DNA of 46,387 nt, taken from positions 3,917-50,303 of the forward strand of contig JAGQSZ010000002.1 in NCBI GenBank assembly GCA_020439285.1. The letters run 5' to 3'. The translations under genes were made by a program, and so were the position numbers. Source of the DNA: Microthrixaceae bacterium (GTDB lineage Bacteria; Actinomycetota; Acidimicrobiia; Acidimicrobiales; Microtrichaceae). Shown here one piece after another: positions 1 through 46,387 of the stretch. Positions within the stretch are counted from its first letter, which is position 1. Each line of letters starts with the position of its first letter. The notes under the pieces are model-generated. The model had not been told where the DNA came from and searched no databases. It saw only the letters and a list, made by a program, of their open reading frames with translations.

Positions 1-910
1 CGACTATTCCATCATCAGGGATTGCGCCAGCGAGATGCAGCGCTGCTCGCGGTCCACTCAGTGGGACTGAGTTCGACTCGTAGAGTCCGGTGAGAACCGA
101 TGAAGACACGCTGTGGTGTTCGGGACGTTCGGGCAGGTTCCGGTTTGCGGTCCAGGTGCTGATCAGTGCGCCCAACTGCCGGGGTGGGACTTCTTGAACG
201 AGTTTGGAATCCGACCAGGCGGCAGGCATTTCATAGTCATCTAACCCGGTGGAGATGATCACATCAGCGTCGTTGAGCCCTGCGAGTTCCATGTCCCGAT
301 CTTGAAGTCCCACTGTCCCGAAGTTGAACGGACTGTCCCATCGTTCCGCTCCCCTGGCACCCCAAGTGTTGATGATTCCCCACCCACCTCGTCGTGCGAG
401 TTCTCTGAGCTCGGCAAGACGACCGGCCCGAATCACGCCTGGGCCTGCCACAATGACGATTCGGAGAGAGGCCATCGACGGGTCGAGGGTGACCACTGGG
501 GGCCGGTCGGGTGACCGCAGTGCTGAGTCAACCTCGAACCGTTCATCCAGATCGAGGTCCAGGACCAGCGCCGAAGTTCCGGGGATCTCAAGTCCGGGAG
601 GTTCGGCGAGAGCGTCGAATAGTTCCTCGGTCGTCGTGATCCGCTGTGGATTGGCTGTACCACCCGGGGCAGACGACAGATGCAGGATCGATCCCGACAA
701 CAACGCTGCGCCCAGTCGGCCACTCCCATCGCTATGGCCGATTCGTCCGTCAGCGTCGGCCAGCAACACGGCCAGATCGGGGTCAGGAACGGGGACGTGT
801 TTCAGTTCGCCGAGTGGCTCTCCATAGACACGCTGAACACCGAGTTGACGCAGGCGTGTTTCCAATGCAATGGCAACGGTGCCGGCCGATCCGTTGGCTG
901 GTCCACTCAT
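1..910 (-). CDS. Thiamine-diphosphate-enzyme-like protein (acetolactate-synthase-like fold); C-terminal part runs off the window
   Basis: Minus-strand frame is open from ATG (910-908) to position 1. It is absent from the ORF track because it has no in-window stop. My translation is MSGPANGSAGTVAIALETRLRQLGVQRVYGEPLG...RIVIVAGPGVIRAGRLAELRELARRGGWGIINTWGARG...ADVIISTGLDDYE, which resembles TPP-enzyme N-terminal and central domains. The ATG overlaps the upstream TGA (ATGA). Confidence 0.5.
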   Translation of the reverse strand, partial: MSGPANGSAGTVAIALETRLRQLGVQRVYGEPLGELKHVPVPDPDLAVLLADADGRIGHSDGSGRLGAALLSGSILHLSSAPGGTANPQRITTTEELFDALAEPPGLEIPGTSALVLDLDLDERFEVDSALRSPDRPPVVTLDPSMASLRIVIVAGPGVIRAGRLAELRELARRGGWGIINTWGARGAERWDSPFNFGTVGLQDRDMELAGLNDADVIISTGLDDYEMPAAWSDSKLVQEVPPRQLGALISTWTANRNLPERPEHHSVSSSVLTGLYESNSVPLSGPRAALHLAGAIPDDGIV

Positions 911-1761
911 GGCTGGAACTCATCGTCCTGGGTGAGCATGTCGAGTGCCATCTCGACCGCGCCAACCAACGACGGTTCGAGATCCGCGAAGCTGTTGACC
1001 GACGAGAGCACGCGTCTCCATCCATCTGCCGTGTTCGCCCAACCGAGGCGTCGACAGACTCCGCTCTTCCAGTCCTCACCAATTGGCACCTCTGGCCAGG
1101 CTTCGATTCCCAGTGCCTTCGGTCTGACGCACTGCCAGATGTCAACGAAGGGATGACCGACGATCATCACATTGGGGTCTGTCACCGCGTTCACTATCCG
1201 GGTCTCCTTGGATCCCGGAACAAGGTGATCGACCAGCACAGCAAGGCGACGCTGTGGCGACGGGGCGAAGCGTTGCACTTCACGTTCCAGATCGTCGATG
1301 CCTCCGAGTGGTTCCACAACGATGCCCAACTCGCGGAGTTCGTCTCCCCAGACTCGTTCCAAGAATCGTGCGTCATGGTCCCCTTCGACCCAGATGCGAG
1401 ACGCACGAGCAACCCTCGCTGACGCGTTCGAATCCACGAGAGCTCCAGCCGCGGTTCGGGTCAAAGAGGGCTCAGCCGAATCAGGACGTGCTACCCGCGC
1501 CAGAGTGACGGTCTCGCCATTGTGCGCGAACGCACCCGCGTGGTTCTCGAAGGTGTGCTCTCCACCCTTGGCGTCGATGATTACGACGATCTCGCCGGTG
1601 AACTTGCGGAGCTTGCCCCGGATCCCGCTTGATCGGTGGAGCAACGGCATTCCCGGTGTCGCTGTGACACTGCGGTATGACTCTGCCAGCCGTTTGGCGC
1701 CGGAGATTCCCCCTACGCTGCGATCCGCGAGGATGTCACCGTAGGGGTCATCTGTCGGCAT
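907..1761 (-). CDS. DUF3097-family conserved actinobacterial protein
   Basis: 284-aa ORF. The C-terminal half (ARVARASRIWVEGDHDARFLERVWGDELRELGIVVEPLGG...RRLAVLVDHLVPGSKE...VGHPFVDIWQCVRPKALGI) matches my memory of DUF3097. The family is recalled from memory, not searched. Confidence 0.6.
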   Translation of the reverse strand: MPTDDPYGDILADRSVGGISGAKRLAESYRSVTATPGMPLLHRSSGIRGKLRKFTGEIVVIIDAKGGEHTFENHAGAFAHNGETVTLARVARPDSAEPSLTRTAAGALVDSNASARVARASRIWVEGDHDARFLERVWGDELRELGIVVEPLGGIDDLEREVQRFAPSPQRRLAVLVDHLVPGSKETRIVNAVTDPNVMIVGHPFVDIWQCVRPKALGIEAWPEVPIGEDWKSGVCRRLGWANTADGWRRVLSSVNSFADLEPSLVGAVEMALDMLTQDDEFQP

Positions 1762-1804
1762 TGGTTACGAAGAGTCCTGCAGTCTGGGTGCGGGCGGGCC
1801 AGGC

Positions 1805-2719
1805 TCAGTAACGCAGCCCGGGAGCGCGGGTGAAGAAGACGTCGGTCGCGAGTTGCTGACCGAGCTTGGTTGCATCCCAGCGCTTCTGACCGTTGTTGAT
1901 CGTCGGTCCGTCAGCCCAGCTCTTCATCAAAATGATGTTCTCGGCAACGGCTCGGATGATCTGACCAGTCACGTGATCGGCTTCATCAGAAGCGAGCCAT
2001 GCAACCAGAGGAGACGACACCGATGGATCCATGCGGTTCCATTCGTCGTCGGGAATCTCGTCGGCCTCGATCACCGCTGGGGCCCCGGGCATCGTGCCGG
2101 TGATTCGGGTTGCAGCAGCAGGGCCGACAGCGTTGACGGTGACGCCCATCTTGTAGAGCTCGAGGCTGAGGGTCTGGGTGAGGCTCGCGATGGCTGCCTT
2201 GGCGGGGGCGTAGTTGGTCTGGCCGAAGTTGCCTGTCAGACCTGCTCCAGAAACAGTGTTGATGATGCGGCCGTTGACCTTCTCACCGGTCGACTTGTTG
2301 AGTTCACGCCAGTGGACTGCTGCGTGCTTGCAAGGAATCCAGGTCCCTCGCAGGTGGACCTTGAGCACCGCGTCGAAATCCTCGACCGACATGTTGAAGA
2401 TCGAGTTGTCACGGACGATCCCGGCGTTGTTGACCAGGATGTCGAGGCGACCGAACTCGCTGATCGCCTGGGCGACCATCTCACCAGCAGCGTCGTAGTC
2501 GGAGACGTCCGCGTAGTTCGATGCTGCTTCGCCGCCACGGTCCTTGATCAGGTTTACCGTCAGGTCGGCGTCGCGGCCGACACCCTCACCCTTGACCGAA
2601 CCGCCGAGATCATTGACGATGACCTTCGCTCCGTGCTTGGCGAGTTCTAGGGCGTGTCCCCGGCCAATGCCGTGTCCGGCTCCAGTGACGATCGCGACCT
2701 TGCCGTCGAGCATGCCCAT
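1805..2719 (-). CDS. SDR-family NAD(P)-dependent oxidoreductase
   Basis: Motifs TGAGHGIGRG, NNAG and YAPAK (YxxxK). I moved the start to ATG 2719 (MGMLDGK), which has GGAAGGA about 8 nt upstream. The ORF-track start at 2767 is probably an over-extension. Confidence 0.85.
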   Translation of the reverse strand: MGMLDGKVAIVTGAGHGIGRGHALELAKHGAKVIVNDLGGSVKGEGVGRDADLTVNLIKDRGGEAASNYADVSDYDAAGEMVAQAISEFGRLDILVNNAGIVRDNSIFNMSVEDFDAVLKVHLRGTWIPCKHAAVHWRELNKSTGEKVNGRIINTVSGAGLTGNFGQTNYAPAKAAIASLTQTLSLELYKMGVTVNAVGPAAATRITGTMPGAPAVIEADEIPDDEWNRMDPSVSSPLVAWLASDEADHVTGQIIRAVAENIILMKSWADGPTINNGQKRWDATKLGQQLATDVFFTRAPGLRY

Positions 2720-2767
2720 GTGTTCGTTCCTTCCGAAGGTGGGGCACAGACCGGATTGTCTGCGCAC

Positions 2768-2800
2768 ATCTAGAATCTGACGAGTCGTCAGATTCTAGAT
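2768..2800. promoter_or_regulatory. Perfect 15-bp inverted repeat with 3-nt spacer (candidate operator or hairpin)
   Basis: ATCTAGAATCTGACG-AGT-CGTCAGATTCTAGAT. It lies 49 nt upstream of the SDR start (2719) and 25 nt downstream of the aquaporin stop (2825). Confidence 0.6.
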
Positions 2801-2824
2801 GGCGACAGTCGAACGAACGAAACC

Positions 2825-3628
2825 TCAGGCGTTCTCGGCCTGGGCCTCTTCCTCACCGGTCTGGAACTCGTCGCCACCTGTGGCGAGCTTCCACACGATC
2901 GCACCGAGCGCTCCACCGATAACCGGGGCGACGATGAACAGCCACAGTTGTCCCAGTGCGGTACCGCCTTCGAAGAGAGCCGGGCCGAGTGAACGAGCCG
3001 GATTGACGCTGGTGTTGGTGATCGGGATGGCGATGAGGTGGATGAGGGTCAGCATCAGACCGATTCCGATTGCTGCTTGGGCCTTGGCAGCAGCCTTGGT
3101 GGTGACACCGAGGATGACGATCACGAACATTCCGGTGAGCACGATTTCGGCGATCGCAGCACCTGGCAGGTCATAGAACATCCGACCGTTGTTCTGACCG
3201 AAAGCGTTGGAGGCGAACGCACCCTGGGTACGTTCGAAGCCACCGGGGCGTGAACTCTGAATTGCCCACAGGACAGCAACAGCGGTGATCGAGCCGGCGC
3301 ACTGTGCGGCGACATAGGCGGGCAGGTCTTTCCAGTCGAAGCGACCCGCGGTGGCGAGCCCAACGGAGACTGCCGGGTTGAAGTGACCGCCTGATACGTG
3401 ACCGAACGCATAGGCGCCGCACATGACGGTAAGACCGAAAGCCAACGCCACTCCGAGATACCCGATCCCGAGGTCCGTGATCGTCGCTATGCCAATGTCT
3501 ATGCCGCCAATTCCGACGTTGCCCTTGACGGGCGAGATCGCCTTGGCAGCGAAAATCGCCGAGCCGCAACCACCCAGTACCAACAGAAAAGTCCCGAGGA
3601 ACTCTGCTCCAAGCTTCCTTGCCAACAC
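2825..3628 (-). CDS. aqpZ: Aquaporin Z / MIP-family water channel
   Basis: Two NPA boxes (HFNPAVS, NPARSLGP) and six hydrophobic segments. GTG start with GAAGGGAG 7-8 nt upstream. Confidence 0.9.
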   Translation of the reverse strand: MLARKLGAEFLGTFLLVLGGCGSAIFAAKAISPVKGNVGIGGIDIGIATITDLGIGYLGVALAFGLTVMCGAYAFGHVSGGHFNPAVSVGLATAGRFDWKDLPAYVAAQCAGSITAVAVLWAIQSSRPGGFERTQGAFASNAFGQNNGRMFYDLPGAAIAEIVLTGMFVIVILGVTTKAAAKAQAAIGIGLMLTLIHLIAIPITNTSVNPARSLGPALFEGGTALGQLWLFIVAPVIGGALGAIVWKLATGGDEFQTGEEEAQAENA

Positions 3629-3733
3629 GGTGGTCTCCCTTCGTGCACACGACCAACGCGATCGGCGCCTGCGGAGATCGTAGGCGGCACCGAGTCCAAG
3701 GCGGTGGAGGCTAGACGTGCGATGGGCCCTCGA

Positions 3734-5308
3734 TCAGCCCAAGTGAGTGGAGCCCTTGAACTCATCGAGCAAGAGGTCCTTGCGGATCTTGCCTGACTGA
3801 TTCCGTGGGATCAGGTCAACGATCTCGACCTGTTCTGGAAGCTTTCGCTTGATGACTCCGCGTTCAACAAGGTACGCGACGATCTCATCGAAGCGTGGAG
3901 GTCGAGCAATATCGCGTGCTTGTATCACAGCGCAGACCCGCTCACCGGAGTCGGGATCGGGTAGACCGATCACGGCAACGTCTGCAACATCGTCGAACTC
4001 AGCCAGAAGGTCTTCGAGTTCTTTGGCAGAGATGTTCTCGCCTTTACGGATGATGACGTCCTTCAGTCGACCGGTGATGACAACATTGCCCCGCTCGTCG
4101 ATTCGACCCAGGTCCCCGGTGCGGAAGAACCCGTCGTCATCGATCGCTTCGAGATCGTCGCTCGGGTTCAGGTAACCCAGCATCATCTGGGGTGCCCGTA
4201 TCCGGAGTTCCCCTTCAGCCCCGGGTGCCACTATCCGACCCGCTGCGTCGGTGACACGAATCTCCACTCCGAGTTGGGGGCGACCTTCGGTGTGGGCGAG
4301 ATCCGAATCTGTGTCGCTCAGGTCAGCCATCGTGACGATCGGGGCTTCGGTCAGGCCGTAGCCGCTCATGATCGGGGCATCGAACAGCGCTCTCACCTCA
4401 TCGAACAGAGCTGGAGACTTGGGTGCCCCGCCGCCCGGAAACGCCCGCACGTCCGGGAAGATCGGGTGAAGCGAACGACGTTGTTCGGCGACATAGCTCT
4501 GGTGGAACACAGTCCCCGACCCTGCCAGGGTCACACCTTCGCGAGACAACACTTCGACCGTCTCAGCTGGGTTGAAGCTCTCGGTCAGGATATTGGCGCA
4601 ACCCGATTGCAGACTTGCGAATAGCCAGACCATCCCACCGATGTGCGTGATTGGAAACACGAGCGAGTTCCTGTCACGGGCGATCAGTCCGAGTCTGGTC
4701 GACATCCCACGTGCGGCCGCGGCCAGAGTGCGATCGCTGTGGAGGACTCCCTTGGGCCCCGAAGTTGTCCCAGATGTGTAGAAGATCCACGCCGCTTCTT
4801 CCCGAGCCTCGACACCACCGACGTCAGCAGCATCTACCCCAAACGGATCAGGCAGATCGACCAGGCACTTGGTATCCCCTTGGGGTAGCGCACGATTGGT
4901 GACCAAGAGACGGAGTCCAACGTTCTCGGTCGCTACCCGGGTCGCGATTTCCTCGTAGTCGACACCGTTCCATTCGCCGGGAACTACCAGTAGCGACGAT
5001 CCGGCCAGCGAGGTCATCTGTATCAGATCGCGTTCGCCGTAGATCGGAAGAATTGGGTTCTGAATCGCACCGACTCGGCGAAGCGCCGCTGTGAGGATCA
5101 TCGACTCGATCCACGTCGGGAGCTGCCAACTGACCACATCACCAGCGCTGATTCCGGCGCCTATGAGTCCCGCTGCGGCGAGTTCGGCTTCATTCCAGAA
5201 CTCGGCGAACGTGAGCACACGCATGTCCTCATCGACTGCCATGAGTGCGTCGGGAGTCCTATCAACCCGCTTCTCCAAGAGGTCCCACAGGGACTCACCG
5301 TGCAACAT
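3734..5308 (-). CDS. Acyl-CoA synthetase / AMP-dependent ligase (class I adenylate-forming enzyme)
   Basis: Motifs YTSGTTSGPKGV, GYGLTE, FRTGDLG and a C-terminal SGKIRK. ATG start preceded by AAGGGGGG. Confidence 0.9.
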   Translation of the reverse strand: MLHGESLWDLLEKRVDRTPDALMAVDEDMRVLTFAEFWNEAELAAAGLIGAGISAGDVVSWQLPTWIESMILTAALRRVGAIQNPILPIYGERDLIQMTSLAGSSLLVVPGEWNGVDYEEIATRVATENVGLRLLVTNRALPQGDTKCLVDLPDPFGVDAADVGGVEAREEAAWIFYTSGTTSGPKGVLHSDRTLAAAARGMSTRLGLIARDRNSLVFPITHIGGMVWLFASLQSGCANILTESFNPAETVEVLSREGVTLAGSGTVFHQSYVAEQRRSLHPIFPDVRAFPGGGAPKSPALFDEVRALFDAPIMSGYGLTEAPIVTMADLSDTDSDLAHTEGRPQLGVEIRVTDAAGRIVAPGAEGELRIRAPQMMLGYLNPSDDLEAIDDDGFFRTGDLGRIDERGNVVITGRLKDVIIRKGENISAKELEDLLAEFDDVADVAVIGLPDPDSGERVCAVIQARDIARPPRFDEIVAYLVERGVIKRKLPEQVEIVDLIPRNQSGKIRKDLLLDEFKGSTHLG

Positions 5309-5345
5309 CTGATCAGCCCCCCTTATCCACCTGAGCGAACGGTCA

Positions 5346-5363
5346 TAGTAAGCCTAATTACTA
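5346..5363. promoter_or_regulatory. AT-rich palindrome upstream of the acyl-CoA synthetase gene
   Basis: TAGTAA-GCCTAA-TTACTA. It is an AT-rich patch in GC-rich DNA, 38 nt upstream of ATG 5308. Confidence 0.3.
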
Positions 5364-5402
5364 GCCGCGGGTGGCGCGCTCGAGATTGATGCTGCCGTGT
5401 GA

Positions 5403-6110
5403 TCAGCTACCCGAAAGCGACTTGAGATCGATCCGCGGCAACTTGGTTCCGACGGAAGCTACTTCCACGCCCCGTGTGCCCACAGGCCGCTTCAAGGGGA
5501 CAATGAGCACACGCGGTTCGGCCGTCGGGTTACATCCAAGAGCATCGATGGGGACCAGCACTACAGCTGAGACCATGATCGATGTGTCTGACTCAGTGAC
5601 GCTCACTTGGGCGAGTTGCTCACGTGTCGTCTGCGCACAGTCGATCGTGATTGCCAAGAGCGAGCCGTCCCCAGACGCAGCGGCGCGCAAAGGCGGCACA
5701 ACAGCTAGCGGCGACGAACCCAGCTCCTTTGGGTCGATCTGAAACGCAAGCGACAGGGAGTCCCCGGTCACCAGAACTTTGGACGTTCCCTCTGGTGCCG
5801 CATCTCCATTGGGCAATGTCGAAGGAGGACTAGACGCTGGGGCTTCAGTAGTGGTCGTCGATGACTCTGATGAGTCAGCAGTCCCGAGTCCCGAAGGGCC
5901 CTGACTGACCGACGTCGTTGTCACCGAACCATGCTCCGGGACAACGTCCGAAGCTGTCTTGGTTGATCTGGTATCACCGCTGGGGGTACCGAAAATCAGC
6001 AGCGCAGCTAGTCCAACAACGGCGAGCGCGACGAATGCAGCTATGAACACCCAGATGCTTTGGCCCTGGCCCTCGTCGTGTGTGGAGTTGCGTGCGGATC
6101 CCGCGTTCAC
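5403..6110 (-). CDS. Hypothetical membrane-anchored protein with Ser/Thr/Pro-rich linker
   Basis: 235-aa ORF with a GTG start. It has one N-terminal TM segment (IWVFIAAFVALAVVGLAALLIF), an S/T/P-rich stretch, and then a ~120-aa domain with two Cys. I recognise no family. Confidence 0.55.
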   Translation of the reverse strand: MNAGSARNSTHDEGQGQSIWVFIAAFVALAVVGLAALLIFGTPSGDTRSTKTASDVVPEHGSVTTTSVSQGPSGLGTADSSESSTTTTEAPASSPPSTLPNGDAAPEGTSKVLVTGDSLSLAFQIDPKELGSSPLAVVPPLRAAASGDGSLLAITIDCAQTTREQLAQVSVTESDTSIMVSAVVLVPIDALGCNPTAEPRVLIVPLKRPVGTRGVEVASVGTKLPRIDLKSLSGS

Positions 6111-6188
6111 GAGGTTGGATCTTAGGAATCTGGGACTATCTGCCCAGAACCGGCTCCTGAGAATCTGATGACTACTACGGGTCGACGA

Positions 6189-7145
6189 TCAGAGAATCGC
6201 CATAGGTGCAACCGGTGTTGACGTTGCACCCTTAAGCGGCTCGGGATTCGCGACCAGCAAGAAGTCCCACTGACCGTGATCGGCGCAGGCTACAGCCAGG
6301 TCCTCAAGGTCCCAGTTCTGACCTTGGATCAAACCCATGTCCCGGATCTGGAGCATGTGGACAATAAGGGTGTCTGACCAGTCCGCCTGCGTGGGCGGGA
6401 ACGCTTCGTAGGCATAGCTGTCCACGAATGCGCCGGCAACATCGTTGTCGTGCATCCACTCGATTGAATAGGCAGACAGACCTGGAAGTTGATAGTTGAC
6501 TCCCAGCGCATAGCGATTGCGGTCCCCTGCTCTGTAGTGGCGCATCTCGCCAGTTCGGACCAGGACCACATCACCCGACTGGATATCGACCTTGGCCATC
6601 TCCGCTGCAGCATCGAGGTCTTCGCCAGTGATCGAGTAACCGGGTTCCACCTCATCGAGCCCGGCAACGCCCTTCAGTAGGGGCAGGTCCAACAGGACTC
6701 CGCGGGTTGTGATCTGTGGGAGCTTCTCTGCACCGAGCTTGGTCGCTCCACTGTTGGCAGAGATCGTGTCCGACGGGATCCCGTTGTAGAAGTAGCCCTC
6801 GTATGCAACGTGGCTGAGCGCATCTACGTGGGTGCCTGCACATGTCGACATGGTCAACAGGTCATCGCTACCCGCCCAGATTCCCGGAGCGAAGGTGTCG
6901 CGTTCATTCATCGACGTGAACGTGATGATCGGGTTGAGGCGCTTGGCCGGCTGACCGATCTGGATACCGTCGAGTTTCAACTCGACAGTCAGATCGACGG
7001 TGTGACCGGAACGCGCTGCTTCGACACCACGCCGAGTTGCTTCGGCAGTCAACAAGTTGCCACAGCCCAATTCGTCATCGTCGCCCCAACGTCCCCAGTT
7101 GGAGACTTTCTGAGCGAGTTCGACCAGGTGGTCGGGAAGACCCAT
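6189..7145 (-). CDS. Cyclase-family protein (kynurenine-formamidase-like fold)
   Basis: CAGTHVDALSHV resembles the HxGTHxDxPxH cyclase motif. I set the start at ATG 7145 (MGLPDH), which has GAAGGAG 8 nt upstream. The ORF-track N-terminal 95 aa overlap the ADH gene and look non-coding. Confidence 0.75.
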   Translation of the reverse strand: MGLPDHLVELAQKVSNWGRWGDDDELGCGNLLTAEATRRGVEAARSGHTVDLTVELKLDGIQIGQPAKRLNPIITFTSMNERDTFAPGIWAGSDDLLTMSTCAGTHVDALSHVAYEGYFYNGIPSDTISANSGATKLGAEKLPQITTRGVLLDLPLLKGVAGLDEVEPGYSITGEDLDAAAEMAKVDIQSGDVVLVRTGEMRHYRAGDRNRYALGVNYQLPGLSAYSIEWMHDNDVAGAFVDSYAYEAFPPTQADWSDTLIVHMLQIRDMGLIQGQNWDLEDLAVACADHGQWDFLLVANPEPLKGATSTPVAPMAIL

Positions 7146-7158
7146 CCTCGATGCTCCT

Positions 7159-8244
7159 TCAGCCAAGTGTGAGCACGCCGCGGGCGAGTTTGCCCTCGTG
7201 CAACTCGTCGAGCGCCTTGTTGAACTCCTCGAGCGGGTAGGTCTGGGAGACGAGTTCGTCGAGCTTGAGTCGACCTGCTTGGTAGAGACGCACCATGAGC
7301 GGAATGTCGTACTGGGGCCGCGCCGAGCCGTAACGACAACCCATGATCGTCTTGTCGTTGTACATGTTGGCAACCACGAAGCTGGCCTCGGCGCCCATCT
7401 TGGGAACGCCCAACATGACAACAGTTCCACCCCAGTCGAGAAGTTCGGTGGAGGTCTTTATCAGTGCGGTCGAACCCACGCACTCGAATACGTAGTCGAC
7501 ACCATTCGGGCAGATTTCCTTGACAGCCTCGACCAAGTCGAAGTCGGGTCCGTCAGGGCAGATGAAGTGAGTGGCGCCGAACGCCTTGGCGTATGACTCC
7601 TTGGCGGGATTGGTGTCGACTGCGATTATCGGAAGCGCATCGGATAGCGCCGCCCCCTGGATCGCGTTCAGGCCGATGCCACCAACTCCGATCACAACCA
7701 CGGATTCGCCGTGTGCAACCTTTGCGCGGTTGATTACTGCGCCGACACCGGTCAACACGCCACAACCGATCAGTGAAGCAGCAGGCAGCGGAATCTCGTC
7801 TGGGATCTTCACCGCTTGAGTGGCCTTGACGACCGTCTCCTCGCTGAACACCCCGAGGTTCGCGAACTGGAACACCTTCTTGGTGTCCTCGCCGGTACCA
7901 CATGTGAAGGGTCGTGAAAGCTTGCCGAGCGACTCACGACAGAACGTCGGCTTGCCACGGTCACACTGCGCGCAATGGCCGCAGTTGCCCAGAGTCGACA
8001 ACACGACGTGGTCCCCCACCGCGACGTTGGTTACGCCTGAACCGACCTCTGTGACGATGCCCGCTCCCTCATGGCCGAGCACGACCGGGGGCGGGAACTG
8101 AATCGTGCCGTTCAGGACCGAGACATCGCTGTGGCACAAACCAGCGGCTTCGATCTTGACTCTGACCTCTCCGGGTCGTGTGTCTCTCAGTTGCAGGTCT
8201 GTTGCAACGCTTGCCTCTTTGCCGTCCCAGACAATGCCCTTCAT
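7159..8244 (-). CDS. Zn-dependent alcohol dehydrogenase (MDR family, class III-like)
   Basis: GLCHSD and GHEGAG catalytic-Zn ligands, CGHCAQCDRGKPTFC structural-Zn loop, and VIGVGGIGLN Rossmann motif. Start chosen at ATG 8244 (MKGIV) with GAAGGG upstream; ATG 8280 is an alternative. Confidence 0.85.
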   Translation of the reverse strand: MKGIVWDGKEASVATDLQLRDTRPGEVRVKIEAAGLCHSDVSVLNGTIQFPPPVVLGHEGAGIVTEVGSGVTNVAVGDHVVLSTLGNCGHCAQCDRGKPTFCRESLGKLSRPFTCGTGEDTKKVFQFANLGVFSEETVVKATQAVKIPDEIPLPAASLIGCGVLTGVGAVINRAKVAHGESVVVIGVGGIGLNAIQGAALSDALPIIAVDTNPAKESYAKAFGATHFICPDGPDFDLVEAVKEICPNGVDYVFECVGSTALIKTSTELLDWGGTVVMLGVPKMGAEASFVVANMYNDKTIMGCRYGSARPQYDIPLMVRLYQAGRLKLDELVSQTYPLEEFNKALDELHEGKLARGVLTLG

Positions 8245-8388
8245 ATTCGACCCTTCGTGTTCGTGTTGATCGGTGGTCATCGCCGATCAGGCTGCGGCGT
8301 CGATCGAAGCTGATCATCGATCGAACTGAAGGCCTACCGTAGCCGCGCCCTATGGCGACTCTCGCAGGGATCGTTCAGTCCTTTGAAC

Positions 8389-8850
8389 TCAGTCGTTTGA
8401 CATGACCCAGCGGTAGCGGGTCCAGCCGTCGACTGGTTTTGCTCCGAGCGACTCGTAGAACTCGATGGAGGGTTCGTTCCAATCCAGGACCATCCACTCG
8501 ACCCGACCGTCTGTCATCGTTCGAAGCTTCTCGATCAAGGCCTTGCCGTAGCCGCGGCCCCGGAATTCGGGACGGACGAATAGATCCTCGAGCCAGATCC
8601 CAGGTTGTGCGAGAAAGGTGGAGAATGTGGTGAACCACCGAGCCATACCGGCAATCTCGCCCTCTGGCGATTCGACCATCAGGACGTGTGCTGCTGGGTT
8701 CGGGCTGAATAGATGCTGACGGATCAGTTCCGGGGTCGCCTCTGCCTCGTGCGAGAGTTTTTCGTAGTCGGCGAGTTCAGCGATCAGTGCGACGATCTCG
8801 TGGGCGTCGTCCTCGTTCGCGTCTCTGATAGTGCCGTCGATTCTGTCCAT
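8389..8850 (-). CDS. GNAT-family N-acetyltransferase (diamine/SSAT-like)
   Basis: 153 aa. RGRGYGKAL acetyl-CoA binding motif and typical GNAT length. Confidence 0.85.
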   Translation of the reverse strand: MDRIDGTIRDANEDDAHEIVALIAELADYEKLSHEAEATPELIRQHLFSPNPAAHVLMVESPEGEIAGMARWFTTFSTFLAQPGIWLEDLFVRPEFRGRGYGKALIEKLRTMTDGRVEWMVLDWNEPSIEFYESLGAKPVDGWTRYRWVMSND

Positions 8851-8887
8851 CTGTTGGTTTCTAGTCGCGCGCCAAGGCCTGAGCAGA

Positions 8888-8918
8888 GGGCTAGCGGCCG
8901 CCCCGTCACCGCTAGCCC
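8888..8918 (-). terminator. Stem-loop downstream of the TetR/metal-hydrolase operon
   Basis: GGGCTAGCGG-(11 nt)-CCGCTAGCCC, a perfect 10-bp GC-rich stem 25 nt after the 8943 stop. There is no U-tract. Confidence 0.45.
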
Positions 8919-8942
8919 GTCCCCCAGCTACGTGAGATCAGA

Positions 8943-9866
8943 TCAACCTGTTGGGTTGGACTTATCTCGCGTCTTTCCTACTCCCGCGGTGATGGTGGTT
9001 TTTTCACTCAGAACTGTGCGCCACTCTTCGATCAGATAGTCGGTTTCGATGTCATCTGGATGGAAACCCGGGCGAACGTACTTGACTAGTTGTCGGACCG
9101 ACCACGGGCTGATCAGGTTCTGCCGCGGGATGTTCCGCAGGTGCTTGAGGTAGCGCGCCGGTGTTAGCGAACGTCTGTCGTTGAACACACAACGGGCGGT
9201 CTCGAACACCACGTAGCCGCCGAGTACGACGATGGTTATGGCGAACCCGCCGACGCGGATGACATAGCCGCTGTTGCTCTTTTCGAGGACATCAAAGGCA
9301 ACGTTCTTGTGTTCGAGTTCTTCGAGCGCGTGCCACGTGATCAGCGACTGGATCTCGGGATGTGAGAACAAGGTCTCACGGGTCGCGGCGCTGCCAAGTG
9401 CAGATTCAGCAAAGATGCCGGTCAGGTGCTCAGCGGCTGCGGTAACTGCAAGGGGAAGCGTCTTTGGCTTCAACTTGATCAACATGTTGAGGATCGCGTC
9501 GATTCCACGTTCGGCCCGAGCCGTGCGATAGCCCTGCTCGTCGAGAACGACGTTGATACGTCGGTGCTCCCGGCCGTGCATTGCTTCTTGGCCGATGAAC
9601 GCCTTTACCTGGGCCTTCAGAATCTCGTCATCACCGACCGCGTCCTTATTGGCTCGAACCGTCGCAACGAAGAAGTCCTCACCCCGAGGGAAGACTGCAG
9701 ACAGAGTGGCCAACAGGTTGCTGAAAATTGGGTCTTCGGGAACTATCCACCGGTTGATCTCGACCGAGTTCATGTCGACGTCCAGGCGGCGCACGGGAAT
9801 AGTTCGCTGAGCTGATGGTCGGGCAGTTCCATTGCGCGTCTTGGGCGCTGATTGAGCCGTAGTCAT
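8943..9866 (-). CDS. Predicted metal-dependent hydrolase (PF10118-like)
   Basis: His/Glu-rich helices (QEAMHGREH, AAEHLTG, ALEELEHKN) and C-terminal hydrophobic helices. ATGA overlap with the upstream TetR stop. Confidence 0.6.
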   Translation of the reverse strand: MTTAQSAPKTRNGTARPSAQRTIPVRRLDVDMNSVEINRWIVPEDPIFSNLLATLSAVFPRGEDFFVATVRANKDAVGDDEILKAQVKAFIGQEAMHGREHRRINVVLDEQGYRTARAERGIDAILNMLIKLKPKTLPLAVTAAAEHLTGIFAESALGSAATRETLFSHPEIQSLITWHALEELEHKNVAFDVLEKSNSGYVIRVGGFAITIVVLGGYVVFETARCVFNDRRSLTPARYLKHLRNIPRQNLISPWSVRQLVKYVRPGFHPDDIETDYLIEEWRTVLSEKTTITAGVGKTRDKSNPTG

Positions 9867-10621
9867 TTTTGGTCTCCGTCTAGATTCGACACAGATTTGG
9901 TTGATGTGAATTCCTGGGCCGCCATCGCCAACTGTTGTGCACTGCTGGGCGTGACTATCGAAGCGAGCATTCGAAGCTGTCCGATGATCTGCTCGGGGTC
10001 ACCGAAGCCCGCGTAACTGCTCACAGCAGCACCTTGGACGATTGTGAATGCCAGGTTGACGATCGTGCGGGCGACTTCTGCCTCTTCGATGTCGGGGAAG
10101 AAGAGTCGGACGAGTTCGATGACTGTCTGTTCGAGACGAGCAGCAACTCCGTGAACGACGACTCTGAGTTCTTGATCGGTTCGAGCTGCGACGATCACTT
10201 CGAGGACCGCCGCATAGGTCGATCCGTTCACCAGCTGCCAGAGTTCCTCGACCGCTCGCTCGAAGGTACGACCCTCGGGGTCCACTGCCATGAAGGTCTC
10301 GCGGAACTGCAGGGCGAGCTGATCAAACAGGTGCTCGACCGATGCGACCACCAGGTCGCTCTTGGTCGGGTAGTAGTGCGTCTGAGCACCGCGGGACACA
10401 TGCGCGCGTTCTGCGACGATTCTGGTCGTAGTGCCTGAGTAGCCGAGTTCAACGAGACACTCGATCGTTGCGTCGAGAAGTGCTCTTTGAGTTCCGAGTC
10501 GACGATCAGCCTGCGACCGTCGAACGGAAGTACGCGCTGGGACGGCCACCGACAGGCTTTCTTCGAAACCCGATGTGCTCGAGTGCCCTTCCTGCGTCCC
10601 CAACTCCGACCTCCAATGCAT
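9863..10621 (-). CDS. TetR/AcrR-family transcriptional regulator
   Basis: HTH region LLDATIECLVELGYSGTTTRIVAERAHVSRGAQTHYYPTKSDL. The true start may be an internal GTG (VAVPARTS), which would shorten the N-terminus. Confidence 0.85.
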   Translation of the reverse strand: MHWRSELGTQEGHSSTSGFEESLSVAVPARTSVRRSQADRRLGTQRALLDATIECLVELGYSGTTTRIVAERAHVSRGAQTHYYPTKSDLVVASVEHLFDQLALQFRETFMAVDPEGRTFERAVEELWQLVNGSTYAAVLEVIVAARTDQELRVVVHGVAARLEQTVIELVRLFFPDIEEAEVARTIVNLAFTIVQGAAVSSYAGFGDPEQIIGQLRMLASIVTPSSAQQLAMAAQEFTSTKSVSNLDGDQK

Positions 10622-10717
10622 ACCAACCGGTCGGTTTGTTTTTACATGAGCGCGAGGAGAATGTCCAGCATGTCTCTGGGACCCGGTGTTTCTGTGGCTG
10701 CCCTGATTGGCGTTGCC

Positions 10718-11116
10718 TCAGACTGGAGCGATATCCACGTACGCGACCAACAAGTCACGCATCGAAACAATGCCGACGAGGTTGCCTGGCTGCCCAACGA
10801 AGACATGTCGGATCCAGCGGGTCATCATCTCTTCGGCAACTTCTGCCACTGTTGACTCCGGATCTGTCCAGAACAAGTTGGTCTCAGCGAGTTCGATCGC
10901 GGGAGTCAAGGGATCGCTTCCGATCGCCACCGCCCGGACGATGTCACGTTCTGTGATCACGCCAACGAGAGTTTCATCACCAACGCCAACTGCGCTGATC
11001 CCATCTTCGTTCATCCGGGCCGCTACATCTTGCAGCGATGCCGTGCTGGGAACTTGCACGACCTCGGCGCCTACCAAGCTTGCTATGGCGAGTTGATCTG
11101 GTTCGAAGTTCGACAT
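10718..11116 (-). CDS. CBS-domain pair protein
   Basis: Two CBS-like repeats (VGVITERDIVRAV, VGIVSMRDLLVAY). Start taken at ATG 11116 (MSNFEP); the ORF-track start at 11155 is an alternative. Confidence 0.8.
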   Translation of the reverse strand: MSNFEPDQLAIASLVGAEVVQVPSTASLQDVAARMNEDGISAVGVGDETLVGVITERDIVRAVAIGSDPLTPAIELAETNLFWTDPESTVAEVAEEMMTRWIRHVFVGQPGNLVGIVSMRDLLVAYVDIAPV

Positions 11117-11172
11117 CCCACATTCTGGCACCTCAGGAACACCCTCGAAGTCCACTACGACACCAAGGGGTT

Positions 11173-12402
11173 TCAGGAGAGAACTTCGAAGGTGAGCCCT
11201 GCGTTTCGACTCAATCGACTGACGAGGTCATCACCGAACGCGCTAGCCGGGGTCCAGATCCCACCCTCGAGCGCTGCGGTCTCCAATTCGACCAACGCGA
11301 CTGCAGTCTCCCCCAGGATCTTTGCCGTTGATCCATAACCCGGATCACGATCACCAGTCACCTTCGTCCTGATCAGTTTCCCCGACGCCGTGCGACCAAA
11401 GAACCTCAGGTCGAAGAACCCCTTCTGTTGCGCCTCATCCGAAGGACCCGTACCTGGCTGGGGTAACACCTTGTCGACGAGCAACCTGCGCACGGGACCT
11501 ACTGCTGCGGTCCCCATACCGACGAGCATCCCAGCAGAAATCCCCGTTGCCTTGGCAAGACCCAGCGGTCCGGTTCCCATGAGCATGCCCTCGTCGTAAC
11601 GGAAACCTCTCCCCCACGGGAACCCGAGCAACGCGTTACTCCGGTGAACGACCCGGGTGTCGATGGCAGCCATGATGAACGGCGCTACCCACTGTCCGCT
11701 CAACTCATCTCGCGCTGGTCCCTTGATGTCGGGTTGGTCGACCTCGGGGCGGGAATCCGCTGGCACCAACGAGTAGGGATCGGCGAGCACTTTGCGGACT
11801 TCGCTATCCCCTGTCGCCTCGGTGAGGAGGTTCATGATCGAGGCGATTGTTCCGCCGCTCGCTCCTCCGCTCATGGCTTTGAGCCGCATACCGATTCTGT
11901 CGCAGGGTTCACCCAAGGCTTCAATGGCACGCTGTTGGGTAAACCACACACCCATGTCAGTGGGAATCGAGTCGAAACCACACGCGTGCACTACCCGGGC
12001 ACCGCTGGCTCGGGCGTCGTCTTGATGGGCGTCGATCATTCGACGAATCCATTGAGGTTCACCCGTCAGGTCGCAGTAGTCGGTGCCGGTAGCGGTTACC
12101 GCTGCAACAAGAGTCGATCCGTATTGGGCATACGGACCGACGGTCGAAACAACCACCCGGGTCTGGCTCGCTAGGTCTCGAAGTGCTGAGTTGTCAGTTG
12201 CATCAGCAATTATCTGTTCGACGTCGGCGCCGGTTTCCGCAGCGACTCTGCCGAGCTTGTCCGCGTTGCGTCCGGCAATCGCCCAGCGCAGCTTTCCGTT
12301 CGCTCCGTGGCGCTGAACCAGGTATCGACAGAGGATCTGACCTACGAAACTGGTTGCACCGTAAACAACTAGGTCCAGTCGACGTTCCGAGCGTGCATTC
12401 AT
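11173..12402 (-). CDS. Saccharopine-dehydrogenase-family NAD(P)-binding protein (trans-acting enoyl-reductase-like)
   Basis: N-terminal LVVYGATSFVGQI Rossmann motif, about 410 aa. Start at ATG 12402 (MNARSE) with AGGGG upstream. Confidence 0.7.
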   Translation of the reverse strand: MNARSERRLDLVVYGATSFVGQILCRYLVQRHGANGKLRWAIAGRNADKLGRVAAETGADVEQIIADATDNSALRDLASQTRVVVSTVGPYAQYGSTLVAAVTATGTDYCDLTGEPQWIRRMIDAHQDDARASGARVVHACGFDSIPTDMGVWFTQQRAIEALGEPCDRIGMRLKAMSGGASGGTIASIMNLLTEATGDSEVRKVLADPYSLVPADSRPEVDQPDIKGPARDELSGQWVAPFIMAAIDTRVVHRSNALLGFPWGRGFRYDEGMLMGTGPLGLAKATGISAGMLVGMGTAAVGPVRRLLVDKVLPQPGTGPSDEAQQKGFFDLRFFGRTASGKLIRTKVTGDRDPGYGSTAKILGETAVALVELETAALEGGIWTPASAFGDDLVSRLSRNAGLTFEVLS

Positions 12403-12541
12403 TGGGCTACCCCTGACAACGACCGAGTTGGCCGATACGACAATCCTATGGAGGATGCTCACGCCGGACAGCTAGGTGTTGAGTGCGATCCAGTCGAAGA
12501 TCCGGACAAGCAATGTGACCATCCGGGAATAGTCTCGGTCT

Positions 12542-13153
12542 ATGGGAACCAGTCGAATGGAAGCGTTCAGCGACGGGGTGCTCGCCGTCGCAATAACGAT
12601 CATGGTTCTAGCGCTACGCCCACCGGACGGGAACACTTTCACCGACCTGTGGAATGCAGCCGGCGCCGGGTTTCTCATCAACGCTCTCAGCTTCGCATAC
12701 GTGGGTATCTACTGGAACAACCACCACCACATTTTCCAGTTGGTCGATCGGGTGAACGGCGCAGTGTTGTGGGCGAACCTGCATCTGTTGTTCTGGCTGG
12801 TGTTGATCCCTTTCAGTACTGAATGGATGGAACGAAGCCACCTCGCCGTAGCTCCGACCATGACATACGCGGCAAACCTGCTGCTTGCAGCCATCGCGTA
12901 CTGGATACTCGAGACCACCATTCGCAGGATTCCAGGAGAGGGCCAGATTCTCGCCAATGCCGTGGGGGTCGACAAGAAGGCCATCGCATCGATCATCCTG
13001 TACGCCCTGGCGATCGTTGTCGCACCCTTGTCCACGGCGGTCTCAATAGCGCTGCTGGTGGCAACCGCCGTGTTGTGGCTCGTTCCCGACCGCCGGATCG
13101 AGCGCTATATCGAGTCCAATCCGGGCTCAGCCGACTTCGGAGAGAGAGCGTGA
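12542..13153 (+). CDS. TMEM175/DUF1211-family putative K+ channel
   Basis: Signature RMEAFSDGVLAVAITIMVL at the N-terminus and about six TM helices. Confidence 0.8.
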   Translation: MGTSRMEAFSDGVLAVAITIMVLALRPPDGNTFTDLWNAAGAGFLINALSFAYVGIYWNNHHHIFQLVDRVNGAVLWANLHLLFWLVLIPFSTEWMERSHLAVAPTMTYAANLLLAAIAYWILETTIRRIPGEGQILANAVGVDKKAIASIILYALAIVVAPLSTAVSIALLVATAVLWLVPDRRIERYIESNPGSADFGERA

Positions 13154-14172
13154 GCACCGATCGAATGAACAGAAGCGTGTTGCTCCGATCCAGGCCAGTT
13201 GGTCTGGTGGCAGAGTCTGACGTCGAGCTGGTCACTTTGCCCTGTCCCGAGATAGCTGACGGAGAGGCCCTTGTCCGGACCGACTTGATCGGCTTGGACG
13301 CAGCTGTCCGCACTTGGCTGGATGATCGCCCCGGATATCTCCCACCAGTGCAGGTTGGTGAGACGATTAGGGCAGCGACGGTTGGTGAGGTCGTCGAGTC
13401 CCGTTGCGATGCGTACCAAATCGGCGACGTGGTTACGACACTCGGCGGATTGAGCGAGTACAGCGTAGCTAGGGACGACGTGTTCACCACTGTCGTCGGC
13501 CGCGTATCGGAAGGCACAGCAGATGTCGACCGGGCCGCGATGCACGCAGTGTTCTCTTCGACCGGAGCCACCGCCTATTTCGGCATGCACGACATCGGTA
13601 GGCCCCGGGCCGGTGAAACCGTGGTCGTAAGTGCCGCTGCCGGCGCTACTGGTTCAATTGCCGGACAAATAGCCAAGGCCGCCGGGGCGCACGTCGTTGG
13701 GATCGCTGGCTCGGACGACAAATGTGCCGTGGTCGTGGATGAATTCGGATTCGATTCCTGCATCAACTATCGAACCGCAGACTTGTCCCAAGCTCTGAAG
13801 GAGCATTGCCCTAATCGCGTCGATGTCTACTTCGACAATGTCGGTGGACCGACCTTGAACGCGGTGCTCGGACGCTTGGCGATGCACGCGAGGGTTGTGC
13901 TCTGTGGCGTCATCTCGAGTTACGTGTCGGGTGATCACCCTGGTCCATCCAACTATGTGCAGCTCTTGGCCAAGCGTGCTCGAATGGAGGGCTTCAATAC
14001 CCTCGACAACTGGGACCGCTACGACGAGGCATATGCGGCGCTGCGAACGCTGGTGGATTCAGGCTCGCTGAAGTACAGGGCTCAGATATTCGATGGGCTT
14101 GAACATTCCGTTGATGCGTTGAACGCACTCTTCACCGGGTCGAATATCGGCAAGACGATGCTACGGCCTTGA
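13150..14172 (+). CDS. NADP-dependent oxidoreductase (MDR family, YncB/PTGR1-like)
   Basis: AAAGATGSIAGQIAKAAGAHVVGIAGS cofactor motif. GTG 13150 overlaps the upstream TGA (GTGA) and is preceded by GGAGAGAGAG. The ORF-track start at 12823 is an over-extension into the channel gene. Confidence 0.8.
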   Translation: MSTDRMNRSVLLRSRPVGLVAESDVELVTLPCPEIADGEALVRTDLIGLDAAVRTWLDDRPGYLPPVQVGETIRAATVGEVVESRCDAYQIGDVVTTLGGLSEYSVARDDVFTTVVGRVSEGTADVDRAAMHAVFSSTGATAYFGMHDIGRPRAGETVVVSAAAGATGSIAGQIAKAAGAHVVGIAGSDDKCAVVVDEFGFDSCINYRTADLSQALKEHCPNRVDVYFDNVGGPTLNAVLGRLAMHARVVLCGVISSYVSGDHPGPSNYVQLLAKRARMEGFNTLDNWDRYDEAYAALRTLVDSGSLKYRAQIFDGLEHSVDALNALFTGSNIGKTMLRP

Positions 14173-14214
14173 TGCCCGATAACCGGGATCCGGCGCACCA
14201 CCGTTGTCGAGCGT

Positions 14215-15726
14215 TCACGTACCACAGAACGTCTGGAACGAGGCTGCGAACTGTGCAGAGGAGCCGGCAGCGAAGCGCTCGAGGCCGGGTCGCTCGGTGA
14301 AGGGATCGGACAGGACCTCGATCAGTTCTTCGAACCCGGTCAAGGAACCCGCGGTCGCGTCCTGCAGTACGTCATGAACGATGTGATTGCGTGGGATATA
14401 GACGGGATTCACCGAGTCCATACGTGTGGCCGCGTCTTGATGGTCTACTCCCGAGTCACTCAGTTGAGCACGCCATCGTGAGATCCATTCGCTGAGTTCG
14501 GCGCTCTGCTCACTGCCGTCATCGGCGATCGGATCACTGACACCGGGGGAATCCGCTCGCAGCGTGCCAGAAAGCGAGCGGAACGCTCGGGTCCAGTCCA
14601 AGCGATCCTTGTGCATCGCTGTTAGCAAGTTGCTTACTAGTTCTTCACAGTTGGTCGGCACCTCAGCGAATCCGAGCTTCGCTGCCATTAGGGCGTTCCA
14701 GTGTTGGGCGAACCTATCGACGAAACCGTTCACCGTTTCCGTGGCCATCTCGACTGCGGCCTCGGTGTCGTCGGAAAACAGGCCGAGCATTGTCTCCGCT
14801 AAGCGAGCCAGGTTCCACGTCGCCACCCGGGCTTGATTCCCGTAGGAATAGCGTCCCCCGTGATCGATGGAACTGAACACCGTTGAAGGGTCGTAGGCAT
14901 CCATGAAGGCGCAAGGGCCGTAGTCGATTCCCTCTCCCGAAATCGTCATGTTGTCCGTGTTCATCACTCCGTGGATGAATCCGAGACTCATCCACTTGGC
15001 GATGAGCACAGCCTGAGCATCGACCACCGCCGACAGCAGACCGAGGTATCTATTGGACGAGTCATCGCTGTCTGGATGGTGACGCTCTATGCAATGGTCA
15101 GCCAATCGTCTGACCAGGTCCTCGCCGCCAAGACGGATGGCGTACTCGAAAGTGCCCACTCTGATATGACTCGCTGCAACTCGTGTCAGTACCGCGCCCG
15201 GTTCGATTCCGTCTCGGTACACACCTTCGCCGGTCATGACCACCGACAGGCTCCGAGTGGTTGGCACGCTCATAGAGCACATGGCTTCGGAAACGATGTA
15301 CTCGCGCAGCATCGGACCAAGAGTTGCTTTACCGTCACCTCCCCGAGCGAACGGAGTGCGGCCCGAACCCTTCAGGTGAATGTCAACCAAGCGCCCGTCG
15401 GGCTTGGTCAGTTCACCGAGCAGGAGTGCTCTACCGTCACCCAACCGTGGCGAGTAGTTGCCGAACTGGTGACCTGCGTAACCAAGCGCGACTGGAGTCG
15501 CCCCCTCAGGTACGAGATTGCCTGCAAGAACGCCAACGCCTTCTGGTCCGGAGAGCCGTCCGGGGTCGAGTCCCAATTCTGTGGCCAGGTTGTCGTTGAA
15601 TATCGCCAGGCTCGGTTCAGGGACCTGGGCAGCGTTCCACGGAAGACACAACTCGGGGAACTCGTCAGCGAAGCGATGCCCCAAAGCCATCATGTCGGTC
15701 ACACGACCAGGATCCAGATCTGTCAC
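14215..15726 (-). CDS. selO: Protein adenylyltransferase SelO (YdiU/UPF0061)
   Basis: GHQFGNYSPRLGDGRA and HGVMNTDNMTISGEGIDYGP motifs. About 500 aa, with a C-terminal ...FCGT. Confidence 0.9.
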   Translation of the reverse strand: MTDLDPGRVTDMMALGHRFADEFPELCLPWNAAQVPEPSLAIFNDNLATELGLDPGRLSGPEGVGVLAGNLVPEGATPVALGYAGHQFGNYSPRLGDGRALLLGELTKPDGRLVDIHLKGSGRTPFARGGDGKATLGPMLREYIVSEAMCSMSVPTTRSLSVVMTGEGVYRDGIEPGAVLTRVAASHIRVGTFEYAIRLGGEDLVRRLADHCIERHHPDSDDSSNRYLGLLSAVVDAQAVLIAKWMSLGFIHGVMNTDNMTISGEGIDYGPCAFMDAYDPSTVFSSIDHGGRYSYGNQARVATWNLARLAETMLGLFSDDTEAAVEMATETVNGFVDRFAQHWNALMAAKLGFAEVPTNCEELVSNLLTAMHKDRLDWTRAFRSLSGTLRADSPGVSDPIADDGSEQSAELSEWISRWRAQLSDSGVDHQDAATRMDSVNPVYIPRNHIVHDVLQDATAGSLTGFEELIEVLSDPFTERPGLERFAAGSSAQFAASFQTFCGT

Positions 15727-15802
15727 CCTTCCAAGGTAGGCCCCGGCCAGAGCGCTCTAGCCGCGGGTACTGGAACCTTGCTCTACCGTCGGCGGGGTCG
15801 AA

Positions 15803-16273
15803 TCAGTCGACGGACCAGGTACCTACGACTCGGGCCTGTTCGATGATGTGGCCGCCGATCGCTGCCAACAGAGCGTCGCGATCCGGTGCAGGATCATGAG
15901 CGATGGTCGTGTCGAGCGCGTAGAGATGGAAGAAATAGTGGTGAGTACCGTGGCCTGCTGGCGGCGCGGGCCCCATATAAGCAGGGTCACCCATGCTGTT
16001 GATTCCCGGAATGAACTCGGTGACGAGGTCACCGCCTATCCCGTTGGCGCTGGGATCGATCCCTACCGCGATCCAGTGTGTGAAGCCGTCGGTCAGGGGC
16101 GCATCAGGGTCGTGAACCATGATGGCAAGTTCTTTGGTACCCGCAGGCACACTCGTCCAGTTGAGCTCGGGAATATTGTCGCCGCCCGCCATGCTGTACT
16201 GATCCGGTATGCGCCCGGTGTGCTCAAAGGCTGGAGAGGTGATCGTGAGATCCCCAAAGTTCAGTGTCGGCAT
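15803..16273 (-). CDS. YbhB/YbcL-family PEBP (Raf-kinase-inhibitor-like) protein
   Basis: VHDPDAPLTDGFTHW and GHGTHHYFFHLYALD motifs. Confidence 0.85.
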   Translation of the reverse strand: MPTLNFGDLTITSPAFEHTGRIPDQYSMAGGDNIPELNWTSVPAGTKELAIMVHDPDAPLTDGFTHWIAVGIDPSANGIGGDLVTEFIPGINSMGDPAYMGPAPPAGHGTHHYFFHLYALDTTIAHDPAPDRDALLAAIGGHIIEQARVVGTWSVD

Positions 16274-16369
16274 CGTTGGGTCCCCTTTCGTCGTTGGTCA
16301 GAATCTACGCCCTGCGAGTGACAATCGCGCGCGGTCCGCACATCGGGGCAGCGTTGACAGCTCAGACGC

Positions 16370-17140
16370 TCAGATTGCGGGGCTCATTCCACCATCGAGA
16401 TTGATTGCCGAGCCGGTCACATATGACGACCTTGCCGACAGCAAGAACGTGACCAGGTCTGCGAATTCATCTCCCCTGCCAACGCGACCGAGCGGGATCT
16501 GGCCAGCCATTCCTTCGTAGATCTCAGCGACGGGACGCCCGGTGCGGTCAGCCAAGCGGTCCCACTGGCCGCTCTCGACGAGTCCAACAAGAACGGCGTT
16601 GGACCGAATTCCGATTGGACCCAGTTCTTTGGAAAGCGCCTTGGTGATCGCTATTCCGGTCGCGCGCGATGCAGCAGACGGCAGCGATCGTGCACCCGCC
16701 GCTTTCGCAGCAATCGACAGGACATTGACGATCGACCCACCATCGGTTGTCATGTGCGGAATCGCGCTCCGGGTGAGCCTCACTGCTGCCATGACCTTCA
16801 GGTCCAGGTCTGCCTGCCACTCATCGTCGGTGATTGCCTCGAACGGTTCCGCCGCCGCAGCGCCAGCGTTGTTGACGATGCCATCAATGCGACCCCACCG
16901 CTGCACTGTCGAATCAACAAGCCGCTCGATGTCTGGTGGAACCGTCACGTCAGCTGCCACCACCAGGTGGTCCCCACCAGTCGAAGTGAGACGTTCCCGC
17001 ATCGCCTCGACCCGGCTTTCGTTGCGGCCACAAACTGTGACGTGAGCTCCGAGCGTTGCGAGTCGTTCGGCAAGCGCGGCACCAAGCCCGTCTGTTCCCC
17101 CGGTGACGATCACGACCTTGCCTTCGAGTTCCAGATCCAT
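16370..17140 (-). CDS. SDR-family protein with atypical catalytic region
   Basis: TGGTDGLGAA and NNAG are present. Where YxxxK is expected, my by-eye alignment reads SAASR. Confidence 0.75.
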   Translation of the reverse strand: MDLELEGKVVIVTGGTDGLGAALAERLATLGAHVTVCGRNESRVEAMRERLTSTGGDHLVVAADVTVPPDIERLVDSTVQRWGRIDGIVNNAGAAAAEPFEAITDDEWQADLDLKVMAAVRLTRSAIPHMTTDGGSIVNVLSIAAKAAGARSLPSAASRATGIAITKALSKELGPIGIRSNAVLVGLVESGQWDRLADRTGRPVAEIYEGMAGQIPLGRVGRGDEFADLVTFLLSARSSYVTGSAINLDGGMSPAI

Positions 17141-17174
17141 GATCCAAACCTACCGATCGGTCTTGTTGCGAGCT

Positions 17175-17996
17175 TCAGATAGTGAAGGTCAGATTGCTTG
17201 CCAGTTGTTCAGCGAGCTCAACGTCCCCACCCAGTTCGATTTCGACACCCAGATATGGGTTGGCACTTTCCCGTCCTCCGGTGAGCCGCAGGAACAGAAC
17301 GGAGTCGAGGCGGATTGAGACGGTGGGTTGACCATCGATTGCGTCTACAACTTTTGCCCTATCAGAGTTATCGACCAGGTAGGTTGCCGCCGATGGTCCG
17401 GTCAACTCGATACTCACCGTTGCGCCCTTTGGCAGAGCGGCTTTCTTGGCGACGATGTAGCCGAGCCCGGCGACTGGCTCCGCCACTGATGCGGAGACAT
17501 GGTCCGGCGGCACAATATTGTCCAGACCCAGGGCTTCGGTGATGTCGAGGGTGTGCATGAAGCAGTCGTAATGGCGGATTCGCATGAAGCGTCCATACGT
17601 TTCATCGGGTCCGGCTGGCGTCCACGAAGGTTCATCGAAGTCGGATTGTGTCATTACTCTGAGCGCGTCCATCCGCTGCGAAGTCACTTCTCGGAAACGC
17701 TCCAGCACCTCGATCCCCGGGAGTTGCCGCATCGATTGAACCCAGAGTTCATTTGCCTGGCCGATCGGATTGCGGACATGTTCGAACCCAGCGATGTCAA
17801 CCTCTGGGTTGGGTTGGCCAGCCAACATGGACTCGGTACCGACAATGTGACTCACGTTGTCCTTGACCGACCATCCGGGAAGGCAAGTGGGCCGCGCCCA
17901 GTCGGATTCTTCGAATCCGTCACATAGCAACGCGATCGTGTCGAACTGCTCGCCAAGGAGTCGCACTATCTCGTCACGGTTAACGATCGTTGCCAT
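17175..17996 (-). CDS. Maleylpyruvate-isomerase-family mycothiol-dependent enzyme (DinB fold plus SCP2-like C-terminus)
   Basis: N-terminal DinB/MDMPI-like helices (W..P..LPGWSVKD..SH) and a C-terminal sterol-carrier-like tail. The start ATG overlaps the upstream stop by 1 nt. Confidence 0.7.
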   Translation of the reverse strand: MATIVNRDEIVRLLGEQFDTIALLCDGFEESDWARPTCLPGWSVKDNVSHIVGTESMLAGQPNPEVDIAGFEHVRNPIGQANELWVQSMRQLPGIEVLERFREVTSQRMDALRVMTQSDFDEPSWTPAGPDETYGRFMRIRHYDCFMHTLDITEALGLDNIVPPDHVSASVAEPVAGLGYIVAKKAALPKGATVSIELTGPSAATYLVDNSDRAKVVDAIDGQPTVSIRLDSVLFLRLTGGRESANPYLGVEIELGGDVELAEQLASNLTFTI

Positions 17997-18688
17997 CAGG
18001 GGGTCTCCTTTTGGATGGTCACCCAGTCCCGGGCTTCCAGGTACGGAGTGAACTTCTCGGCGATTCGGGCGATCTCATTTGGTCCCTTGGGCCGCTGTAT
18101 CTCGAAGAGATCAGGAAACTCGAGCCAGCTACAAACATGGTCCCAGAGGCGCACCGCATCGTCACCCAAGGGTGCATCAACCACGACTGGTCCGAAGATG
18201 ATCTGTCCATCTGCGAACCTCAGTGTCGGAACACCGAATCCGCCCGATGCAACTATCAGGTCGTGTTCGGCGCGCACCTCATCATGCGTTGTTTCATCCG
18301 CCAGAGCCTCTCCCACCAAGACCGGGTCCAGTCCCATTTCACCAAGCAGTTCTTCCGCTGTTTCACGTCGGTGTGGCTTCCTGCCCTGTTCGTGCAACGC
18401 ACGTCCGGCATGCAGGTACCAGCGATCCAGCAGGTCCATCTCGGTGCGTCGCAGTAGTGCGCCAATACGCATCATCGACCATCCGTATGACCAGTCACGT
18501 TCCCACGGGTGCTTCTTTCCCTCAGCACGGTTGATCTCTTCGAGACTGAAGAAGCGCCAGTTCACCTTCAGTCCCGTCTGCGCTCGAACCTCTCGAATCC
18601 AAAGCGAACTCTGGTACGCCCATGGACACATGACGTCGAAGTGGAAGTCGACTTCTGAGATTTCCGCAACGCCCCCTGTTGCACTCAC
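17996..18688 (-). CDS. DsbA-like thioredoxin-fold protein with monothiol CPWA motif
   Basis: DFHFDVMCPWAYQS at the N-terminus and GVPTLRF near the C-terminus. I favour GTG 18688 (VSATGG) as the start. The 328-aa ORF-track version would overlap the divergent sialidase gene. Confidence 0.7.
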   Translation of the reverse strand: MSATGGVAEISEVDFHFDVMCPWAYQSSLWIREVRAQTGLKVNWRFFSLEEINRAEGKKHPWERDWSYGWSMMRIGALLRRTEMDLLDRWYLHAGRALHEQGRKPHRRETAEELLGEMGLDPVLVGEALADETTHDEVRAEHDLIVASGGFGVPTLRFADGQIIFGPVVVDAPLGDDAVRLWDHVCSWLEFPDLFEIQRPKGPNEIARIAEKFTPYLEARDWVTIQKETP

Positions 18689-18777
18689 GTCTCCGAGACT
18701 ACCGGCCAAACCAGCACAACTCGTTCGCGATTCACCCGGCGATTGAACGACGGCACGACACATAGAACACTGACCTG

Positions 18778-20040
18778 ATGGCATCACAGCGATCAGCCCG
18801 ACGAGTTGGTTTCCGAGTCCCACATCTCTTGGGCGTCGGTCTGATTGCCGTGTCTCTTGGAATGGGGTCGGCGTGTTCCGGGGGCAGTGGTGATGACCAA
18901 GGCGGAACCAATGCATCGACGACTGAGAAAGAGTCCACGACGACCACCATCGACCGCGCGGATGCGATGCTCGACTCGACAACCGTGTTTCGTTCAGGTG
19001 AGGACGGATACGCGACGTATCGGATCCCTGCGGTGGTCAGTGCCGCTGACGGAACGCTCATTGCCTTTGCGGAGGGCCGTGTGACCAACGCTGCTGATGA
19101 CGGAAACGTTGATCTGCTCGCCAAGCGTTCGACCGACGGTGGACGGACGTGGGGTGAACTACAGGTCATAGCTGACATGGGTTCCAACTTCATAGGAAAC
19201 CCATCGCCGGTACTCGACAAAGCTTCTGGACGATTAGTTTTGTTGGCTACTTACAAGGCGGGAACCGATACCGAGATCCAGATCTTGACCGGCACGGGCG
19301 AAGACACCAGTCGCGAGTACCTGCTGACCAGCGATGACAACGGAACCACCTGGTCGGAACCCTCTGAAATCACCGAGTCGGTGAAGCGGCCCGAGTGGCG
19401 CTGGTACAGCGTCGGTCCTGGTCACGCGTTCCAGATCCAGTCCGGACCACACGCCGGCAGGCTGGTCGCCGCTGCCAACCACTCCGACAGTGAACTCAAC
19501 TATGGAGCACACCTCCTCTTGAGCGACGACGGCGGCAAGACCTGGCGGATCGGAGCTTCTGACACTCCTCGGGGCGGCCCACTGCATCCCAATGAAGCGA
19601 CAGCCGCTGCTCTGGCCGATGGCACGATCGTCGTGTCAGCGCGTGATCAGGAAGGCGCCGACGAGTGGCACCGCCTACAGACCACCTCCACTGATGGTGG
19701 CGAGACTTTCGTGACTCCATTCAAGGACCAAACAGGATTGGTCACACCAGTTGTTCAGGCATCAATGCTCTGGTTCGACGGAGTCGACAAGAAGTCTGGT
19801 CAGTTGCTGTTCTCGGCACCATCAGATCCCCAGGATCGAATCAACCTACGTGTCAGGTCATCGCTCGATTCTGGAACCACATGGTCCGATGGGTTCCTGG
19901 TAGGACCGGGTCCCGCGGCGTATTCAGACCTGATCGAACTGCCGGGTCAACTCGTTGGAGTTCTATTCGAAACGGGGGACACCGGAGCCAGTGAGCGAAT
20001 CGATTTCGCCACGTTCGGAGCCGACAATCTGGCGGGCTGA
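18778..20040 (+). CDS. Exo-alpha-sialidase (BNR/Asp-box), probable lipoprotein
   Basis: YRIP motif and five Asp-boxes (STDGGRTW, SDDNGTTW, SDDGGKTW, STDGGETF, SLDSGTTW). N-terminal RR-containing signal ending ...SLGMGSAC. Confidence 0.85.
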   Translation: MASQRSARRVGFRVPHLLGVGLIAVSLGMGSACSGGSGDDQGGTNASTTEKESTTTTIDRADAMLDSTTVFRSGEDGYATYRIPAVVSAADGTLIAFAEGRVTNAADDGNVDLLAKRSTDGGRTWGELQVIADMGSNFIGNPSPVLDKASGRLVLLATYKAGTDTEIQILTGTGEDTSREYLLTSDDNGTTWSEPSEITESVKRPEWRWYSVGPGHAFQIQSGPHAGRLVAAANHSDSELNYGAHLLLSDDGGKTWRIGASDTPRGGPLHPNEATAAALADGTIVVSARDQEGADEWHRLQTTSTDGGETFVTPFKDQTGLVTPVVQASMLWFDGVDKKSGQLLFSAPSDPQDRINLRVRSSLDSGTTWSDGFLVGPGPAAYSDLIELPGQLVGVLFETGDTGASERIDFATFGADNLAG

Positions 20041-20220
20041 TCTTTCGTCAAACCCCCCACGAACGAGCTCGAATCTCGTCTCTAACGTCCGTCCCCCCCC
20101 CAAGACCAAACACTGAACTCGGTTCACGGGTGCCGCTGTCATTCTGTCAGTCACGTGTCAGCCATTGGGAGTAGGCCGTGATGCGTTGCGATAGCAACAG
20201 GTCATGAGTGGGAGGCAAAC

Positions 20221-22494
20221 ATGAACGTCGGAATTCGAACACGGATCGCAGCTGTGCTGTCGGTCCTATTACTGGCCCTGTTGGCGGGCAATCAGATAGC
20301 TAACGCTGCAGGTGACGCGCCGTTCCCCCAGGACGATGTGGTTTTTGACGTTGGGACTGAACCCGTGACCATCAATGTTCTGGCCAATGACTCGGACCCC
20401 GAGGGCGATCCGATAAGCGTCGTACCATCGAGTGGCACCACGGGCGCTGGAGGGTCCTATGAGTGCAGCAGTACTACTTGTGTCTATACGCCGCCAGCGA
20501 CCATTCCGGCATCATTCTCCGACTATTTCGAGTACTCCATTACTGATGGAACCTCCATCTCAGGCTCTTGGGTCAATGTCTTTTTCGCGGACATGTACCC
20601 GCACGCTGTGGACGATTCGGTCGTCGTGTCCGGATCGTCATCGGTCCAAGTAGACGTCCTGACCAACGACTACCACGGCTCAGGGTCGGACATCTCTGTC
20701 GTTCCTTCAACTGGCACGACCGCTGTTGGAGGTGGTTTTCAGTGCACTACCACGGCCTGTTCCTACACACCTCCGGACCCCGCGGTCGATGACTCCTTCA
20801 CCTATCAGATCACTGACGGAACCAACACGGCTACCGGAACCGTGACCATCACATCAGTTGTCTGCGCCGACCCGACGGCTGCACTAAATGATTCGTCGAT
20901 CATCACCGGGTACGAGTGGATCGAGTGCACTGGGAACACCAGCAACGGATCCGTAACCAACTTCACGCCACTGCTTCCCAGCACGGGCGCATCGAGTTGG
21001 CTCATGACCAGCGGAACGGTCGAAACCGCCCAACCACCGAACGACGATTCTGGAGCGACCGGAAGTCCGGCAATACAGAACTCAGTTCGCGGAGCCAACG
21101 ACGTACAGATCCTTCGACTCGACATCAACGTGCCTGCTGGCAATAGCTGCCTGGCCTTCGACTTTGTCTTCGGCAGCGAGGAGTACCCAGAGTTCGTCAA
21201 CTCGAGTTTCAACGATGGGTTCCTAGCCGAGTTGGACTCAAGCACCTGGTCAGTGACCAACAGCGAGATCGCAGCACCCGACAACTTCGCTTTCGATAGC
21301 GGCGGTGACCTGGTGAGCATCAACAGCACCTTCTTCTCACCCGAGAGAGTGGTGACCGAGACCGGCATGCAATACGACGGCTCCACTCCACGGCTCCGCG
21401 CCCAAACCGAAATCACCCCGGGTGCACATTCTCTGTTCCTGTCGATCTTCGACGCTGGGGACCATGCCCTTGATTCCGGAGCGCTGATCGACAACCTGCG
21501 TGTTTCGCCTACACCTGAGGGCGGATGTGAAGCAGGTGCATCGATTGAGATTGCAGTCGATGATTCCGCAACCACCCCCGAGGAGACATCGGTCGACATC
21601 AATGTCACCGGCAATGACCTGCTGGCTGAGGGTGCAACCCCCAACGTCCTGCTTGCCACGGCGCCTTCGCACGGCACCGCAACCTGCACAACAGCTGGAA
21701 TCTGCACCTATACACCTGCCGCCGACTTCAACGGCACCGACACTTTCACCTACACCATCACTGATGGACTCGGCGCCAGTGACAACGGTGTGGTCACGGT
21801 GACTGTCACTCCGGTCAACGATGCCCCAGTGGCGGCTGACGACACGCTCACAGCGGTCGACTCGACACCGGCAACAGTGAACGTGCTGGCCAATGACACC
21901 GACGCAGACGGCGACACACTGACAGTCACCGCCAACACCCAAGGCGCCAACGGAACAGTCACCTGCACACCCACAGGAAACTGCACCTACACAGCCAACG
22001 CCGGATACGAAGGACCAGACTCCTTCACATACACAATCAGCGACGGCAACGGCGCAACAGCCACAGCAACCGTCAACGTCACAGTCACCAAGACTCCTCC
22101 AGCAGGCTGCTCGAACGACGAGTTGTCAATTGCGTTGAGTGGAGCGTTGAGCGGCTCATACAGCGGATGCATCACGTCGGGCAATCTGAAGATCGTCCGT
22201 GATGTCTGGGGCATCGTGTCGGTGAAGGGAACAGCGAACGTACCCTCGCTGAACGGCGGATCTGGTACTGCCAAGGTGAGCATCAACGTGACTCGAGTGT
22301 GGATTCTGCCGCTCTATCTCGGTTCGGTGTCTGTCAATGATCCGGGCGTGGGGGCCAACGACACCGGATACCTGCTCTTCGGCAAGGTGACGGGGTCGGG
22401 TACTACTGCCACCGCTTCCTTCGGTGGGATCGCAGGGCCGTGGTGGAAGTTCAAGTTCTTCAACGCCACTGTGACAGTGAAGGACCTCGCATAA
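20221..22494 (+). CDS. Secreted multi-domain protein: 4 cadherin/Ig-like repeats, a choice-of-anchor-L-like domain, and an unknown C-terminal domain
   Basis: Sec signal ...NQIANA|AGD and GGGAGG RBS. Repeats of type V(N/D)VLANDSDPEGD...FTYTITDG. Central CLAFDFVFGSEEYPEFVNSSFNDGFLAEL matches my memory of the choice-of-anchor L motif. No LPXTG or TM anchor. Confidence 0.75.
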   Translation: MNVGIRTRIAAVLSVLLLALLAGNQIANAAGDAPFPQDDVVFDVGTEPVTINVLANDSDPEGDPISVVPSSGTTGAGGSYECSSTTCVYTPPATIPASFSDYFEYSITDGTSISGSWVNVFFADMYPHAVDDSVVVSGSSSVQVDVLTNDYHGSGSDISVVPSTGTTAVGGGFQCTTTACSYTPPDPAVDDSFTYQITDGTNTATGTVTITSVVCADPTAALNDSSIITGYEWIECTGNTSNGSVTNFTPLLPSTGASSWLMTSGTVETAQPPNDDSGATGSPAIQNSVRGANDVQILRLDINVPAGNSCLAFDFVFGSEEYPEFVNSSFNDGFLAELDSSTWSVTNSEIAAPDNFAFDSGGDLVSINSTFFSPERVVTETGMQYDGSTPRLRAQTEITPGAHSLFLSIFDAGDHALDSGALIDNLRVSPTPEGGCEAGASIEIAVDDSATTPEETSVDINVTGNDLLAEGATPNVLLATAPSHGTATCTTAGICTYTPAADFNGTDTFTYTITDGLGASDNGVVTVTVTPVNDAPVAADDTLTAVDSTPATVNVLANDTDADGDTLTVTANTQGANGTVTCTPTGNCTYTANAGYEGPDSFTYTISDGNGATATATVNVTVTKTPPAGCSNDELSIALSGALSGSYSGCITSGNLKIVRDVWGIVSVKGTANVPSLNGGSGTAKVSINVTRVWILPLYLGSVSVNDPGVGANDTGYLLFGKVTGSGTTATASFGGIAGPWWKFKFFNATVTVKDLA

Positions 22495-22540
22495 CGGAGG
22501 GGAATGAGCGGGCTCCTGCCAGGTTGTCGCCCATTGACCT

Positions 22541-22561
22541 GGCAGGGGCCCTTGCCTTTTT
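22541..22561 (+). terminator. Rho-independent terminator
   Basis: GGCAGG-GGCC-CTTGCC hairpin followed by TTTTT, 47 nt after the 22494 stop. Confidence 0.7.
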
Positions 22562-22581
22562 GGGCTGCTATGAGACGTCGG

Positions 22582-23286
22582 TCAGTCGGAGAGGTGATCT
22601 GTCCAAGCGCTCCCGTCCCACCAACGCTGTCCCACACCAGACGGGTCGGGATACCAACCTGCAGGCACCTGCTGTTGAGCGACTGGTTCTGAAGGTGGGC
22701 TCGGTTCGGCCCAGGCTGAGCCCATACCCGGTAGGCCCGTACTACTCGGCTGAGCGCCAGCCGGGCCTGCAGTTGGGTTGAATCCTCCAGATGCTGCTCC
22801 GGTGCCGCCCCAGGCTGCGCCGGTTCCTGCCGAGGGCACGTAGCCACCGCCGTAGGTTCCTCCTCCGTATCCGTAGCTGGACACCCCGCTGTCGTAGGTG
22901 GCCGATCCAAAGCCGAGAATAGGAATAAAGATTGGTGAGAGAAACGCCAGACCGAGTCCGAATCCGGCACCCTTATTAAACGCTTTCGCCACATCCATCA
23001 TCACGATAATTGCTACGACGAAACTGACGCACGGGATCAACATCAACACAAGCCACCACCCGGGCCGACGCGCCACTTTGATGAGAGTGTAGGTATTCAG
23101 TATCGGGATGATCGCGTGCCAGCCGGGCTGTCCAGCTTTGGTGAAGACCTTCCACATTCCAGCCACGATGACGAACAGAACTGCAGCATAGACACCAAAC
23201 AGGACGACCATCCCGACCGCCGAAGCAGCACTGGAACCGGTATTGAACGAGTCGTCGCTGTACGCCTGGAGAAGGATCGAAAGCAT
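22582..23286 (-). CDS. DUF5684 membrane protein with Gly/Tyr-rich linker and C-terminal DUF2510 motif
   Basis: MWKVFTKAGQPGWHAIIPILNTYTLIKVARRPGWW (DUF5684-like) and a C-terminal GWYPDPSGVGQRWWDGSAWT (DUF2510-like). Confidence 0.75.
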   Translation of the reverse strand: MLSILLQAYSDDSFNTGSSAASAVGMVVLFGVYAAVLFVIVAGMWKVFTKAGQPGWHAIIPILNTYTLIKVARRPGWWLVLMLIPCVSFVVAIIVMMDVAKAFNKGAGFGLGLAFLSPIFIPILGFGSATYDSGVSSYGYGGGTYGGGYVPSAGTGAAWGGTGAASGGFNPTAGPAGAQPSSTGLPGMGSAWAEPSPPSEPVAQQQVPAGWYPDPSGVGQRWWDGSAWTDHLSD

Positions 23287-23367
23287 GGCGGAACTCTACA
23301 ACCGCCACATCGTGGCGTTGGGGAGCATGCCACCAGCTGGAGCCTTCGCACCGCTCCCGACTGAGGC

Positions 23368-24561
23368 TCAGCCCTGGTTGTTCTTTCGTGCCCCCGAAGA
23401 CTTGTTCGAGGCGGTCTCTTTGTCGGATTCCAAGCGCTTCACGTCATCAGCTGTGTTCTCGGTCGATTCAGAGTTCAATTCGGCAGAAGCGCCCTTCAGG
23501 TCTTCAACTGTGCTGGTGGACTGCTCGTAGGCTTGCTTTGCAGCGGTCAGGTCCTTCATTGCTGACTCGTGCTTCTTTGATAGTTCATCGACTGTCCGGG
23601 CCAGGTCTGCTTCTTTGTCCTGCAGATTCGAGAGTGTCTTCTTGGACTCTTCGACCCGTGCCTTTGCATCAGCAAGGGCTTTCTCGGCCGCTGTTTGCTT
23701 GGTCTGAGCTGCTTGGACCTTCGACTTGCCCTTCTTGCCGGTGGCCTGCTTCTTGGCTGTTTCGAGTTCCTTGGTCGCCGCGTCGTAGGCCTTTTCGGCA
23801 GTCGTCAGACCTTCTTGGGCGGACTTGTACTCGCTCTTTGCCTTATCGACGGCTGCGATGACTTCCTTGTGCTTCACGATTGTCTCATCTAGTTGGCTTC
23901 GCACAGACTCGTCCCTGGCCTGTGCTTCCTTGAGTGCGCTAGTGGCCTTGTCCTGATCACTCGAGGCCGCCTTGAGCTTCTCTTCATAGGCCTTACGATC
24001 AGCCTCGCTCATCGTGTCGGCGTTCGCTGCCTCATTTGCAGCAGCAGCCTCTTTGGCTGACTTCTCCGCATCTATCCGTGCAGCCTCGGCCTTCTTCTCC
24101 TCATCTGCCCGAGCTGCATAAGCAGCTTCGGCACGAGCCTGGGCCTCTGGACCGATGAAGACTTCCATCGGGTCGGAGAGCTCGGTACATGGTCCCGGTG
24201 TCGTGTCGACCGGGAACCGGATCTGGCGGCATGGATCGGTGCTTCCCAGGCGTCGGGCCTGAATCACTACTGATTCTGTTGTCATATCACCGACTGTGAA
24301 GGTCAGGTTCTGGGTGTTCTTGACTGGCAGTGCCAAAGCATCGATCTCACGGAAGCTCGACAATCCCTCCAGGATCATCTGCGCCTCAGCTGCCGTTGCG
24401 ACTGCCCGCAGGGACTCATCGAGTGCCACGACTTGGGCCTTCTCTCGAATCTTGCCGACGCTCATGACGGTCACACCACTCAGCACTCCCAGAACCGCGA
24501 TGGTCACAAGAAGCTCCAAGAGTGTGAAGCCCGCTTGCGACCTCACCCTGCGAGGGTGCAT
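23368..24561 (-). CDS. Prepilin-type N-terminal cleavage/methylation-domain protein with ~260-aa Ala/Lys/Glu-rich coiled-coil C-terminus
   Basis: Class III signal MHPRRVRSQAG|FTLLELLVTIAVLGVLSGV (Gly -1, Phe +1, Glu +5). A small ~110-aa globular part is followed by a long heptad-like region. ATG 24561 is preferred; 24633 is an alternative. Confidence 0.75.
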   Translation of the reverse strand: MHPRRVRSQAGFTLLELLVTIAVLGVLSGVTVMSVGKIREKAQVVALDESLRAVATAAEAQMILEGLSSFREIDALALPVKNTQNLTFTVGDMTTESVVIQARRLGSTDPCRQIRFPVDTTPGPCTELSDPMEVFIGPEAQARAEAAYAARADEEKKAEAARIDAEKSAKEAAAANEAANADTMSEADRKAYEEKLKAASSDQDKATSALKEAQARDESVRSQLDETIVKHKEVIAAVDKAKSEYKSAQEGLTTAEKAYDAATKELETAKKQATGKKGKSKVQAAQTKQTAAEKALADAKARVEESKKTLSNLQDKEADLARTVDELSKKHESAMKDLTAAKQAYEQSTSTVEDLKGASAELNSESTENTADDVKRLESDKETASNKSSGARKNNQG

Positions 24562-24802
24562 GAACGATTGATATCCGGTCCTCGTGGTCTCAACCGAATG
24601 GAATTGTGGGATGTGTTGCGCGGCTGTGCCCATGCACGATAAATCGACGCCATCGCTTGACTACTTGAAAATGGACGCAGATGTGATCCATTCGGCCTAG
24701 CCCGGGGCCTAGGACTGATACGACAAGCCAGCCACAGGGGGTGACGGGGATCTCGGTGCGGAGTGCATCGAGTCTGCCCTACCATCAACCGCACCACTTC
24801 TC

Positions 24803-24818
24803 TTGACCGAACGGTCAA
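24803..24818. promoter_or_regulatory. Perfect palindrome upstream of the acyl-CoA dehydrogenase gene (candidate operator)
   Basis: TTGACCG-AA-CGGTCAA, 22 nt upstream of ATG 24841. The AAGGACAGG RBS follows. Confidence 0.5.
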
Positions 24819-24840
24819 CTTTGATGAATAAGGACAGGAC

Positions 24841-26994
24841 ATGTCGATAGCGATCACAGAGGACCACAGAGCGCTCGCGGAGACGGTCGCCAGTTTCCTC
24901 GCCAATCGAAAGGCACTGCTCGCCGCACGGGTATTGCTCGATTCCGAGGACGAACCAATGACCGAGTTGTGGCCCGAGATGGTTGGCCTCGGTTGGGCAG
25001 GACTGCACATTCCGGAGCAGTACGGCGGTTCGGGCTTCGGTCTGGAAGAACTCGTCATCGTTGTCGAGGAGACCGGACGCACCGTGACTCCGGGCCCGCT
25101 TGTTCCGACAGTCATTGCGAGCGCGGTCATCAACTCTGCTGCCGATGAGGCGACCAAATCACGGTTGCTACCCGGACTCGTCGACGGATCAGTCACCGCA
25201 GGCATCGGGCTCGAAGGGTCTGTCGTGGTCACCGCTGGCAAGGCCTCGGGTTCAGCAGGCACCGTGCTCGGCGGAGGTCTGGCCTCTCTCATCATGGTAC
25301 CGGCTGGTGACGACGTGGTGATCGTCGACGTCGGCGCTGGCGTCACGGTGGAGAATCCGCCGAACCTGGATCCGACGCGGCGATCATCTCGAGTGACACT
25401 CGATGGGGCTGCCGCAACCGTTATCCCCGGTGGACGCAGGGCACTCACGGATCTGTCCCGCCTGATTCTCTCGGCTGAGGCTGTCGGAATTGCGGGGGCC
25501 TGCACCGACCACGCTGCTGCGTATGCCAAGGAGCGTGTGCAGTTCGGTCGTGTCATCGGAACCTTCCAGGCAGTCAAGCACCACTGCGCCAACATGGCAG
25601 TGGCGACCGAGACGTCCACCTCGGCTGTCTGGGACGCTGCAAAAGCAGCCGCCACGGGCGGTGACATCTTCACCTTCACCGCCGCTGTCGCCGCCACACT
25701 CGCTGGACCCGCTGCTGACCTGTGCGCCAACTTGAACACACAGGTCCACGGCGGAATCGCAATTACGTGGGAACACGACGCTCACCTCTACATGCGCCGA
25801 GCGATCGTGCTCGAGAGCCTGCTGCGCCCAGACGTAGCGGCCGAGGATCTAGTCGATCTGGGTCGACGGGGAATCAGTCGAGGCAAGCAGATCGAACTAC
25901 CACCAGAAGCTGACTCGATCCGTGAAGAGGTCCGGGCGTTCATCGAGACCATCAAGGATCTGTCGCCCGAGGACCGCACAGCGAAGCTCGTCGAAGCGGG
26001 CTACATCTACCCCCACTGGCCCAAGCCCTATGGCCGCGAGGCGGGAGCCATCGAGCAACTCGTTATCGAACAGGAATTCGGCGAGGCGCAGATCGGTCGA
26101 CCGAACCTGGGAATCACGGCTTGGAACATCCTCACACTCATCCAGCATGCGACCCCCGAACAGGCCGCCCGCTGGGTCCCACCAGCATTGAACCGCGAGG
26201 TCATCTGGTGCCAGCTCTTCAGCGAGCCTGACGCTGGTTCGGACGCAGCCGGTGTCAAAGCCAAGGCCACCCGTGTTGACGGCGGCTGGCTCATCAACGG
26301 GCAGAAGGTCTGGACATCTGGAGCACACGAGTCGAGCTTCGGCCTGGCAACAGTGCGCACTGATCCCGATGCCCCCAAGCATGCTGGGATCACCACTGTT
26401 GTCATCGACATGCATGCAGAGGGCGTCGAGGTGCGGCCACTCAAGCAGACGACCGGCGCCTCGGACTTCAACGAGGTCTTCTTCACCGATGTGTTCGTTC
26501 CTGATGACGATGTCGTGGGGCCAGTCGACGGCGGTTGGACAGTAGCCCGAGCGACCCTCGGCAATGAGAGCGTCAGCATCGGCGGTGGCGGCGACGGGAT
26601 GTCCTATCCCCCGTTGATGCTGATCCCGGCCTATGACGACCACCCAGACCGTGTCGATGGAGGCGCCGCAAGGATCGGCCGATATATGGCGCTGCATCAA
26701 GCCATGGGACTGCTGAATCTGCGCGCAGCCAACCGTGCAGTCGCGGGCGCCGGTCCAGGCCCCGAAGGCGCGATGACCAAGCTGATTCTCTCCGAGCTCG
26801 GTCACGAGGCAGCTGCCCTACTCGCAGAGTTGAACGGCCCGGACACCGCGTTCATCGACGGTGTGGGGGCAATCAACTACATGTTGATGATGATGCACCG
26901 TGGTATGTCGATTGCTGGTGGTACCTCGGAGATCAAGCGCAACCAGATCGGGGAACGCATCCTGGGTCTGCCGCGGGATCCGCTGATCAAGTAG
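24841..26994 (+). CDS. Fused tandem acyl-CoA dehydrogenase (two ACAD modules in one 717-aa chain)
   Basis: The N-terminal half is ACAD-like (LHIPEQYGGSG..., ...HGGIAITWEHD). The C-terminal half is a full ACAD (CQLFSEPDAGSD, WTSGAH, GGTSEIKRNQIGERILGLP). Confidence 0.85.
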   Translation: MSIAITEDHRALAETVASFLANRKALLAARVLLDSEDEPMTELWPEMVGLGWAGLHIPEQYGGSGFGLEELVIVVEETGRTVTPGPLVPTVIASAVINSAADEATKSRLLPGLVDGSVTAGIGLEGSVVVTAGKASGSAGTVLGGGLASLIMVPAGDDVVIVDVGAGVTVENPPNLDPTRRSSRVTLDGAAATVIPGGRRALTDLSRLILSAEAVGIAGACTDHAAAYAKERVQFGRVIGTFQAVKHHCANMAVATETSTSAVWDAAKAAATGGDIFTFTAAVAATLAGPAADLCANLNTQVHGGIAITWEHDAHLYMRRAIVLESLLRPDVAAEDLVDLGRRGISRGKQIELPPEADSIREEVRAFIETIKDLSPEDRTAKLVEAGYIYPHWPKPYGREAGAIEQLVIEQEFGEAQIGRPNLGITAWNILTLIQHATPEQAARWVPPALNREVIWCQLFSEPDAGSDAAGVKAKATRVDGGWLINGQKVWTSGAHESSFGLATVRTDPDAPKHAGITTVVIDMHAEGVEVRPLKQTTGASDFNEVFFTDVFVPDDDVVGPVDGGWTVARATLGNESVSIGGGGDGMSYPPLMLIPAYDDHPDRVDGGAARIGRYMALHQAMGLLNLRAANRAVAGAGPGPEGAMTKLILSELGHEAAALLAELNGPDTAFIDGVGAINYMLMMMHRGMSIAGGTSEIKRNQIGERILGLPRDPLIK

Positions 26995-27077
26995 GTCATT
27001 AGTGCCGCCGTTCGGTCGCCGTCGGCCCCATTGGGTGGCGTGGAGGCACCGGACGGCGGCCTGCGTGTGTATCACGG

Positions 27078-27128
27078 CGAACTTTGTGGAGTTCTGGTTG
27101 CCCACCAACGCGAACTCCACAAAGTTCG
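27078..27128. terminator. Perfect 17-bp stem / 17-nt loop hairpin between convergent genes
   Basis: CGAACTTTGTGGAGTTC-(17 nt)-GAACTCCACAAAGTTCG. A second, smaller hairpin, CGGGCC-GGACTA-GGCCCG, lies at 27151-27168. There is no U-tract. Confidence 0.5.
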
Positions 27129-27179
27129 GGCTGGTGGAGCGGGCGAGGACCGGGCCGGACTAGGCCCGCGTCGACTCGC

Positions 27180-27959
27180 TCAGAAGACCACTGTCGCTGC
27201 GTTGGCGACCGCAATGAGAACCAGCGTGACTGCAAAGGCTTGGGCCGACCGCTTCGGATCAAGTCGCTTGGCAAGCAACGCTCCGCCCATGCTGCCAATG
27301 AGCATGGGAACAGTGAATGCACCAGCAGTTGGCCAGTCAACTGAGTCCACTCCTCGGACAACCATTGCAACTGCCGCATTACCGGCAATGACAGCAAGCG
27401 AGGTCGCTACCGATTCGGGCATGTCCAAGCCGATGAATATGGCGAGCACGGGGACGATCACGAAGCCACCACCGACCCCGAACAGTCCCGTTAGGAACCC
27501 GACCGTTACACCCGCAACGGCGAATACGAGCATTCGCTCTGCTAACGGTGTGCTCTTGGACAGCCTGTCTGGGGAAGCCGCTCTGTAATCGGAGGTGGCG
27601 ACCTCTACGTTGGATGCGAACATCCGGTAGGCGGCCAGAAGCATCAACATCGAGAATCCAATCAGCAGCCATCCTCCGTCTATGCGGCGACCGAGTGCTG
27701 CACCGGCTATTGATCCAAGTGCTCCGGCTGTAACGAACCAAGCCGTTATATCCCACCGAATGTGGTTACGGTGCCCCGACGAAAGTGCTGCCACCAGAGC
27801 AGCTGCACCGACTGCCACCAACGAGGTCGCCGTGGCTTCGTGAACGCCCAGTCCAAGAATGTGGACCAGGACCGGCACTGCCAGTATCGACCCTCCGGCC
27901 CCAAGGGCACCCAAGGTCAAACCGATGATCGCTCCGAAGAGCACCGCCAGAATGATCAC
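27180..27959 (-). CDS. TauE/SafE-family sulfite/organosulfonate exporter
   Basis: 259 aa, about eight TM helices, Gly-rich repeats (LGALGAGGSILAVP, GLFGVGGGFVIVP). ATGA overlap with the upstream gene. Confidence 0.8.
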   Translation of the reverse strand: MIILAVLFGAIIGLTLGALGAGGSILAVPVLVHILGLGVHEATATSLVAVGAAALVAALSSGHRNHIRWDITAWFVTAGALGSIAGAALGRRIDGGWLLIGFSMLMLLAAYRMFASNVEVATSDYRAASPDRLSKSTPLAERMLVFAVAGVTVGFLTGLFGVGGGFVIVPVLAIFIGLDMPESVATSLAVIAGNAAVAMVVRGVDSVDWPTAGAFTVPMLIGSMGGALLAKRLDPKRSAQAFAVTLVLIAVANAATVVF

Positions 27960-29398
27960 TGGACAGGAGTCACCAGACAGGTTGCATCGACACCGAGAGC
28001 CATCGCTCCACCGAGCACGTCAGAGACGTCGGTAAACCCATTTGCCATCAACAAGCTGCTAGCGATTGCCGAGCGGGCACCGCCTGCGCAGACCAACACG
28101 ACTGGCTCATCGGGTTTCAACGTTGTCAGCTCAGCACTCAATCGAGCGAGGGGAATGTTCTGTGCCCCTTCCACCTCAGCATCTTCGACCTCCCCCGGAT
28201 TCCGTACGTCAATGAACTGCAATCGATCGCCGAGGGACTCACGACGTTCTGCCAAGTCTGCTGCGGTCAGACGAGACATGCGATCAGCCCGATCCGGGTG
28301 GGCAGCGAGCACGGAGGACACATCAGCCAAAACGCCGACAATCCGATCGAAGCCAATTCGAGCGAGTCTTGTGCGGGCCTCAGCGGCTGCAGGTGCGTCA
28401 CCGACGAGCACCACCTCGGCCCCAAATGGCACGACACTGCCTACCTGTTCGGCAAATCTTCCGTCCAGGCTGACATGGAGCGAGCCAGACAGATGCCCGG
28501 CTGCGAACTCGTTGACTGGACGAGTATCAACGACCGTCGCTCCCCGACTGACGGCGGAATCCACTTCAGCAAGATCAAGCACGGTCACCGGCTCGGTCTC
28601 ATCGAGCAAAGGCCGGTCCAGACGGTTCAGTTTCGCGTCATGACCGAAATAGCCCGGGGCGGCGGGTTGCCCCTCGGTGACAATCTCGATGAACTGTTCT
28701 CTGGTCATTGTCGGGGCGAGCGCGTAGTTGGTATCTCTTTGCACACCAATTGTGGACACGGTCTCGCTCGATAGCGACTTGCCACAAGCAGACCCTGCTC
28801 CGTGTGCCGGCAGAACCAGCGTCTCAGCAGGTAGGCCTGCCAGCCTGTTGACTGAGTCGAAAAGCCTCGAAGCCAGTTCGGCCGCCGGAATATCCGCAGC
28901 TACCAACAGGTCCGGGCGGCCGACATCGCCGATGAACAACGCGTCACCCGTCAGCACCGCAATAGGAGGTTGCCCATGCCCGACATGGATCACCAAGGAG
29001 ATCGATTCGGGGGTGTGCCCTGGAGTTGACCAGACCTCGATTTGAACGTTGCCGAGGTCAATCACCTCACCGTCACGAAGGGCACGGGATGGAAATTCGG
29101 TGCTCGCTGCCTCTCCGTAACCGATCTCGGCTCCGGTAGCATCCGCCATCTCCAAGTGTCCCGAAATGAAGTCTGCGTGGAAGTGAGTCTGGACGACCAA
29201 CTCGACCTTCAGGCCTTCAGATGCTGCAACCCCGAGCACTTCATCGATGTCACGTCGCGGGTCGACAACGATCGCCCGACCCGTGGAGCGGTCACCGACT
29301 AGGTACGCCGCCTGGGACAGACAGCCCAAGTAGAACTGGTGGATTACGAGGGGTTCGGTCAGGCCTTCGAGCGATACCGAGGATTGTGTGTCTGTCAT
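27956..29398 (-). CDS. CstB-like persulfide dioxygenase (MBL fold) fused to two rhodanese domains
   Basis: MBL motifs HFHADFISGH, TPGHTPES, GDALFIGDVGRPD. The middle rhodanese lacks Cys. The C-terminal rhodanese has the active loop VCAGGARS. Confidence 0.85.
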   Translation of the reverse strand: MTDTQSSVSLEGLTEPLVIHQFYLGCLSQAAYLVGDRSTGRAIVVDPRRDIDEVLGVAASEGLKVELVVQTHFHADFISGHLEMADATGAEIGYGEAASTEFPSRALRDGEVIDLGNVQIEVWSTPGHTPESISLVIHVGHGQPPIAVLTGDALFIGDVGRPDLLVAADIPAAELASRLFDSVNRLAGLPAETLVLPAHGAGSACGKSLSSETVSTIGVQRDTNYALAPTMTREQFIEIVTEGQPAAPGYFGHDAKLNRLDRPLLDETEPVTVLDLAEVDSAVSRGATVVDTRPVNEFAAGHLSGSLHVSLDGRFAEQVGSVVPFGAEVVLVGDAPAAAEARTRLARIGFDRIVGVLADVSSVLAAHPDRADRMSRLTAADLAERRESLGDRLQFIDVRNPGEVEDAEVEGAQNIPLARLSAELTTLKPDEPVVLVCAGGARSAIASSLLMANGFTDVSDVLGGAMALGVDATCLVTPVQ

Positions 29399-29496
29399 GG
29401 TCCTGTTCCAATCTCTGGTCCCGGTAGGCGGCTACCAGAATCCTTCCCTGTTATTGGGTTCCGATGTCGGGCAGGTGCTTGAACACACACCGCACC

Positions 29497-29537
29497 GTAT
29501 ACCCCATGGAGTATAGCGTATACCCCAAGGGGTATAC
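29497..29537. promoter_or_regulatory. Two tandem CsoR/CstR-type palindromic operators
   Basis: Site 1 is GTATACCCCATGGAGTATAG (29497-29516). Site 2 is GTATACCCCAAGGGGTATAC (29518-29537, perfect 9-bp arms). Their centres are 21 bp apart, in the divergent intergenic region between 29398(-) and 29589(+). Confidence 0.7.
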
Positions 29538-29588
29538 AGATCACGGGGCTACATACGGCTGACCAACGCGATTAGGTTCATTGCCACG

Positions 29589-30128
29589 ATGTCCAACCCA
29601 TTGCTTTGGCCCTACGACGATCTAATCCATGCCTACTGGGTAGAACCACGATCGATCCTTGCCGGCGAGTATCCGGGAAATGCTGACCCGATGAAAGCAC
29701 GGACCAAGATCGAGTTGCTTTGCGACAACGGCATTCGAACCTTCATTGACCTGACCCAACCAGCCGATGGTCTAACGCCTTATGACTCCACACTGGATGC
29801 CGTAGGACTGAGTCGCGGGGTGGATCTCGTTCGAATCCCCCACCCGATCCCGGACATGGGTGTCCTGCCCACCAATCAGTACGACGACATCCTCGAAAGC
29901 GTGCATCGATCCGCTGACAATGGTGGCGTCTACATCCACTGCTGGGGAGGCATAGGCAGAACCGCAACCGTCGTCGGATGCCTGTTCGTCGAAATGGGTT
30001 TGAGTGGAGAGGGCGCCATGCGAACGATCAAGGAGCGTCGGGCGGACACGCGTAAGGCCAATATGCGAGCACCCCAGACACACCAACAACGAGACGTCAT
30101 CTTCCAACGGGCCGCGAAACGGCCATAG
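29589..30128 (+). CDS. Cys-based (CX5R) dual-specificity / protein-tyrosine-phosphatase-like protein
   Basis: P-loop signature VYIHCWGGIGRTATV (HCxxGxxRT). 179 aa. Confidence 0.75.
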   Translation: MSNPLLWPYDDLIHAYWVEPRSILAGEYPGNADPMKARTKIELLCDNGIRTFIDLTQPADGLTPYDSTLDAVGLSRGVDLVRIPHPIPDMGVLPTNQYDDILESVHRSADNGGVYIHCWGGIGRTATVVGCLFVEMGLSGEGAMRTIKERRADTRKANMRAPQTHQQRDVIFQRAAKRP

Positions 30129-30313
30129 GCCCGACCTGCACTCGAGTTGCCGCACGCGCCTGACATTCAACCCGGTCGTCGGGTCCGATGAGTCCCGGTT
30201 CGATTAATGCGACGGCATTCTGGCCCGATACCGGAATACCATGTGTGGCGGTCGAACCCAGGGGGCCAGGGGGGTCAACGGGCAGGGTCGACCCCCGACG
30301 AAAGCGAGCAGCC

Positions 30314-30751
30314 ATGACTACGGTTCTCCGTCAAATTCCCGCATCTGCGCAGACTCTCCTGGGCTCTGACGCACTCGCCCATGTCGTGACTCTGGACCGC
30401 AACGGACTACCTCAGGTGTCCGTCGTTTGGTGCGGGGTCCGAGACAACGACGTCCTGTTCTGCACCGAGGGAGGTTCGGCCAAGGTCCGCAACATCAAGC
30501 AGAATCCTCGGGTCGTTCTCTCGATCGAGGACGAAATGCGTAACGCTGCAGGCACCCAGCATCATCTGGTCATCCATGGCGTTGCAGAGGTCCTAGGACC
30601 AGTGGACCCTGAACTATGTGACCAACTGTGCGCCGTGTACGCGGGTCACCGTGACCATCCGATAAACCTCCGCAAGTCTCCGACTGCTGTGACAGTCGCC
30701 GTTCACGTGGAGAGGATCGGCGGCAACGGCCCTTGGGCACACGGGGACTGA
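30314..30751 (+). CDS. PPOX-class (pyridoxamine-5'-phosphate-oxidase-like) probable F420-dependent enzyme
   Basis: LAHVVTLDRNGLPQVSVVW...KVRNIKQNPRVVLSI, typical of the split-barrel PPOX/F420 class. Start at ATG 30314 (MTTVLRQ). Confidence 0.7.
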   Translation: MTTVLRQIPASAQTLLGSDALAHVVTLDRNGLPQVSVVWCGVRDNDVLFCTEGGSAKVRNIKQNPRVVLSIEDEMRNAAGTQHHLVIHGVAEVLGPVDPELCDQLCAVYAGHRDHPINLRKSPTAVTVAVHVERIGGNGPWAHGD

Positions 30752-30769
30752 TTGAGCGTCCAACTCGAA

Positions 30770-31681
30770 TCAGCGAAGCATCTCCACACGACGAGCACAC
30801 GCTTGGGTGAATAGGTCCTCTGCTCCCGCAGACAGAGACAAGAACAACGAGGGCTCGAACAGTTCTGCCTCGATGAGGGCGACTGTTCCGTCGTCTAGTT
30901 CGACCATGTCGAATCGGCCATAAAGTGGCATGGCACCGTCGGGCAGCCAGTCACGCTCCCGTGCGATCTCTGTGGACGCGCGAAGTGCGCTATTAGCCAC
31001 GTCCAATTCGACATCTGTTGGCTGATGGAGGCTGACGTTCTCCTGATAAACACCCCCGATCAGCCCGCCACCTTTTTCAAGGATCGGCCCCTTGCGAAGA
31101 CAGTGAGACAGCGCGCCATCAAAGAAGACAGCCGAGATCTCTCCAACTGTTGCGACTGAGGAGACGAAGGGTTCCACGATCACCTTCACACCCTCGGTGA
31201 GAATTTCATGCGCCAGGCCGAGCGCTGCTGGATCGTCTGCGACGAACCACCCGGTCAAACGACTACCGGCAGATACGACAGGCTTGATCACGGCATCGGT
31301 CGAGCCGAGTGCATTCAACGCCGCGGCAACTTGATCGATATTTTCGGCAACCACGGTCCGAACAACTGGAACTCCCCGCGATTCGAGTTCCAAGAGATAG
31401 CCCTTGTCGAGATTCCAGCGAATAAGTGCTGCCGGGTTCTGAAGCTGACCCAGGCCAGCGACCCGGTCGAGCCAGGCGAGGAACTCCGCTGAGCGCGTCG
31501 CGTAGTCCCATGGCGATCGGATCACGACGAGGTCATATGCATCCCACTGGACTGTCGGATCGGTCCAGTAGCGGTACTCGAGATCAATTCCGCGCCGAGC
31601 GAACGACGCCTCATGAAACGGACGGTCGACATCCTCATCCCGAATGTGGTCACCTTCTGCAGTTACGAACGCTACGTGCAC
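30770..31681 (-). CDS. ATP-grasp ligase (RimK/glutathione-synthetase-like)
   Basis: 303 aa. Pre-ATP-grasp N-domain (YDLVVIRSPWDY...FLAWL), central IKPVVSAGS, and C-terminal ...GRFDMVELDDGTVALIEAELFEPSLF resembling the Mg-ATP site. Confidence 0.6.
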   Translation of the reverse strand: MHVAFVTAEGDHIRDEDVDRPFHEASFARRGIDLEYRYWTDPTVQWDAYDLVVIRSPWDYATRSAEFLAWLDRVAGLGQLQNPAALIRWNLDKGYLLELESRGVPVVRTVVAENIDQVAAALNALGSTDAVIKPVVSAGSRLTGWFVADDPAALGLAHEILTEGVKVIVEPFVSSVATVGEISAVFFDGALSHCLRKGPILEKGGGLIGGVYQENVSLHQPTDVELDVANSALRASTEIARERDWLPDGAMPLYGRFDMVELDDGTVALIEAELFEPSLFLSLSAGAEDLFTQACARRVEMLR

Positions 31682-31786
31682 ACACCATTGTTAGTTCACC
31701 TGCGATATCTCAGATCAACTCGCCGGCCAGAGGGGGTTCCCTAGCTACAGGACGGTGACATGCCGTGACATCGCCCGGATCTACAT

Positions 31787-31802
31787 ATACCCTATGGGGT
31801 AT
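31787..31802. promoter_or_regulatory. CsoR/CstR-type operator (third copy)
   Basis: ATACCC-TATG-GGGTAT. The extended ATATACCCTATGGGGTATGT overlaps ATG 31801. Confidence 0.65.
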
Positions 31803-31959
31803 GTGTTCACGTGTGACTTGCCCAACCTGTAATCGTCCTACATTCGCTGGGTGCGGTATGCATGTCGAGCAGGTGCTCGGCGATGTGCCGCCGGCCGAAC
31901 GCTGCCAATGTGGAACCAACCCCGCGCCTTCCAGCGCACAGCACCAAAGACGTCGCTGA
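31801..31959 (+). CDS. Small Cys-rich protein (52 aa; 6 Cys, CPTC...GCG.H...CQC)
   Basis: MCSRVTCPTCNRPTFAGCGMHVEQVLGDVPPAERCQCGTNPAPSSAQHQRRR. An alternative GTG start lies at 31765. It sits immediately downstream of, and overlapping, the operator. Confidence 0.55.
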   Translation: MCSRVTCPTCNRPTFAGCGMHVEQVLGDVPPAERCQCGTNPAPSSAQHQRRR

Positions 31960-31964
31960 ACCCG

Positions 31965-33314
31965 GTGACGAATTCCCAACCAGCGTCATTTGACGGATCC
32001 AAGGACGACGCCGCTCAACGTCGAGTCATCAGGACCTTGGTCGGGGCCCAAATACTTTCGGGTGCAGGCCTCGCTGCCGGAGTCTCGGTGGGCGCCCTGC
32101 TGGCTCAGGACATGTTCGGATCGGAGGGACTCGCCGGCGTTCCTGCCGCGTTGTTCACCATTGGCTCGGCAGGTGCCGCTGTAGCAGTCGGCAGAACATC
32201 AGACCGCCACGGGCGAAGGCGTGGACTAAGTCTCGGGTATGCGACCGGAGCTTTGGGAGCAATCCTGATAGTTGCGGCAGCAAGCATTGGTTCAACCGCA
32301 TTGCTGTTGCCATCACTGTTGATATACGGCGCTGGAACTGCAACCAATCTTCAGGCCCGATACGCCGGAGCTGACCTAGCGACGCCCGAGCACAGCGCTC
32401 GAGCCATAAGCACCGTCCTGGTAGCCACGACAATTGGTGCCGTGGTGGGGCCGAACATGATTTCCCCCATGGGCAACCTCGCTGAGGCCGTCGGAGTCCC
32501 GCGACTTGCAGGGCCATTCCTTCTCGCAGCTGCCGCCTATGGGCTCGCTGCCGTAGTACTTCAAACACGCCTGCATCCCGATCCGCTTCTGCTGGCACGC
32601 GAGCGAGCATTGAAATCGGCCGAGGCGATTCCGGTTCAAGTGACAGGACATGATGCGGATGGGGCTCATGCACCAGATGGAGCCGCTGCGCATTCAGTCG
32701 GGGATAGACCATCCCGCGAGTCAATGCAGCGCAGGGTTCTACTCGGCGGATTCGTGATGGTGGTCGCCCAGATCGTCATGGCAGCAATCATGACCATGAC
32801 GCCGGTCCACATGCGTGCCCACGGGCACGGCCTGGCTGCGTCCGGTGTAGTCATCGCCGCTCATATCGCCGGCATGTACCTACCCTCTCCCCTGACGGGC
32901 CGCCTCGTCGACAGATTCGGAGCATCCGCAATTGCGATCGCGTCCGGCGTCACACTCGCGATCTCGGGCCTGATGGCCGCAGCCACCCCATCCTCATCAG
33001 TAATCGGACTCGGGGCGGCACTTACAGTCCTGGGCCTCGGGTGGAACCTGGGCCTGTTGAGCGGCACCTCGATTGTCACCGACGCGGTTCCCATCGAAGT
33101 CCGTGCACGTACACAGGGGTCGGTCGATCTGTCCATTGCGATCGCCGGCACAACAGGGGGCCTCGGCTCGGGTGTCGTCGTGGCGTCGAGTTCCTATCCG
33201 ATGCTTGCGATGGTCGGAGCCGTGATCGCTATCGCCGTCCTTCCGATAGTCGCGTTCACGACTCGCTCGCCACGCAACGACCGGGTCAGCCGTGCTGCCA
33301 GATCCTCTGTTTGA
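31965..33314 (+). CDS. MFS transporter (12-TM type)
   Basis: Hydrophobic profile with the GRTSDRHGRRRG loop between TM2 and TM3 (MFS motif A-like). The start is uncertain: GTG 31965 lies 6 nt after the small-ORF stop, ATG 31908 is an alternative, and the ORF-track 31851 is an over-extension. Confidence 0.8.
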   Translation: MTNSQPASFDGSKDDAAQRRVIRTLVGAQILSGAGLAAGVSVGALLAQDMFGSEGLAGVPAALFTIGSAGAAVAVGRTSDRHGRRRGLSLGYATGALGAILIVAAASIGSTALLLPSLLIYGAGTATNLQARYAGADLATPEHSARAISTVLVATTIGAVVGPNMISPMGNLAEAVGVPRLAGPFLLAAAAYGLAAVVLQTRLHPDPLLLARERALKSAEAIPVQVTGHDADGAHAPDGAAAHSVGDRPSRESMQRRVLLGGFVMVVAQIVMAAIMTMTPVHMRAHGHGLAASGVVIAAHIAGMYLPSPLTGRLVDRFGASAIAIASGVTLAISGLMAAATPSSSVIGLGAALTVLGLGWNLGLLSGTSIVTDAVPIEVRARTQGSVDLSIAIAGTTGGLGSGVVVASSSYPMLAMVGAVIAIAVLPIVAFTTRSPRNDRVSRAARSSV

Positions 33315-34326
33315 GCGTCCGCTGCCCTTCTAGTGCCACAGCATCGATCCGCTCGGTTTGCTCCGGAGTCAATCCCCAACCGAGGGCGCCAGCGTTCTGA
33401 GCTGCCTGAGCGGCGTTCTTCGCTCCGGGGATCGGTACCGCTCCCTTTTCGATGATCCAACGCAGGGCAACCTGCCCCGGGCTCCGCGTACCATCACCTG
33501 CGCCGTCGGCTGTGCCCATCCCACGGAGTTCGGTACCGATCTCGCGCAGCACTTGAACGACCGGATCGACCTGGTCCATCGGGAAAGCCGAGAACGACCT
33601 CTTGCCCGGCGGCGGATTCGAAGCCGAGTACTTTCCGGTGAGTCTCCCTTGGCCAAGTGGAGAATACGCGAGTGGCAGAACGCCCAGCTCACGACAGGCG
33701 CCTATGAGCCCGGAAGTCTCCGGTCGCCGACGCAGCGGTGAGAACTCGATCTGATTCGACGCGAGGGCAATGCCACGCTTGGCGAGTTCGGTGTGGATCT
33801 TGGTCATCTCGCTAACGGAATAGTTGGATACGCCTACTGCCGCCACCAGACCCTCCGAACAGACCTCAGCCAAAGCCTCGGCCAACGCCCCATGTGACCG
33901 CAGGCTTATCGGACCGTGCAATTGATAGAGGTCGATCTGATCGATACCGAGCCGTTCGAGCGAACCAACCGCTGCCTTACGCAGGGCGGCTCGAACATTC
34001 AGCTTCTGTGGAGATGGAAAGAACTTCGTTGCTATTACAACGTCGTTCCTCTGTGACGGGTCATTCGCCAGGAGGCGGCCGATGATCCGTTCGCTCTCCC
34101 CTCCGCCGTAGACCTCGGCGGTGTCGAACAGGGTTACTCCACCAGCGATGGACGTCTCCCATGCGCGCTCTATCGACTCCTGCGAGAGGTTGGCGTCGTA
34201 TCCGCCCATGCCCCACACATCCCGGTCGCCCCACGCCCATGTCCCAACTCCGAGTGGAGCGAACGATTTGGAGCATCCCGGAAATTCCACCAATGCGTTT
34301 CGGTCGTCGGTCTCATCAGCGGCCAT
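33286..34326 (-). CDS. Aldo/keto reductase
   Basis: LGVGTWAWG, FDTAEVYGGGESE, IDLYQLHGP and a C-terminal ...VPIPGAKN. The start is uncertain (ATG 34326 or 34338). The 3' end overlaps the convergent MFS by 29 nt. Confidence 0.85.
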   Translation of the reverse strand: MAADETDDRNALVEFPGCSKSFAPLGVGTWAWGDRDVWGMGGYDANLSQESIERAWETSIAGGVTLFDTAEVYGGGESERIIGRLLANDPSQRNDVVIATKFFPSPQKLNVRAALRKAAVGSLERLGIDQIDLYQLHGPISLRSHGALAEALAEVCSEGLVAAVGVSNYSVSEMTKIHTELAKRGIALASNQIEFSPLRRRPETSGLIGACRELGVLPLAYSPLGQGRLTGKYSASNPPPGKRSFSAFPMDQVDPVVQVLREIGTELRGMGTADGAGDGTRSPGQVALRWIIEKGAVPIPGAKNAAQAAQNAGALGWGLTPEQTERIDAVALEGQRTLKQRIWQHG

Positions 34327-34368
34327 GCCAACAAGCATGGCCGGACACACAACCAACGCCGGGGATTC

Positions 34369-35187
34369 TCACGCCTTGCCGGATGCCCTAGTCGTCACCC
34401 GACCGATCAATCCAGACCTCCCAGGCATGACCCGACACATCAAATCCACGAACCTGGCGTCTGGCCCTACGACTGTCCTGGCCCGATCGTGTTCTATTGC
34501 TTTGACGATCTTCGACGCAGCAGCAGACGGCGGCCGCATGACCAGTGGAGCAAACCTGGACTTGCCCATCGTCGCGAGTTTGGCTGATTCGGTTCCCCTG
34601 GCGGTGTTGGTGATGTTGGTTCGGATGGCTCCGGGGAACACTGCGGTCACCCCGATATTGGTGGTGATCAGCTCCGAACGCAGAGCCTCCGTGAAGGACC
34701 TGACGGCTCCCTTGGTGAGTGAATACGACACGTTGTGGCCGAGCCCAAGCAGCCCGACCATGCTCGACAGGTTGACGATGTGGGCTTCTTCGGCCTGGCG
34801 GAGCAGAGGCAGAAAAGCCCGACAGCCGTGCACGACTCCCCAGACATTGATGTCCATGATCCAGTTGAGGTCTTCGAGCGTTTCGTCCTCGAATGCCCCA
34901 GCGGAGGTGACTCCGGCGTTGTTGATCAGGATGTGGCACGCTCCGTGCTCACTCTCTACCTCGCCAGGTAGCTCTCCGATACGCATTGCGTCGCGGGTGT
35001 CGGCAACGTGGACACTTGCTCTCTGACCGCGGCGGCGCACCTCATCGGCGGTTTCATTCGCGCCGGTCTCGTTGATATCGACCACGGCGACGGCGCAGCC
35101 ACGCTCAGCCAACAGGAGCGATGTGGCGCGACCGATCCCACTGCCGGCGCCTGTTACGACTGCAGTGCGGCCAGCGAGTCGTTTCAT
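34369..35187 (-). CDS. SDR-family oxidoreductase
   Basis: TGAGSGIGRA, NNAG and YSLTK. The ATG overlaps the upstream TGA by 1 nt. Confidence 0.85.
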   Translation of the reverse strand: MKRLAGRTAVVTGAGSGIGRATSLLLAERGCAVAVVDINETGANETADEVRRRGQRASVHVADTRDAMRIGELPGEVESEHGACHILINNAGVTSAGAFEDETLEDLNWIMDINVWGVVHGCRAFLPLLRQAEEAHIVNLSSMVGLLGLGHNVSYSLTKGAVRSFTEALRSELITTNIGVTAVFPGAIRTNITNTARGTESAKLATMGKSRFAPLVMRPPSAAASKIVKAIEHDRARTVVGPDARFVDLMCRVMPGRSGLIGRVTTRASGKA

Positions 35188-35630
35188 CACACGTCTCCCG
35201 GTTCGAGCACGAACAGAGGAATGATCCGGTCGGTGGACGACTGATAGACGTCGTAGTCAGACCACACGCTGGTGGCCAATTCCCACCACGTGGCCTTCTC
35301 TTCCGCATCGGTTACTTCGCGTGCCACGTACTCGTTGACCTGCGCACCGTCACGCAGTTGCACCCGAGGCTCAGCGCGCAGGTTGTAGACCCATTTCGGA
35401 TTGTTGGGCGCTCCGCCAACAGAACCGATGACCACGTAGTTGGTTCCGTCGGTTACGCGGATCAGCGGCGTCTTGCGAAGATTCCCGCTACGGGCGCCGA
35501 TGCTGGTGAGTATCACGCAGGCGCCTCCCATGAAGTCGCCGCCTTCAACACCGTCGGTGCTTTCGTAGAGTTCGACCTGCTCGGCAATTGGTTCCCATGG
35601 ACTCGGCTCGTACTGACGATCGAAAATCAT
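35187..35630 (-). CDS. Ddn-like deazaflavin (F420H2)-dependent nitroreductase/quinone-reductase family protein
   Basis: ILTSIGARSGNLRKTPLIRV...VIGSVGGAPNNPKWVYNLRA..., the hallmark of the PF04075 family. Confidence 0.85.
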   Translation of the reverse strand: MIFDRQYEPSPWEPIAEQVELYESTDGVEGGDFMGGACVILTSIGARSGNLRKTPLIRVTDGTNYVVIGSVGGAPNNPKWVYNLRAEPRVQLRDGAQVNEYVAREVTDAEEKATWWELATSVWSDYDVYQSSTDRIIPLFVLEPGDV

Positions 35631-35722
35631 CCCACCCTCCTGGTCGCTGCCATCCGGAATTCGGTCAGCAGAACATGTGACGAGAGCATACGGCCACGGG
35701 GCGATCTGTACCCCGCCAGCAC

Positions 35723-36241
35723 TCAGTCGATCGCGCGCTGTGCAAGTTCTTCGACCAACTCGGCAACCATCTCCGAAGGTGGGCCCGGCAACCCGAGCAG
35801 AGCACTGAGATACAGGCCGTTGCCCACCACTTGAACAACCGAGCCCAGATAGGGATCAAGAGCCTCGAGCGGTTCATACAGCCGTTCCAGAGCAGAGCGA
35901 ATGAGTCCGTCGGACCCGGTGTCGTTCGCGTGAAGCGCAGCGAGTAGCGAATTGAAAGTTGTTGCCTCTTCAGGTCCTTGGATCTCATATGCGAGGTACC
36001 AGCGCACGATCTCTGCAGGGTCGCTCGGAGCGTCGCTGACCAGCGCATCGACCCGCTGATGGAGCCGTTCCCCGAAACCCTCCATCAACGATTGTTTCGA
36101 CGGGAAGTGGTACAGCAGTCCCCCCTTGGACACATTCGCATGCTTTGCAACGGCGTCGAGGGTCACGTTGCTGATCCCACCGGACACCACCAAAGTCTCG
36201 AACGAGTCGAGTATCCGCTCACGGTTGGACGGTCGAGCCAT
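35723..36241 (-). CDS. TetR/AcrR-family transcriptional regulator
   Basis: HTH region VTLDAVAKHANVSKGGLLYHFPSKQSL. It lies 6 nt downstream of the MFS stop, with a GGAGGG RBS. Confidence 0.9.
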   Translation of the reverse strand: MARPSNRERILDSFETLVVSGGISNVTLDAVAKHANVSKGGLLYHFPSKQSLMEGFGERLHQRVDALVSDAPSDPAEIVRWYLAYEIQGPEEATTFNSLLAALHANDTGSDGLIRSALERLYEPLEALDPYLGSVVQVVGNGLYLSALLGLPGPPSEMVAELVEELAQRAID

Positions 36242-36247
36242 TTGAGG

Positions 36248-37795
36248 TCAACCCTCCCCAGCGCCGGGTCGCTGTCGAGCATCTACGGGTTCGCCGGACA
36301 CCGATGGGTTCTTGCGAACAGCCGCTGCAGTCCACACGGTAACCGCTGCAAGGGCCAGAGTGGCGATGAGCGCCGCCGTGTGCAGGCCAGAGACAAAGGC
36401 CAGTTTCGCCCCGTTGACCAACACTCCTCCAACCTCGGAAGGCAACTTCTCAGCCGCAATTACAGCCGCTCCAAGTGTCTCGCGCGCAGCCTCTATCGAA
36501 TTTTGTGGCACCCCTTGGATCTGATCGATACGCGGTCGGTACACCGCTGTCAGGACACTACCGAGCAGCGCTGTGCCGAGCGCGATACCCAGTTCGTTAC
36601 TGGTCTCGGACACCGAGGCGCCCGCTCCCGCTCGTTCAGGTGGGATGACCGACATGATGCCGTCGATGGCCACGGTCATCGCCATGCTGAGTCCTCCGTA
36701 GGCGCCGGCGATCGCGAGAGTGGTCAGCGCAATCGGACCTGTTAGATCAACGATCATGAAGGTCGCGAAACCGATCGTTCCAAGCGCTAGTCCCACGGTC
36801 ATAACTTGGAATGGGCCGGTTCGTCGGACCAACGCTGGCGCTGCCAGCATCATGACGATCGCGGCGACCACCGCAGGCATCAGTTGGACACCGGACCGCA
36901 GCGCCGACATCCCGAGCACGAGTTGGAAGTACTGGGTGATGAAGAACAGGCCGCCGGCGAATCCGAACGAGGCGACCAGATTCGCGACAATCGCTCTGCG
37001 AAAGCCCGGAATGGCGAAGAGCCTTGTATCGATCATCGGGTCCGCCAGGCGGCGCTGACGAACCACGAACGCGGCCCCAGCCGACGCACCGATCACCAGC
37101 GCCAACAAACCGACCCGGTCGATTCCGCGCTCGGCAGCCATTTTGATAGCGAAGATCGTTGGGATCATCGCGACGATCGACAAAGCAGAACTGGGGATAT
37201 CGAAACGGCCCGGCGAGGGGTCCCGTGATTCGGGAACGAGGCGGGGCCCCAGGATCTGCAGTGTCACAGTGACTGGTACACCGACCAGGAACACAGACCC
37301 CCACCAGAAGTGGTCCAACAGCAGCCCACCGATGATCGGTCCGACTGCTCCTCCGATGGCGAATGAGGCTGCCCAGATCGATATCGCTACCTGCCGTTCC
37401 TGGGGATTGGGAAAGATGTTGCGAATGAGCGACAACGTGGACGGCATGAGGGTCGCTCCCGAGAACCCCAGTAGGGCTCTCGCTGCGATCAACGCTGATG
37501 CGCTCGGAGCGAACGCTGCCATAACCGAGGTAGCGCTGAACGCGGCCGCACCGATCATCAGCAATCGCCTTCGACCGATTCGGTCCCCGACCGAACCCAT
37601 CGTCACCAACAGACCAGCGAGAATGAACGAATAGATATCCACTATCCACAGAAGCTGCGAACTGGTCGGCTCGAGCGATTCAGAGAGATGGGGAACGGCG
37701 AACCCGAGCATGGTGCCGTCCATCGAGATGATCAGCACCGGAAGCACAAGGACCGCGAGAGCCTGCCATCGTCGTTCGTGGATACCGGGACGCAC
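36248..37795 (-). CDS. MFS DHA2-family (14-TM, EmrB/QacA-like) efflux pump
   Basis: 515 aa. N-terminus RRWQALAVLVLPVLIISMDGTMLGFAVP, then GSVGDRIGRRR. GTG start at 37795, probably leaderless. Confidence 0.85.
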   Translation of the reverse strand: MRPGIHERRWQALAVLVLPVLIISMDGTMLGFAVPHLSESLEPTSSQLLWIVDIYSFILAGLLVTMGSVGDRIGRRRLLMIGAAAFSATSVMAAFAPSASALIAARALLGFSGATLMPSTLSLIRNIFPNPQERQVAISIWAASFAIGGAVGPIIGGLLLDHFWWGSVFLVGVPVTVTLQILGPRLVPESRDPSPGRFDIPSSALSIVAMIPTIFAIKMAAERGIDRVGLLALVIGASAGAAFVVRQRRLADPMIDTRLFAIPGFRRAIVANLVASFGFAGGLFFITQYFQLVLGMSALRSGVQLMPAVVAAIVMMLAAPALVRRTGPFQVMTVGLALGTIGFATFMIVDLTGPIALTTLAIAGAYGGLSMAMTVAIDGIMSVIPPERAGAGASVSETSNELGIALGTALLGSVLTAVYRPRIDQIQGVPQNSIEAARETLGAAVIAAEKLPSEVGGVLVNGAKLAFVSGLHTAALIATLALAAVTVWTAAAVRKNPSVSGEPVDARQRPGAGEG

Positions 37796-37797
37796 GC

Positions 37798-37829
37798 AGT
37801 TACTATACCGTCTGGTCGGTATAGTAACT
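37798..37829. promoter_or_regulatory. 13-bp perfect inverted repeat with 6-nt spacer overlapping a -10-like TATAGT (candidate TetR operator)
   Basis: AGTTACTATACCG-TCTGGT-CGGTATAGTAACT. On the minus strand TATAGT ends 6 nt before GTG 37795. Confidence 0.65.
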
Positions 37830-37906
37830 AAGAAGTGGTTCTGGCGCGTCTGAACCCATCAACCGCTCCTCCGGTGGAGAAATGAACATTCCTCCGCGCC
37901 TACCTG

Positions 37907-37922
37907 ATACCCTATGGGGTAT
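37907..37922. promoter_or_regulatory. CsoR/CstR-type operator (fourth copy)
   Basis: ATACCC-TATG-GGGTAT. The 18-mer ATACCCTATGGGGTATGT is identical to the copy at 31787-31804. Confidence 0.65.
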
Positions 37923-37958
37923 GTATTCGCAGTATTCCGTCCCATCTAGACCATCGGC

Positions 37959-38177
37959 GTGTTGAACGTCTGCGGGCTCACCCGAATTCTCGTTCCCGCA
38001 TCACTTGCCGGATTGATGGTGTCGGTCGTAACCAGTAGCGACCTGTGGGGATGGGTGGCAGCGGTTGCGCTCGGAGCAGCGCTGGTTCTTGTGGGCCGGG
38101 TCCGCGGGACCCAGACCGCATGCCCTATTCCAACTACCCCGGCAGCGTCTGACCGAAGCAGGTCAACACAGAGATAG
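37959..38177 (+). CDS. Small hypothetical membrane protein (72 aa, two predicted TM helices)
   Basis: GTG start. ILVPASLAGLMVSVVTS and WGWVAAVALGAALVLVG are hydrophobic segments. It is the only plausible ORF in an otherwise 367-nt gap. It overlaps the convergent gene by 15 nt. No SD sequence. Confidence 0.4.
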   Translation: MLNVCGLTRILVPASLAGLMVSVVTSSDLWGWVAAVALGAALVLVGRVRGTQTACPIPTTPAASDRSRSTQR

Positions 38178-38654
38178 CCCGTTCTCTATGAGCGCCCCCG
38201 TGCTCATACGTGCACCCTCGATGTCCGGGTTCGGCGACCACACCGGAGCGAGCGACTCCCCCAGCCCCTTCGACTGTGCCTCAGGGTTAAGGGCATAGGT
38301 TGCGTCGGGCGTCACGAGCGTCACGGCACCGCCAGCGCAACGGAGCGTCCCCTTCTTGATGGTCAGTGGCCAGTCCGCGCCGTAGTCAGAATTGGTGACA
38401 ACCCGACCACCGTCGGATGTGTCAGTACCCGGAAATTCCTTGGCTGCGTTCTTGCCAGTGTTCCCATCGGTGTCTGAGTTGCCACCGATGAGGCTCCCGA
38501 TAGCGAGGCCCACCACCACAACGATGCCAAGGACCACGAGCCCGAGCCCCAAGAGTCGACGCGGATCAACCGAACCCGATCCGTTGCCGTTAGGTCCGGT
38601 CGACCCATTGGCTGGTTGCCTCGTATCGATCTCCGAACCATCGGTGAAACTCAT
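38163..38654 (-). CDS. Membrane-anchored DUF2511 (YebY-like) domain protein
   Basis: N-terminal TM segment (LGLGLVVLGIVVVVGLAIG). The C-terminal domain DWPLTIKKGTLRC...YALNPEA...RMSTGALIENGLSLC matches my memory of the YebY pattern. Confidence 0.65.
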   Translation of the reverse strand: MSFTDGSEIDTRQPANGSTGPNGNGSGSVDPRRLLGLGLVVLGIVVVVGLAIGSLIGGNSDTDGNTGKNAAKEFPGTDTSDGGRVVTNSDYGADWPLTIKKGTLRCAGGAVTLVTPDATYALNPEAQSKGLGESLAPVWSPNPDIEGARMSTGALIENGLSLC

Positions 38655-38679
38655 GCTGGTACCCCCTCACTCACGCCAC

Positions 38680-38699
38680 GAACTCGCCTTGGCGAGTTC
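38680..38699 (-). other. Small perfect stem-loop between the P450 operon end and the DUF2511 gene
   Basis: GAACTCGC-CTTG-GCGAGTTC. It lies 118 nt after the 38817 stop and 26 nt before the 38654 start. No U-tract. Confidence 0.3.
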
Positions 38700-38816
38700 C
38701 CTTCATGTGGCATCTCCTAGCGATGGTCTACACGCATGGATACCCGGATTCAATGGCCCAGTTGATTCACCGGCCCAATTCGACACAGGGTCGGACCACG
38801 ATCCGGACCGTGAATG

Positions 38817-39572
38817 TCAGATCCGCTTCGATTGTCCTCCGTCAACGGCGATGATCTGCCCGGTGATCCATGACGCCTCGTCAGATAGGAGGAACATCAA
38901 CATGTTCGCCAGATCTTTGGGCGTACCCATGCGTTTGATCATCACATCACCAAGCAGGATGTCGGTGTGTTCCTTGCCCCCTGCGACGATGTGCGTGGCT
39001 TCGGTATCGGTCGGACCCGGGGCAATCGCGTTGACCCGGATGTTCCGTCCAGCTAGTTCTGCTGCCAGGTTGATTGTCATGGAGTTGAGACCGGCTTTGG
39101 CCACTGCGTAGAACCCGGCTGCCATCCATGCTGCGGTGGATGTCTGGTTGACGATCGCTCCGCCGCCCACGGCACGCATGTGCTTCCAAACGGCGCGTGA
39201 ACAATAGAGGGCACCGTTGAGATTCACCTCCATAAAGCGGTGGTAGTAGTCGAGATCGACTCGCAGCATCGACTCGATCTGCATGCCGTGATAGATCGCT
39301 GCGTTGTTGACCAAGTGATCGATTCGACCGAATCGCTCGATGGTCGCCTCGGCCATCGCCATGCAGCTATCCGGGTCTGACACATCGACTTGGATTGCGG
39401 CCGCTTTGCCGCCTAACGCCTCAATGGCTGCCGCTACACGCGACGCGTTTTCGAGGTTGATGTCGGCGACAACAACTGCGGCACCCTCTTCGGCCAACGC
39501 AACGGCATAGCCCTCACCAATGCCCTGGCCAGCTCCGGTGATAATGCTCACCTTTTCGTCGAAACGTCCCAC
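38817..39572 (-). CDS. SDR-family oxidoreductase
   Basis: TGAGQGIGEG, NNAA and YAVAK. GTG start with AAGAAGGA upstream. Confidence 0.85.
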   Translation of the reverse strand: MGRFDEKVSIITGAGQGIGEGYAVALAEEGAAVVVADINLENASRVAAAIEALGGKAAAIQVDVSDPDSCMAMAEATIERFGRIDHLVNNAAIYHGMQIESMLRVDLDYYHRFMEVNLNGALYCSRAVWKHMRAVGGGAIVNQTSTAAWMAAGFYAVAKAGLNSMTINLAAELAGRNIRVNAIAPGPTDTEATHIVAGGKEHTDILLGDVMIKRMGTPKDLANMLMFLLSDEASWITGQIIAVDGGQSKRI

Positions 39573-39575
39573 TGT

Positions 39576-39968
39576 TCAATCCTTCTTGTTGTCACGGGCG
39601 ATGATCGCCTCGACCTGGTTGTTCATTCGGGCTGCACGAGGCCAGCCCGCGTAATGAGCGAAGAAGATCACGATCTCCCGAAGCTGCTCGTGTGTGAGTT
39701 CATCGTTGCCGAGCGCGGCCGGCAGTTGGATGTCGAGAACGTCCTCTTGACCTGACCCGACGCACAGTCCGATCAACAACAGGCGCCGGTCACGGTCAGA
39801 AAGCCCGGGACGGTTCCAGATGTCGGCGAAAAGATGATCGACGGTGTAGCCGAAGAAATCACCGGGACCGTCATTCATGTCCCATCCATAAACCTGGGAC
39901 ATGCGGTTGAGTCCGGCCGCGCGCTGCGCGCTCATCTCCCCACCGGTGCCATGTTCAGCTTCTGTCAT
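39576..39968 (-). CDS. Carboxymuconolactone-decarboxylase (CMD/AhpD-like) family protein
   Basis: FADIWNRPGLSDRDRRLLLIGL...HEQLREIVIFFAHYAGWP. Confidence 0.8.
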   Translation of the reverse strand: MTEAEHGTGGEMSAQRAAGLNRMSQVYGWDMNDGPGDFFGYTVDHLFADIWNRPGLSDRDRRLLLIGLCVGSGQEDVLDIQLPAALGNDELTHEQLREIVIFFAHYAGWPRAARMNNQVEAIIARDNKKD

Positions 39969-40810
39969 TGGTCCTCCTGTGGAACTCCGAGTTCGCCGGC
40001 CAAGCGTTGCAGGGCCATTTCGGCGAGCGGCGTATCAATGCCCAACTCGGATGCGAGTTCGATTGCTTGGCTCAGGTCTTTGTGTCCGAGCGAAGCAACA
40101 TTGGTCATCACCGAATACCAGCCGTCATCTGGGGAGATCCTGGCTGTCGTGTCGCGCAACATGATTGCGCCGGGCCCGCCGGTTACGGCGTCGGTGTGAC
40201 GAACTATCGCCCCCAACTCGGCCACGTCGATCCCGGCAGCTTCGGCCAGCCGTGAGGCTTCACCGGCGGCGGTGAATGCCACGAAGTGCATCAGGTTGCG
40301 AGCGAGTTTGGCGCGGGTGCCCGAACCAACCGGTCCCAAGTGGCTGATCTTGGACGCGAACTGACTGAGCACCGGAGCCGCGAGAGCTACCGCAGTGTCG
40401 GTTCCGCCGACCATGACGGCGAGCGTCCCATCTGCAGCTCCCATCGCTCCGCCGCTGATCGCTGCGTCGATCACGTGCACACCGTGTGGCTCCGCGAGCT
40501 CAGCCAACTCCTCAGCGGTCGACGCACGGATAGTCGAGTGGATCGCTATCACCTGATCTCGACGAGGAGAGACGAGCAGAGCCTCGACCACTTCGCGGAC
40601 CTGATCGTCGTCTCTCACGACAACAGACACGACATCGGCCGAACTCCCCACGTCAGCTACATCGACTGCCAGTCGGGCGCCCTTGGCAACGAGCCGATCA
40701 GCGGCTTCGGGACGAACGTCATAGACGACGAGGCCGTCGCTATTTCCGAGGAGTCGCTTGGCCATCGGGGCGCCGATGTTGCCGAGCCCGATAAATCCAG
40801 CGACGGCCAT
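39965..40810 (-). CDS. 3-hydroxyisobutyrate-dehydrogenase-family NAD(P)-dependent oxidoreductase
   Basis: N-terminal GFIGLGNIGAPMAKRL Rossmann motif, 281 aa. ATGA overlap downstream. Confidence 0.85.
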   Translation of the reverse strand: MAVAGFIGLGNIGAPMAKRLLGNSDGLVVYDVRPEAADRLVAKGARLAVDVADVGSSADVVSVVVRDDDQVREVVEALLVSPRRDQVIAIHSTIRASTAEELAELAEPHGVHVIDAAISGGAMGAADGTLAVMVGGTDTAVALAAPVLSQFASKISHLGPVGSGTRAKLARNLMHFVAFTAAGEASRLAEAAGIDVAELGAIVRHTDAVTGGPGAIMLRDTTARISPDDGWYSVMTNVASLGHKDLSQAIELASELGIDTPLAEMALQRLAGELGVPQEDQ

Positions 40811-42279
40811 CAGATCCCTTCCGCCATCGACTTGATCTCCAAGTACTCCTCTAGCCCAGCGACTCCCATTTCGCGCCCGACACCGCTTTGTTTGTATCCC
40901 CCGAAAGGCATATCGGGGCTGTAGAAGATGCCGCCGTTGATCCCCATCGTCCCAGTCCTGACTCGGCGCGCGACCGCCCGGGCCCGCTCCACGTCACCGG
41001 CAACCACCGCACCGGACAGTCCGAATTGCGAGTTGTTGGCGATCGCTACGGCGTCATCGTCACCGTCATGTGAGATCACCGCCAGGACAGGACCGAAGAT
41101 CTCTTCCTGGGCGACGGTCGAGTCCTGGTCGACACCGGTCAACACTGTGGGTTCCACAAAGAACCCTCCGGCGAGGTCTCCTTCGAGCGCACCTGCCTTG
41201 CCGCCAAGGGCCACGGTTGCTCCCTCGGCCACAGCTGTGTCGATGTATCCGAGCACACGGTCTTGTTGGACCTTCGATATGAGGGGTCCGGCGAAGTTGG
41301 CGGGATCGTTCGGGTCTCCCCATCCGATTCCGTTGATCATCGCGACCACTGCGTCGACCATCTCATCGTGACGCTCACGTGGGACGAGCATGCGGGTCGT
41401 TATCGCGCAGCCCTGACCCGAGTGGGACATGATCTGGAACGCGACGCCCATTGCAGCGATCGTGGCATCCGCGTCGTCGAGAACGATGTACGCCGACTTG
41501 CCACCGAGTTCGAGGAAGGTCTTCTTGATGCTCTGCGCCGCTGCTTCCATCACTTTGCGCCCAGTACCGGTAGAGCCGGTGAAGGACACCAGATCGACCC
41601 GCGGATCAGTGCACAGAGTCGCGCCGATCAGCTTGTCCGCAGAAGTAATCGTGTTCAGAACACCAGCGGGGATGTCTGTCTCGGTCGCGGCTAGTCGACC
41701 CAGCACGTTCGCGGCCCACGGCGTGTCGGGCGCTGCCTTCAACACGATGGTGCAACCGGCTCCGAGCGCCGGGCCGACCTTTGCCAGATTGATCTGATGC
41801 GGGAAGTTCCAAGGAGTGATCGCCCCGACGACCCCGACTGCCTCACGGCGGATCGTTCGCCTCGACCGAATCCCGAACGGCTTCGCCTCACCCATGTCAG
41901 TTTCCCATTCATAGGAATCGACTGTGTCTGCGTAATACCCGAGCCCCGAGACAGGCACATCGAGTTGTGCGCCGTGGGTGAGCATGACCGGACAGCCGAC
42001 CTCGGCCACGGTCATCTCACGGATCTCATCACTGTGGCTTTCGAACGCTTCTTGGAGTTGTCGAAGACAGCGTGCACGAAACTCTGCGTTGGTCGACCAG
42101 TCGGTGTTGTCGAACGCGGCGCGAGCCGCTCCGATCGCCCGATCCAGATCCCCGGCAGATGCGTCCGGTGCGACTCCAATGACCTGGCCAGTGGCCGGGT
42201 TCAGGTTCTCATAAGTTGCGCCGCCCTCGGCCTCGCAAAGTTCCCCATCGATCAGCAGTCGATGCTCCTGGAGACTCAC
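40810..42279 (-). CDS. NAD(P)-dependent aldehyde dehydrogenase
   Basis: FTGSTGTGRKV, ELGGKSA and the catalytic region GQGCAITTR. 489 aa. Confidence 0.9.
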   Translation of the reverse strand: MSLQEHRLLIDGELCEAEGGATYENLNPATGQVIGVAPDASAGDLDRAIGAARAAFDNTDWSTNAEFRARCLRQLQEAFESHSDEIREMTVAEVGCPVMLTHGAQLDVPVSGLGYYADTVDSYEWETDMGEAKPFGIRSRRTIRREAVGVVGAITPWNFPHQINLAKVGPALGAGCTIVLKAAPDTPWAANVLGRLAATETDIPAGVLNTITSADKLIGATLCTDPRVDLVSFTGSTGTGRKVMEAAAQSIKKTFLELGGKSAYIVLDDADATIAAMGVAFQIMSHSGQGCAITTRMLVPRERHDEMVDAVVAMINGIGWGDPNDPANFAGPLISKVQQDRVLGYIDTAVAEGATVALGGKAGALEGDLAGGFFVEPTVLTGVDQDSTVAQEEIFGPVLAVISHDGDDDAVAIANNSQFGLSGAVVAGDVERARAVARRVRTGTMGINGGIFYSPDMPFGGYKQSGVGREMGVAGLEEYLEIKSMAEGI

Positions 42280-43115
42280 TAGTTCTTTCCCCCTTGCCCC
42301 TGCTCGCTGGGAACATCGGCTTTGTCTGTTTCGATTCGTTTTCGGATTGGTGCTTCCGGGTTCACTTCAACCAATGACAGGTGCGTGCCGCGTGGAGCAC
42401 ACACCACTTCGAGTACTGCTCTGGCGATTGAATCCGCGCCCAGGAAGGTGAAGTGTCGCAGTAGTCCCCAACGCTTCCACTCCCCGAGCGTCCGGTCGAT
42501 CACTTCTGGATCCCAGTCCCAACCGAGTTCGGTTTGTGTCGGGCCCGGCCTGACAATCGACGCTCGAACACCGGTCCCTTCGAGTTCCATCTGCAAGGTC
42601 CTCCCGTATGACTCGAGCCCGGCCTTCGCTGCGTTGTATGCACCGACCAATGGCCTTGGGTGGATCGAGTTCTCTGAACTGACCAACACGATGTCGCCTC
42701 TTTGCCGGGCGATCATCGCAGCGAGAACTCCGCTGACCATCCGTTGAGCACCACCGAGGTTCAAGTCGATCTGCGCGAAGAAGCTGTTGGTATCAGGCGA
42801 ATCCGGTTCGGCAGGAATCAGGGTTCCAGCGTTGGAAACGAGCACTTCGATATCTCCGATCGATTCCCTTGCACTCTCAAGTGCCGAAAGAACCGAATTG
42901 TCGTCGGTGACATCAACGGGCACCGCTACTGCTTGTCCGCCGGTTTCGTTGATCCTTGAGGCGAGTTCCTCGAGCCGGTCGACTCGCCTTGCGCCGAGCG
43001 CCACGGGGAATCCTGCACCTGCGAGGGCAGCCGCAATTGCTGCACCGATTCCGGAGGACGCGCCGGTGACGAACGCCGGACGACGTTCGGGGTGAGGTGG
43101 AAAACCTTCAGCCAA
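42279..43115 (-). CDS. SDR-family oxidoreductase
   Basis: TGASSGIGAA, SNAG and YNAAK. TTG start with AGGAG 7 nt upstream. Confidence 0.8.
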   Translation of the reverse strand: MAEGFPPHPERRPAFVTGASSGIGAAIAAALAGAGFPVALGARRVDRLEELASRINETGGQAVAVPVDVTDDNSVLSALESARESIGDIEVLVSNAGTLIPAEPDSPDTNSFFAQIDLNLGGAQRMVSGVLAAMIARQRGDIVLVSSENSIHPRPLVGAYNAAKAGLESYGRTLQMELEGTGVRASIVRPGPTQTELGWDWDPEVIDRTLGEWKRWGLLRHFTFLGADSIARAVLEVVCAPRGTHLSLVEVNPEAPIRKRIETDKADVPSEQGQGGKN

Positions 43116-43124
43116 GTCGAACTC

Positions 43125-44357
43125 CTATGCCGAGGCGGTGCGCCAGGTCATCGACGCTGGCAGCACGTCGAAACCACGCACGTTCACGGAGTGGACACGC
43201 CGCGCTCGGTCAGCATCGATCTCATAGCCCGAGAACCTGGCGAGCCATTCCTCGAGAGCGACCCGTGCCTCGAGTCGGGCCAAGGACGCGCCCATGCAGA
43301 AGTGTCTGCCGAAGCCGAAGGACATGATCTGACTGGTGTCGCGCCCGAGACGGTACTCATCGGGGTTTTCGAAGACATTCTCATCGCGGTTAGCTGATCC
43401 CACTAGGAACACCACACGGTCACCGGCAGGGATCCGCTGACCGTGCAGTTCGAAATCAGTGGTTGTCGTTCGAGCGAGTAGCTGAGTTGAGGTGTCGTAG
43501 CGGAGCGTTTCCTCCACCCAATCGACCACGGTGTTCGTCCCGTCCCAGACCTTCGCGAGTTCGCCCGGGTTCCGCCACAACCAGTAGAGGCAGTGCCCCA
43601 GAAGCTTCGTGGTGGTCTCGTTTCCGGCGATCACCATCAGGAACAGGAACGCGATGACGTCGTCGTCAGCGAGTCTGTCCCCATCGACCTCTGCGGCCAA
43701 CAGCGCCGAGGTCAGATCATCGGTCGGGTGCTCACGACGAATCGCGATCATGTTGGTGTAGTACTCGACGAGAGACATCGCTGCCTCGATGCCGGCCGGG
43801 GGCACGTCGTCAATGCCGTCCTCGCGGTGAACGACCAGGTCTGCCCAACGGCGGACCTCATCTCGATCAGCCTTGGGAACGCCCATCATCTCGCTGATCA
43901 CGTCCATCGGCATCTTGCCCGCGAAGTCCCTGATGATGTCGAAGTCGTCGATGTCTCGGGCAGCGTCCAGATAGCGCCCAGCGATCTCCCTGATCTGGGG
44001 TTCCATCTGAGCGACCCGACGTGGAGTGAATCCCTTGGAGACCAGTCCCCTCATCCGAGTGTGCATAGGTGGGTCCATGGCGAGGAACGACATGACCCGG
44101 TGGGCATGCGGGCCACTTGCGGCCTTGTCGAGTGTCACTCCGTTGGCTGATGAGAACGTCTCGTTGTCACGGAACCCGTCCTCGACGTCAACATGGCGAG
44201 AGAATGCCCAAAAGCCAAGCTCGGCGTTGTGGTAAACCGGCGCTTCAGCCCTCAGTCGCGCATAGAACGGATAGGGATCCTCATGGACCGCGTAGTCATA
44301 GGGGCTGTAGTGAACTTCTCCCTCGTTAGCGAGGGCCACTGAGTCAATCGTGTTCAT
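43125..44357 (-). CDS. Cytochrome P450 monooxygenase
   Basis: Heme loop FGFGRHFCMGASLA, I-helix AGNETT and ETLR (ExxR). ATG 44357 (MNTIDS) has GGAG 8 nt upstream. Confidence 0.9.
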   Translation of the reverse strand: MNTIDSVALANEGEVHYSPYDYAVHEDPYPFYARLRAEAPVYHNAELGFWAFSRHVDVEDGFRDNETFSSANGVTLDKAASGPHAHRVMSFLAMDPPMHTRMRGLVSKGFTPRRVAQMEPQIREIAGRYLDAARDIDDFDIIRDFAGKMPMDVISEMMGVPKADRDEVRRWADLVVHREDGIDDVPPAGIEAAMSLVEYYTNMIAIRREHPTDDLTSALLAAEVDGDRLADDDVIAFLFLMVIAGNETTTKLLGHCLYWLWRNPGELAKVWDGTNTVVDWVEETLRYDTSTQLLARTTTTDFELHGQRIPAGDRVVFLVGSANRDENVFENPDEYRLGRDTSQIMSFGFGRHFCMGASLARLEARVALEEWLARFSGYEIDADRARRVHSVNVRGFDVLPASMTWRTASA

Positions 44358-44369
44358 TCCGGTCTCCAA

Positions 44370-44942
44370 CTAGTCGGTTCCGACAATTAGTTCGGCGGCG
44401 TCAGCGAGACGCTCACCAAGAAGGTCATAGGAAAGGTGGCCGGTACCCGACAGGAGCAGGGCACCGGAGTATGCAAGTTCGAGCGCTCCGACCACTACGG
44501 GATCATCGACGCCTAGAGCGTCCACCAATCGTCCGTGGACCTCGGCACCGATGCGCTCTCGGAGCGACTTCACGAGCTGGTCATCGGCCAAGAGCGCAGT
44601 GGTACAGGCGGCCGAGAGTTCCGGTTCATCGGCGATCAGCATCGAAATCTCACCGAGCACAGCGGTGATGCGTTTGGCAGGAGTATGGCGGCGGTCGAGT
44701 TTGGTGGGAGGCAAATGCGAGAGTCGCCGCCAGAACACCTCTCCCACCAGATGTTCCTTCGACCCGAAATAGTTGTACGCCGTAGCGGGCGCAACTTCGG
44801 CCCGTGCAGCCACGTTGCGCACGGTCAACCCGTTGAATCCAACCGAGCGGATCTCATCCTCAGCAGCATCGAGCAGCGCATCAAAGGTCTGCCGCTGACG
44901 AGGAGACAGCTCATCTATCGTTGAAGCCAGCGCGTTGGACAT
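44370..44942 (-). CDS. TetR/AcrR-family transcriptional regulator
   Basis: HTH region LTVRNVAARAEVAPATAYNYFGSKEHL. ATG 44942 is preferred; the ORF-track TTG 44981 is an alternative. Confidence 0.85.
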   Translation of the reverse strand: MSNALASTIDELSPRQRQTFDALLDAAEDEIRSVGFNGLTVRNVAARAEVAPATAYNYFGSKEHLVGEVFWRRLSHLPPTKLDRRHTPAKRITAVLGEISMLIADEPELSAACTTALLADDQLVKSLRERIGAEVHGRLVDALGVDDPVVVGALELAYSGALLLSGTGHLSYDLLGERLADAAELIVGTD

Positions 44943-44950
44943 GTGTCCAA
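44935..44950. promoter_or_regulatory. Perfect palindrome overlapping the TetR start codon (candidate auto-operator)
   Basis: TTGGACA-TG-TGTCCAA. An imperfect second copy, CCAGACA-CC-TGTCCAA, lies at 44959-44974. On the minus strand a -10-like TACTAT lies 8 nt upstream of the ATG. Confidence 0.6.
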
Positions 44951-45017
44951 ATAGTAGACCAGACACCTGTCCAATCTTCAAGATTCCATCGGGCCCGGGT
45001 TTCGATGGTCACGGTCT

Positions 45018-45437
45018 TCAGTCCTCACCGAGGACGATTCCGACCTCGATCCAACTCGGGGGCATCGTCGGCGGGGTCTTCCAGAAGATGTCCAACTTCT
45101 TGATGAGCCCGTCATCGTCGATCACCATGACGTTCAGGAACCTCATGGTGATCGGTTCTGATCCGGGCGGTTGGATCACCTCGATGGCTTCATGGGTGAC
45201 CCGTTTGCCGTCGGCGGACACATAACCGCTCCGACTCTCGAGACTGTGCTGTTCGAAACGCCCGATGACCCCTTGAAGGAAGCGAATGTATGCGTCGGCT
45301 CCACAACAGGTGTCGGCTTCGGTGTCCTTCATTCCGATGCGCATGAAATCGTCGGTGATCGACTGTCGCACCAGATCCCAGTCGTGGGTATCGACGCCTT
45401 TCCAGAACGAAACAACGCTTGGTGGCAAGTCACTCAT
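45018..45437 (-). CDS. NTF2/SnoaL-like fold protein
   Basis: 139 aa. Size and the pattern W...D.D....L..DF.......(cone-like beta region) fit the fold. This is a weak by-eye call. Confidence 0.45.
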   Translation of the reverse strand: MSDLPPSVVSFWKGVDTHDWDLVRQSITDDFMRIGMKDTEADTCCGADAYIRFLQGVIGRFEQHSLESRSGYVSADGKRVTHEAIEVIQPPGSEPITMRFLNVMVIDDDGLIKKLDIFWKTPPTMPPSWIEVGIVLGED

Positions 45438-45568
45438 CTGAATCCCCCTTGATCATCCGGCAGCCCCCGGTGGCCACTGGCGGGGACCCTAGCGCGCCGC
45501 CCACGTCTCCAGATCCGTGGGGCGCGGATGGTGTGGACCATTTGTCTGCCAAGGTCCATCCTTGTGCA

Positions 45569-46387
45569 ATGGCAGCGACCCCAGAGCACCGGGCCACCCT
45601 CGAATCGCTCGGCATTCAGCCCTTCGATGCGGACAACCACTACTACGAGGCGCTCGATGCGTTTTCACGTCACCTGGATCCGAGACATGCGACCCGGGTC
45701 TTCCAATGGGCTCGCATCGACGGGCGTTCGTATCCGGTCATCGGAGGCGAGGTGTTTCGTGGGGTGAAGAACGCGACGTTCGATCCAGTTGCTCTGCCCG
45801 GGGTGCTCGCGGACTACTTCCGGGGGAACCCGAACAACGATGATCCACTCGAGCTACTCAGCCGCCACGAACCGATCCGCCCCGAGTACCGGGATCGGGA
45901 CGCCCGCCTGTCCACCATGGACGCCCAAGGAATCGACCGGTGCTGGATGTTTCCCACACTGGGAATGATCTACGAGGAACCCCTCCGCGAGGATCCTGAG
46001 GCCGTCACGCTTCTGTTCACAGCATTCAATCGCTGGCTCGACGAGGACTGGGGATTCGCCTACCTCGACCGCATCTACGCCGCGCCGTACATCACGCTCG
46101 TCGATGTTGATTGGGCCATCGCCGAACTGGACTGGGCTCTCGACCGCGGCGCCCGGTCAATCGTCATGCGACCAGCTGCACCCACCACAGCCTCTGGGCG
46201 GAGGTCTCCAGCAGACCAGTCATTCGATCCCTTCTGGGCACGGGTAAACGAATCGGGGATCACTGTCGTGGTCCATGCCGGCGACTCGGGATACACATCT
46301 CACGGATATGCCAACGAGGGTTTCACCACTGACTTCGCCGGCGCACCTCAACCGATCAAGATGCTGCAGTTGGAACGGCCGATCGAG
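45569..46387 (+). CDS. Amidohydrolase-2-family (ACMSD-like) metal-dependent hydrolase; 3' end runs off the window
   Basis: Frame open from ATG 45569 to the window end. It is absent from the ORF track because it has no in-window stop. Translation: MAATPEHRATLESLGIQPFDADNHYYE...CWMFPTLG...ARSIVMRP...FDPFWARVNESGITVVVHAGDSGY. Confidence 0.75.
   Translation, partial: MAATPEHRATLESLGIQPFDADNHYYEALDAFSRHLDPRHATRVFQWARIDGRSYPVIGGEVFRGVKNATFDPVALPGVLADYFRGNPNNDDPLELLSRHEPIRPEYRDRDARLSTMDAQGIDRCWMFPTLGMIYEEPLREDPEAVTLLFTAFNRWLDEDWGFAYLDRIYAAPYITLVDVDWAIAELDWALDRGARSIVMRPAAPTTASGRRSPADQSFDPFWARVNESGITVVVHAGDSGYTSHGYANEGFTTDFAGAPQPIKMLQLERPIE

Follow-up and report, generated by a model that had tools for sequence, protein, structure and literature searches.

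A prepilin with a predicted helical-hairpin tail, encoded away from pilus genes, in a member of the Microthrixaceae

Introduction

Type IV pili gain functions via modules grafted onto their subunits. Modular type IV pilins, which carry such grafted modules at their C-terminus, are a described class (Raynaud 2021, PMC8179133), exemplified by PilB (pilin plus vWA) and PilC (pilin plus lectin) of Streptococcus sanguinis, and that paper proposes that the modules are displayed at the tip of the pilus or, where the linker permits, within its shaft. It also describes CofB and TcpB, which are large minor pilins in type IVb systems, as trimeric at the pilus tip, and a pilin-ComEA architecture appears as one entry in Dataset S1 (PMC8179133). 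The catalogue of modules has been built from named domains, and therefore it misses modules that are helical and signature-less.

Here, we analyze a stretch of 46,387 nucleotides (hereafter, the window) from a Microthrixaceae bacterium, which belongs to a little-studied monoderm group often found in wastewater treatment, a process in which the aggregation of cells is of practical importance. The window encodes a prepilin (P0001) with an unusually long tail, and the original prediction, made from the DNA letters, held that no known pilin carries such a tail. As a general statement this is too broad, since grafted C-terminal modules have been described (PMC8179133); as to the type of module, literature searches found no helical-hairpin module on a pilin, and the word "coiled" occurs 0 times in the text of PMC8179133. 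Literature searches linking Acidimicrobiia with type IV pili and pilin yielded no reports, and those on Microthrix and type IV pili nothing relevant.

Results

The prepilin gene and its neighborhood

The gene lies on the minus strand and is followed downstream, after a gap of 81 bp, by a gene for a membrane protein with DUF5684 and DUF2510 domains (Pfam scores of 90.2 and 39.6 bits):

23368..24561, minus strand, prepilin gene, 397 codons plus stop
22582..23286, minus strand, DUF5684 + DUF2510 membrane-protein gene

The GC3 of the prepilin gene (0.65) matches that of the adjacent genes, and a second in-frame ATG at 24633 would give a product of 421 aa, with a leader of 35 residues instead of 11. 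The minus strand shows no terminator-like site in the gap that separates the two genes, which may be co-transcribed. In G044, another genome with a pilin orthologue, a 59%-identical homologue of the DUF5684/DUF2510 protein is encoded one gene away from that orthologue.

A profile search of 40 window ORFs found no pilus-machinery families, in agreement with the original prediction, and the surroundings of the G044 orthologue are likewise free of pilus genes. G044 is the sole relative with a known genomic context, and within this scope no family member was found inside a pilus cluster. Moreover, tblastn searches of the prepilin's own genome, performed separately with head and tail, revealed no paralogues with E < 0.9.

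The signal, the alpha-1 helix and the pilin head

The N-terminal part of P0001 comprises three elements:

24529..24561, minus strand, leader peptide MHPRRVRSQAG (residues 1-11), in which Gly precedes the predicted prepilin-peptidase cut
24367..24528, minus strand, pilin alpha-1 helix (residues 12-65), with Phe+1, Glu+5 and a hydrophobic alpha-1N
24154..24366, minus strand, globular pilin head (residues 66-136), with an alpha-beta loop and a 4-5 stranded sheet

The N-terminus (MHPRRVRSQAG, continuing after the cut with FTLLELLV) has Gly-1, Phe+1 and Glu+5 and constitutes a class III signal, which is recognized above the cut-off by both PF07963 N_methyl (30.3 bits; cut-off 21.2) and TIGR02532 (28.6; cut-off 16.3). 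The motif G-F-T-L-[LI]-E is retained in 5/5 homologues with an intact N-terminus (P0002, P0003, P0004, P0006 and the G044 ORF), whereas P0005 and P0045, being N-terminally cut gene calls, were left out of this count. The leader of P0002 has 33 residues.

Alpha-1 is helical over residues 14-65 in both the full-length and the head-only models. It shares 19/30 mature residues with a small pilin encoded on contig C164 of the same genome, compared with 3-10/30 for 12 other prepilins, and judged by its sequence it is of the major-pilin type. The equivalog models of the type II secretion pseudopilins GspG/GspH matched the N-terminal helix alone and below their cut-offs (TIGR01710, 23.7 versus 88.85; TIGR01708, 25.7 versus 80), and this assignment was rejected.

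The head is closed by the pair Cys111/Cys125, which lies in the motif DPCRQI...PGPC and is invariant in 7/7 aligned family members. The head-only model (pLDDT 90.8, pTM 0.72) predicts a type IV pilin fold, in which the long alpha-1 packs against an antiparallel beta-sheet. Its top Foldseek match is Thermus PilA4 (6xxd; probability 1.00, TM 0.61/0.66 over 126 columns), and in the VIA comparison the best 15 matches are all type IV pilins, with Z from 9.2 down to 4.9; among them are PilV (Z 9.2, rmsd 2.2, 84 aligned) and PilA4 (Z 9.1, rmsd 3.5, 113 aligned). Sequence matches of the prepilin in the PDB were also confined to pilins, with PilA4 at E 0.033. Thus, both the class III signal G/FTLLE with Glu+5 and the small globular region with two Cys, which had been proposed from the letters, are borne out, and the conserved G/F/E positions speak for a pilin signal rather than a generic TM anchor.

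The tail

The tail (residues 137-397, 261 aa) is rich in Ala (21.8%), Lys (14.2%) and Glu (12.6%), as the original prediction had stated, and strong hydrophobics make up just 12.6% of it. The full-length AlphaFold2 model, which was based on a 7-row alignment and has a pTM of 0.45, predicts tail helices over residues 140-180, 186-272 and 276-381, i.e., the following elements:

24022..24144, minus strand, stalk helix (residues 140-180), Ala/Glu/Lys-rich, pLDDT ~75-78
23746..24006, minus strand, hairpin arm 1 (residues 186-272), pLDDT > 90
23710..23760, minus strand, Lys-rich hairpin turn (residues 268-284, KKQATGKKGKSK), helix break at 273-275
23482..23736, minus strand, hairpin arm 2 (residues 276 to ~360), pLDDT > 90 to ~residue 350
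23371..23481, minus strand, acidic/polar C-terminal end (residues 361-397), pLDDT 39-55, low confidence

The stalk helix would be ~6 nm long if straight (calculated at 0.15 nm per residue) and is nearly devoid of a hydrophobic seam, with strong hydrophobics occupying 0.12-0.25 of the a/d positions. The turn carries a net charge of +6 in 15 residues and is the most basic stretch of a tail that as a whole is acidic (net -5); in P0002, the most basic window (+5) likewise falls at the heptad break of its own tail. The C-terminal end differs between strains, as a related contig from run X2 has 336 unlike letters replacing 23175-23514.

A heptad register is consistent only over residues ~207-262 and ~284-350, on either side of a break at 263-283, and in P0002, too, two heptad blocks flank a break. 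Hydrophobic periodicity is modest: the observed power was reached by ~3-4% of 500 shuffles at period 3.6 and by ~10-11% of 500 shuffles at period 3.5. Internal repeats are no stronger than the composition yields, since the best pair of 18-mers scored 42, compared with 34.5 +/- 3.1 (maximum 43) in 30 shuffles. Hence, the heptad-like character proposed for the ~260-residue tail holds for the two blocks and fails at the break between them, and the degenerate repeats of the original prediction are not supported. Nor is a single ~260-residue coiled coil, in place of which both AlphaFold2 and the separate ESM Atlas model give a folded-back hairpin.

Structural matches of the tail span residues 181-383 and are all two-helix antiparallel hairpins, such as the R domain of colicin E3 (1ujw; Z 13.2, rmsd 2.0, 113 aligned) and the N-terminal domain of RipA (6ewy; Z 13.4, rmsd 2.7, 181 aligned), with Z scores of a size (11-13.5) that any long helical model would reach. 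In the ESM Atlas model, residues 182-387 resemble HlyD-type hairpins. Taken together, the models predict a stalk helix that leads into an antiparallel two-helix hairpin of ~13 nm, which turns at a Lys-rich segment and is followed by a disordered end. A monomer prediction can, however, yield a hairpin even for a sequence that in reality forms an intermolecular coiled coil.

No domain family exceeded its cut-off on the tail. EzrA came to 34.3 (cut-off 39.6), SMC to 21.7 (567), the PgrA domain to 21.1 (70) and PspA to 15.4 (850); we ascribe these scores to compositional coiled-coil similarity and rejected membership in EzrA, SMC, PspA or SEC10/PgrA. An HlyD/membrane-fusion-protein adaptor was also rejected, because only the hairpin aligns (TM 0.36-0.44 over residues ~180-387), not the lipoyl and beta-barrel domains that flank it in such adaptors, and no HlyD-type Pfam family was found in the prepilin at E up to 1.

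Relatives and occurrence

The head family is very rare, with ~6 relatives among 1.84 billion representatives. Between P0001 and P0002, identity falls from 87% in alpha-1 through 66% in the head to 36% in the tail; the tail alignment nevertheless lies 15 sd above 200 shuffles, and by this measure the tail is homologous in P0002, i.e., real and inherited. Across the relatives the tails are interchangeable, comprising a hairpin, a charged helix, or a Thr/Pro linker with a beta domain: the positional orthologue in G044 has a Glu/Lys/Ala helix followed by a beta-rich domain, and in P0045 a Thr/Pro linker leads to the G044-type beta domain. Within the same bacterial family, further pilins, namely P0012 (HHH_3, 36.8 bits versus 27) and an ORF in L038, combine a charged helix with a ComEA-type HHH_3 domain. 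Such relatives, with a shared head and swapped tails, represent a natural experiment on pilin module exchange.

A word-index protein search with the whole protein and with the head alone retrieved P0002 only, and the hairpin region alone (183-365) had no match at E <= 0.001 among 2561 candidates. When the head alone was searched against a sample of 401 genomes of the class, which included 6 genomes of the family but not G044, only the prepilin's own genome matched. A pattern search with a 4-row alignment gave 594 matches in metagenome contigs and 358 in genome contigs, none of which was confirmed as a relative. The ESM Atlas feature search provided leads only (G044 C-terminal domain, <= 0.80; whole protein, <= 0.86, to N_methyl clusters). 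The gene is absent from 2/4 species of the genus (G042 and G043).

Near-identical DNA is common in activated-sludge and wastewater metagenomes, as 20/24 listed runs, from 11 studies, contain it at least in part. Pieces of the gene with identical sequence were present in contigs from sludge run X4 and from run X1, the latter possibly being the source sample. In the RNA-library run X20, two short contigs (151 and 186 nt, with 11 and 2 differences) match the 5' part of the gene; they do not show transcription, and the run, whose short contigs cover only 9/30 bins, is not evidence of expression level.

Pilus machinery in the genome

The genome is an incomplete MAG (76% complete). It encodes a prepilin peptidase on contig C285 (A24_N_bact, 81.4 bits; Peptidase_A24, 35.2 bits), and contig C164 carries PilB (T2SSE, 411 bits, with MshEN), PilC (T2SSF, 177 bits), a PilT-like ATPase and two small pilins. 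All 6 T2SSE matches and both peptidase A24 matches of the genome lie on contigs other than that of the prepilin, and 15 of its 18 N_methyl matches exceed the cut-off, 3 falling under it. The secretin PF00263 had no match in this 76%-complete genome; such an absence fits a monoderm and proves nothing. Since G042 and G043, which lack the pilin, possess the peptidase, while the pilin-bearing G044 (87% complete) has no A24_N_bact match, there is no co-occurrence signal.

The original prediction had called for a genome search for a prepilin peptidase and an assembly ATPase, and had named the lack of a peptidase, or a generic N-terminal anchor in the homologues, as grounds for abandoning the prepilin reading. 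Both enzymes are encoded (on C285 and C164, respectively) and G/F/E are conserved, so the prepilin reading survives on both grounds. Our collective results support the reading of P0001 as a genuine prepilin whose helical tail is exceptional and whose gene lies apart from the pilus genes. The sequence analysis does not discriminate among the three roles that the original prediction had offered, namely a surface fibre, a tip adaptor and a membrane-anchored scaffold.

Discussion

We lean, by a modest measure, toward the view that P0001 is a modular type IV pilin that bears a helical-hairpin module and is co-assembled into pili, and we infer that the module is displayed on them. The prepilin would insert into the membrane N-in/C-out, the C285 prepilin peptidase would cut after Gly11 and methylate Phe, and the PilB/PilC/PilT machine of C164 would co-assemble it, via alpha-1, with the 94-residue small pilin of C164, the one that alpha-1 resembles most. 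The most likely position would be the pilus tip or a sparse distribution along the shaft, from which the rod would therefore project 15-20 nm and act as a spacer and binding module. We speculate that the basic tip binds polyanions (eDNA, EPS or wall polymers), given the basic turn, which occurs in two sequences only. Counting against a pilus subunit, the gene lies outside the pilus cluster and its relatives are likewise unplaced; moreover, were the protein placed in the shaft, a monoderm wall might hinder the passage of a 260-residue appendage on a major-type pilin.

A broader proposal, which we consider decidedly improbable as a whole, is that in this sludge-dwelling, probably actinobacterial lineage a major-type pilin serves as a carrier of rigid spacers that can be exchanged for one another (single charged helices, helical hairpins or Thr/Pro linkers) and of end modules (the ComEA DNA-binding domain or an unnamed beta domain). 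In P0001 the hairpin would then be the active part: as a rod (~15-20 nm, with its basic tip) on retractile pili, it would grip eDNA or anionic matrix polymers and aid floc or biofilm cohesion. It would be the first pilus-displayed coiled-coil rod.

Possibly, though we think it rather unlikely, P0001 never polymerises and instead stays in the envelope as a pilin-like protein anchored in the membrane. Its signal and alpha-1N would form an N-in/C-out anchor, cleaved or not, and the rod would occupy the wall zone and serve there as a spacer, a scaffold or a regulator, with the DUF5684/DUF2510 protein as a possible partner, on the model of the extracytoplasmic coiled-coil hairpins of RipA/EnvC-type proteins, which dock on membrane partners. 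The orphan position of the gene, with no pilus genes in the 40 scanned ORFs of the window or around the G044 orthologue, is consistent with such a protein, as are the DUF5684/DUF2510 membrane protein near the pilin in both genomes, the hairpin's fit to M. tuberculosis RipA (6ewy, Z 13.4), which is as good as any, and the similarity of the ESM Atlas model to periplasmic-adaptor hairpins. However, these structural matches are generic, and the entire pilin module is conserved (alpha-1 87%, head 66%, and the Cys pair), not the anchor alone. Its fold is that of assembling pilins, and alpha-1 resembles the pilus cluster's small pilin most; furthermore, a plain TM anchor needs no Gly-1/Phe+1/Glu+5, yet these are retained in 5/5 homologues.

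Still less probable, in our estimate, is that P0001 is the major subunit of its own homopolymeric filament, a "bristled" fibre covered with helical rods and assembled by the shared machinery. The major-pilin-type alpha-1 (19/30), the status of the major pilin PilA4 as the structure that best matches the head over its full length, and the abundance of near-identical DNA in sludge and wastewater (20/24 listed runs) would agree with it. Solved type IV pili have a rise of ~1 nm per subunit. A ~20-nm rod on every subunit would therefore be crowded, and its passage through the monoderm wall difficult; the gene is also missing from 2/4 species of the genus and hence accessory. In addition, the modular pilins studied so far are minor subunits, according to PMC8179133. 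Finally, a chance ORF, or a generic TM protein with an accidental motif, can practically be dismissed, for although the N_methyl motif is short (27 positions) and 3/18 genome matches fall under its cut-off, P0001 passes two curated cut-offs, is conserved in homologues, has a confidently predicted pilin fold and a tail homologous in P0002 (z 15), and resembles adjacent genes in GC3.

If, as we favor, the module is displayed on pili, the rigid helical rod would represent a new way to space a binding site from the filament; as long as display is something that we infer, the practical value is modest. The closest hairpins, those of colicin E3 (1ujw, 2b5u), RipA (6ewy, 9hmx) and HlyD-type proteins, share two ~85-residue helices folded back on each other, a structural analogy only, at 10-20% identity and with their other domains absent from P0001. 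In colicin E3, the hairpin tip makes the receptor contact. This hairpin is the receptor-binding domain, crystallised with BtuB (PDB entry title). Among pilins, Thermus thermophilus PilA4 (125 residues) is 17-23% identical to the prepilin and has no tail. The pilin-ComEA fusions (IPR012902 - PF12836) of the same bacterial family resemble P0001 in combining a major-type pilin with a charged helix and/or a terminal module, but their head is of another type, with one Cys near mature residue 36 and one C-terminal Cys, and they end in a recognisable DNA-binding domain that is absent from P0001.

As characterized in PMC8179133, CofB and TcpB similarly join a pilin module, a linker and extra domains, and act as tip-projecting adaptors; their extra domains are beta-rich and their genes lie in pilus operons, whereas here the module is helical and the gene outside the pilus cluster. 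With the S. sanguinis modular pilins of the same source, P0001 shares a small N-terminal pilin module, a class III signal, an extra C-terminal module and a monoderm-type system, and the PilB structure 7b7p is among the matches of the head (Z 4.9, rmsd 3.2, 79 aligned). It differs from them in its all-helical hairpin without a Pfam family above its cut-off, its connector (a ~40-residue helix rather than a short loop), its major-pilin-like alpha-1 and the location of its gene outside any pilus cluster. Since no domain family exceeds its cut-off, P0001 agrees with the definition of a modular pilin, whose added C-terminal module is one not peculiar to pilus biology, in structure but not in InterPro domains, and the hairpin would be missed by an InterPro-based census such as that of PMC8179133. 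Grafting modules onto pilus subunits is thus known, and the helical-hairpin module is best read as a new, rare variant of it.

Pilin module and prepilin signal

The studied protein, P0001, is encoded by a gene whose third-position GC (0.65) is similar to that of the adjacent genes:

23368-24561, minus strand, pilin gene (P0001), open reading frame of 397 residues

An alternative in-frame ATG at 24633 would lengthen the leader by 24 residues; inspection of the upstream sequence revealed no clear ribosome-binding site before either start, and the gene call of its relative P0002 includes a 33-residue leader. The prepilin-type signal claimed in the original prediction was borne out by both signal models (N_methyl of Pfam, 30.3 bits vs a gathering score of 21.2; TIGR02532, 28.6 vs a cut-off of 16.3), and the N-terminus reads MHPRRVRSQAG and then FTLLELLVTIAVLGVLSGV, with Gly-1, Phe+1 and Glu+5 all present. 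Beyond these, the same scans hit only pseudopilin and pilin equivalogs, which scored far below their cut-offs and matched the N-terminal helix alone, and the coiled-coil families given below for the tail. In a PDB sequence search, all 10 matches at E <= 1 were pilins or pseudopilins and all lay inside the pilin module (residues 4-125), 7 of them being restricted to the first ~60 residues.

Modelled alone with AlphaFold2 on an alignment of 43 rows, residues 1-137 form a helix at 14-65 and five strands (mean pLDDT 90.8, pTM 0.72). For this head model Foldseek ranked PilA4, a major pilin of Thermus thermophilus, first among PDB structures (6xxd; probability 1.00, TM 0.61/0.66, E 3e-3), and no PDB match reached E <= 0.001 in that search. 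In the VIA comparison the 15 best rows were all type IV pilins, from PilV (Z 9.2, rmsd 2.2, 84 aligned) and PilA4 (Z 9.1, rmsd 3.5, 113 aligned) down to MshA and Streptococcus sanguinis PilB (both Z 4.9). The two cysteines, C111 and C125, lie within the motif DPCRQI...PGPC and are invariant in all seven aligned head-family members. They form a short loop where the head ends, and this loop occupies the position of the disulphide-bonded region in classical pilins. P0001 is, in our view, a genuine pilin whose pilin module is predicted at high confidence.

Pilus machinery in the genome

The assembly is incomplete (76% complete, 519 contigs). The original prediction had called for a genome search for a prepilin peptidase and an assembly ATPase, and both were found outside the window's contig. 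PF01478 gave two matches, one above the cut-off, on contig C285, where the same frame also matches A24_N_bact (81.4 bits). None of the six T2SSE matches falls on the window's contig; contig C164 encodes PilB (T2SSE 411 bits, plus MshEN) and PilC (T2SSF 177 bits). It also carries a gene for a PilT-like ATPase, interrupted by the contig end, and genes for pilins of two kinds, large minor ones and two small ones of 94 and 99 mature residues. Of 18 N_methyl matches, 15 above the cut-off, the only one on the window's contig is the P0001 gene. Over its first 30 mature residues P0001 shares 19 identical positions with the 94-residue pilin encoded on C164 and 3-10 with the 12 other prepilins compared, one further N_methyl match being omitted because its N-terminus was not extractable.

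Two more sets of large prepilin-type proteins, with open frames of up to ~1000 aa, are located on C285 and C318, both outside the main PilB/C/T cluster and one sharing C285 with the prepilin peptidase; with these, the genome holds at least 15 prepilin-type genes. We found no secretin in this 76% complete genome, and families related to mycothiol and F420 are present in the window; hence, the host would be a monoderm actinobacterium.

Predicted hairpin extension

Residues 137-397 are rich in Ala (21.8%), Lys (14.2%) and Glu (12.6%), with just 12.6% strong hydrophobics and a net charge of -5. Coiled-coil families all remained far below their cut-offs (EzrA 34.3 vs 39.6, SMC 21.7 vs 567, PgrA 21.1 vs 70, PspA 15.4 vs 850). 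When P0001 is modelled at full length from an alignment of 7 rows (mean pLDDT 81.5, pTM 0.45), its tail is divided as follows:

Predicted elements of the P0001 tail in the full-length model
Residues 140-180, helix, pLDDT about 75-78
Residues 186-272 and 276-381, helices, pLDDT above 90 to about residue 350
Residues 273-275, helix break
C-terminal end, low confidence

One consistent stretch of heptad register runs through 207-262 and another through 284-350, with an interruption in between. All Foldseek and VIA matches of this model were two-helix antiparallel hairpins across about 181-383, including SH3BP5, chemoreceptor signalling domains, SMC arms, YscO/FliJ, the colicin E3 receptor-binding domain (1ujw; Z 13.2, rmsd 2.0, 113 aligned) and the RipA N-terminal domain (6ewy; Z 13.4, rmsd 2.7, 181 aligned); as Z values of this size are commonplace among models of long helices, we take these matches as shape and not as kinship. 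A second predictor agrees on the hairpin shape: the separate ESM Atlas model (pLDDT 0.67) has HlyD-type adaptor hairpins as neighbours over residues 182-387 (TM 0.36-0.44). Moreover, the P0002 tail has two heptad blocks of about 55-62 residues each flanking a break, as in P0001, and in both acidic tails the most basic 15-residue window lies at this break (+6 at 268-284 in P0001, +5 at 273-287 in P0002). Together, these predictions support a folded-back hairpin, although monomer prediction may fold back a coiled coil that is truly intermolecular.

The long coiled-coil tail of the original prediction stands as to its helical, Ala/Lys/Glu-rich character, whereas a single coiled coil of ~260 residues gives way to the modelled hairpin. 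Its degenerate repeats fell within what composition provides (best pair 42, vs 34.5 +/- 3.1 and a maximum of 43 in shuffled sequences).

Relatives of the head

A HMMER search of 1.84 billion representatives with P0001 gave 600 proteins at E <= 0.001, 5 at <= 1e-10 and 1 at <= 1e-30; among the 150 matches listed, nearly all cover the N-terminal helix alone.

Head-family relatives of P0001
P0002, 48% identity overall, architecture as P0001
P0003 and P0004, 309 aa, shorter charged helical tails
P0005, orthologue in the same-genus genome G044, called 361 aa, full ORF 395 aa, Glu/Lys/Ala helix of ~100 residues and a beta-rich domain
P0045, 287 aa as called, P0005-type end domain after a Thr/Pro-rich linker
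P0006, 177 aa, short non-helical tail of ~40 residues

The end domain of P0005 (~140 residues, Trp-rich, beta-looking, in no Pfam family) is 29% identical to that of P0045 (E 4e-19). P0001 and P0002 are most alike in alpha-1 (87% identity), less so in the head (66%) and least in the tail (36%); the two tails align at 15 sd over shuffles, and hence the tail is inherited, yet fast-evolving. Within the bacterial family, 48 of 79 genomes match P0001 at E <= 1e-5, and a match reaching through the head occurs only in its own genome and G044. Two further long matches turned out to be pilins whose head is of another type. Further searches for P0001 relatives or their genomic context found none.

Locus and strain variation

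The orthologous gene of G044 (locus L052, 9235-10422, minus strand) has the same head and occupies the same place, adjoining acyl-CoA dehydrogenase, TauE and persulfide dioxygenase genes, and its tail is unrelated to that of P0001; G042, of the same genus, has no pilin gene at the corresponding place. Around the pilin gene the window contains:

18778-22494, plus strand, BNR/sialidase-like protein (420 aa, lipoprotein-like N-terminus) and a 757-aa secreted protein with four Big_9/cadherin-like repeats
22510-22551, strong hairpin, 17-bp stem (11 G-C pairs), then a T-run
22582-23286, minus strand, DUF5684 and DUF2510 membrane protein, 81 bp downstream of the pilin gene on the same strand

In G044, a 59% identical homologue of the DUF5684/DUF2510 protein is encoded one gene from the pilin; this may point to a partner of the pilin, or merely to conserved neighbourhood. 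The genes that flank the BNR/sialidase-like and Big_9 pair are direct or near neighbours in G044, and this stretch is a strain-specific surface-protein insertion beside the pilin locus. The 22510-22551 hairpin separates the convergent genes 20221-22494 (plus) and 22582-23286 (minus) and is likely a bidirectional terminator closing the pilin/DUF5684 unit.

Near-identical DNA was found in activated-sludge, wastewater and biofilm metagenomes; 20 of the 24 runs listed contain at least part of it (11 studies; 8 runs with half or more of the sampled words). Contigs of runs X4 and X1 carry identical gene fragments, and X1 may be the source sample. A related strain in the wastewater run X2 differs at 34 letters over 23514-24900, and its contig has 23175-23514 swapped for 336 unlike letters between flanks about 97% identical. 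The swapped segment, which looks like a local hypervariable patch, spans the C-terminal ~49 codons of the pilin, the spacer between the two genes and ~37 codons at the start of the DUF5684 gene. Two short RNA-library contigs, which are not proof of transcription, fall on the 5' part of the pilin gene (24197-24345, 11 differences; 24438-24623, 2 differences).

Comparison with other extended pilins

Of the pilins at 19 loci retrieved in the search of the bacterial family, 13 have 88-117 mature residues and 6 are longer (128-366). Extended forms occur among these longer pilins and the metagenomic matches: L038 (G047:C12, minus strand) is a 171-residue mature pilin with a C-terminal ComEA-type helix-hairpin-helix domain, P0012 bears an AEKE-rich helix and then HHH_3 (36.8 bits vs 27), and L030 and P0084 carry charged repeat tails. 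L038 and P0012 are candidate DNA-binding pilins of the major type from the same bacterial family; the corresponding architecture, IPR012902-PF12836 (pilin-ComEA), has a single listing in Dataset S1 of Raynaud et al. (2021; PMC8179133). We read the charged helix or Thr/Pro stretch between pilin and end domain in the relatives as a spacer; P0001 and P0002 have no globular part after the hairpin, so that display would fall to the hairpin itself. For P0001, pilus display, filament position, oligomeric state and ligand are matters that we infer.

A modular pilin, as defined in PMC8179133, consists of a pilin module and a fused functional module. More than 1,200 such proteins, with 264 InterPro-based architectures, are counted there; the tip is given as their most probable location, and signature-less modules are stated to be missed. 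The word 'coiled' is absent from that article and its supplements, the coiled-coil proteins treated in the relevant part of PMC4858521 are cytoplasmic partners and not pilins, and our search of the literature on modular pilins, pilin coiled coils or C-terminal extensions, and class III signals with coiled coils found no helical-hairpin pilin. The P0001 extension is, as modelled, a rare, fast-evolving helical hairpin. We would place P0001 with the modular pilins of Raynaud et al. (2021), as a variant whose predicted hairpin extension appears to be new.

Follow-up and report, generated by a model that had tools for sequence, protein, structure and literature searches.

The question that this locus raises is which repressor reads four near-identical palindromes lying in three divergent intergenic regions, which signal it senses and which of the neighboring genes it controls. 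An earlier note on the window, as we call the whole stretch of 46,387 nucleotides analyzed here, had described these palindromes, and all four were found again at the places it gave. The sites follow the pattern ATACC-N6-GGTAT, span 8.4 kb and are supported by the comparisons below as putative operators of the DUF156 type, which together mark out a local regulon. The reading that we favor, and hold to be likely from the sequence comparisons, is that they are operators of a two-Cys, persulfide-sensing DUF156 repressor of the CstR/ScCsoR type whose gene lies beyond the 46 kb window.

Four palindromes and their conservation

The sites are as follows.

29498..29515, no strand: operator site 1, TATACCCCATGGAGTATA, the cstB-proximal half of a tandem pair
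29519..29536, no strand: operator site 2, TATACCCCAAGGGGTATA, 21 bp from site 1
31786..31803, plus strand: operator site 3, TATACCCTATGGGGTATG, whose final three bases are the ATG of a mini-protein gene
37906..37923, plus strand: operator site 4, GATACCCTATGGGGTATG, 35 nt before a small membrane protein gene

No match to the palindrome arose in 100 dinucleotide shuffles. A position weight matrix trained solely on the sites of relatives and then applied to the window gave 21.1, 25.6, 31.0 and 26.4 bits for sites 1 to 4, while the next-ranked window position reached 6.5 bits and the best in shuffled windows 17.9. The earlier note had allowed that the motif could be a generic repeat; four sites occur in 46 kb, all of them in promoter regions, and 1.49 Mb of unrelated actinobacterial DNA held neither an exact site nor a position above 12 bits with the same matrix. 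On these counts from the window and the other actinobacterial loci, an intergenic repeat of the REP or MITE kind was rejected.

The sites stand out from the DNA around them. Upstream of cstB, sites 1 and 2 are the only two blocks conserved across six lineages, and operator arms are kept within intergenic regions whose overall identity is 80-83%, as are those of site 1 in comparison with the related loci L001-L004 (82% for the surrounding region). Tandem pairs with a spacing of 21-23 bp recur in L001, L010, L012, L013 and L014, the pair in the window lying 99 nt upstream of cstB, and the 16-mer of site 3 is found in the same register, identical or differing only at its center, in L001, L008, L010, L012 and L014. 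The distance of 108-129 nt from site center to minus-strand gene start, which had been read as non-random, is arithmetically correct but ranges from about 40 to 188 nt in relatives; the positional relation that is conserved is to the plus-strand genes, with site 3 holding the ATG of the mini-protein and site 4 preceding the small membrane protein. Because a sigma-70 consensus scan returned no promoter-like sites, it is solely a TANNNT-like hexamer that suggests an overlap of operator and promoter. At sites 3 and 4 an embedded promoter and start codon could explain part of the conservation.

The regulator and its signal

The tandem pair lies between two divergent gene sets.

27956..29398, minus strand: cstB-like persulfide dioxygenase-rhodanese fusion, 480 aa (Pfam Lactamase_B and Rhodanese)
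27180..27959, minus strand: TauE/SafE sulfite exporter (Pfam PF01925, 3.6e-45), overlapping cstB by 4 nt
29589..30128, plus strand: DSP/PTP-fold protein with HCWGGIGR (CX5R), divergent from cstB (Pfam PTP-SAK, Tc-R-P)
30188..30751, plus strand: F420-dependent PPOX-class oxidoreductase, 3′ of the PTP gene (TIGR03618, 80.8 bits; cut-off 79.05)

The CstB-like protein matches PDB entries 3tp9 (6.8e-82) and 3r2u (2e-61) over its full length, the latter of which we take to be S. aureus CstB. It has the same domain architecture as ScPDO (SCO0618) of Streptomyces coelicolor (PMC7533328), and its pairing with tauE is kept in L001-L005 and L008-L014.

The window itself yielded no DUF156 gene: tblastn with the DUF156 proteins of relatives gave only hits with E > 2, and Pfam found none in 40 of the candidate ORFs, a set that takes in all but about seven of the long ones. 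This agrees with the earlier note, which had seen no CsoR/RicR/CstR gene in the window and only TetR regulators, of which the Pfam-scanned ORFs contain three. A missing cis regulator is nothing out of the ordinary: 475 of 1248 pdo-carrying Streptomyces genomes also lack a nearby CsoR-like gene (PMC7533328).

In relatives whose CstB is 66-71% identical, a DUF156 gene adjoins cstB behind the same operators. The order is DUF156-Trx-PTP, two sites and cstB-tauE in L010, L011 and L012; DUF156, two sites and rhodanese-cstB-tauE in L013; and DUF156-PPOX, two sites and cstB-tauE in L014, while L005 has cstB-tauE and a convergent DUF156 gene with operator sites ahead of both. The geometry is one of autoregulation, the operator standing 16 nt from the DUF156 start in L005 and 5 nt from it in L010. 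These proteins carry Cys-x28-Cys, with Gly at the position of the His that is a Cu ligand in CsoR. An x-C-x-C DUF156 protein occupies the orthologous position in L005, L010, L012, L013 and L014 and lies beside the mini-protein gene in L094 and 13 metagenomic loci. Of 38 operator-class metagenomic loci, 12 contain a DUF156 gene, in many cases immediately 3′, and x-C-x-C was found in every neighboring DUF156 protein that could be aligned across both Cys (13/13). The earlier note had proposed a test of co-occurrence in relatives, and in these the operators do occur together with cstB-tauE, the mini-protein and DUF156.

The DUF156 and Trx genes are gone from the position that they hold in L010, L012 and L014, and the window lineage has, on this evidence, lost or moved its DUF156 regulator gene. 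If the regulator had been lost from the genome entirely, the sites would be relics and the genes constitutive, as the clear disappearance of both genes from that position and the lack of a DUF156 gene in 46 kb might suggest. We consider this very improbable, since the sites are retained, evidently under selection, in three lineages that lack the cis gene (the window, L001-L004 and L008/L009, with CstB 83-95% identical) while flanking intergenic DNA has diverged to 80-83%, and unbound relics should decay equally fast.

The earlier note had held the choice between copper and persulfide to be undecidable. Operator geometry alone indeed fails to separate Cu from persulfide sensors, and a Cu(I)-sensing repressor of the CsoR/RicR type, with the locus a copper-stress island and the mini-protein a metallothionein-like Cu sink, finds some parallels: the RicR operator TACCC-N4-GGGTA, as in the M. 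tuberculosis site TACCCCGCTGGGTA, has equal spacing, and the RicR regulon includes the small metallothionein MymT, a lipoprotein and small ORFs (PMC3944814). RicR is also the NCBIfam model that best matches the relatives' DUF156 proteins, with a score of 56.6 bits where the cut-off is 175. The proteins and their neighbors point the other way. All 18 of the cis-encoded DUF156 proteins at equivalent loci elsewhere are two-Cys proteins with Gly or Arg in place of the His ligand, and CstR-type proteins without that His show no allosteric switching by Cu (PMC8643695). The targets are a PDO-rhodanese and TauE; copA, copZ and multicopper oxidase genes were not found among the annotated ORFs of the window (40 Pfam-scanned), and the 25 commonest of 90 families matched around mini-protein genes include none linked to Cu. 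Recurrent neighbors at equivalent loci are PDO, rhodanese, SQR-type flavoproteins, TauE and DsrE. A sensor of the CstR/ScCsoR kind is therefore favored by the uniform two-Cys DUF156 proteins, the sulfur-gene neighbors and the lack of a frequent copper family, and persulfide is favored over Cu(I) by the combination of ScCsoR-like operator geometry with two-Cys DUF156 proteins in which Gly replaces His. We judge a copper sensor improbable, although the six-Cys protein may have a metallothionein-like role.

Members of the putative regulon

Beyond the PPOX gene the window continues as follows.

30770..31681, minus strand: DcsG-family ATP-grasp, 303 aa, divergent from site 3 (NCBIfam NF058666, PF27100)
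31801..31959, plus strand: six-Cys mini-protein, 52 aa, MCSRVTCPTCNRPTFAGCGMHVEQVLGDVPPAERCQCG..., probably leaderless, with site 3 ending at its ATG
31965..33314, plus strand: MFS transporter directly 3′ of the mini-protein (Pfam MFS_1), with an inferred GTG start at 31965
33286..37795, minus strand: string of DHA2 MFS, TetR (35723-36241), Ddn, SDR and AKR genes (Pfam)
37798..37829, no strand: perfect palindrome AGTTACTATACCG-N6-CGGTATAGTAACT, 2 nt from the DHA2 start
37959..38177, plus strand: small two-Cys membrane protein, 72 aa, NVCG ... RGTxxxC (motif likeness by eye)

The gene identities given in the earlier note were for the most part borne out, namely CstB-like MBL plus rhodanese, TauE, HCX5R DSP/PTP phosphatase, DcsG-family ATP-grasp, MFS, DHA2-type MFS, TetR, Ddn (F420H2_quin_red), SDR and AKR; its list of members had missed the F420-dependent PPOX gene (30188-30751). 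Among the unusual members that it proposed, the PTP, the mini-protein with its MFS and the small membrane protein are upheld, since they either belong in relatives to the autoregulated operon of the DUF156 gene or carry the operator in relatives with 57-71% identical island proteins. The PTP orthologue of L010 and L012 is the third gene of the DUF156-Trx-PTP operon behind the same operators, and the PPOX orthologue of L014 lies directly 3′ of the DUF156 gene. The PTP orthologues of L010 and L012 have Gly instead of the catalytic Cys.

The mini-protein has the pattern MC-x4-C-x2-C-x7-C-x16-C-x-C with an invariant His21, and no model matched it in Pfam and NCBIfam searches. Across the six lineages that keep it, most codon changes are synonymous, and comparison with L008 over 38 codons gave 14 synonymous and 0 non-synonymous differences. 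The family comprises 571 representative clusters in which each named member is called a hypothetical protein, and automatic gene calling overlooked it in all ten relative loci of the clade that have gene tables (L001-L004, L008-L012). By eye it seems unlike the MymT sequence. Of 80 independent metagenomic loci, 37 have an exact operator that ends at the mini-protein ATG, and their context is one of sulfur metabolism. Pyr_redox_2, Rhodanese and Lactamase_B lead the neighbor families around mini-protein genes. The mini-ORF forms a fixed module with site 3, and its transcript is probably leaderless, with promoter and start codon within the operator. The mechanical ORF of the MFS transporter begins at 31851, and its start was placed at GTG 31965, the alignment with the N-termini of the L010/L012 orthologues beginning near residue 55 of that long ORF; the body of this gene is deleted in L001-L004. 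The ATP-grasp scores 213.9 bits with NF058666, under the cut-off of 360, and has PF27100 DcsG_N among precomputed matches. It adjoins the operator in all six lineages of the clade, and homologues at 79 other actinobacterial loci are without operator; its membership is possible.

The small membrane protein, for which a Pfam search returned no match, shares an N-terminal NVCG...R.L.P and DR[IV]RG...C with proteins of 103 aa in L010 and 101 aa in L012, a likeness seen by eye and unscored. The genes for these homologues have their ATG within an operator and are followed by a DUF302 gene.

Membership of the DHA2-TetR-Ddn-SDR-AKR string, also proposed in the earlier note, is doubtful, since the string has its own palindrome at the DHA2 start and the SDR-AKR pair of L010 and L012, where DHA2-TetR-Ddn is absent, has no operator within two mismatches upstream. 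That palindrome has 13-nt arms that are 100% complementary and fully kept in comparison with L001 and L002; it is a probable TetR operator outside the DUF156 regulon, and the string is probably under TetR control. One might extend this to the four sites and let a non-DUF156 regulator such as a window TetR bind them, as TetRs are the sole regulators found among the scanned ORFs and the DHA2-adjacent palindrome has ATACC/GGTAT inner arms with N8 spacing. The longer, distinct palindrome already accounts for binding by the DHA2-linked TetR, and the same operators occur in L005, L008, L010-L014, L094 and 37 metagenomic loci, many without this TetR, where a DUF156 gene is a recurrent neighbor and an orthologue of this TetR is not; we regard such a regulator as extremely improbable.

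Comparison with known circuits and a proposed mechanism

Control of a PDO-rhodanese and TauE by a DUF156 repressor with two Cys is already published as the ScCsoR/CstR circuit, and there is nothing unusual in a regulator that acts in trans. In S. coelicolor the genes run SCO0618 (ScPDO), SCO0619 (TauE), SCO0620 (ScCsoR) and SCO0621 (rhodanese), and ScCsoR recognizes a 16-bp ATACC-N6-GGTAT site present twice in the Scpdo promoter, which serves PDO-rhodanese/tauE (Lu et al. 2020, PMC7533328). The window shares with it the actinobacterial host, the 16-bp operator and two sites before a PDO-rhodanese fusion/tauE operon, and its relatives share the autoregulated two-Cys DUF156. Unlike that circuit, its regulator gene does not adjoin the operon, the tandem spacing is 21 bp rather than 39 bp (-48 and -9 sites), and operator-bearing mini-protein/MFS, small membrane protein and PTP-like/F420-PPOX units are added. 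Firmicute CstR regulons (S. aureus cstR-cstA-cstB-sqr with tauE, and those of E. faecalis and S. mitis CstR; PMC8643695) have an x-C-x-C DUF156 persulfide sensor of the kind predicted here, the same CstB-type PDO-rhodanese and TauE as targets, two tetramers per operator region and, in S. mitis, a core operator ATATACCCTTATGGGGTATAT of nearly the same sequence. They differ in that the operator center in the window is 1 bp shorter, cstA and sqr are missing from the window, and the proteins fall in SSN clusters 4 and 10 against actinomycete cluster 3 (Fakhoury et al.), assigned by taxonomy and motif. The M. tuberculosis RicR regulon (ricR, lpqS, mymT, socAB, mmcO, Rv2963; PMC3944814) resembles the regulon predicted here in having a DUF156 repressor that acts in trans on scattered promoters with a TACCC-N4-GGGTA palindrome, one site common to divergent genes, and targets that include a small Cys-rich protein, small ORFs or membrane proteins (mymT, lpqS, socAB) and a permease. 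RicR is, in contrast, a C-H-C Cu(I) sensor, and no PDO, rhodanese or TauE gene is among the members given in PMC3944814. What is new here is the conserved extra members, foremost a previously undescribed, widespread family of six-Cys mini-proteins.

Direct observations are the four sites and how well they are conserved, which genes surround them, and the x-C-x-C DUF156 proteins at the same position in relatives; we propose a model that fits them. A tetrameric DUF156 repressor with reduced thiols would occupy sites 1-4. The tandem pair would serve both cstB-tauE and the divergent PTP-like/F420-PPOX operon, site 3 would cover the promoter and start codon of the leaderless mini-protein-MFS operon, and site 4 would control the small two-Cys membrane protein. 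Sulfane sulfur, as persulfides or polysulfides, would modify or crosslink both Cys and release the repressor from DNA, after which the PDO-rhodanese would oxidize persulfide to sulfite and TauE would export the sulfite. Binding, signal, leaderless transcripts and all roles beyond cstB and tauE are what we infer from those observations.

A further proposal, which we put forward tentatively and hold to be rather unlikely, is that the mini-protein is an undescribed integral partner of two-Cys DUF156 sensors, acting as sulfane-sulfur relay, buffer or co-sensor. Leaderless and, in many organisms, co-transcribed with the repressor on this reading, it would form with it a two-protein CstR-type module in Acidimicrobiia and other phyla, wired in this clade to the DcsG-like ATP-grasp and MFS, which, if this is true, possibly make or export a thiol-related small molecule. 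The analysis gives a comparative definition of further predicted targets of the sensor in an uncultured actinobacterial class, and the mini-protein emerges from it as a concrete candidate for a component of reactive-sulfur homeostasis that has so far gone unrecognized. Site 3 would be a clean example of an operator, a putative promoter and a leaderless start codon superimposed in 18 bp.

Operators and genes of the island

The island is a regulon of a known kind, the CstR/ScCsoR type, which is real and well supported and has its regulator in trans. We propose a model, which we consider likely to be correct, in which its promoters are controlled by a trans-encoded two-Cys repressor of the DUF156 (CsoR/CstR) family that would bind the four palindromes and take sulfane sulfur as its signal. 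The repressor would silence the promoters and let go of them once its thiols are modified by sulfane sulfur, whereupon the persulfide dioxygenase (PDO)-rhodanese protein and TauE would dispose of persulfide as sulfite. Induced together with them would be the PTP-like/PPOX pair, the six-Cys mini-protein with its MFS and a small membrane protein.

Operators (pattern search of the window) and genes (database searches) of the island
27180-27959, minus strand: TauE
27956-29398, minus strand: MBL + rhodanese fusion (CstB-like, cstB), matched over its full length to PDB 3tp9 and 3r2u
29498-29515: operator site 1
29519-29536: operator site 2
29589-30128: DSP/PTP-fold protein with HCWGGIGR
30188-30751: F420-dependent PPOX, missing from the earlier list of members
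30770-31681, minus strand: DcsG-family ATP-grasp
31786-31803: operator site 3
37906-37923: operator site 4

The gene identities named in the earlier note were upheld by Pfam, NCBIfam and PDB searches (3r2u we take to be S. aureus CstB), which also confirmed the MFS, AKR, SDR, Ddn, TetR and DHA2-type MFS genes. Two neighbours conserved in the close relative L001 are seemingly unrelated to the regulon: a 717-aa protein with two tandem acyl-CoA dehydrogenase units (24841-26994) and, adjoining it, a 421-aa protein whose N-terminus bears a pilin-like methylation motif (23368-24633).

The pattern search returned exactly the four palindromes reported before, with the core ATACC-N6-GGTAT, and 0 matches in 100 dinucleotide-preserving shuffles of this 60% G+C window. 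With a PWM built from 18 sites, all from other organisms and so independent of the window, the four score 31.0, 26.4, 25.6 and 21.1 bits, against 6.5 bits for the next-best position and a maximum of 17.9 in 30 shuffled windows. No score above 12 bits occurs in 1.49 Mb of unrelated actinobacterial loci, so that the motif does not behave as the generic repeat that the earlier note had kept in view. Upstream of cstB the two operators are the sole conserved blocks in a comparison of six lineages, a 5′ block common to the window and L001 not being conserved in more distant relatives, and against L001 the operator arms are intact although the intergenic regions are 80-83% identical. An Rfam scan of 27000-38700 found no riboswitch or leader RNA; its only match, a sub-threshold mir-2941 model in the gap downstream of tauE (27075-27131, minus strand; 32 bits, gathering score 60), almost certainly reflects a hairpin arisen by chance. 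A sigma-70 promoter scan, uninformative for this phylum, gave 0 matches vs 3.9 expected by chance.

The site of S. coelicolor ScCsoR mapped by Lu et al. is exactly this 16-bp ATACC-N6-GGTAT element, present twice in the promoter that serves ScPDO, a PDO-rhodanese fusion, together with tauE, and once in the repressor's own promoter, and ScCsoR, a DUF156 repressor, senses sulfane sulfur via Cys37 and Cys66 (PMC7533328). Site 3 and the S. mitis CstR operator ATATACCCTTATGGGGTATAT are alike but for one extra central base in the latter, and ScCsoR and Mtb Rv1766 fall in a cluster of 3,175 mostly uncharacterised actinomycete x-C-x-C proteins (PMC8643695). The ligand cannot be read from operator geometry by itself: the site of the Cu sensor RicR, TACCCCGCTGGGTA, has spacing equal to that of the window's motif (PMC3944814).

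The regulator in related lineages

The earlier note's claim that no DUF156 regulator lies in cis is borne out: tblastn of the 46 kb window with DUF156 proteins of relatives gave no match with an E-value below 2. Acidimicrobiia metagenome assemblies supply the nearest CstB homologues. Loci L001-L004 (CstB 95% identical) are syntenic and retain every site, and L008/L009 (83%) likewise lack DUF156 and retain the sites. In L010/L011 and L012 (CstB 70%) the order is SDR, AKR and GNAT forward, MFS reverse, one site, a DcsG-like gene forward, then PTP, Trx and DUF156 reverse, two sites, and cstB and tauE forward. L014, the sole GTDB genome with the island, has MFS and mini-protein reverse, one site, DcsG-like forward, PPOX and DUF156 reverse, two sites, and cstB and tauE forward; L013 has DUF156 reverse, two sites, and rhodanese, cstB and tauE forward. 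Finally, in the Microthrixaceae MAG locus L005 cstB-tauE is accompanied by a convergent DUF156 gene, and sites precede both. Thus in related lineages the operon divergent from cstB opens with the regulator gene. If this arrangement is the older, the lineage of the window and L008 would have lost or moved DUF156 and Trx, and the PTP-PPOX genes would have been left directly behind the operators. That the sites are relics left behind by regulator loss is very improbable, their conservation in three lineages without a cis regulator speaking against it. A search with the L010 DUF156 protein returned 229 homologue matches; the one checked, P0281, is a divergent partial gene from an unrelated sample.

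All DUF156 proteins of these relatives carry two Cys 29 residues apart, and the position of the Cu-ligand His of CsoR, four residues ahead of the second Cys, is Gly (alignments to 4m1p, 4adz and 7mq1). The earlier note had held that Cu and persulfide could not be told apart; this stands for geometry, but the relatives' ligand signature and the gene content both speak against a Cu-type, RicR-like regulon, which we regard as improbable.

Genes served by the sites

The distances of 108-129 nt from site centre to minus-strand start, previously thought uniform, are numerically correct but range from ~40 to 188 nt in relatives. The invariant relation of the sites is to plus-strand genes. Site 3 ends in the ATG at 31801 that starts the 52-aa six-Cys ORF (31801-31959, plus strand), and the MFS begins 5 nt past its stop codon; site 4 precedes a 72-aa membrane protein gene by 35 nt. 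By eye, the latter shares the motifs NVCG and DR[IV]RG...C with 101-/103-aa proteins of L010/L012, whose ATG lies within an operator and which are followed by DUF302. The proposed membership of the mini-protein with its MFS and of the small membrane protein is thereby strengthened. DUF302, absent from the window, recurs beside the small membrane protein (L010 895-1611, L012 1-568) and beside mini-protein genes of the operator-bearing metagenome loci L095, L109, L132, L147 and L163, and may be a further uncharacterised member of persulfide regulons.

The DHA2-TetR-Ddn-SDR-AKR string, formerly counted as a member, is on present reading excluded because it has a TetR-type palindrome of its own and the SDR-AKR pair of L010 and L012 has no DUF156-type site:
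37798-37829: perfect palindrome AGTTACTATACCG-N6-CGGTATAGTAACT with 13-nt arms, lying beyond site 4 as seen from the small membrane protein gene and separated by 2 nt from the start of DHA2
This palindrome is unchanged in L001 and L002 and probably serves as operator for the TetR encoded beside it (35723-36241). That a TetR or another factor binds the four DUF156-type sites has a probability close to negligible. The inner arms of the palindrome read ATACC-N8-GGTAT, the DUF156 operator arms at a spacing 2 bp wider.

Within this clade site 3 invariably has the DcsG-like gene as its divergent neighbour, and membership of that gene is only possible; as a general member it was rejected, since its homologues in 79 of 80 GTDB loci (Streptomyces, Actinotalea, Acidimicrobiaceae and others) lack both operator and cst genes. 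The HCX5R catalytic loop of the PTP-like protein is kept in the window, L001 and L008. In the L010 (8498-9058) and L012 (8519-9055) orthologues, encoded after DUF156 and thioredoxin, it reads HGREGLGR, with the nucleophilic Cys replaced by Gly. With the catalytic Cys missing from these orthologues, this member does not have phosphatase activity as a conserved trait, and its conserved function may lie elsewhere; another Cys (VVGC, residue 131) is invariant.

The operator-embedded mini-protein

The importance of the regulon lies mostly in the conserved members newly defined here, and above all in its new element, the operator-embedded six-Cys mini-protein. The ORF is conserved in L001, L008, L010, L012 and L014 with mostly synonymous codon differences (14 synonymous and 0 non-synonymous in 38 codons against L008), and gene callers missed it in all the clade loci with gene tables (L001-L004 and L008-L012). 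In L001-L004 (95% aa identity) the MFS is almost wholly deleted (L001 7265-7720, also L002-L004, vs window 31965-33314), and the operator, an intact mini-ORF and ~100 nt of the MFS 5′ end are kept. The family comprises 571 clusters at E ≤ 1e-3 (phmmer, 1.84 billion representative proteins), the exact pattern [MVL]C-x4-C-x2-C-x7-C-x16-C-x-C occurring in 128 of 158 retrieved sequences. Every named member is annotated 'hypothetical protein', Pfam and NCBIfam hold no model, and our literature search found nothing relevant on the motif or on a cysteine-rich small protein in CstR regulons. The AlphaFold model (pLDDT 79) has a confident small hairpin-plus-helix over residues 1-38 (pLDDT about 90), and Foldseek gave no significant PDB match (best E = 1.3).

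Scanning JGI metagenome contigs with the family alignment gave 80 loci (L095-L174). The exact ATACC-N6-GGTAT 16-mer ends at the 'AT' of the mini-protein start codon in 37 and lies 30-34 nt upstream in 3 more; the rest lack an operator and carry a ribosome-binding site of the GGAGG type. T occupies position 7 of the 16-mer in every one of the 37 in-register sites; position 10, with which it pairs in the palindrome, holds A in just one. The asymmetric constraint produces TACCCT, a -10 hexamer of the TANNNT type placed 7 nt ahead of the first base of the ATG, which would fit a leaderless transcript. The family has two expression modes, about half each: operator fused to the ATG without Shine-Dalgarno, and GGAGG-type leader without operator, the latter often with a thioredoxin gene just upstream.

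A DUF156 gene is near the mini-protein in 12 of the 38 loci of the operator class, often directly downstream on the same strand; many of these 38 are very short contigs. All 13 neighbouring DUF156 proteins that align across both Cys are x-C-x-C (two Cys, no Cu-ligand His). The genomic context is sulfur metabolism: the commonest families within 2.5 kb are Pyr_redox_2 (12), Rhodanese (12), Pyr_redox_dim (6) and Lactamase_B (5), TauE and DsrE_2 are also found, and the 25 most frequent families, out of 90 matched, include none for copper. In an Acidimicrobiales MAG (L094) the operator ends in the mini-protein ATG, and the order is mini-protein and Trx forward, DUF156 reverse, and SQR-like, DsrC and DsrE forward. 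One family member is fused N-terminally to an apparent eukaryotic two-pore K+ channel (P0253, 541 aa), and another is annotated in a bdelloid rotifer assembly (P0137, 80 aa); unless these reflect contamination or transfer, the six-Cys module may extend beyond bacteria.

Follow-up and report, generated by a model that had tools for sequence, protein, structure and literature searches.

In Streptomyces coelicolor, the CstR-like repressor ScCsoR (SCO0620) recognizes a 16-bp sequence, ATACC-n6-GGTAT, of which the pdo promoter carries two copies, at -48 and -9. It controls a persulfide dioxygenase (PDO)–rhodanese gene that is co-transcribed with tauE; polysulfide releases ScCsoR (PMC7533328). The actinomycete DUF156 proteins with an x-C-x-C pattern, which is the fingerprint of persulfide sensors, form SSN cluster 3 of PF02583 and are candidate persulfide sensors (PMC8643695). 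In Firmicutes (S. aureus, Enterococcus, Streptococcus), CstR is an x-C-x-C DUF156 persulfide sensor that acts on an ATACCC...GGGGTAT operator and controls tauE and cstB, the latter encoding a PDO with two rhodanese domains (PMC8643695, PMC5480029); in S. mitis, the operator of cst reads ATATACCCTTATGGGGTATAT (PMC8643695). The Streptomyces Cu-CsoR operator consensus is ATATACCCCTNAGGGGTATAT, and S. lividans CsoR binds G-tract pseudopalindromes with TAC/GTA dyads, two tetramers per site (PMC3902906). Mycobacterium tuberculosis RicR has operators of the same kind. These proteins have an x-C-H-C Cu(I) site, and copZA, mmcO or mymT as targets. RicR acts in trans on several dispersed loci that include genes of small Cys-rich proteins, in the manner proposed below for the regulator of the DNA studied here, and the copper-responsive RicR/MymT pair places a small Cys-rich protein under a DUF156 operator.

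The stretch of DNA analysed here (the window, 46,387 nucleotides, G+C 60%) carries an actinobacterial locus that resembles the ScCsoR circuit in its 16-bp sites, in the presence of two of them before a PDO-rhodanese-tauE operon and, as judged from the regulators of its relatives, in a repressor with two Cys and no His. The two circuits differ in that the ScCsoR gene lies in the cluster and is autoregulated, whereas the 46 kb analysed here contain no repressor gene, and its position is taken by a gene for a Cys phosphatase. The two pdo sites of S. coelicolor are separated by 39 bp and those of the window by 21 bp, and where the ScCsoR regulon has a separate rhodanese gene, the proposed regulon of the window has a leaderless Cys-rich ORF with its MFS gene, plus a small membrane ORF. 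Compared with the window, the core of the Firmicute operator is longer by one spacer base (S. mitis, ATACCCTTATGGGGTAT). The Firmicute operons contain either cstA and sqr or coaP and rhdA/B, genes that are all missing from the window, and their cstR is encoded within the cst locus, whereas the window locus is without cstR. As for CsoR and RicR, their targets are replaced here by sulfur-detoxification genes, the regulators of the relatives are without the His, and the TAC-X9-GTA spacing of CsoR operators, including that of Streptomyces Cu-CsoR (PMC3902906), contrasts with N8 in the window and in the other Acidimicrobiia sites collected. The tandem sites are very probably operators of a switch whose type is already known; the departure is that the repressor gene is gone from the position that it usually has next to them.

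Results

Tandem palindromes between the cstB-like and phosphatase genes

The features of the locus are listed in Table 1. The first-pass annotation had described two adjacent 20-bp palindromes in the 190-nt gap that separates the divergent cstB-like and phosphatase (PTP) genes. Sequence, coordinates and gap are correct, but neither palindrome is perfect over 20 bp: in site 2, matched arms of 9+9 flank an AA centre that is not palindromic, and the arms of site 1 mismatch at two positions, one of which gives GGAG for GGGG. The two sites are direct copies, 21 bp from start to start (repeat finder), and their cores have the 16-bp form ATACC-N6-GGTAT, equal to the mapped ScCsoR site. The window sites are pseudopalindromes with TAC/GTA dyads flanking G/C tracts, which is the build of type-2 operators as known from published sites (PMC7533328, PMC3902906, PMC8643695). 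The annotation had also read the 21 bp between centres as two helical turns. The distance is right for the window, and it is the same in the sister lineage L073, but seven relatives have 23–25 bp and L007 about 42 bp, and this variable spacing rules out a fixed two-turn phasing of the tandem sites. Site 1 matches in position the cstB-proximal site of L001 and L064, approximately 100 nt from the cstB ATG.

With up to two mismatches allowed, ATACCC-N4-GGGTAT occurs four times in the window (29499, 29520, 31787 and 37907) compared with 0.61 expected, and four copies were reached in none of 100 shuffles of the window. A 20-column PWM, trained on 22 sites that all come from genomes other than that of the window, gives 20.2, 25.5, 28.2 and 25.5 bits for sites 1 to 4, while the next-best window position has 8.3 bits and the top of 50 shuffled windows 17.2 bits. 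All four sites are intergenic and upstream of genes, in what are probably promoter regions.

Table 1. Operators, promoter elements and genes of the locus, with positions in the window
Feature	Position	Strand	Sequence	Basis or remark
tauE-like sulfite/sulfonate exporter gene	27180..27959	-		Pfam PF01925, E 3.6e-45
cstB-like gene: persulfide dioxygenase (MBL fold) with two rhodanese domains, 480 aa	27956..29398	-		Pfam Lactamase_B and two Rhodanese stretches
cstB promoter core (inferred)	29489..29501	-	TATACG	-10-like TATACG (29501-29496); apparent mRNA 5' end near 29489
Operator site 1 (putative)	29497-29516, core 29499-29514		GTATACCCCATGGAGTATAG, core ATACCCCATGGAGTAT	cstB-proximal; one core mismatch
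Operator site 2 (putative)	29518-29537, core 29520-29535		GTATACCCCAAGGGGTATAC, core ATACCCCAAGGGGTAT	PTP-proximal
Dual-specificity/PTP-like Cys phosphatase gene, 179 aa	29589..30128	+	HCWGGIGRT active site	Pfam PTP-SAK, Tc-R-P, PTP-NADK
F420-dependent PPOX-class oxidoreductase gene	30314..30751	+		Pfam PNPOx_N; NCBIfam TIGR03618, 81.8 bits (cutoff 79)
-35-like element of the small-ORF promoter	31765..31770	+	GTGACA	17 nt 5' of TACCCT (31788-31793)
Operator site 3 (putative)	31787..31802		ATACCCTATGGGGTAT	Left arm is the -10-like TACCCT, right arm holds the small-ORF ATG
Leaderless 52-aa Cys-rich ORF	31801..31959	+	MCSRVTCPTCNRPTFAGCGMHVEQVLGDVPPAERCQC...	Translation; family conservation
Operator site 4 (putative)	37907..37922		ATACCCTATGGGGTAT	PWM 25.5 bits
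72-aa two-helix membrane ORF	37959..38177	+	MLNVCGLTRIL...ACPIP...	Matched by tblastn with the 80-aa ORF of L064, E 3e-11

Genes beside the tandem sites

The gene content proposed by the first-pass annotation (persulfide dioxygenase–rhodanese, TauE and Cys phosphatase) was borne out by Pfam and by PDB alignment, and its statement that S. aureus CstR controls cstB and tauE agrees with the literature (PMC5480029). The cstB-like protein matches over its full length two MBL-rhodanese structures, 3tp9 (E 7e-82) and 3r2u (E 2e-61), and the alignment shows that the Cys loop CAGGARS of the C-terminal rhodanese is kept. The tauE gene is the second of the operon, with a 4-nt overlap, and the same cstB-tauE order is found in L001–L006, L064, L072 and L073. 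By homology, PDO-rhodanese and TauE are functions of sulfide/persulfide detoxification, as would be found in a persulfide regulon.

On the other side of the gap, the PPOX gene (its start is that of the gene call in L058) is probably in the same transcription unit as the PTP gene; in L001, its homolog comes after cstR. The PTP active site reads HCWGG(I/V)GRT in the window, L073 and L076, and HGREGLGRP, with the catalytic Cys changed to Gly, in L064 (10839-11375) and L072 (6964-7500). The catalytic HCX5R(T) is kept in the cstR-less lineages (window and L073) and in L076, and is lost in the operons of the cstR-trx-PTP type. Some PTP homologs are fused to an ADP-ribosylglycohydrolase (PF03747), and in L076 the ADPr-GH, PTP and PNPOx genes are consecutive.

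Several other genes of the neighbourhood can be mentioned here. All lineages have retained, next to the regulon and in divergent orientation to the small Cys-rich ORF, a DcsG-like ATP-grasp gene (30770-31681, minus strand; NCBIfam NF058666 with 214 bits where the cutoff is 360; Pfam DcsG_N in called genes). Further upstream, the window has thiol/redox genes (17175-18982 and 14215-15726, both on the minus strand), which encode an MDMPI-like/DinB mycothiol-dependent protein, an Rv2466c-like DSBA-fold mycothiol nitroreductase and SelO; DUF156-type sites are absent at these genes. A look-up of the exact cstB-like protein found no record, and that of the PTP returned only short contigs of the window's own population, at most 11 kb long, each of them collinear with the window. 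This population is present in activated-sludge and wastewater metagenomes, and the closest genomic relatives of the window are Acidimicrobiia MAGs, with cstB identity of up to 71%.

A DUF156 gene accompanies the sites in relatives and is missing from the window

No DUF156 gene was found in the 46-kb window with an R-x-x-R-x-GQ regex, by tblastn with nine regulators of relatives (E > 0.07) or by Pfam on about 40 ORFs, and no cstR remnant is detectable between site 2 and the PTP gene or after the latter. Among the same Pfam-annotated ORFs there are three TetR genes, and neither ArsR nor copper genes. Ten Acidimicrobiia loci with a PF02583 gene (L001–L007, L064, L072 and L079) have equivalent sites beside this gene, 5' of the neighbouring cstB operon, or at both places. 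In most of the ten, the regulator gene is divergent from the PDO-rhodanese/TauE operon. In L001 and L003–L007 the PF02583 gene (E 1e-23 to 5e-24) is divergent from cstB, with one or two ATACC-N6-GGTAT sites in between. In L002 the regulator is downstream of tauE with its own site, and another site is 5' of cstB. L064, L072 and L079, which were found via the regulator protein, likewise combine sites with a regulator gene. None of the four cstB loci whose examined flanks lack a DUF156 gene (L008, L009, L011 and L054) has a site.

These observations bear on the possibility that the four copies are chance palindromes, parts of a repeat element or sites of a regulator of another family such as TetR. 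Such a regulator would be at hand, as three TetR genes lie in the window. Nevertheless, the statistical excess is large, Rfam returned no match, and the sites recur at corresponding positions in lineages whose neighbouring proteins share 54–71% identity. Across related loci they track DUF156 genes strictly, not TetR genes, and the TetR gene next to the second MFS gene of the window has a different palindrome of its own (37802-37825). We consider this possibility extremely improbable, and the four sites are very likely DUF156 operators, as the first-pass annotation had proposed from the motif of the tandem pair.

The L001 locus is syntenic with the window gene for gene: acyl-CoA dehydrogenase, tauE, cstB, operators, a variable slot, PPOX, DcsG-like ATP-grasp, operator, small ORF and MFS. 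The variable slot is occupied by cstR in L001, by the PTP gene in the window and by cstR-thioredoxin-PTP in L064 and L072. In L073 (83% identity for cstB and 71% for PTP), the PTP gene is directly behind the operators with no cstR. Both in the window and at the L073 locus cstR is missing, together with the thioredoxin gene where relatives carry one. That L073 shares the layout argues that it is a feature of the clade and not an accident of assembly. It follows that, with no cstR at either locus and PTP behind the operators, a repressor of these sites would have to act in trans.

The regulators of the relatives have RLRR at the RLXR motif, a conserved TQ and two Cys. At position -4 from the second Cys they have a Gly; this is the position of the Cu-ligand His in S. 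lividans CsoR and of an Asn in S. pneumoniae CstR. Every adjacent regulator checked has the x-C-x-C fingerprint, without His. A copper-sensing repressor of the CsoR/RicR type (x-C-H-C), with a regulon that responds to Cu(I), could nevertheless be envisaged: the small Cys-rich member of the regulon recalls the RicR-controlled MymT. The operators of Cu-CsoR are also very similar to the window sites, as the Streptomyces consensus illustrates (PMC3902906). Against copper, copA, copZ and multicopper oxidase genes are absent near all four sites, where the linked genes are those for PDO-rhodanese and TauE; the His ligand is missing from the adjacent regulators of relatives; and all Acidimicrobiia sites collected are TAC-N8-GTA, as for ScCsoR, versus TAC-X9-GTA for CsoR (PMC3902906, PMC7533328). 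A response to Cu(I) is highly unlikely on this evidence, and the linkage of PDO-rhodanese and TauE, together with the x-C-x-C regulators of the relatives, supports the CstR-like persulfide-sensing circuit that the first-pass annotation had put forward.

Two separate observations concern the regulators themselves. A search through metagenome contigs yielded no DUF156 gene assignable to the window organism: when the L001 cstR was compared with four metagenomes, the L001 organism itself was present in three, and the candidate P0098 proved to be another organism. L079 (5222-8140) has two x-C-x-C DUF156 paralogs on one Acidimicrobiia contig: the first is divergent from a rhodanese-YgaP_TM/cstB/tauE operon with tandem N8 sites, and the second is beside a multicopper oxidase gene and a two-component system, with its own N8 site. 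An Acidimicrobiia genome can hold two such paralogs, each with N8 sites, and the shared operator type raises the question of cross-talk between them.

Proposed promoter geometry and transcription

The outer arm of each tandem site runs into an outward TATnnn, TATACG toward cstB and TATACA (29533-29538) toward PTP, and a TATnnn continues the outer arm of the cstB-proximal site in every relative. A sigma-70 consensus scan gave no match, which is expected for high-GC actinobacterial promoters, so that the promoter elements are deduced from conservation. A metatranscriptome contig of 241 nt has its end at 29489, 7 nt downstream of TATACG, although the RNA contigs of this population are few and of low depth and may include DNA carry-over. 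RNA contigs cover parts of 28107-29489 (cstB) and, sparsely, tauE (27678-27857), PTP (29599-29749) and the PPOX gene, which suggests that these genes are transcribed in situ; cstB RNA was detected in five of six wastewater metatranscriptomes. From this geometry, site 1 would lie over the -10 of the cstB promoter and the -35 of the PTP promoter, and site 2 over the -35 of the former and the -10 of the latter. Such overlapping back-to-back promoters would explain the compactness of the pair of sites while leaving their exact spacing free to drift.

Probable constraint on the sites

The window and L073 have identical arms at site 2, although they have diverged in its spacer (AA in the former, GT in the latter) and in most of the intergenic DNA around it. 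Site 3 is wholly identical in the two lineages. Site 1, weakened in the window by its GGAG, has a nearly lost counterpart in L073 (7.9 bits). Within the population of the window, the 190-nt region has only two SNPs, one at the centre of the site 2 spacer (29526) and one at its outermost base (29537), and the arms are spared.

These comparisons are relevant to the view that the operators are relics, a CstR-like repressor having disappeared from the clade, with decaying sites and constitutive expression of cstB-tauE and PTP. The absence of DUF156 from the window and from the sister locus, the imperfect site 1 of the window with its degenerate L073 counterpart, and the detection of cstB RNA in most of the metatranscriptomes are all compatible with it. 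However, sites 2, 3 and 4 have perfect arms, differences between the window and L073 hit spacer and flanks but never arms, and the population SNPs are restricted to non-core positions. In addition, the symmetry of both arms is retained, whereas promoter function alone needs only one. We regard the relic view as unlikely; the pattern reads as that of sites still used by a repressor encoded elsewhere in the genome, and the weakening of the cstB-proximal site could reflect relaxed selection after loss of the regulator.

Sites 3 and 4 precede small ORFs

Site 3 is present in the same register in L001, L002, L064, L072 and L073. GTGACA and site 3 are invariant in the alignment of the five lineages while the surrounding intergenic DNA varies, and so is the layout GTGACA-17-TACCCT-7-ATG, which would give a leaderless mRNA with both the -10 and the start inside the operator. 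The 52-aa ORF that begins there belongs to a family of at least 269 members from Acidimicrobiia and Myxococcota, with the motif MCxRVTCxxCxKPTFAGCGxHVEQVLGDV..RCxC, in which C2, C7, C10, C18, H21 and C35 are invariant. Pfam and NCBIfam searches had no match, and a Foldseek search of its AlphaFold model (pLDDT 70) against the PDB gave none of significance. An MFS transporter gene (31908-33314, coordinates from the gene called in L058) comes after the 52-aa ORF, and this is always so in Acidimicrobiia; a Polyangiales homolog of the ORF has no operator and is placed after rpsF-rpsR-rplI.

Sites equivalent to site 4 are found upstream of the homologs of the 72-aa ORF in L064 (18990) and L072 (15437). 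There, the homologs begin at the operator ATG and a DUF302 gene comes next. In the window this ATG opens only a 14-codon uORF (37921-37965); its TGA overlaps with the GTG at which the 72-aa ORF starts (GTGTTGA). The LNVCGxTR...CP pattern of this protein presumably recalls a YgaP-like/DUF2892 transmembrane domain, which Pfam does not support; Pfam and NCBIfam searches with the ORF gave no match. Near site 4, directly upstream of an MFS gene (36248-37795, minus strand) after which comes a TetR gene (35723-36241, minus strand), the 24-bp palindrome ACTATACCGTCTGGTCGGTATAGT at 37802-37825 is probably a TetR operator, unrelated to the DUF156 motif.

Discussion

In this work the tandem palindromes of an Acidimicrobiia locus were matched to the operators of a known class of sulfur-responsive repressors, in a lineage in which the repressor gene is not beside them. 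As far as sequence comparison allows, a persulfide-sensing x-C-x-C repressor probably still acts on these sites in trans.

We infer the following scheme, in which the binding of the repressor, the geometry of the promoters, the role of persulfide as inducer and the encoding of the regulator in trans are deduced. Reduced repressor tetramers would occupy the tandem sites over two back-to-back promoters, covering at site 1 the -10 and the start of the cstB-tauE promoter, and at site 2 the cstB -35 region together with the -10 of the PTP-PPOX promoter, which points rightward. On exposure to persulfide or polysulfide, the two Cys of the repressor would be modified, and the protein would then be released from DNA. 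This release would allow the production of the persulfide dioxygenase–rhodanese, the TauE exporter, the Cys phosphatase and the F420 oxidoreductase, and also that of the leaderless 52-aa Cys-rich protein with its MFS transporter, and of the 72-aa membrane protein.

A more tentative proposal, which we hold as rather doubtful, is that this wastewater clade of Acidimicrobiia moved or lost cstR, that the vacated operator-controlled slot now drives a Cys phosphatase predicted to be intact (the copy in cstR-keeping relatives being predicted to be dead), and that the 52-aa and 72-aa proteins act as novel effectors under sulfane-sulfur stress.

These findings leave the known mechanism unchanged. They extend the actinobacterial CstR/ScCsoR persulfide switch, which is experimentally defined, to Acidimicrobiia, abundant in sulfide-exposed activated sludge, and they provide a clean model of the operator with which the regulon can be mapped in uncultured Acidimicrobiia genomes. 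They also indicate that the repressor gene need not adjoin its main target operon, and that the assignment of function from neighbouring genes would miss the lineage of the window. Finally, the regulon offers candidate parts of the reactive-sulfur response, three of them uncharacterised: a DSP-type phosphatase predicted to be active, a Cys-rich mini-protein and a small membrane protein.
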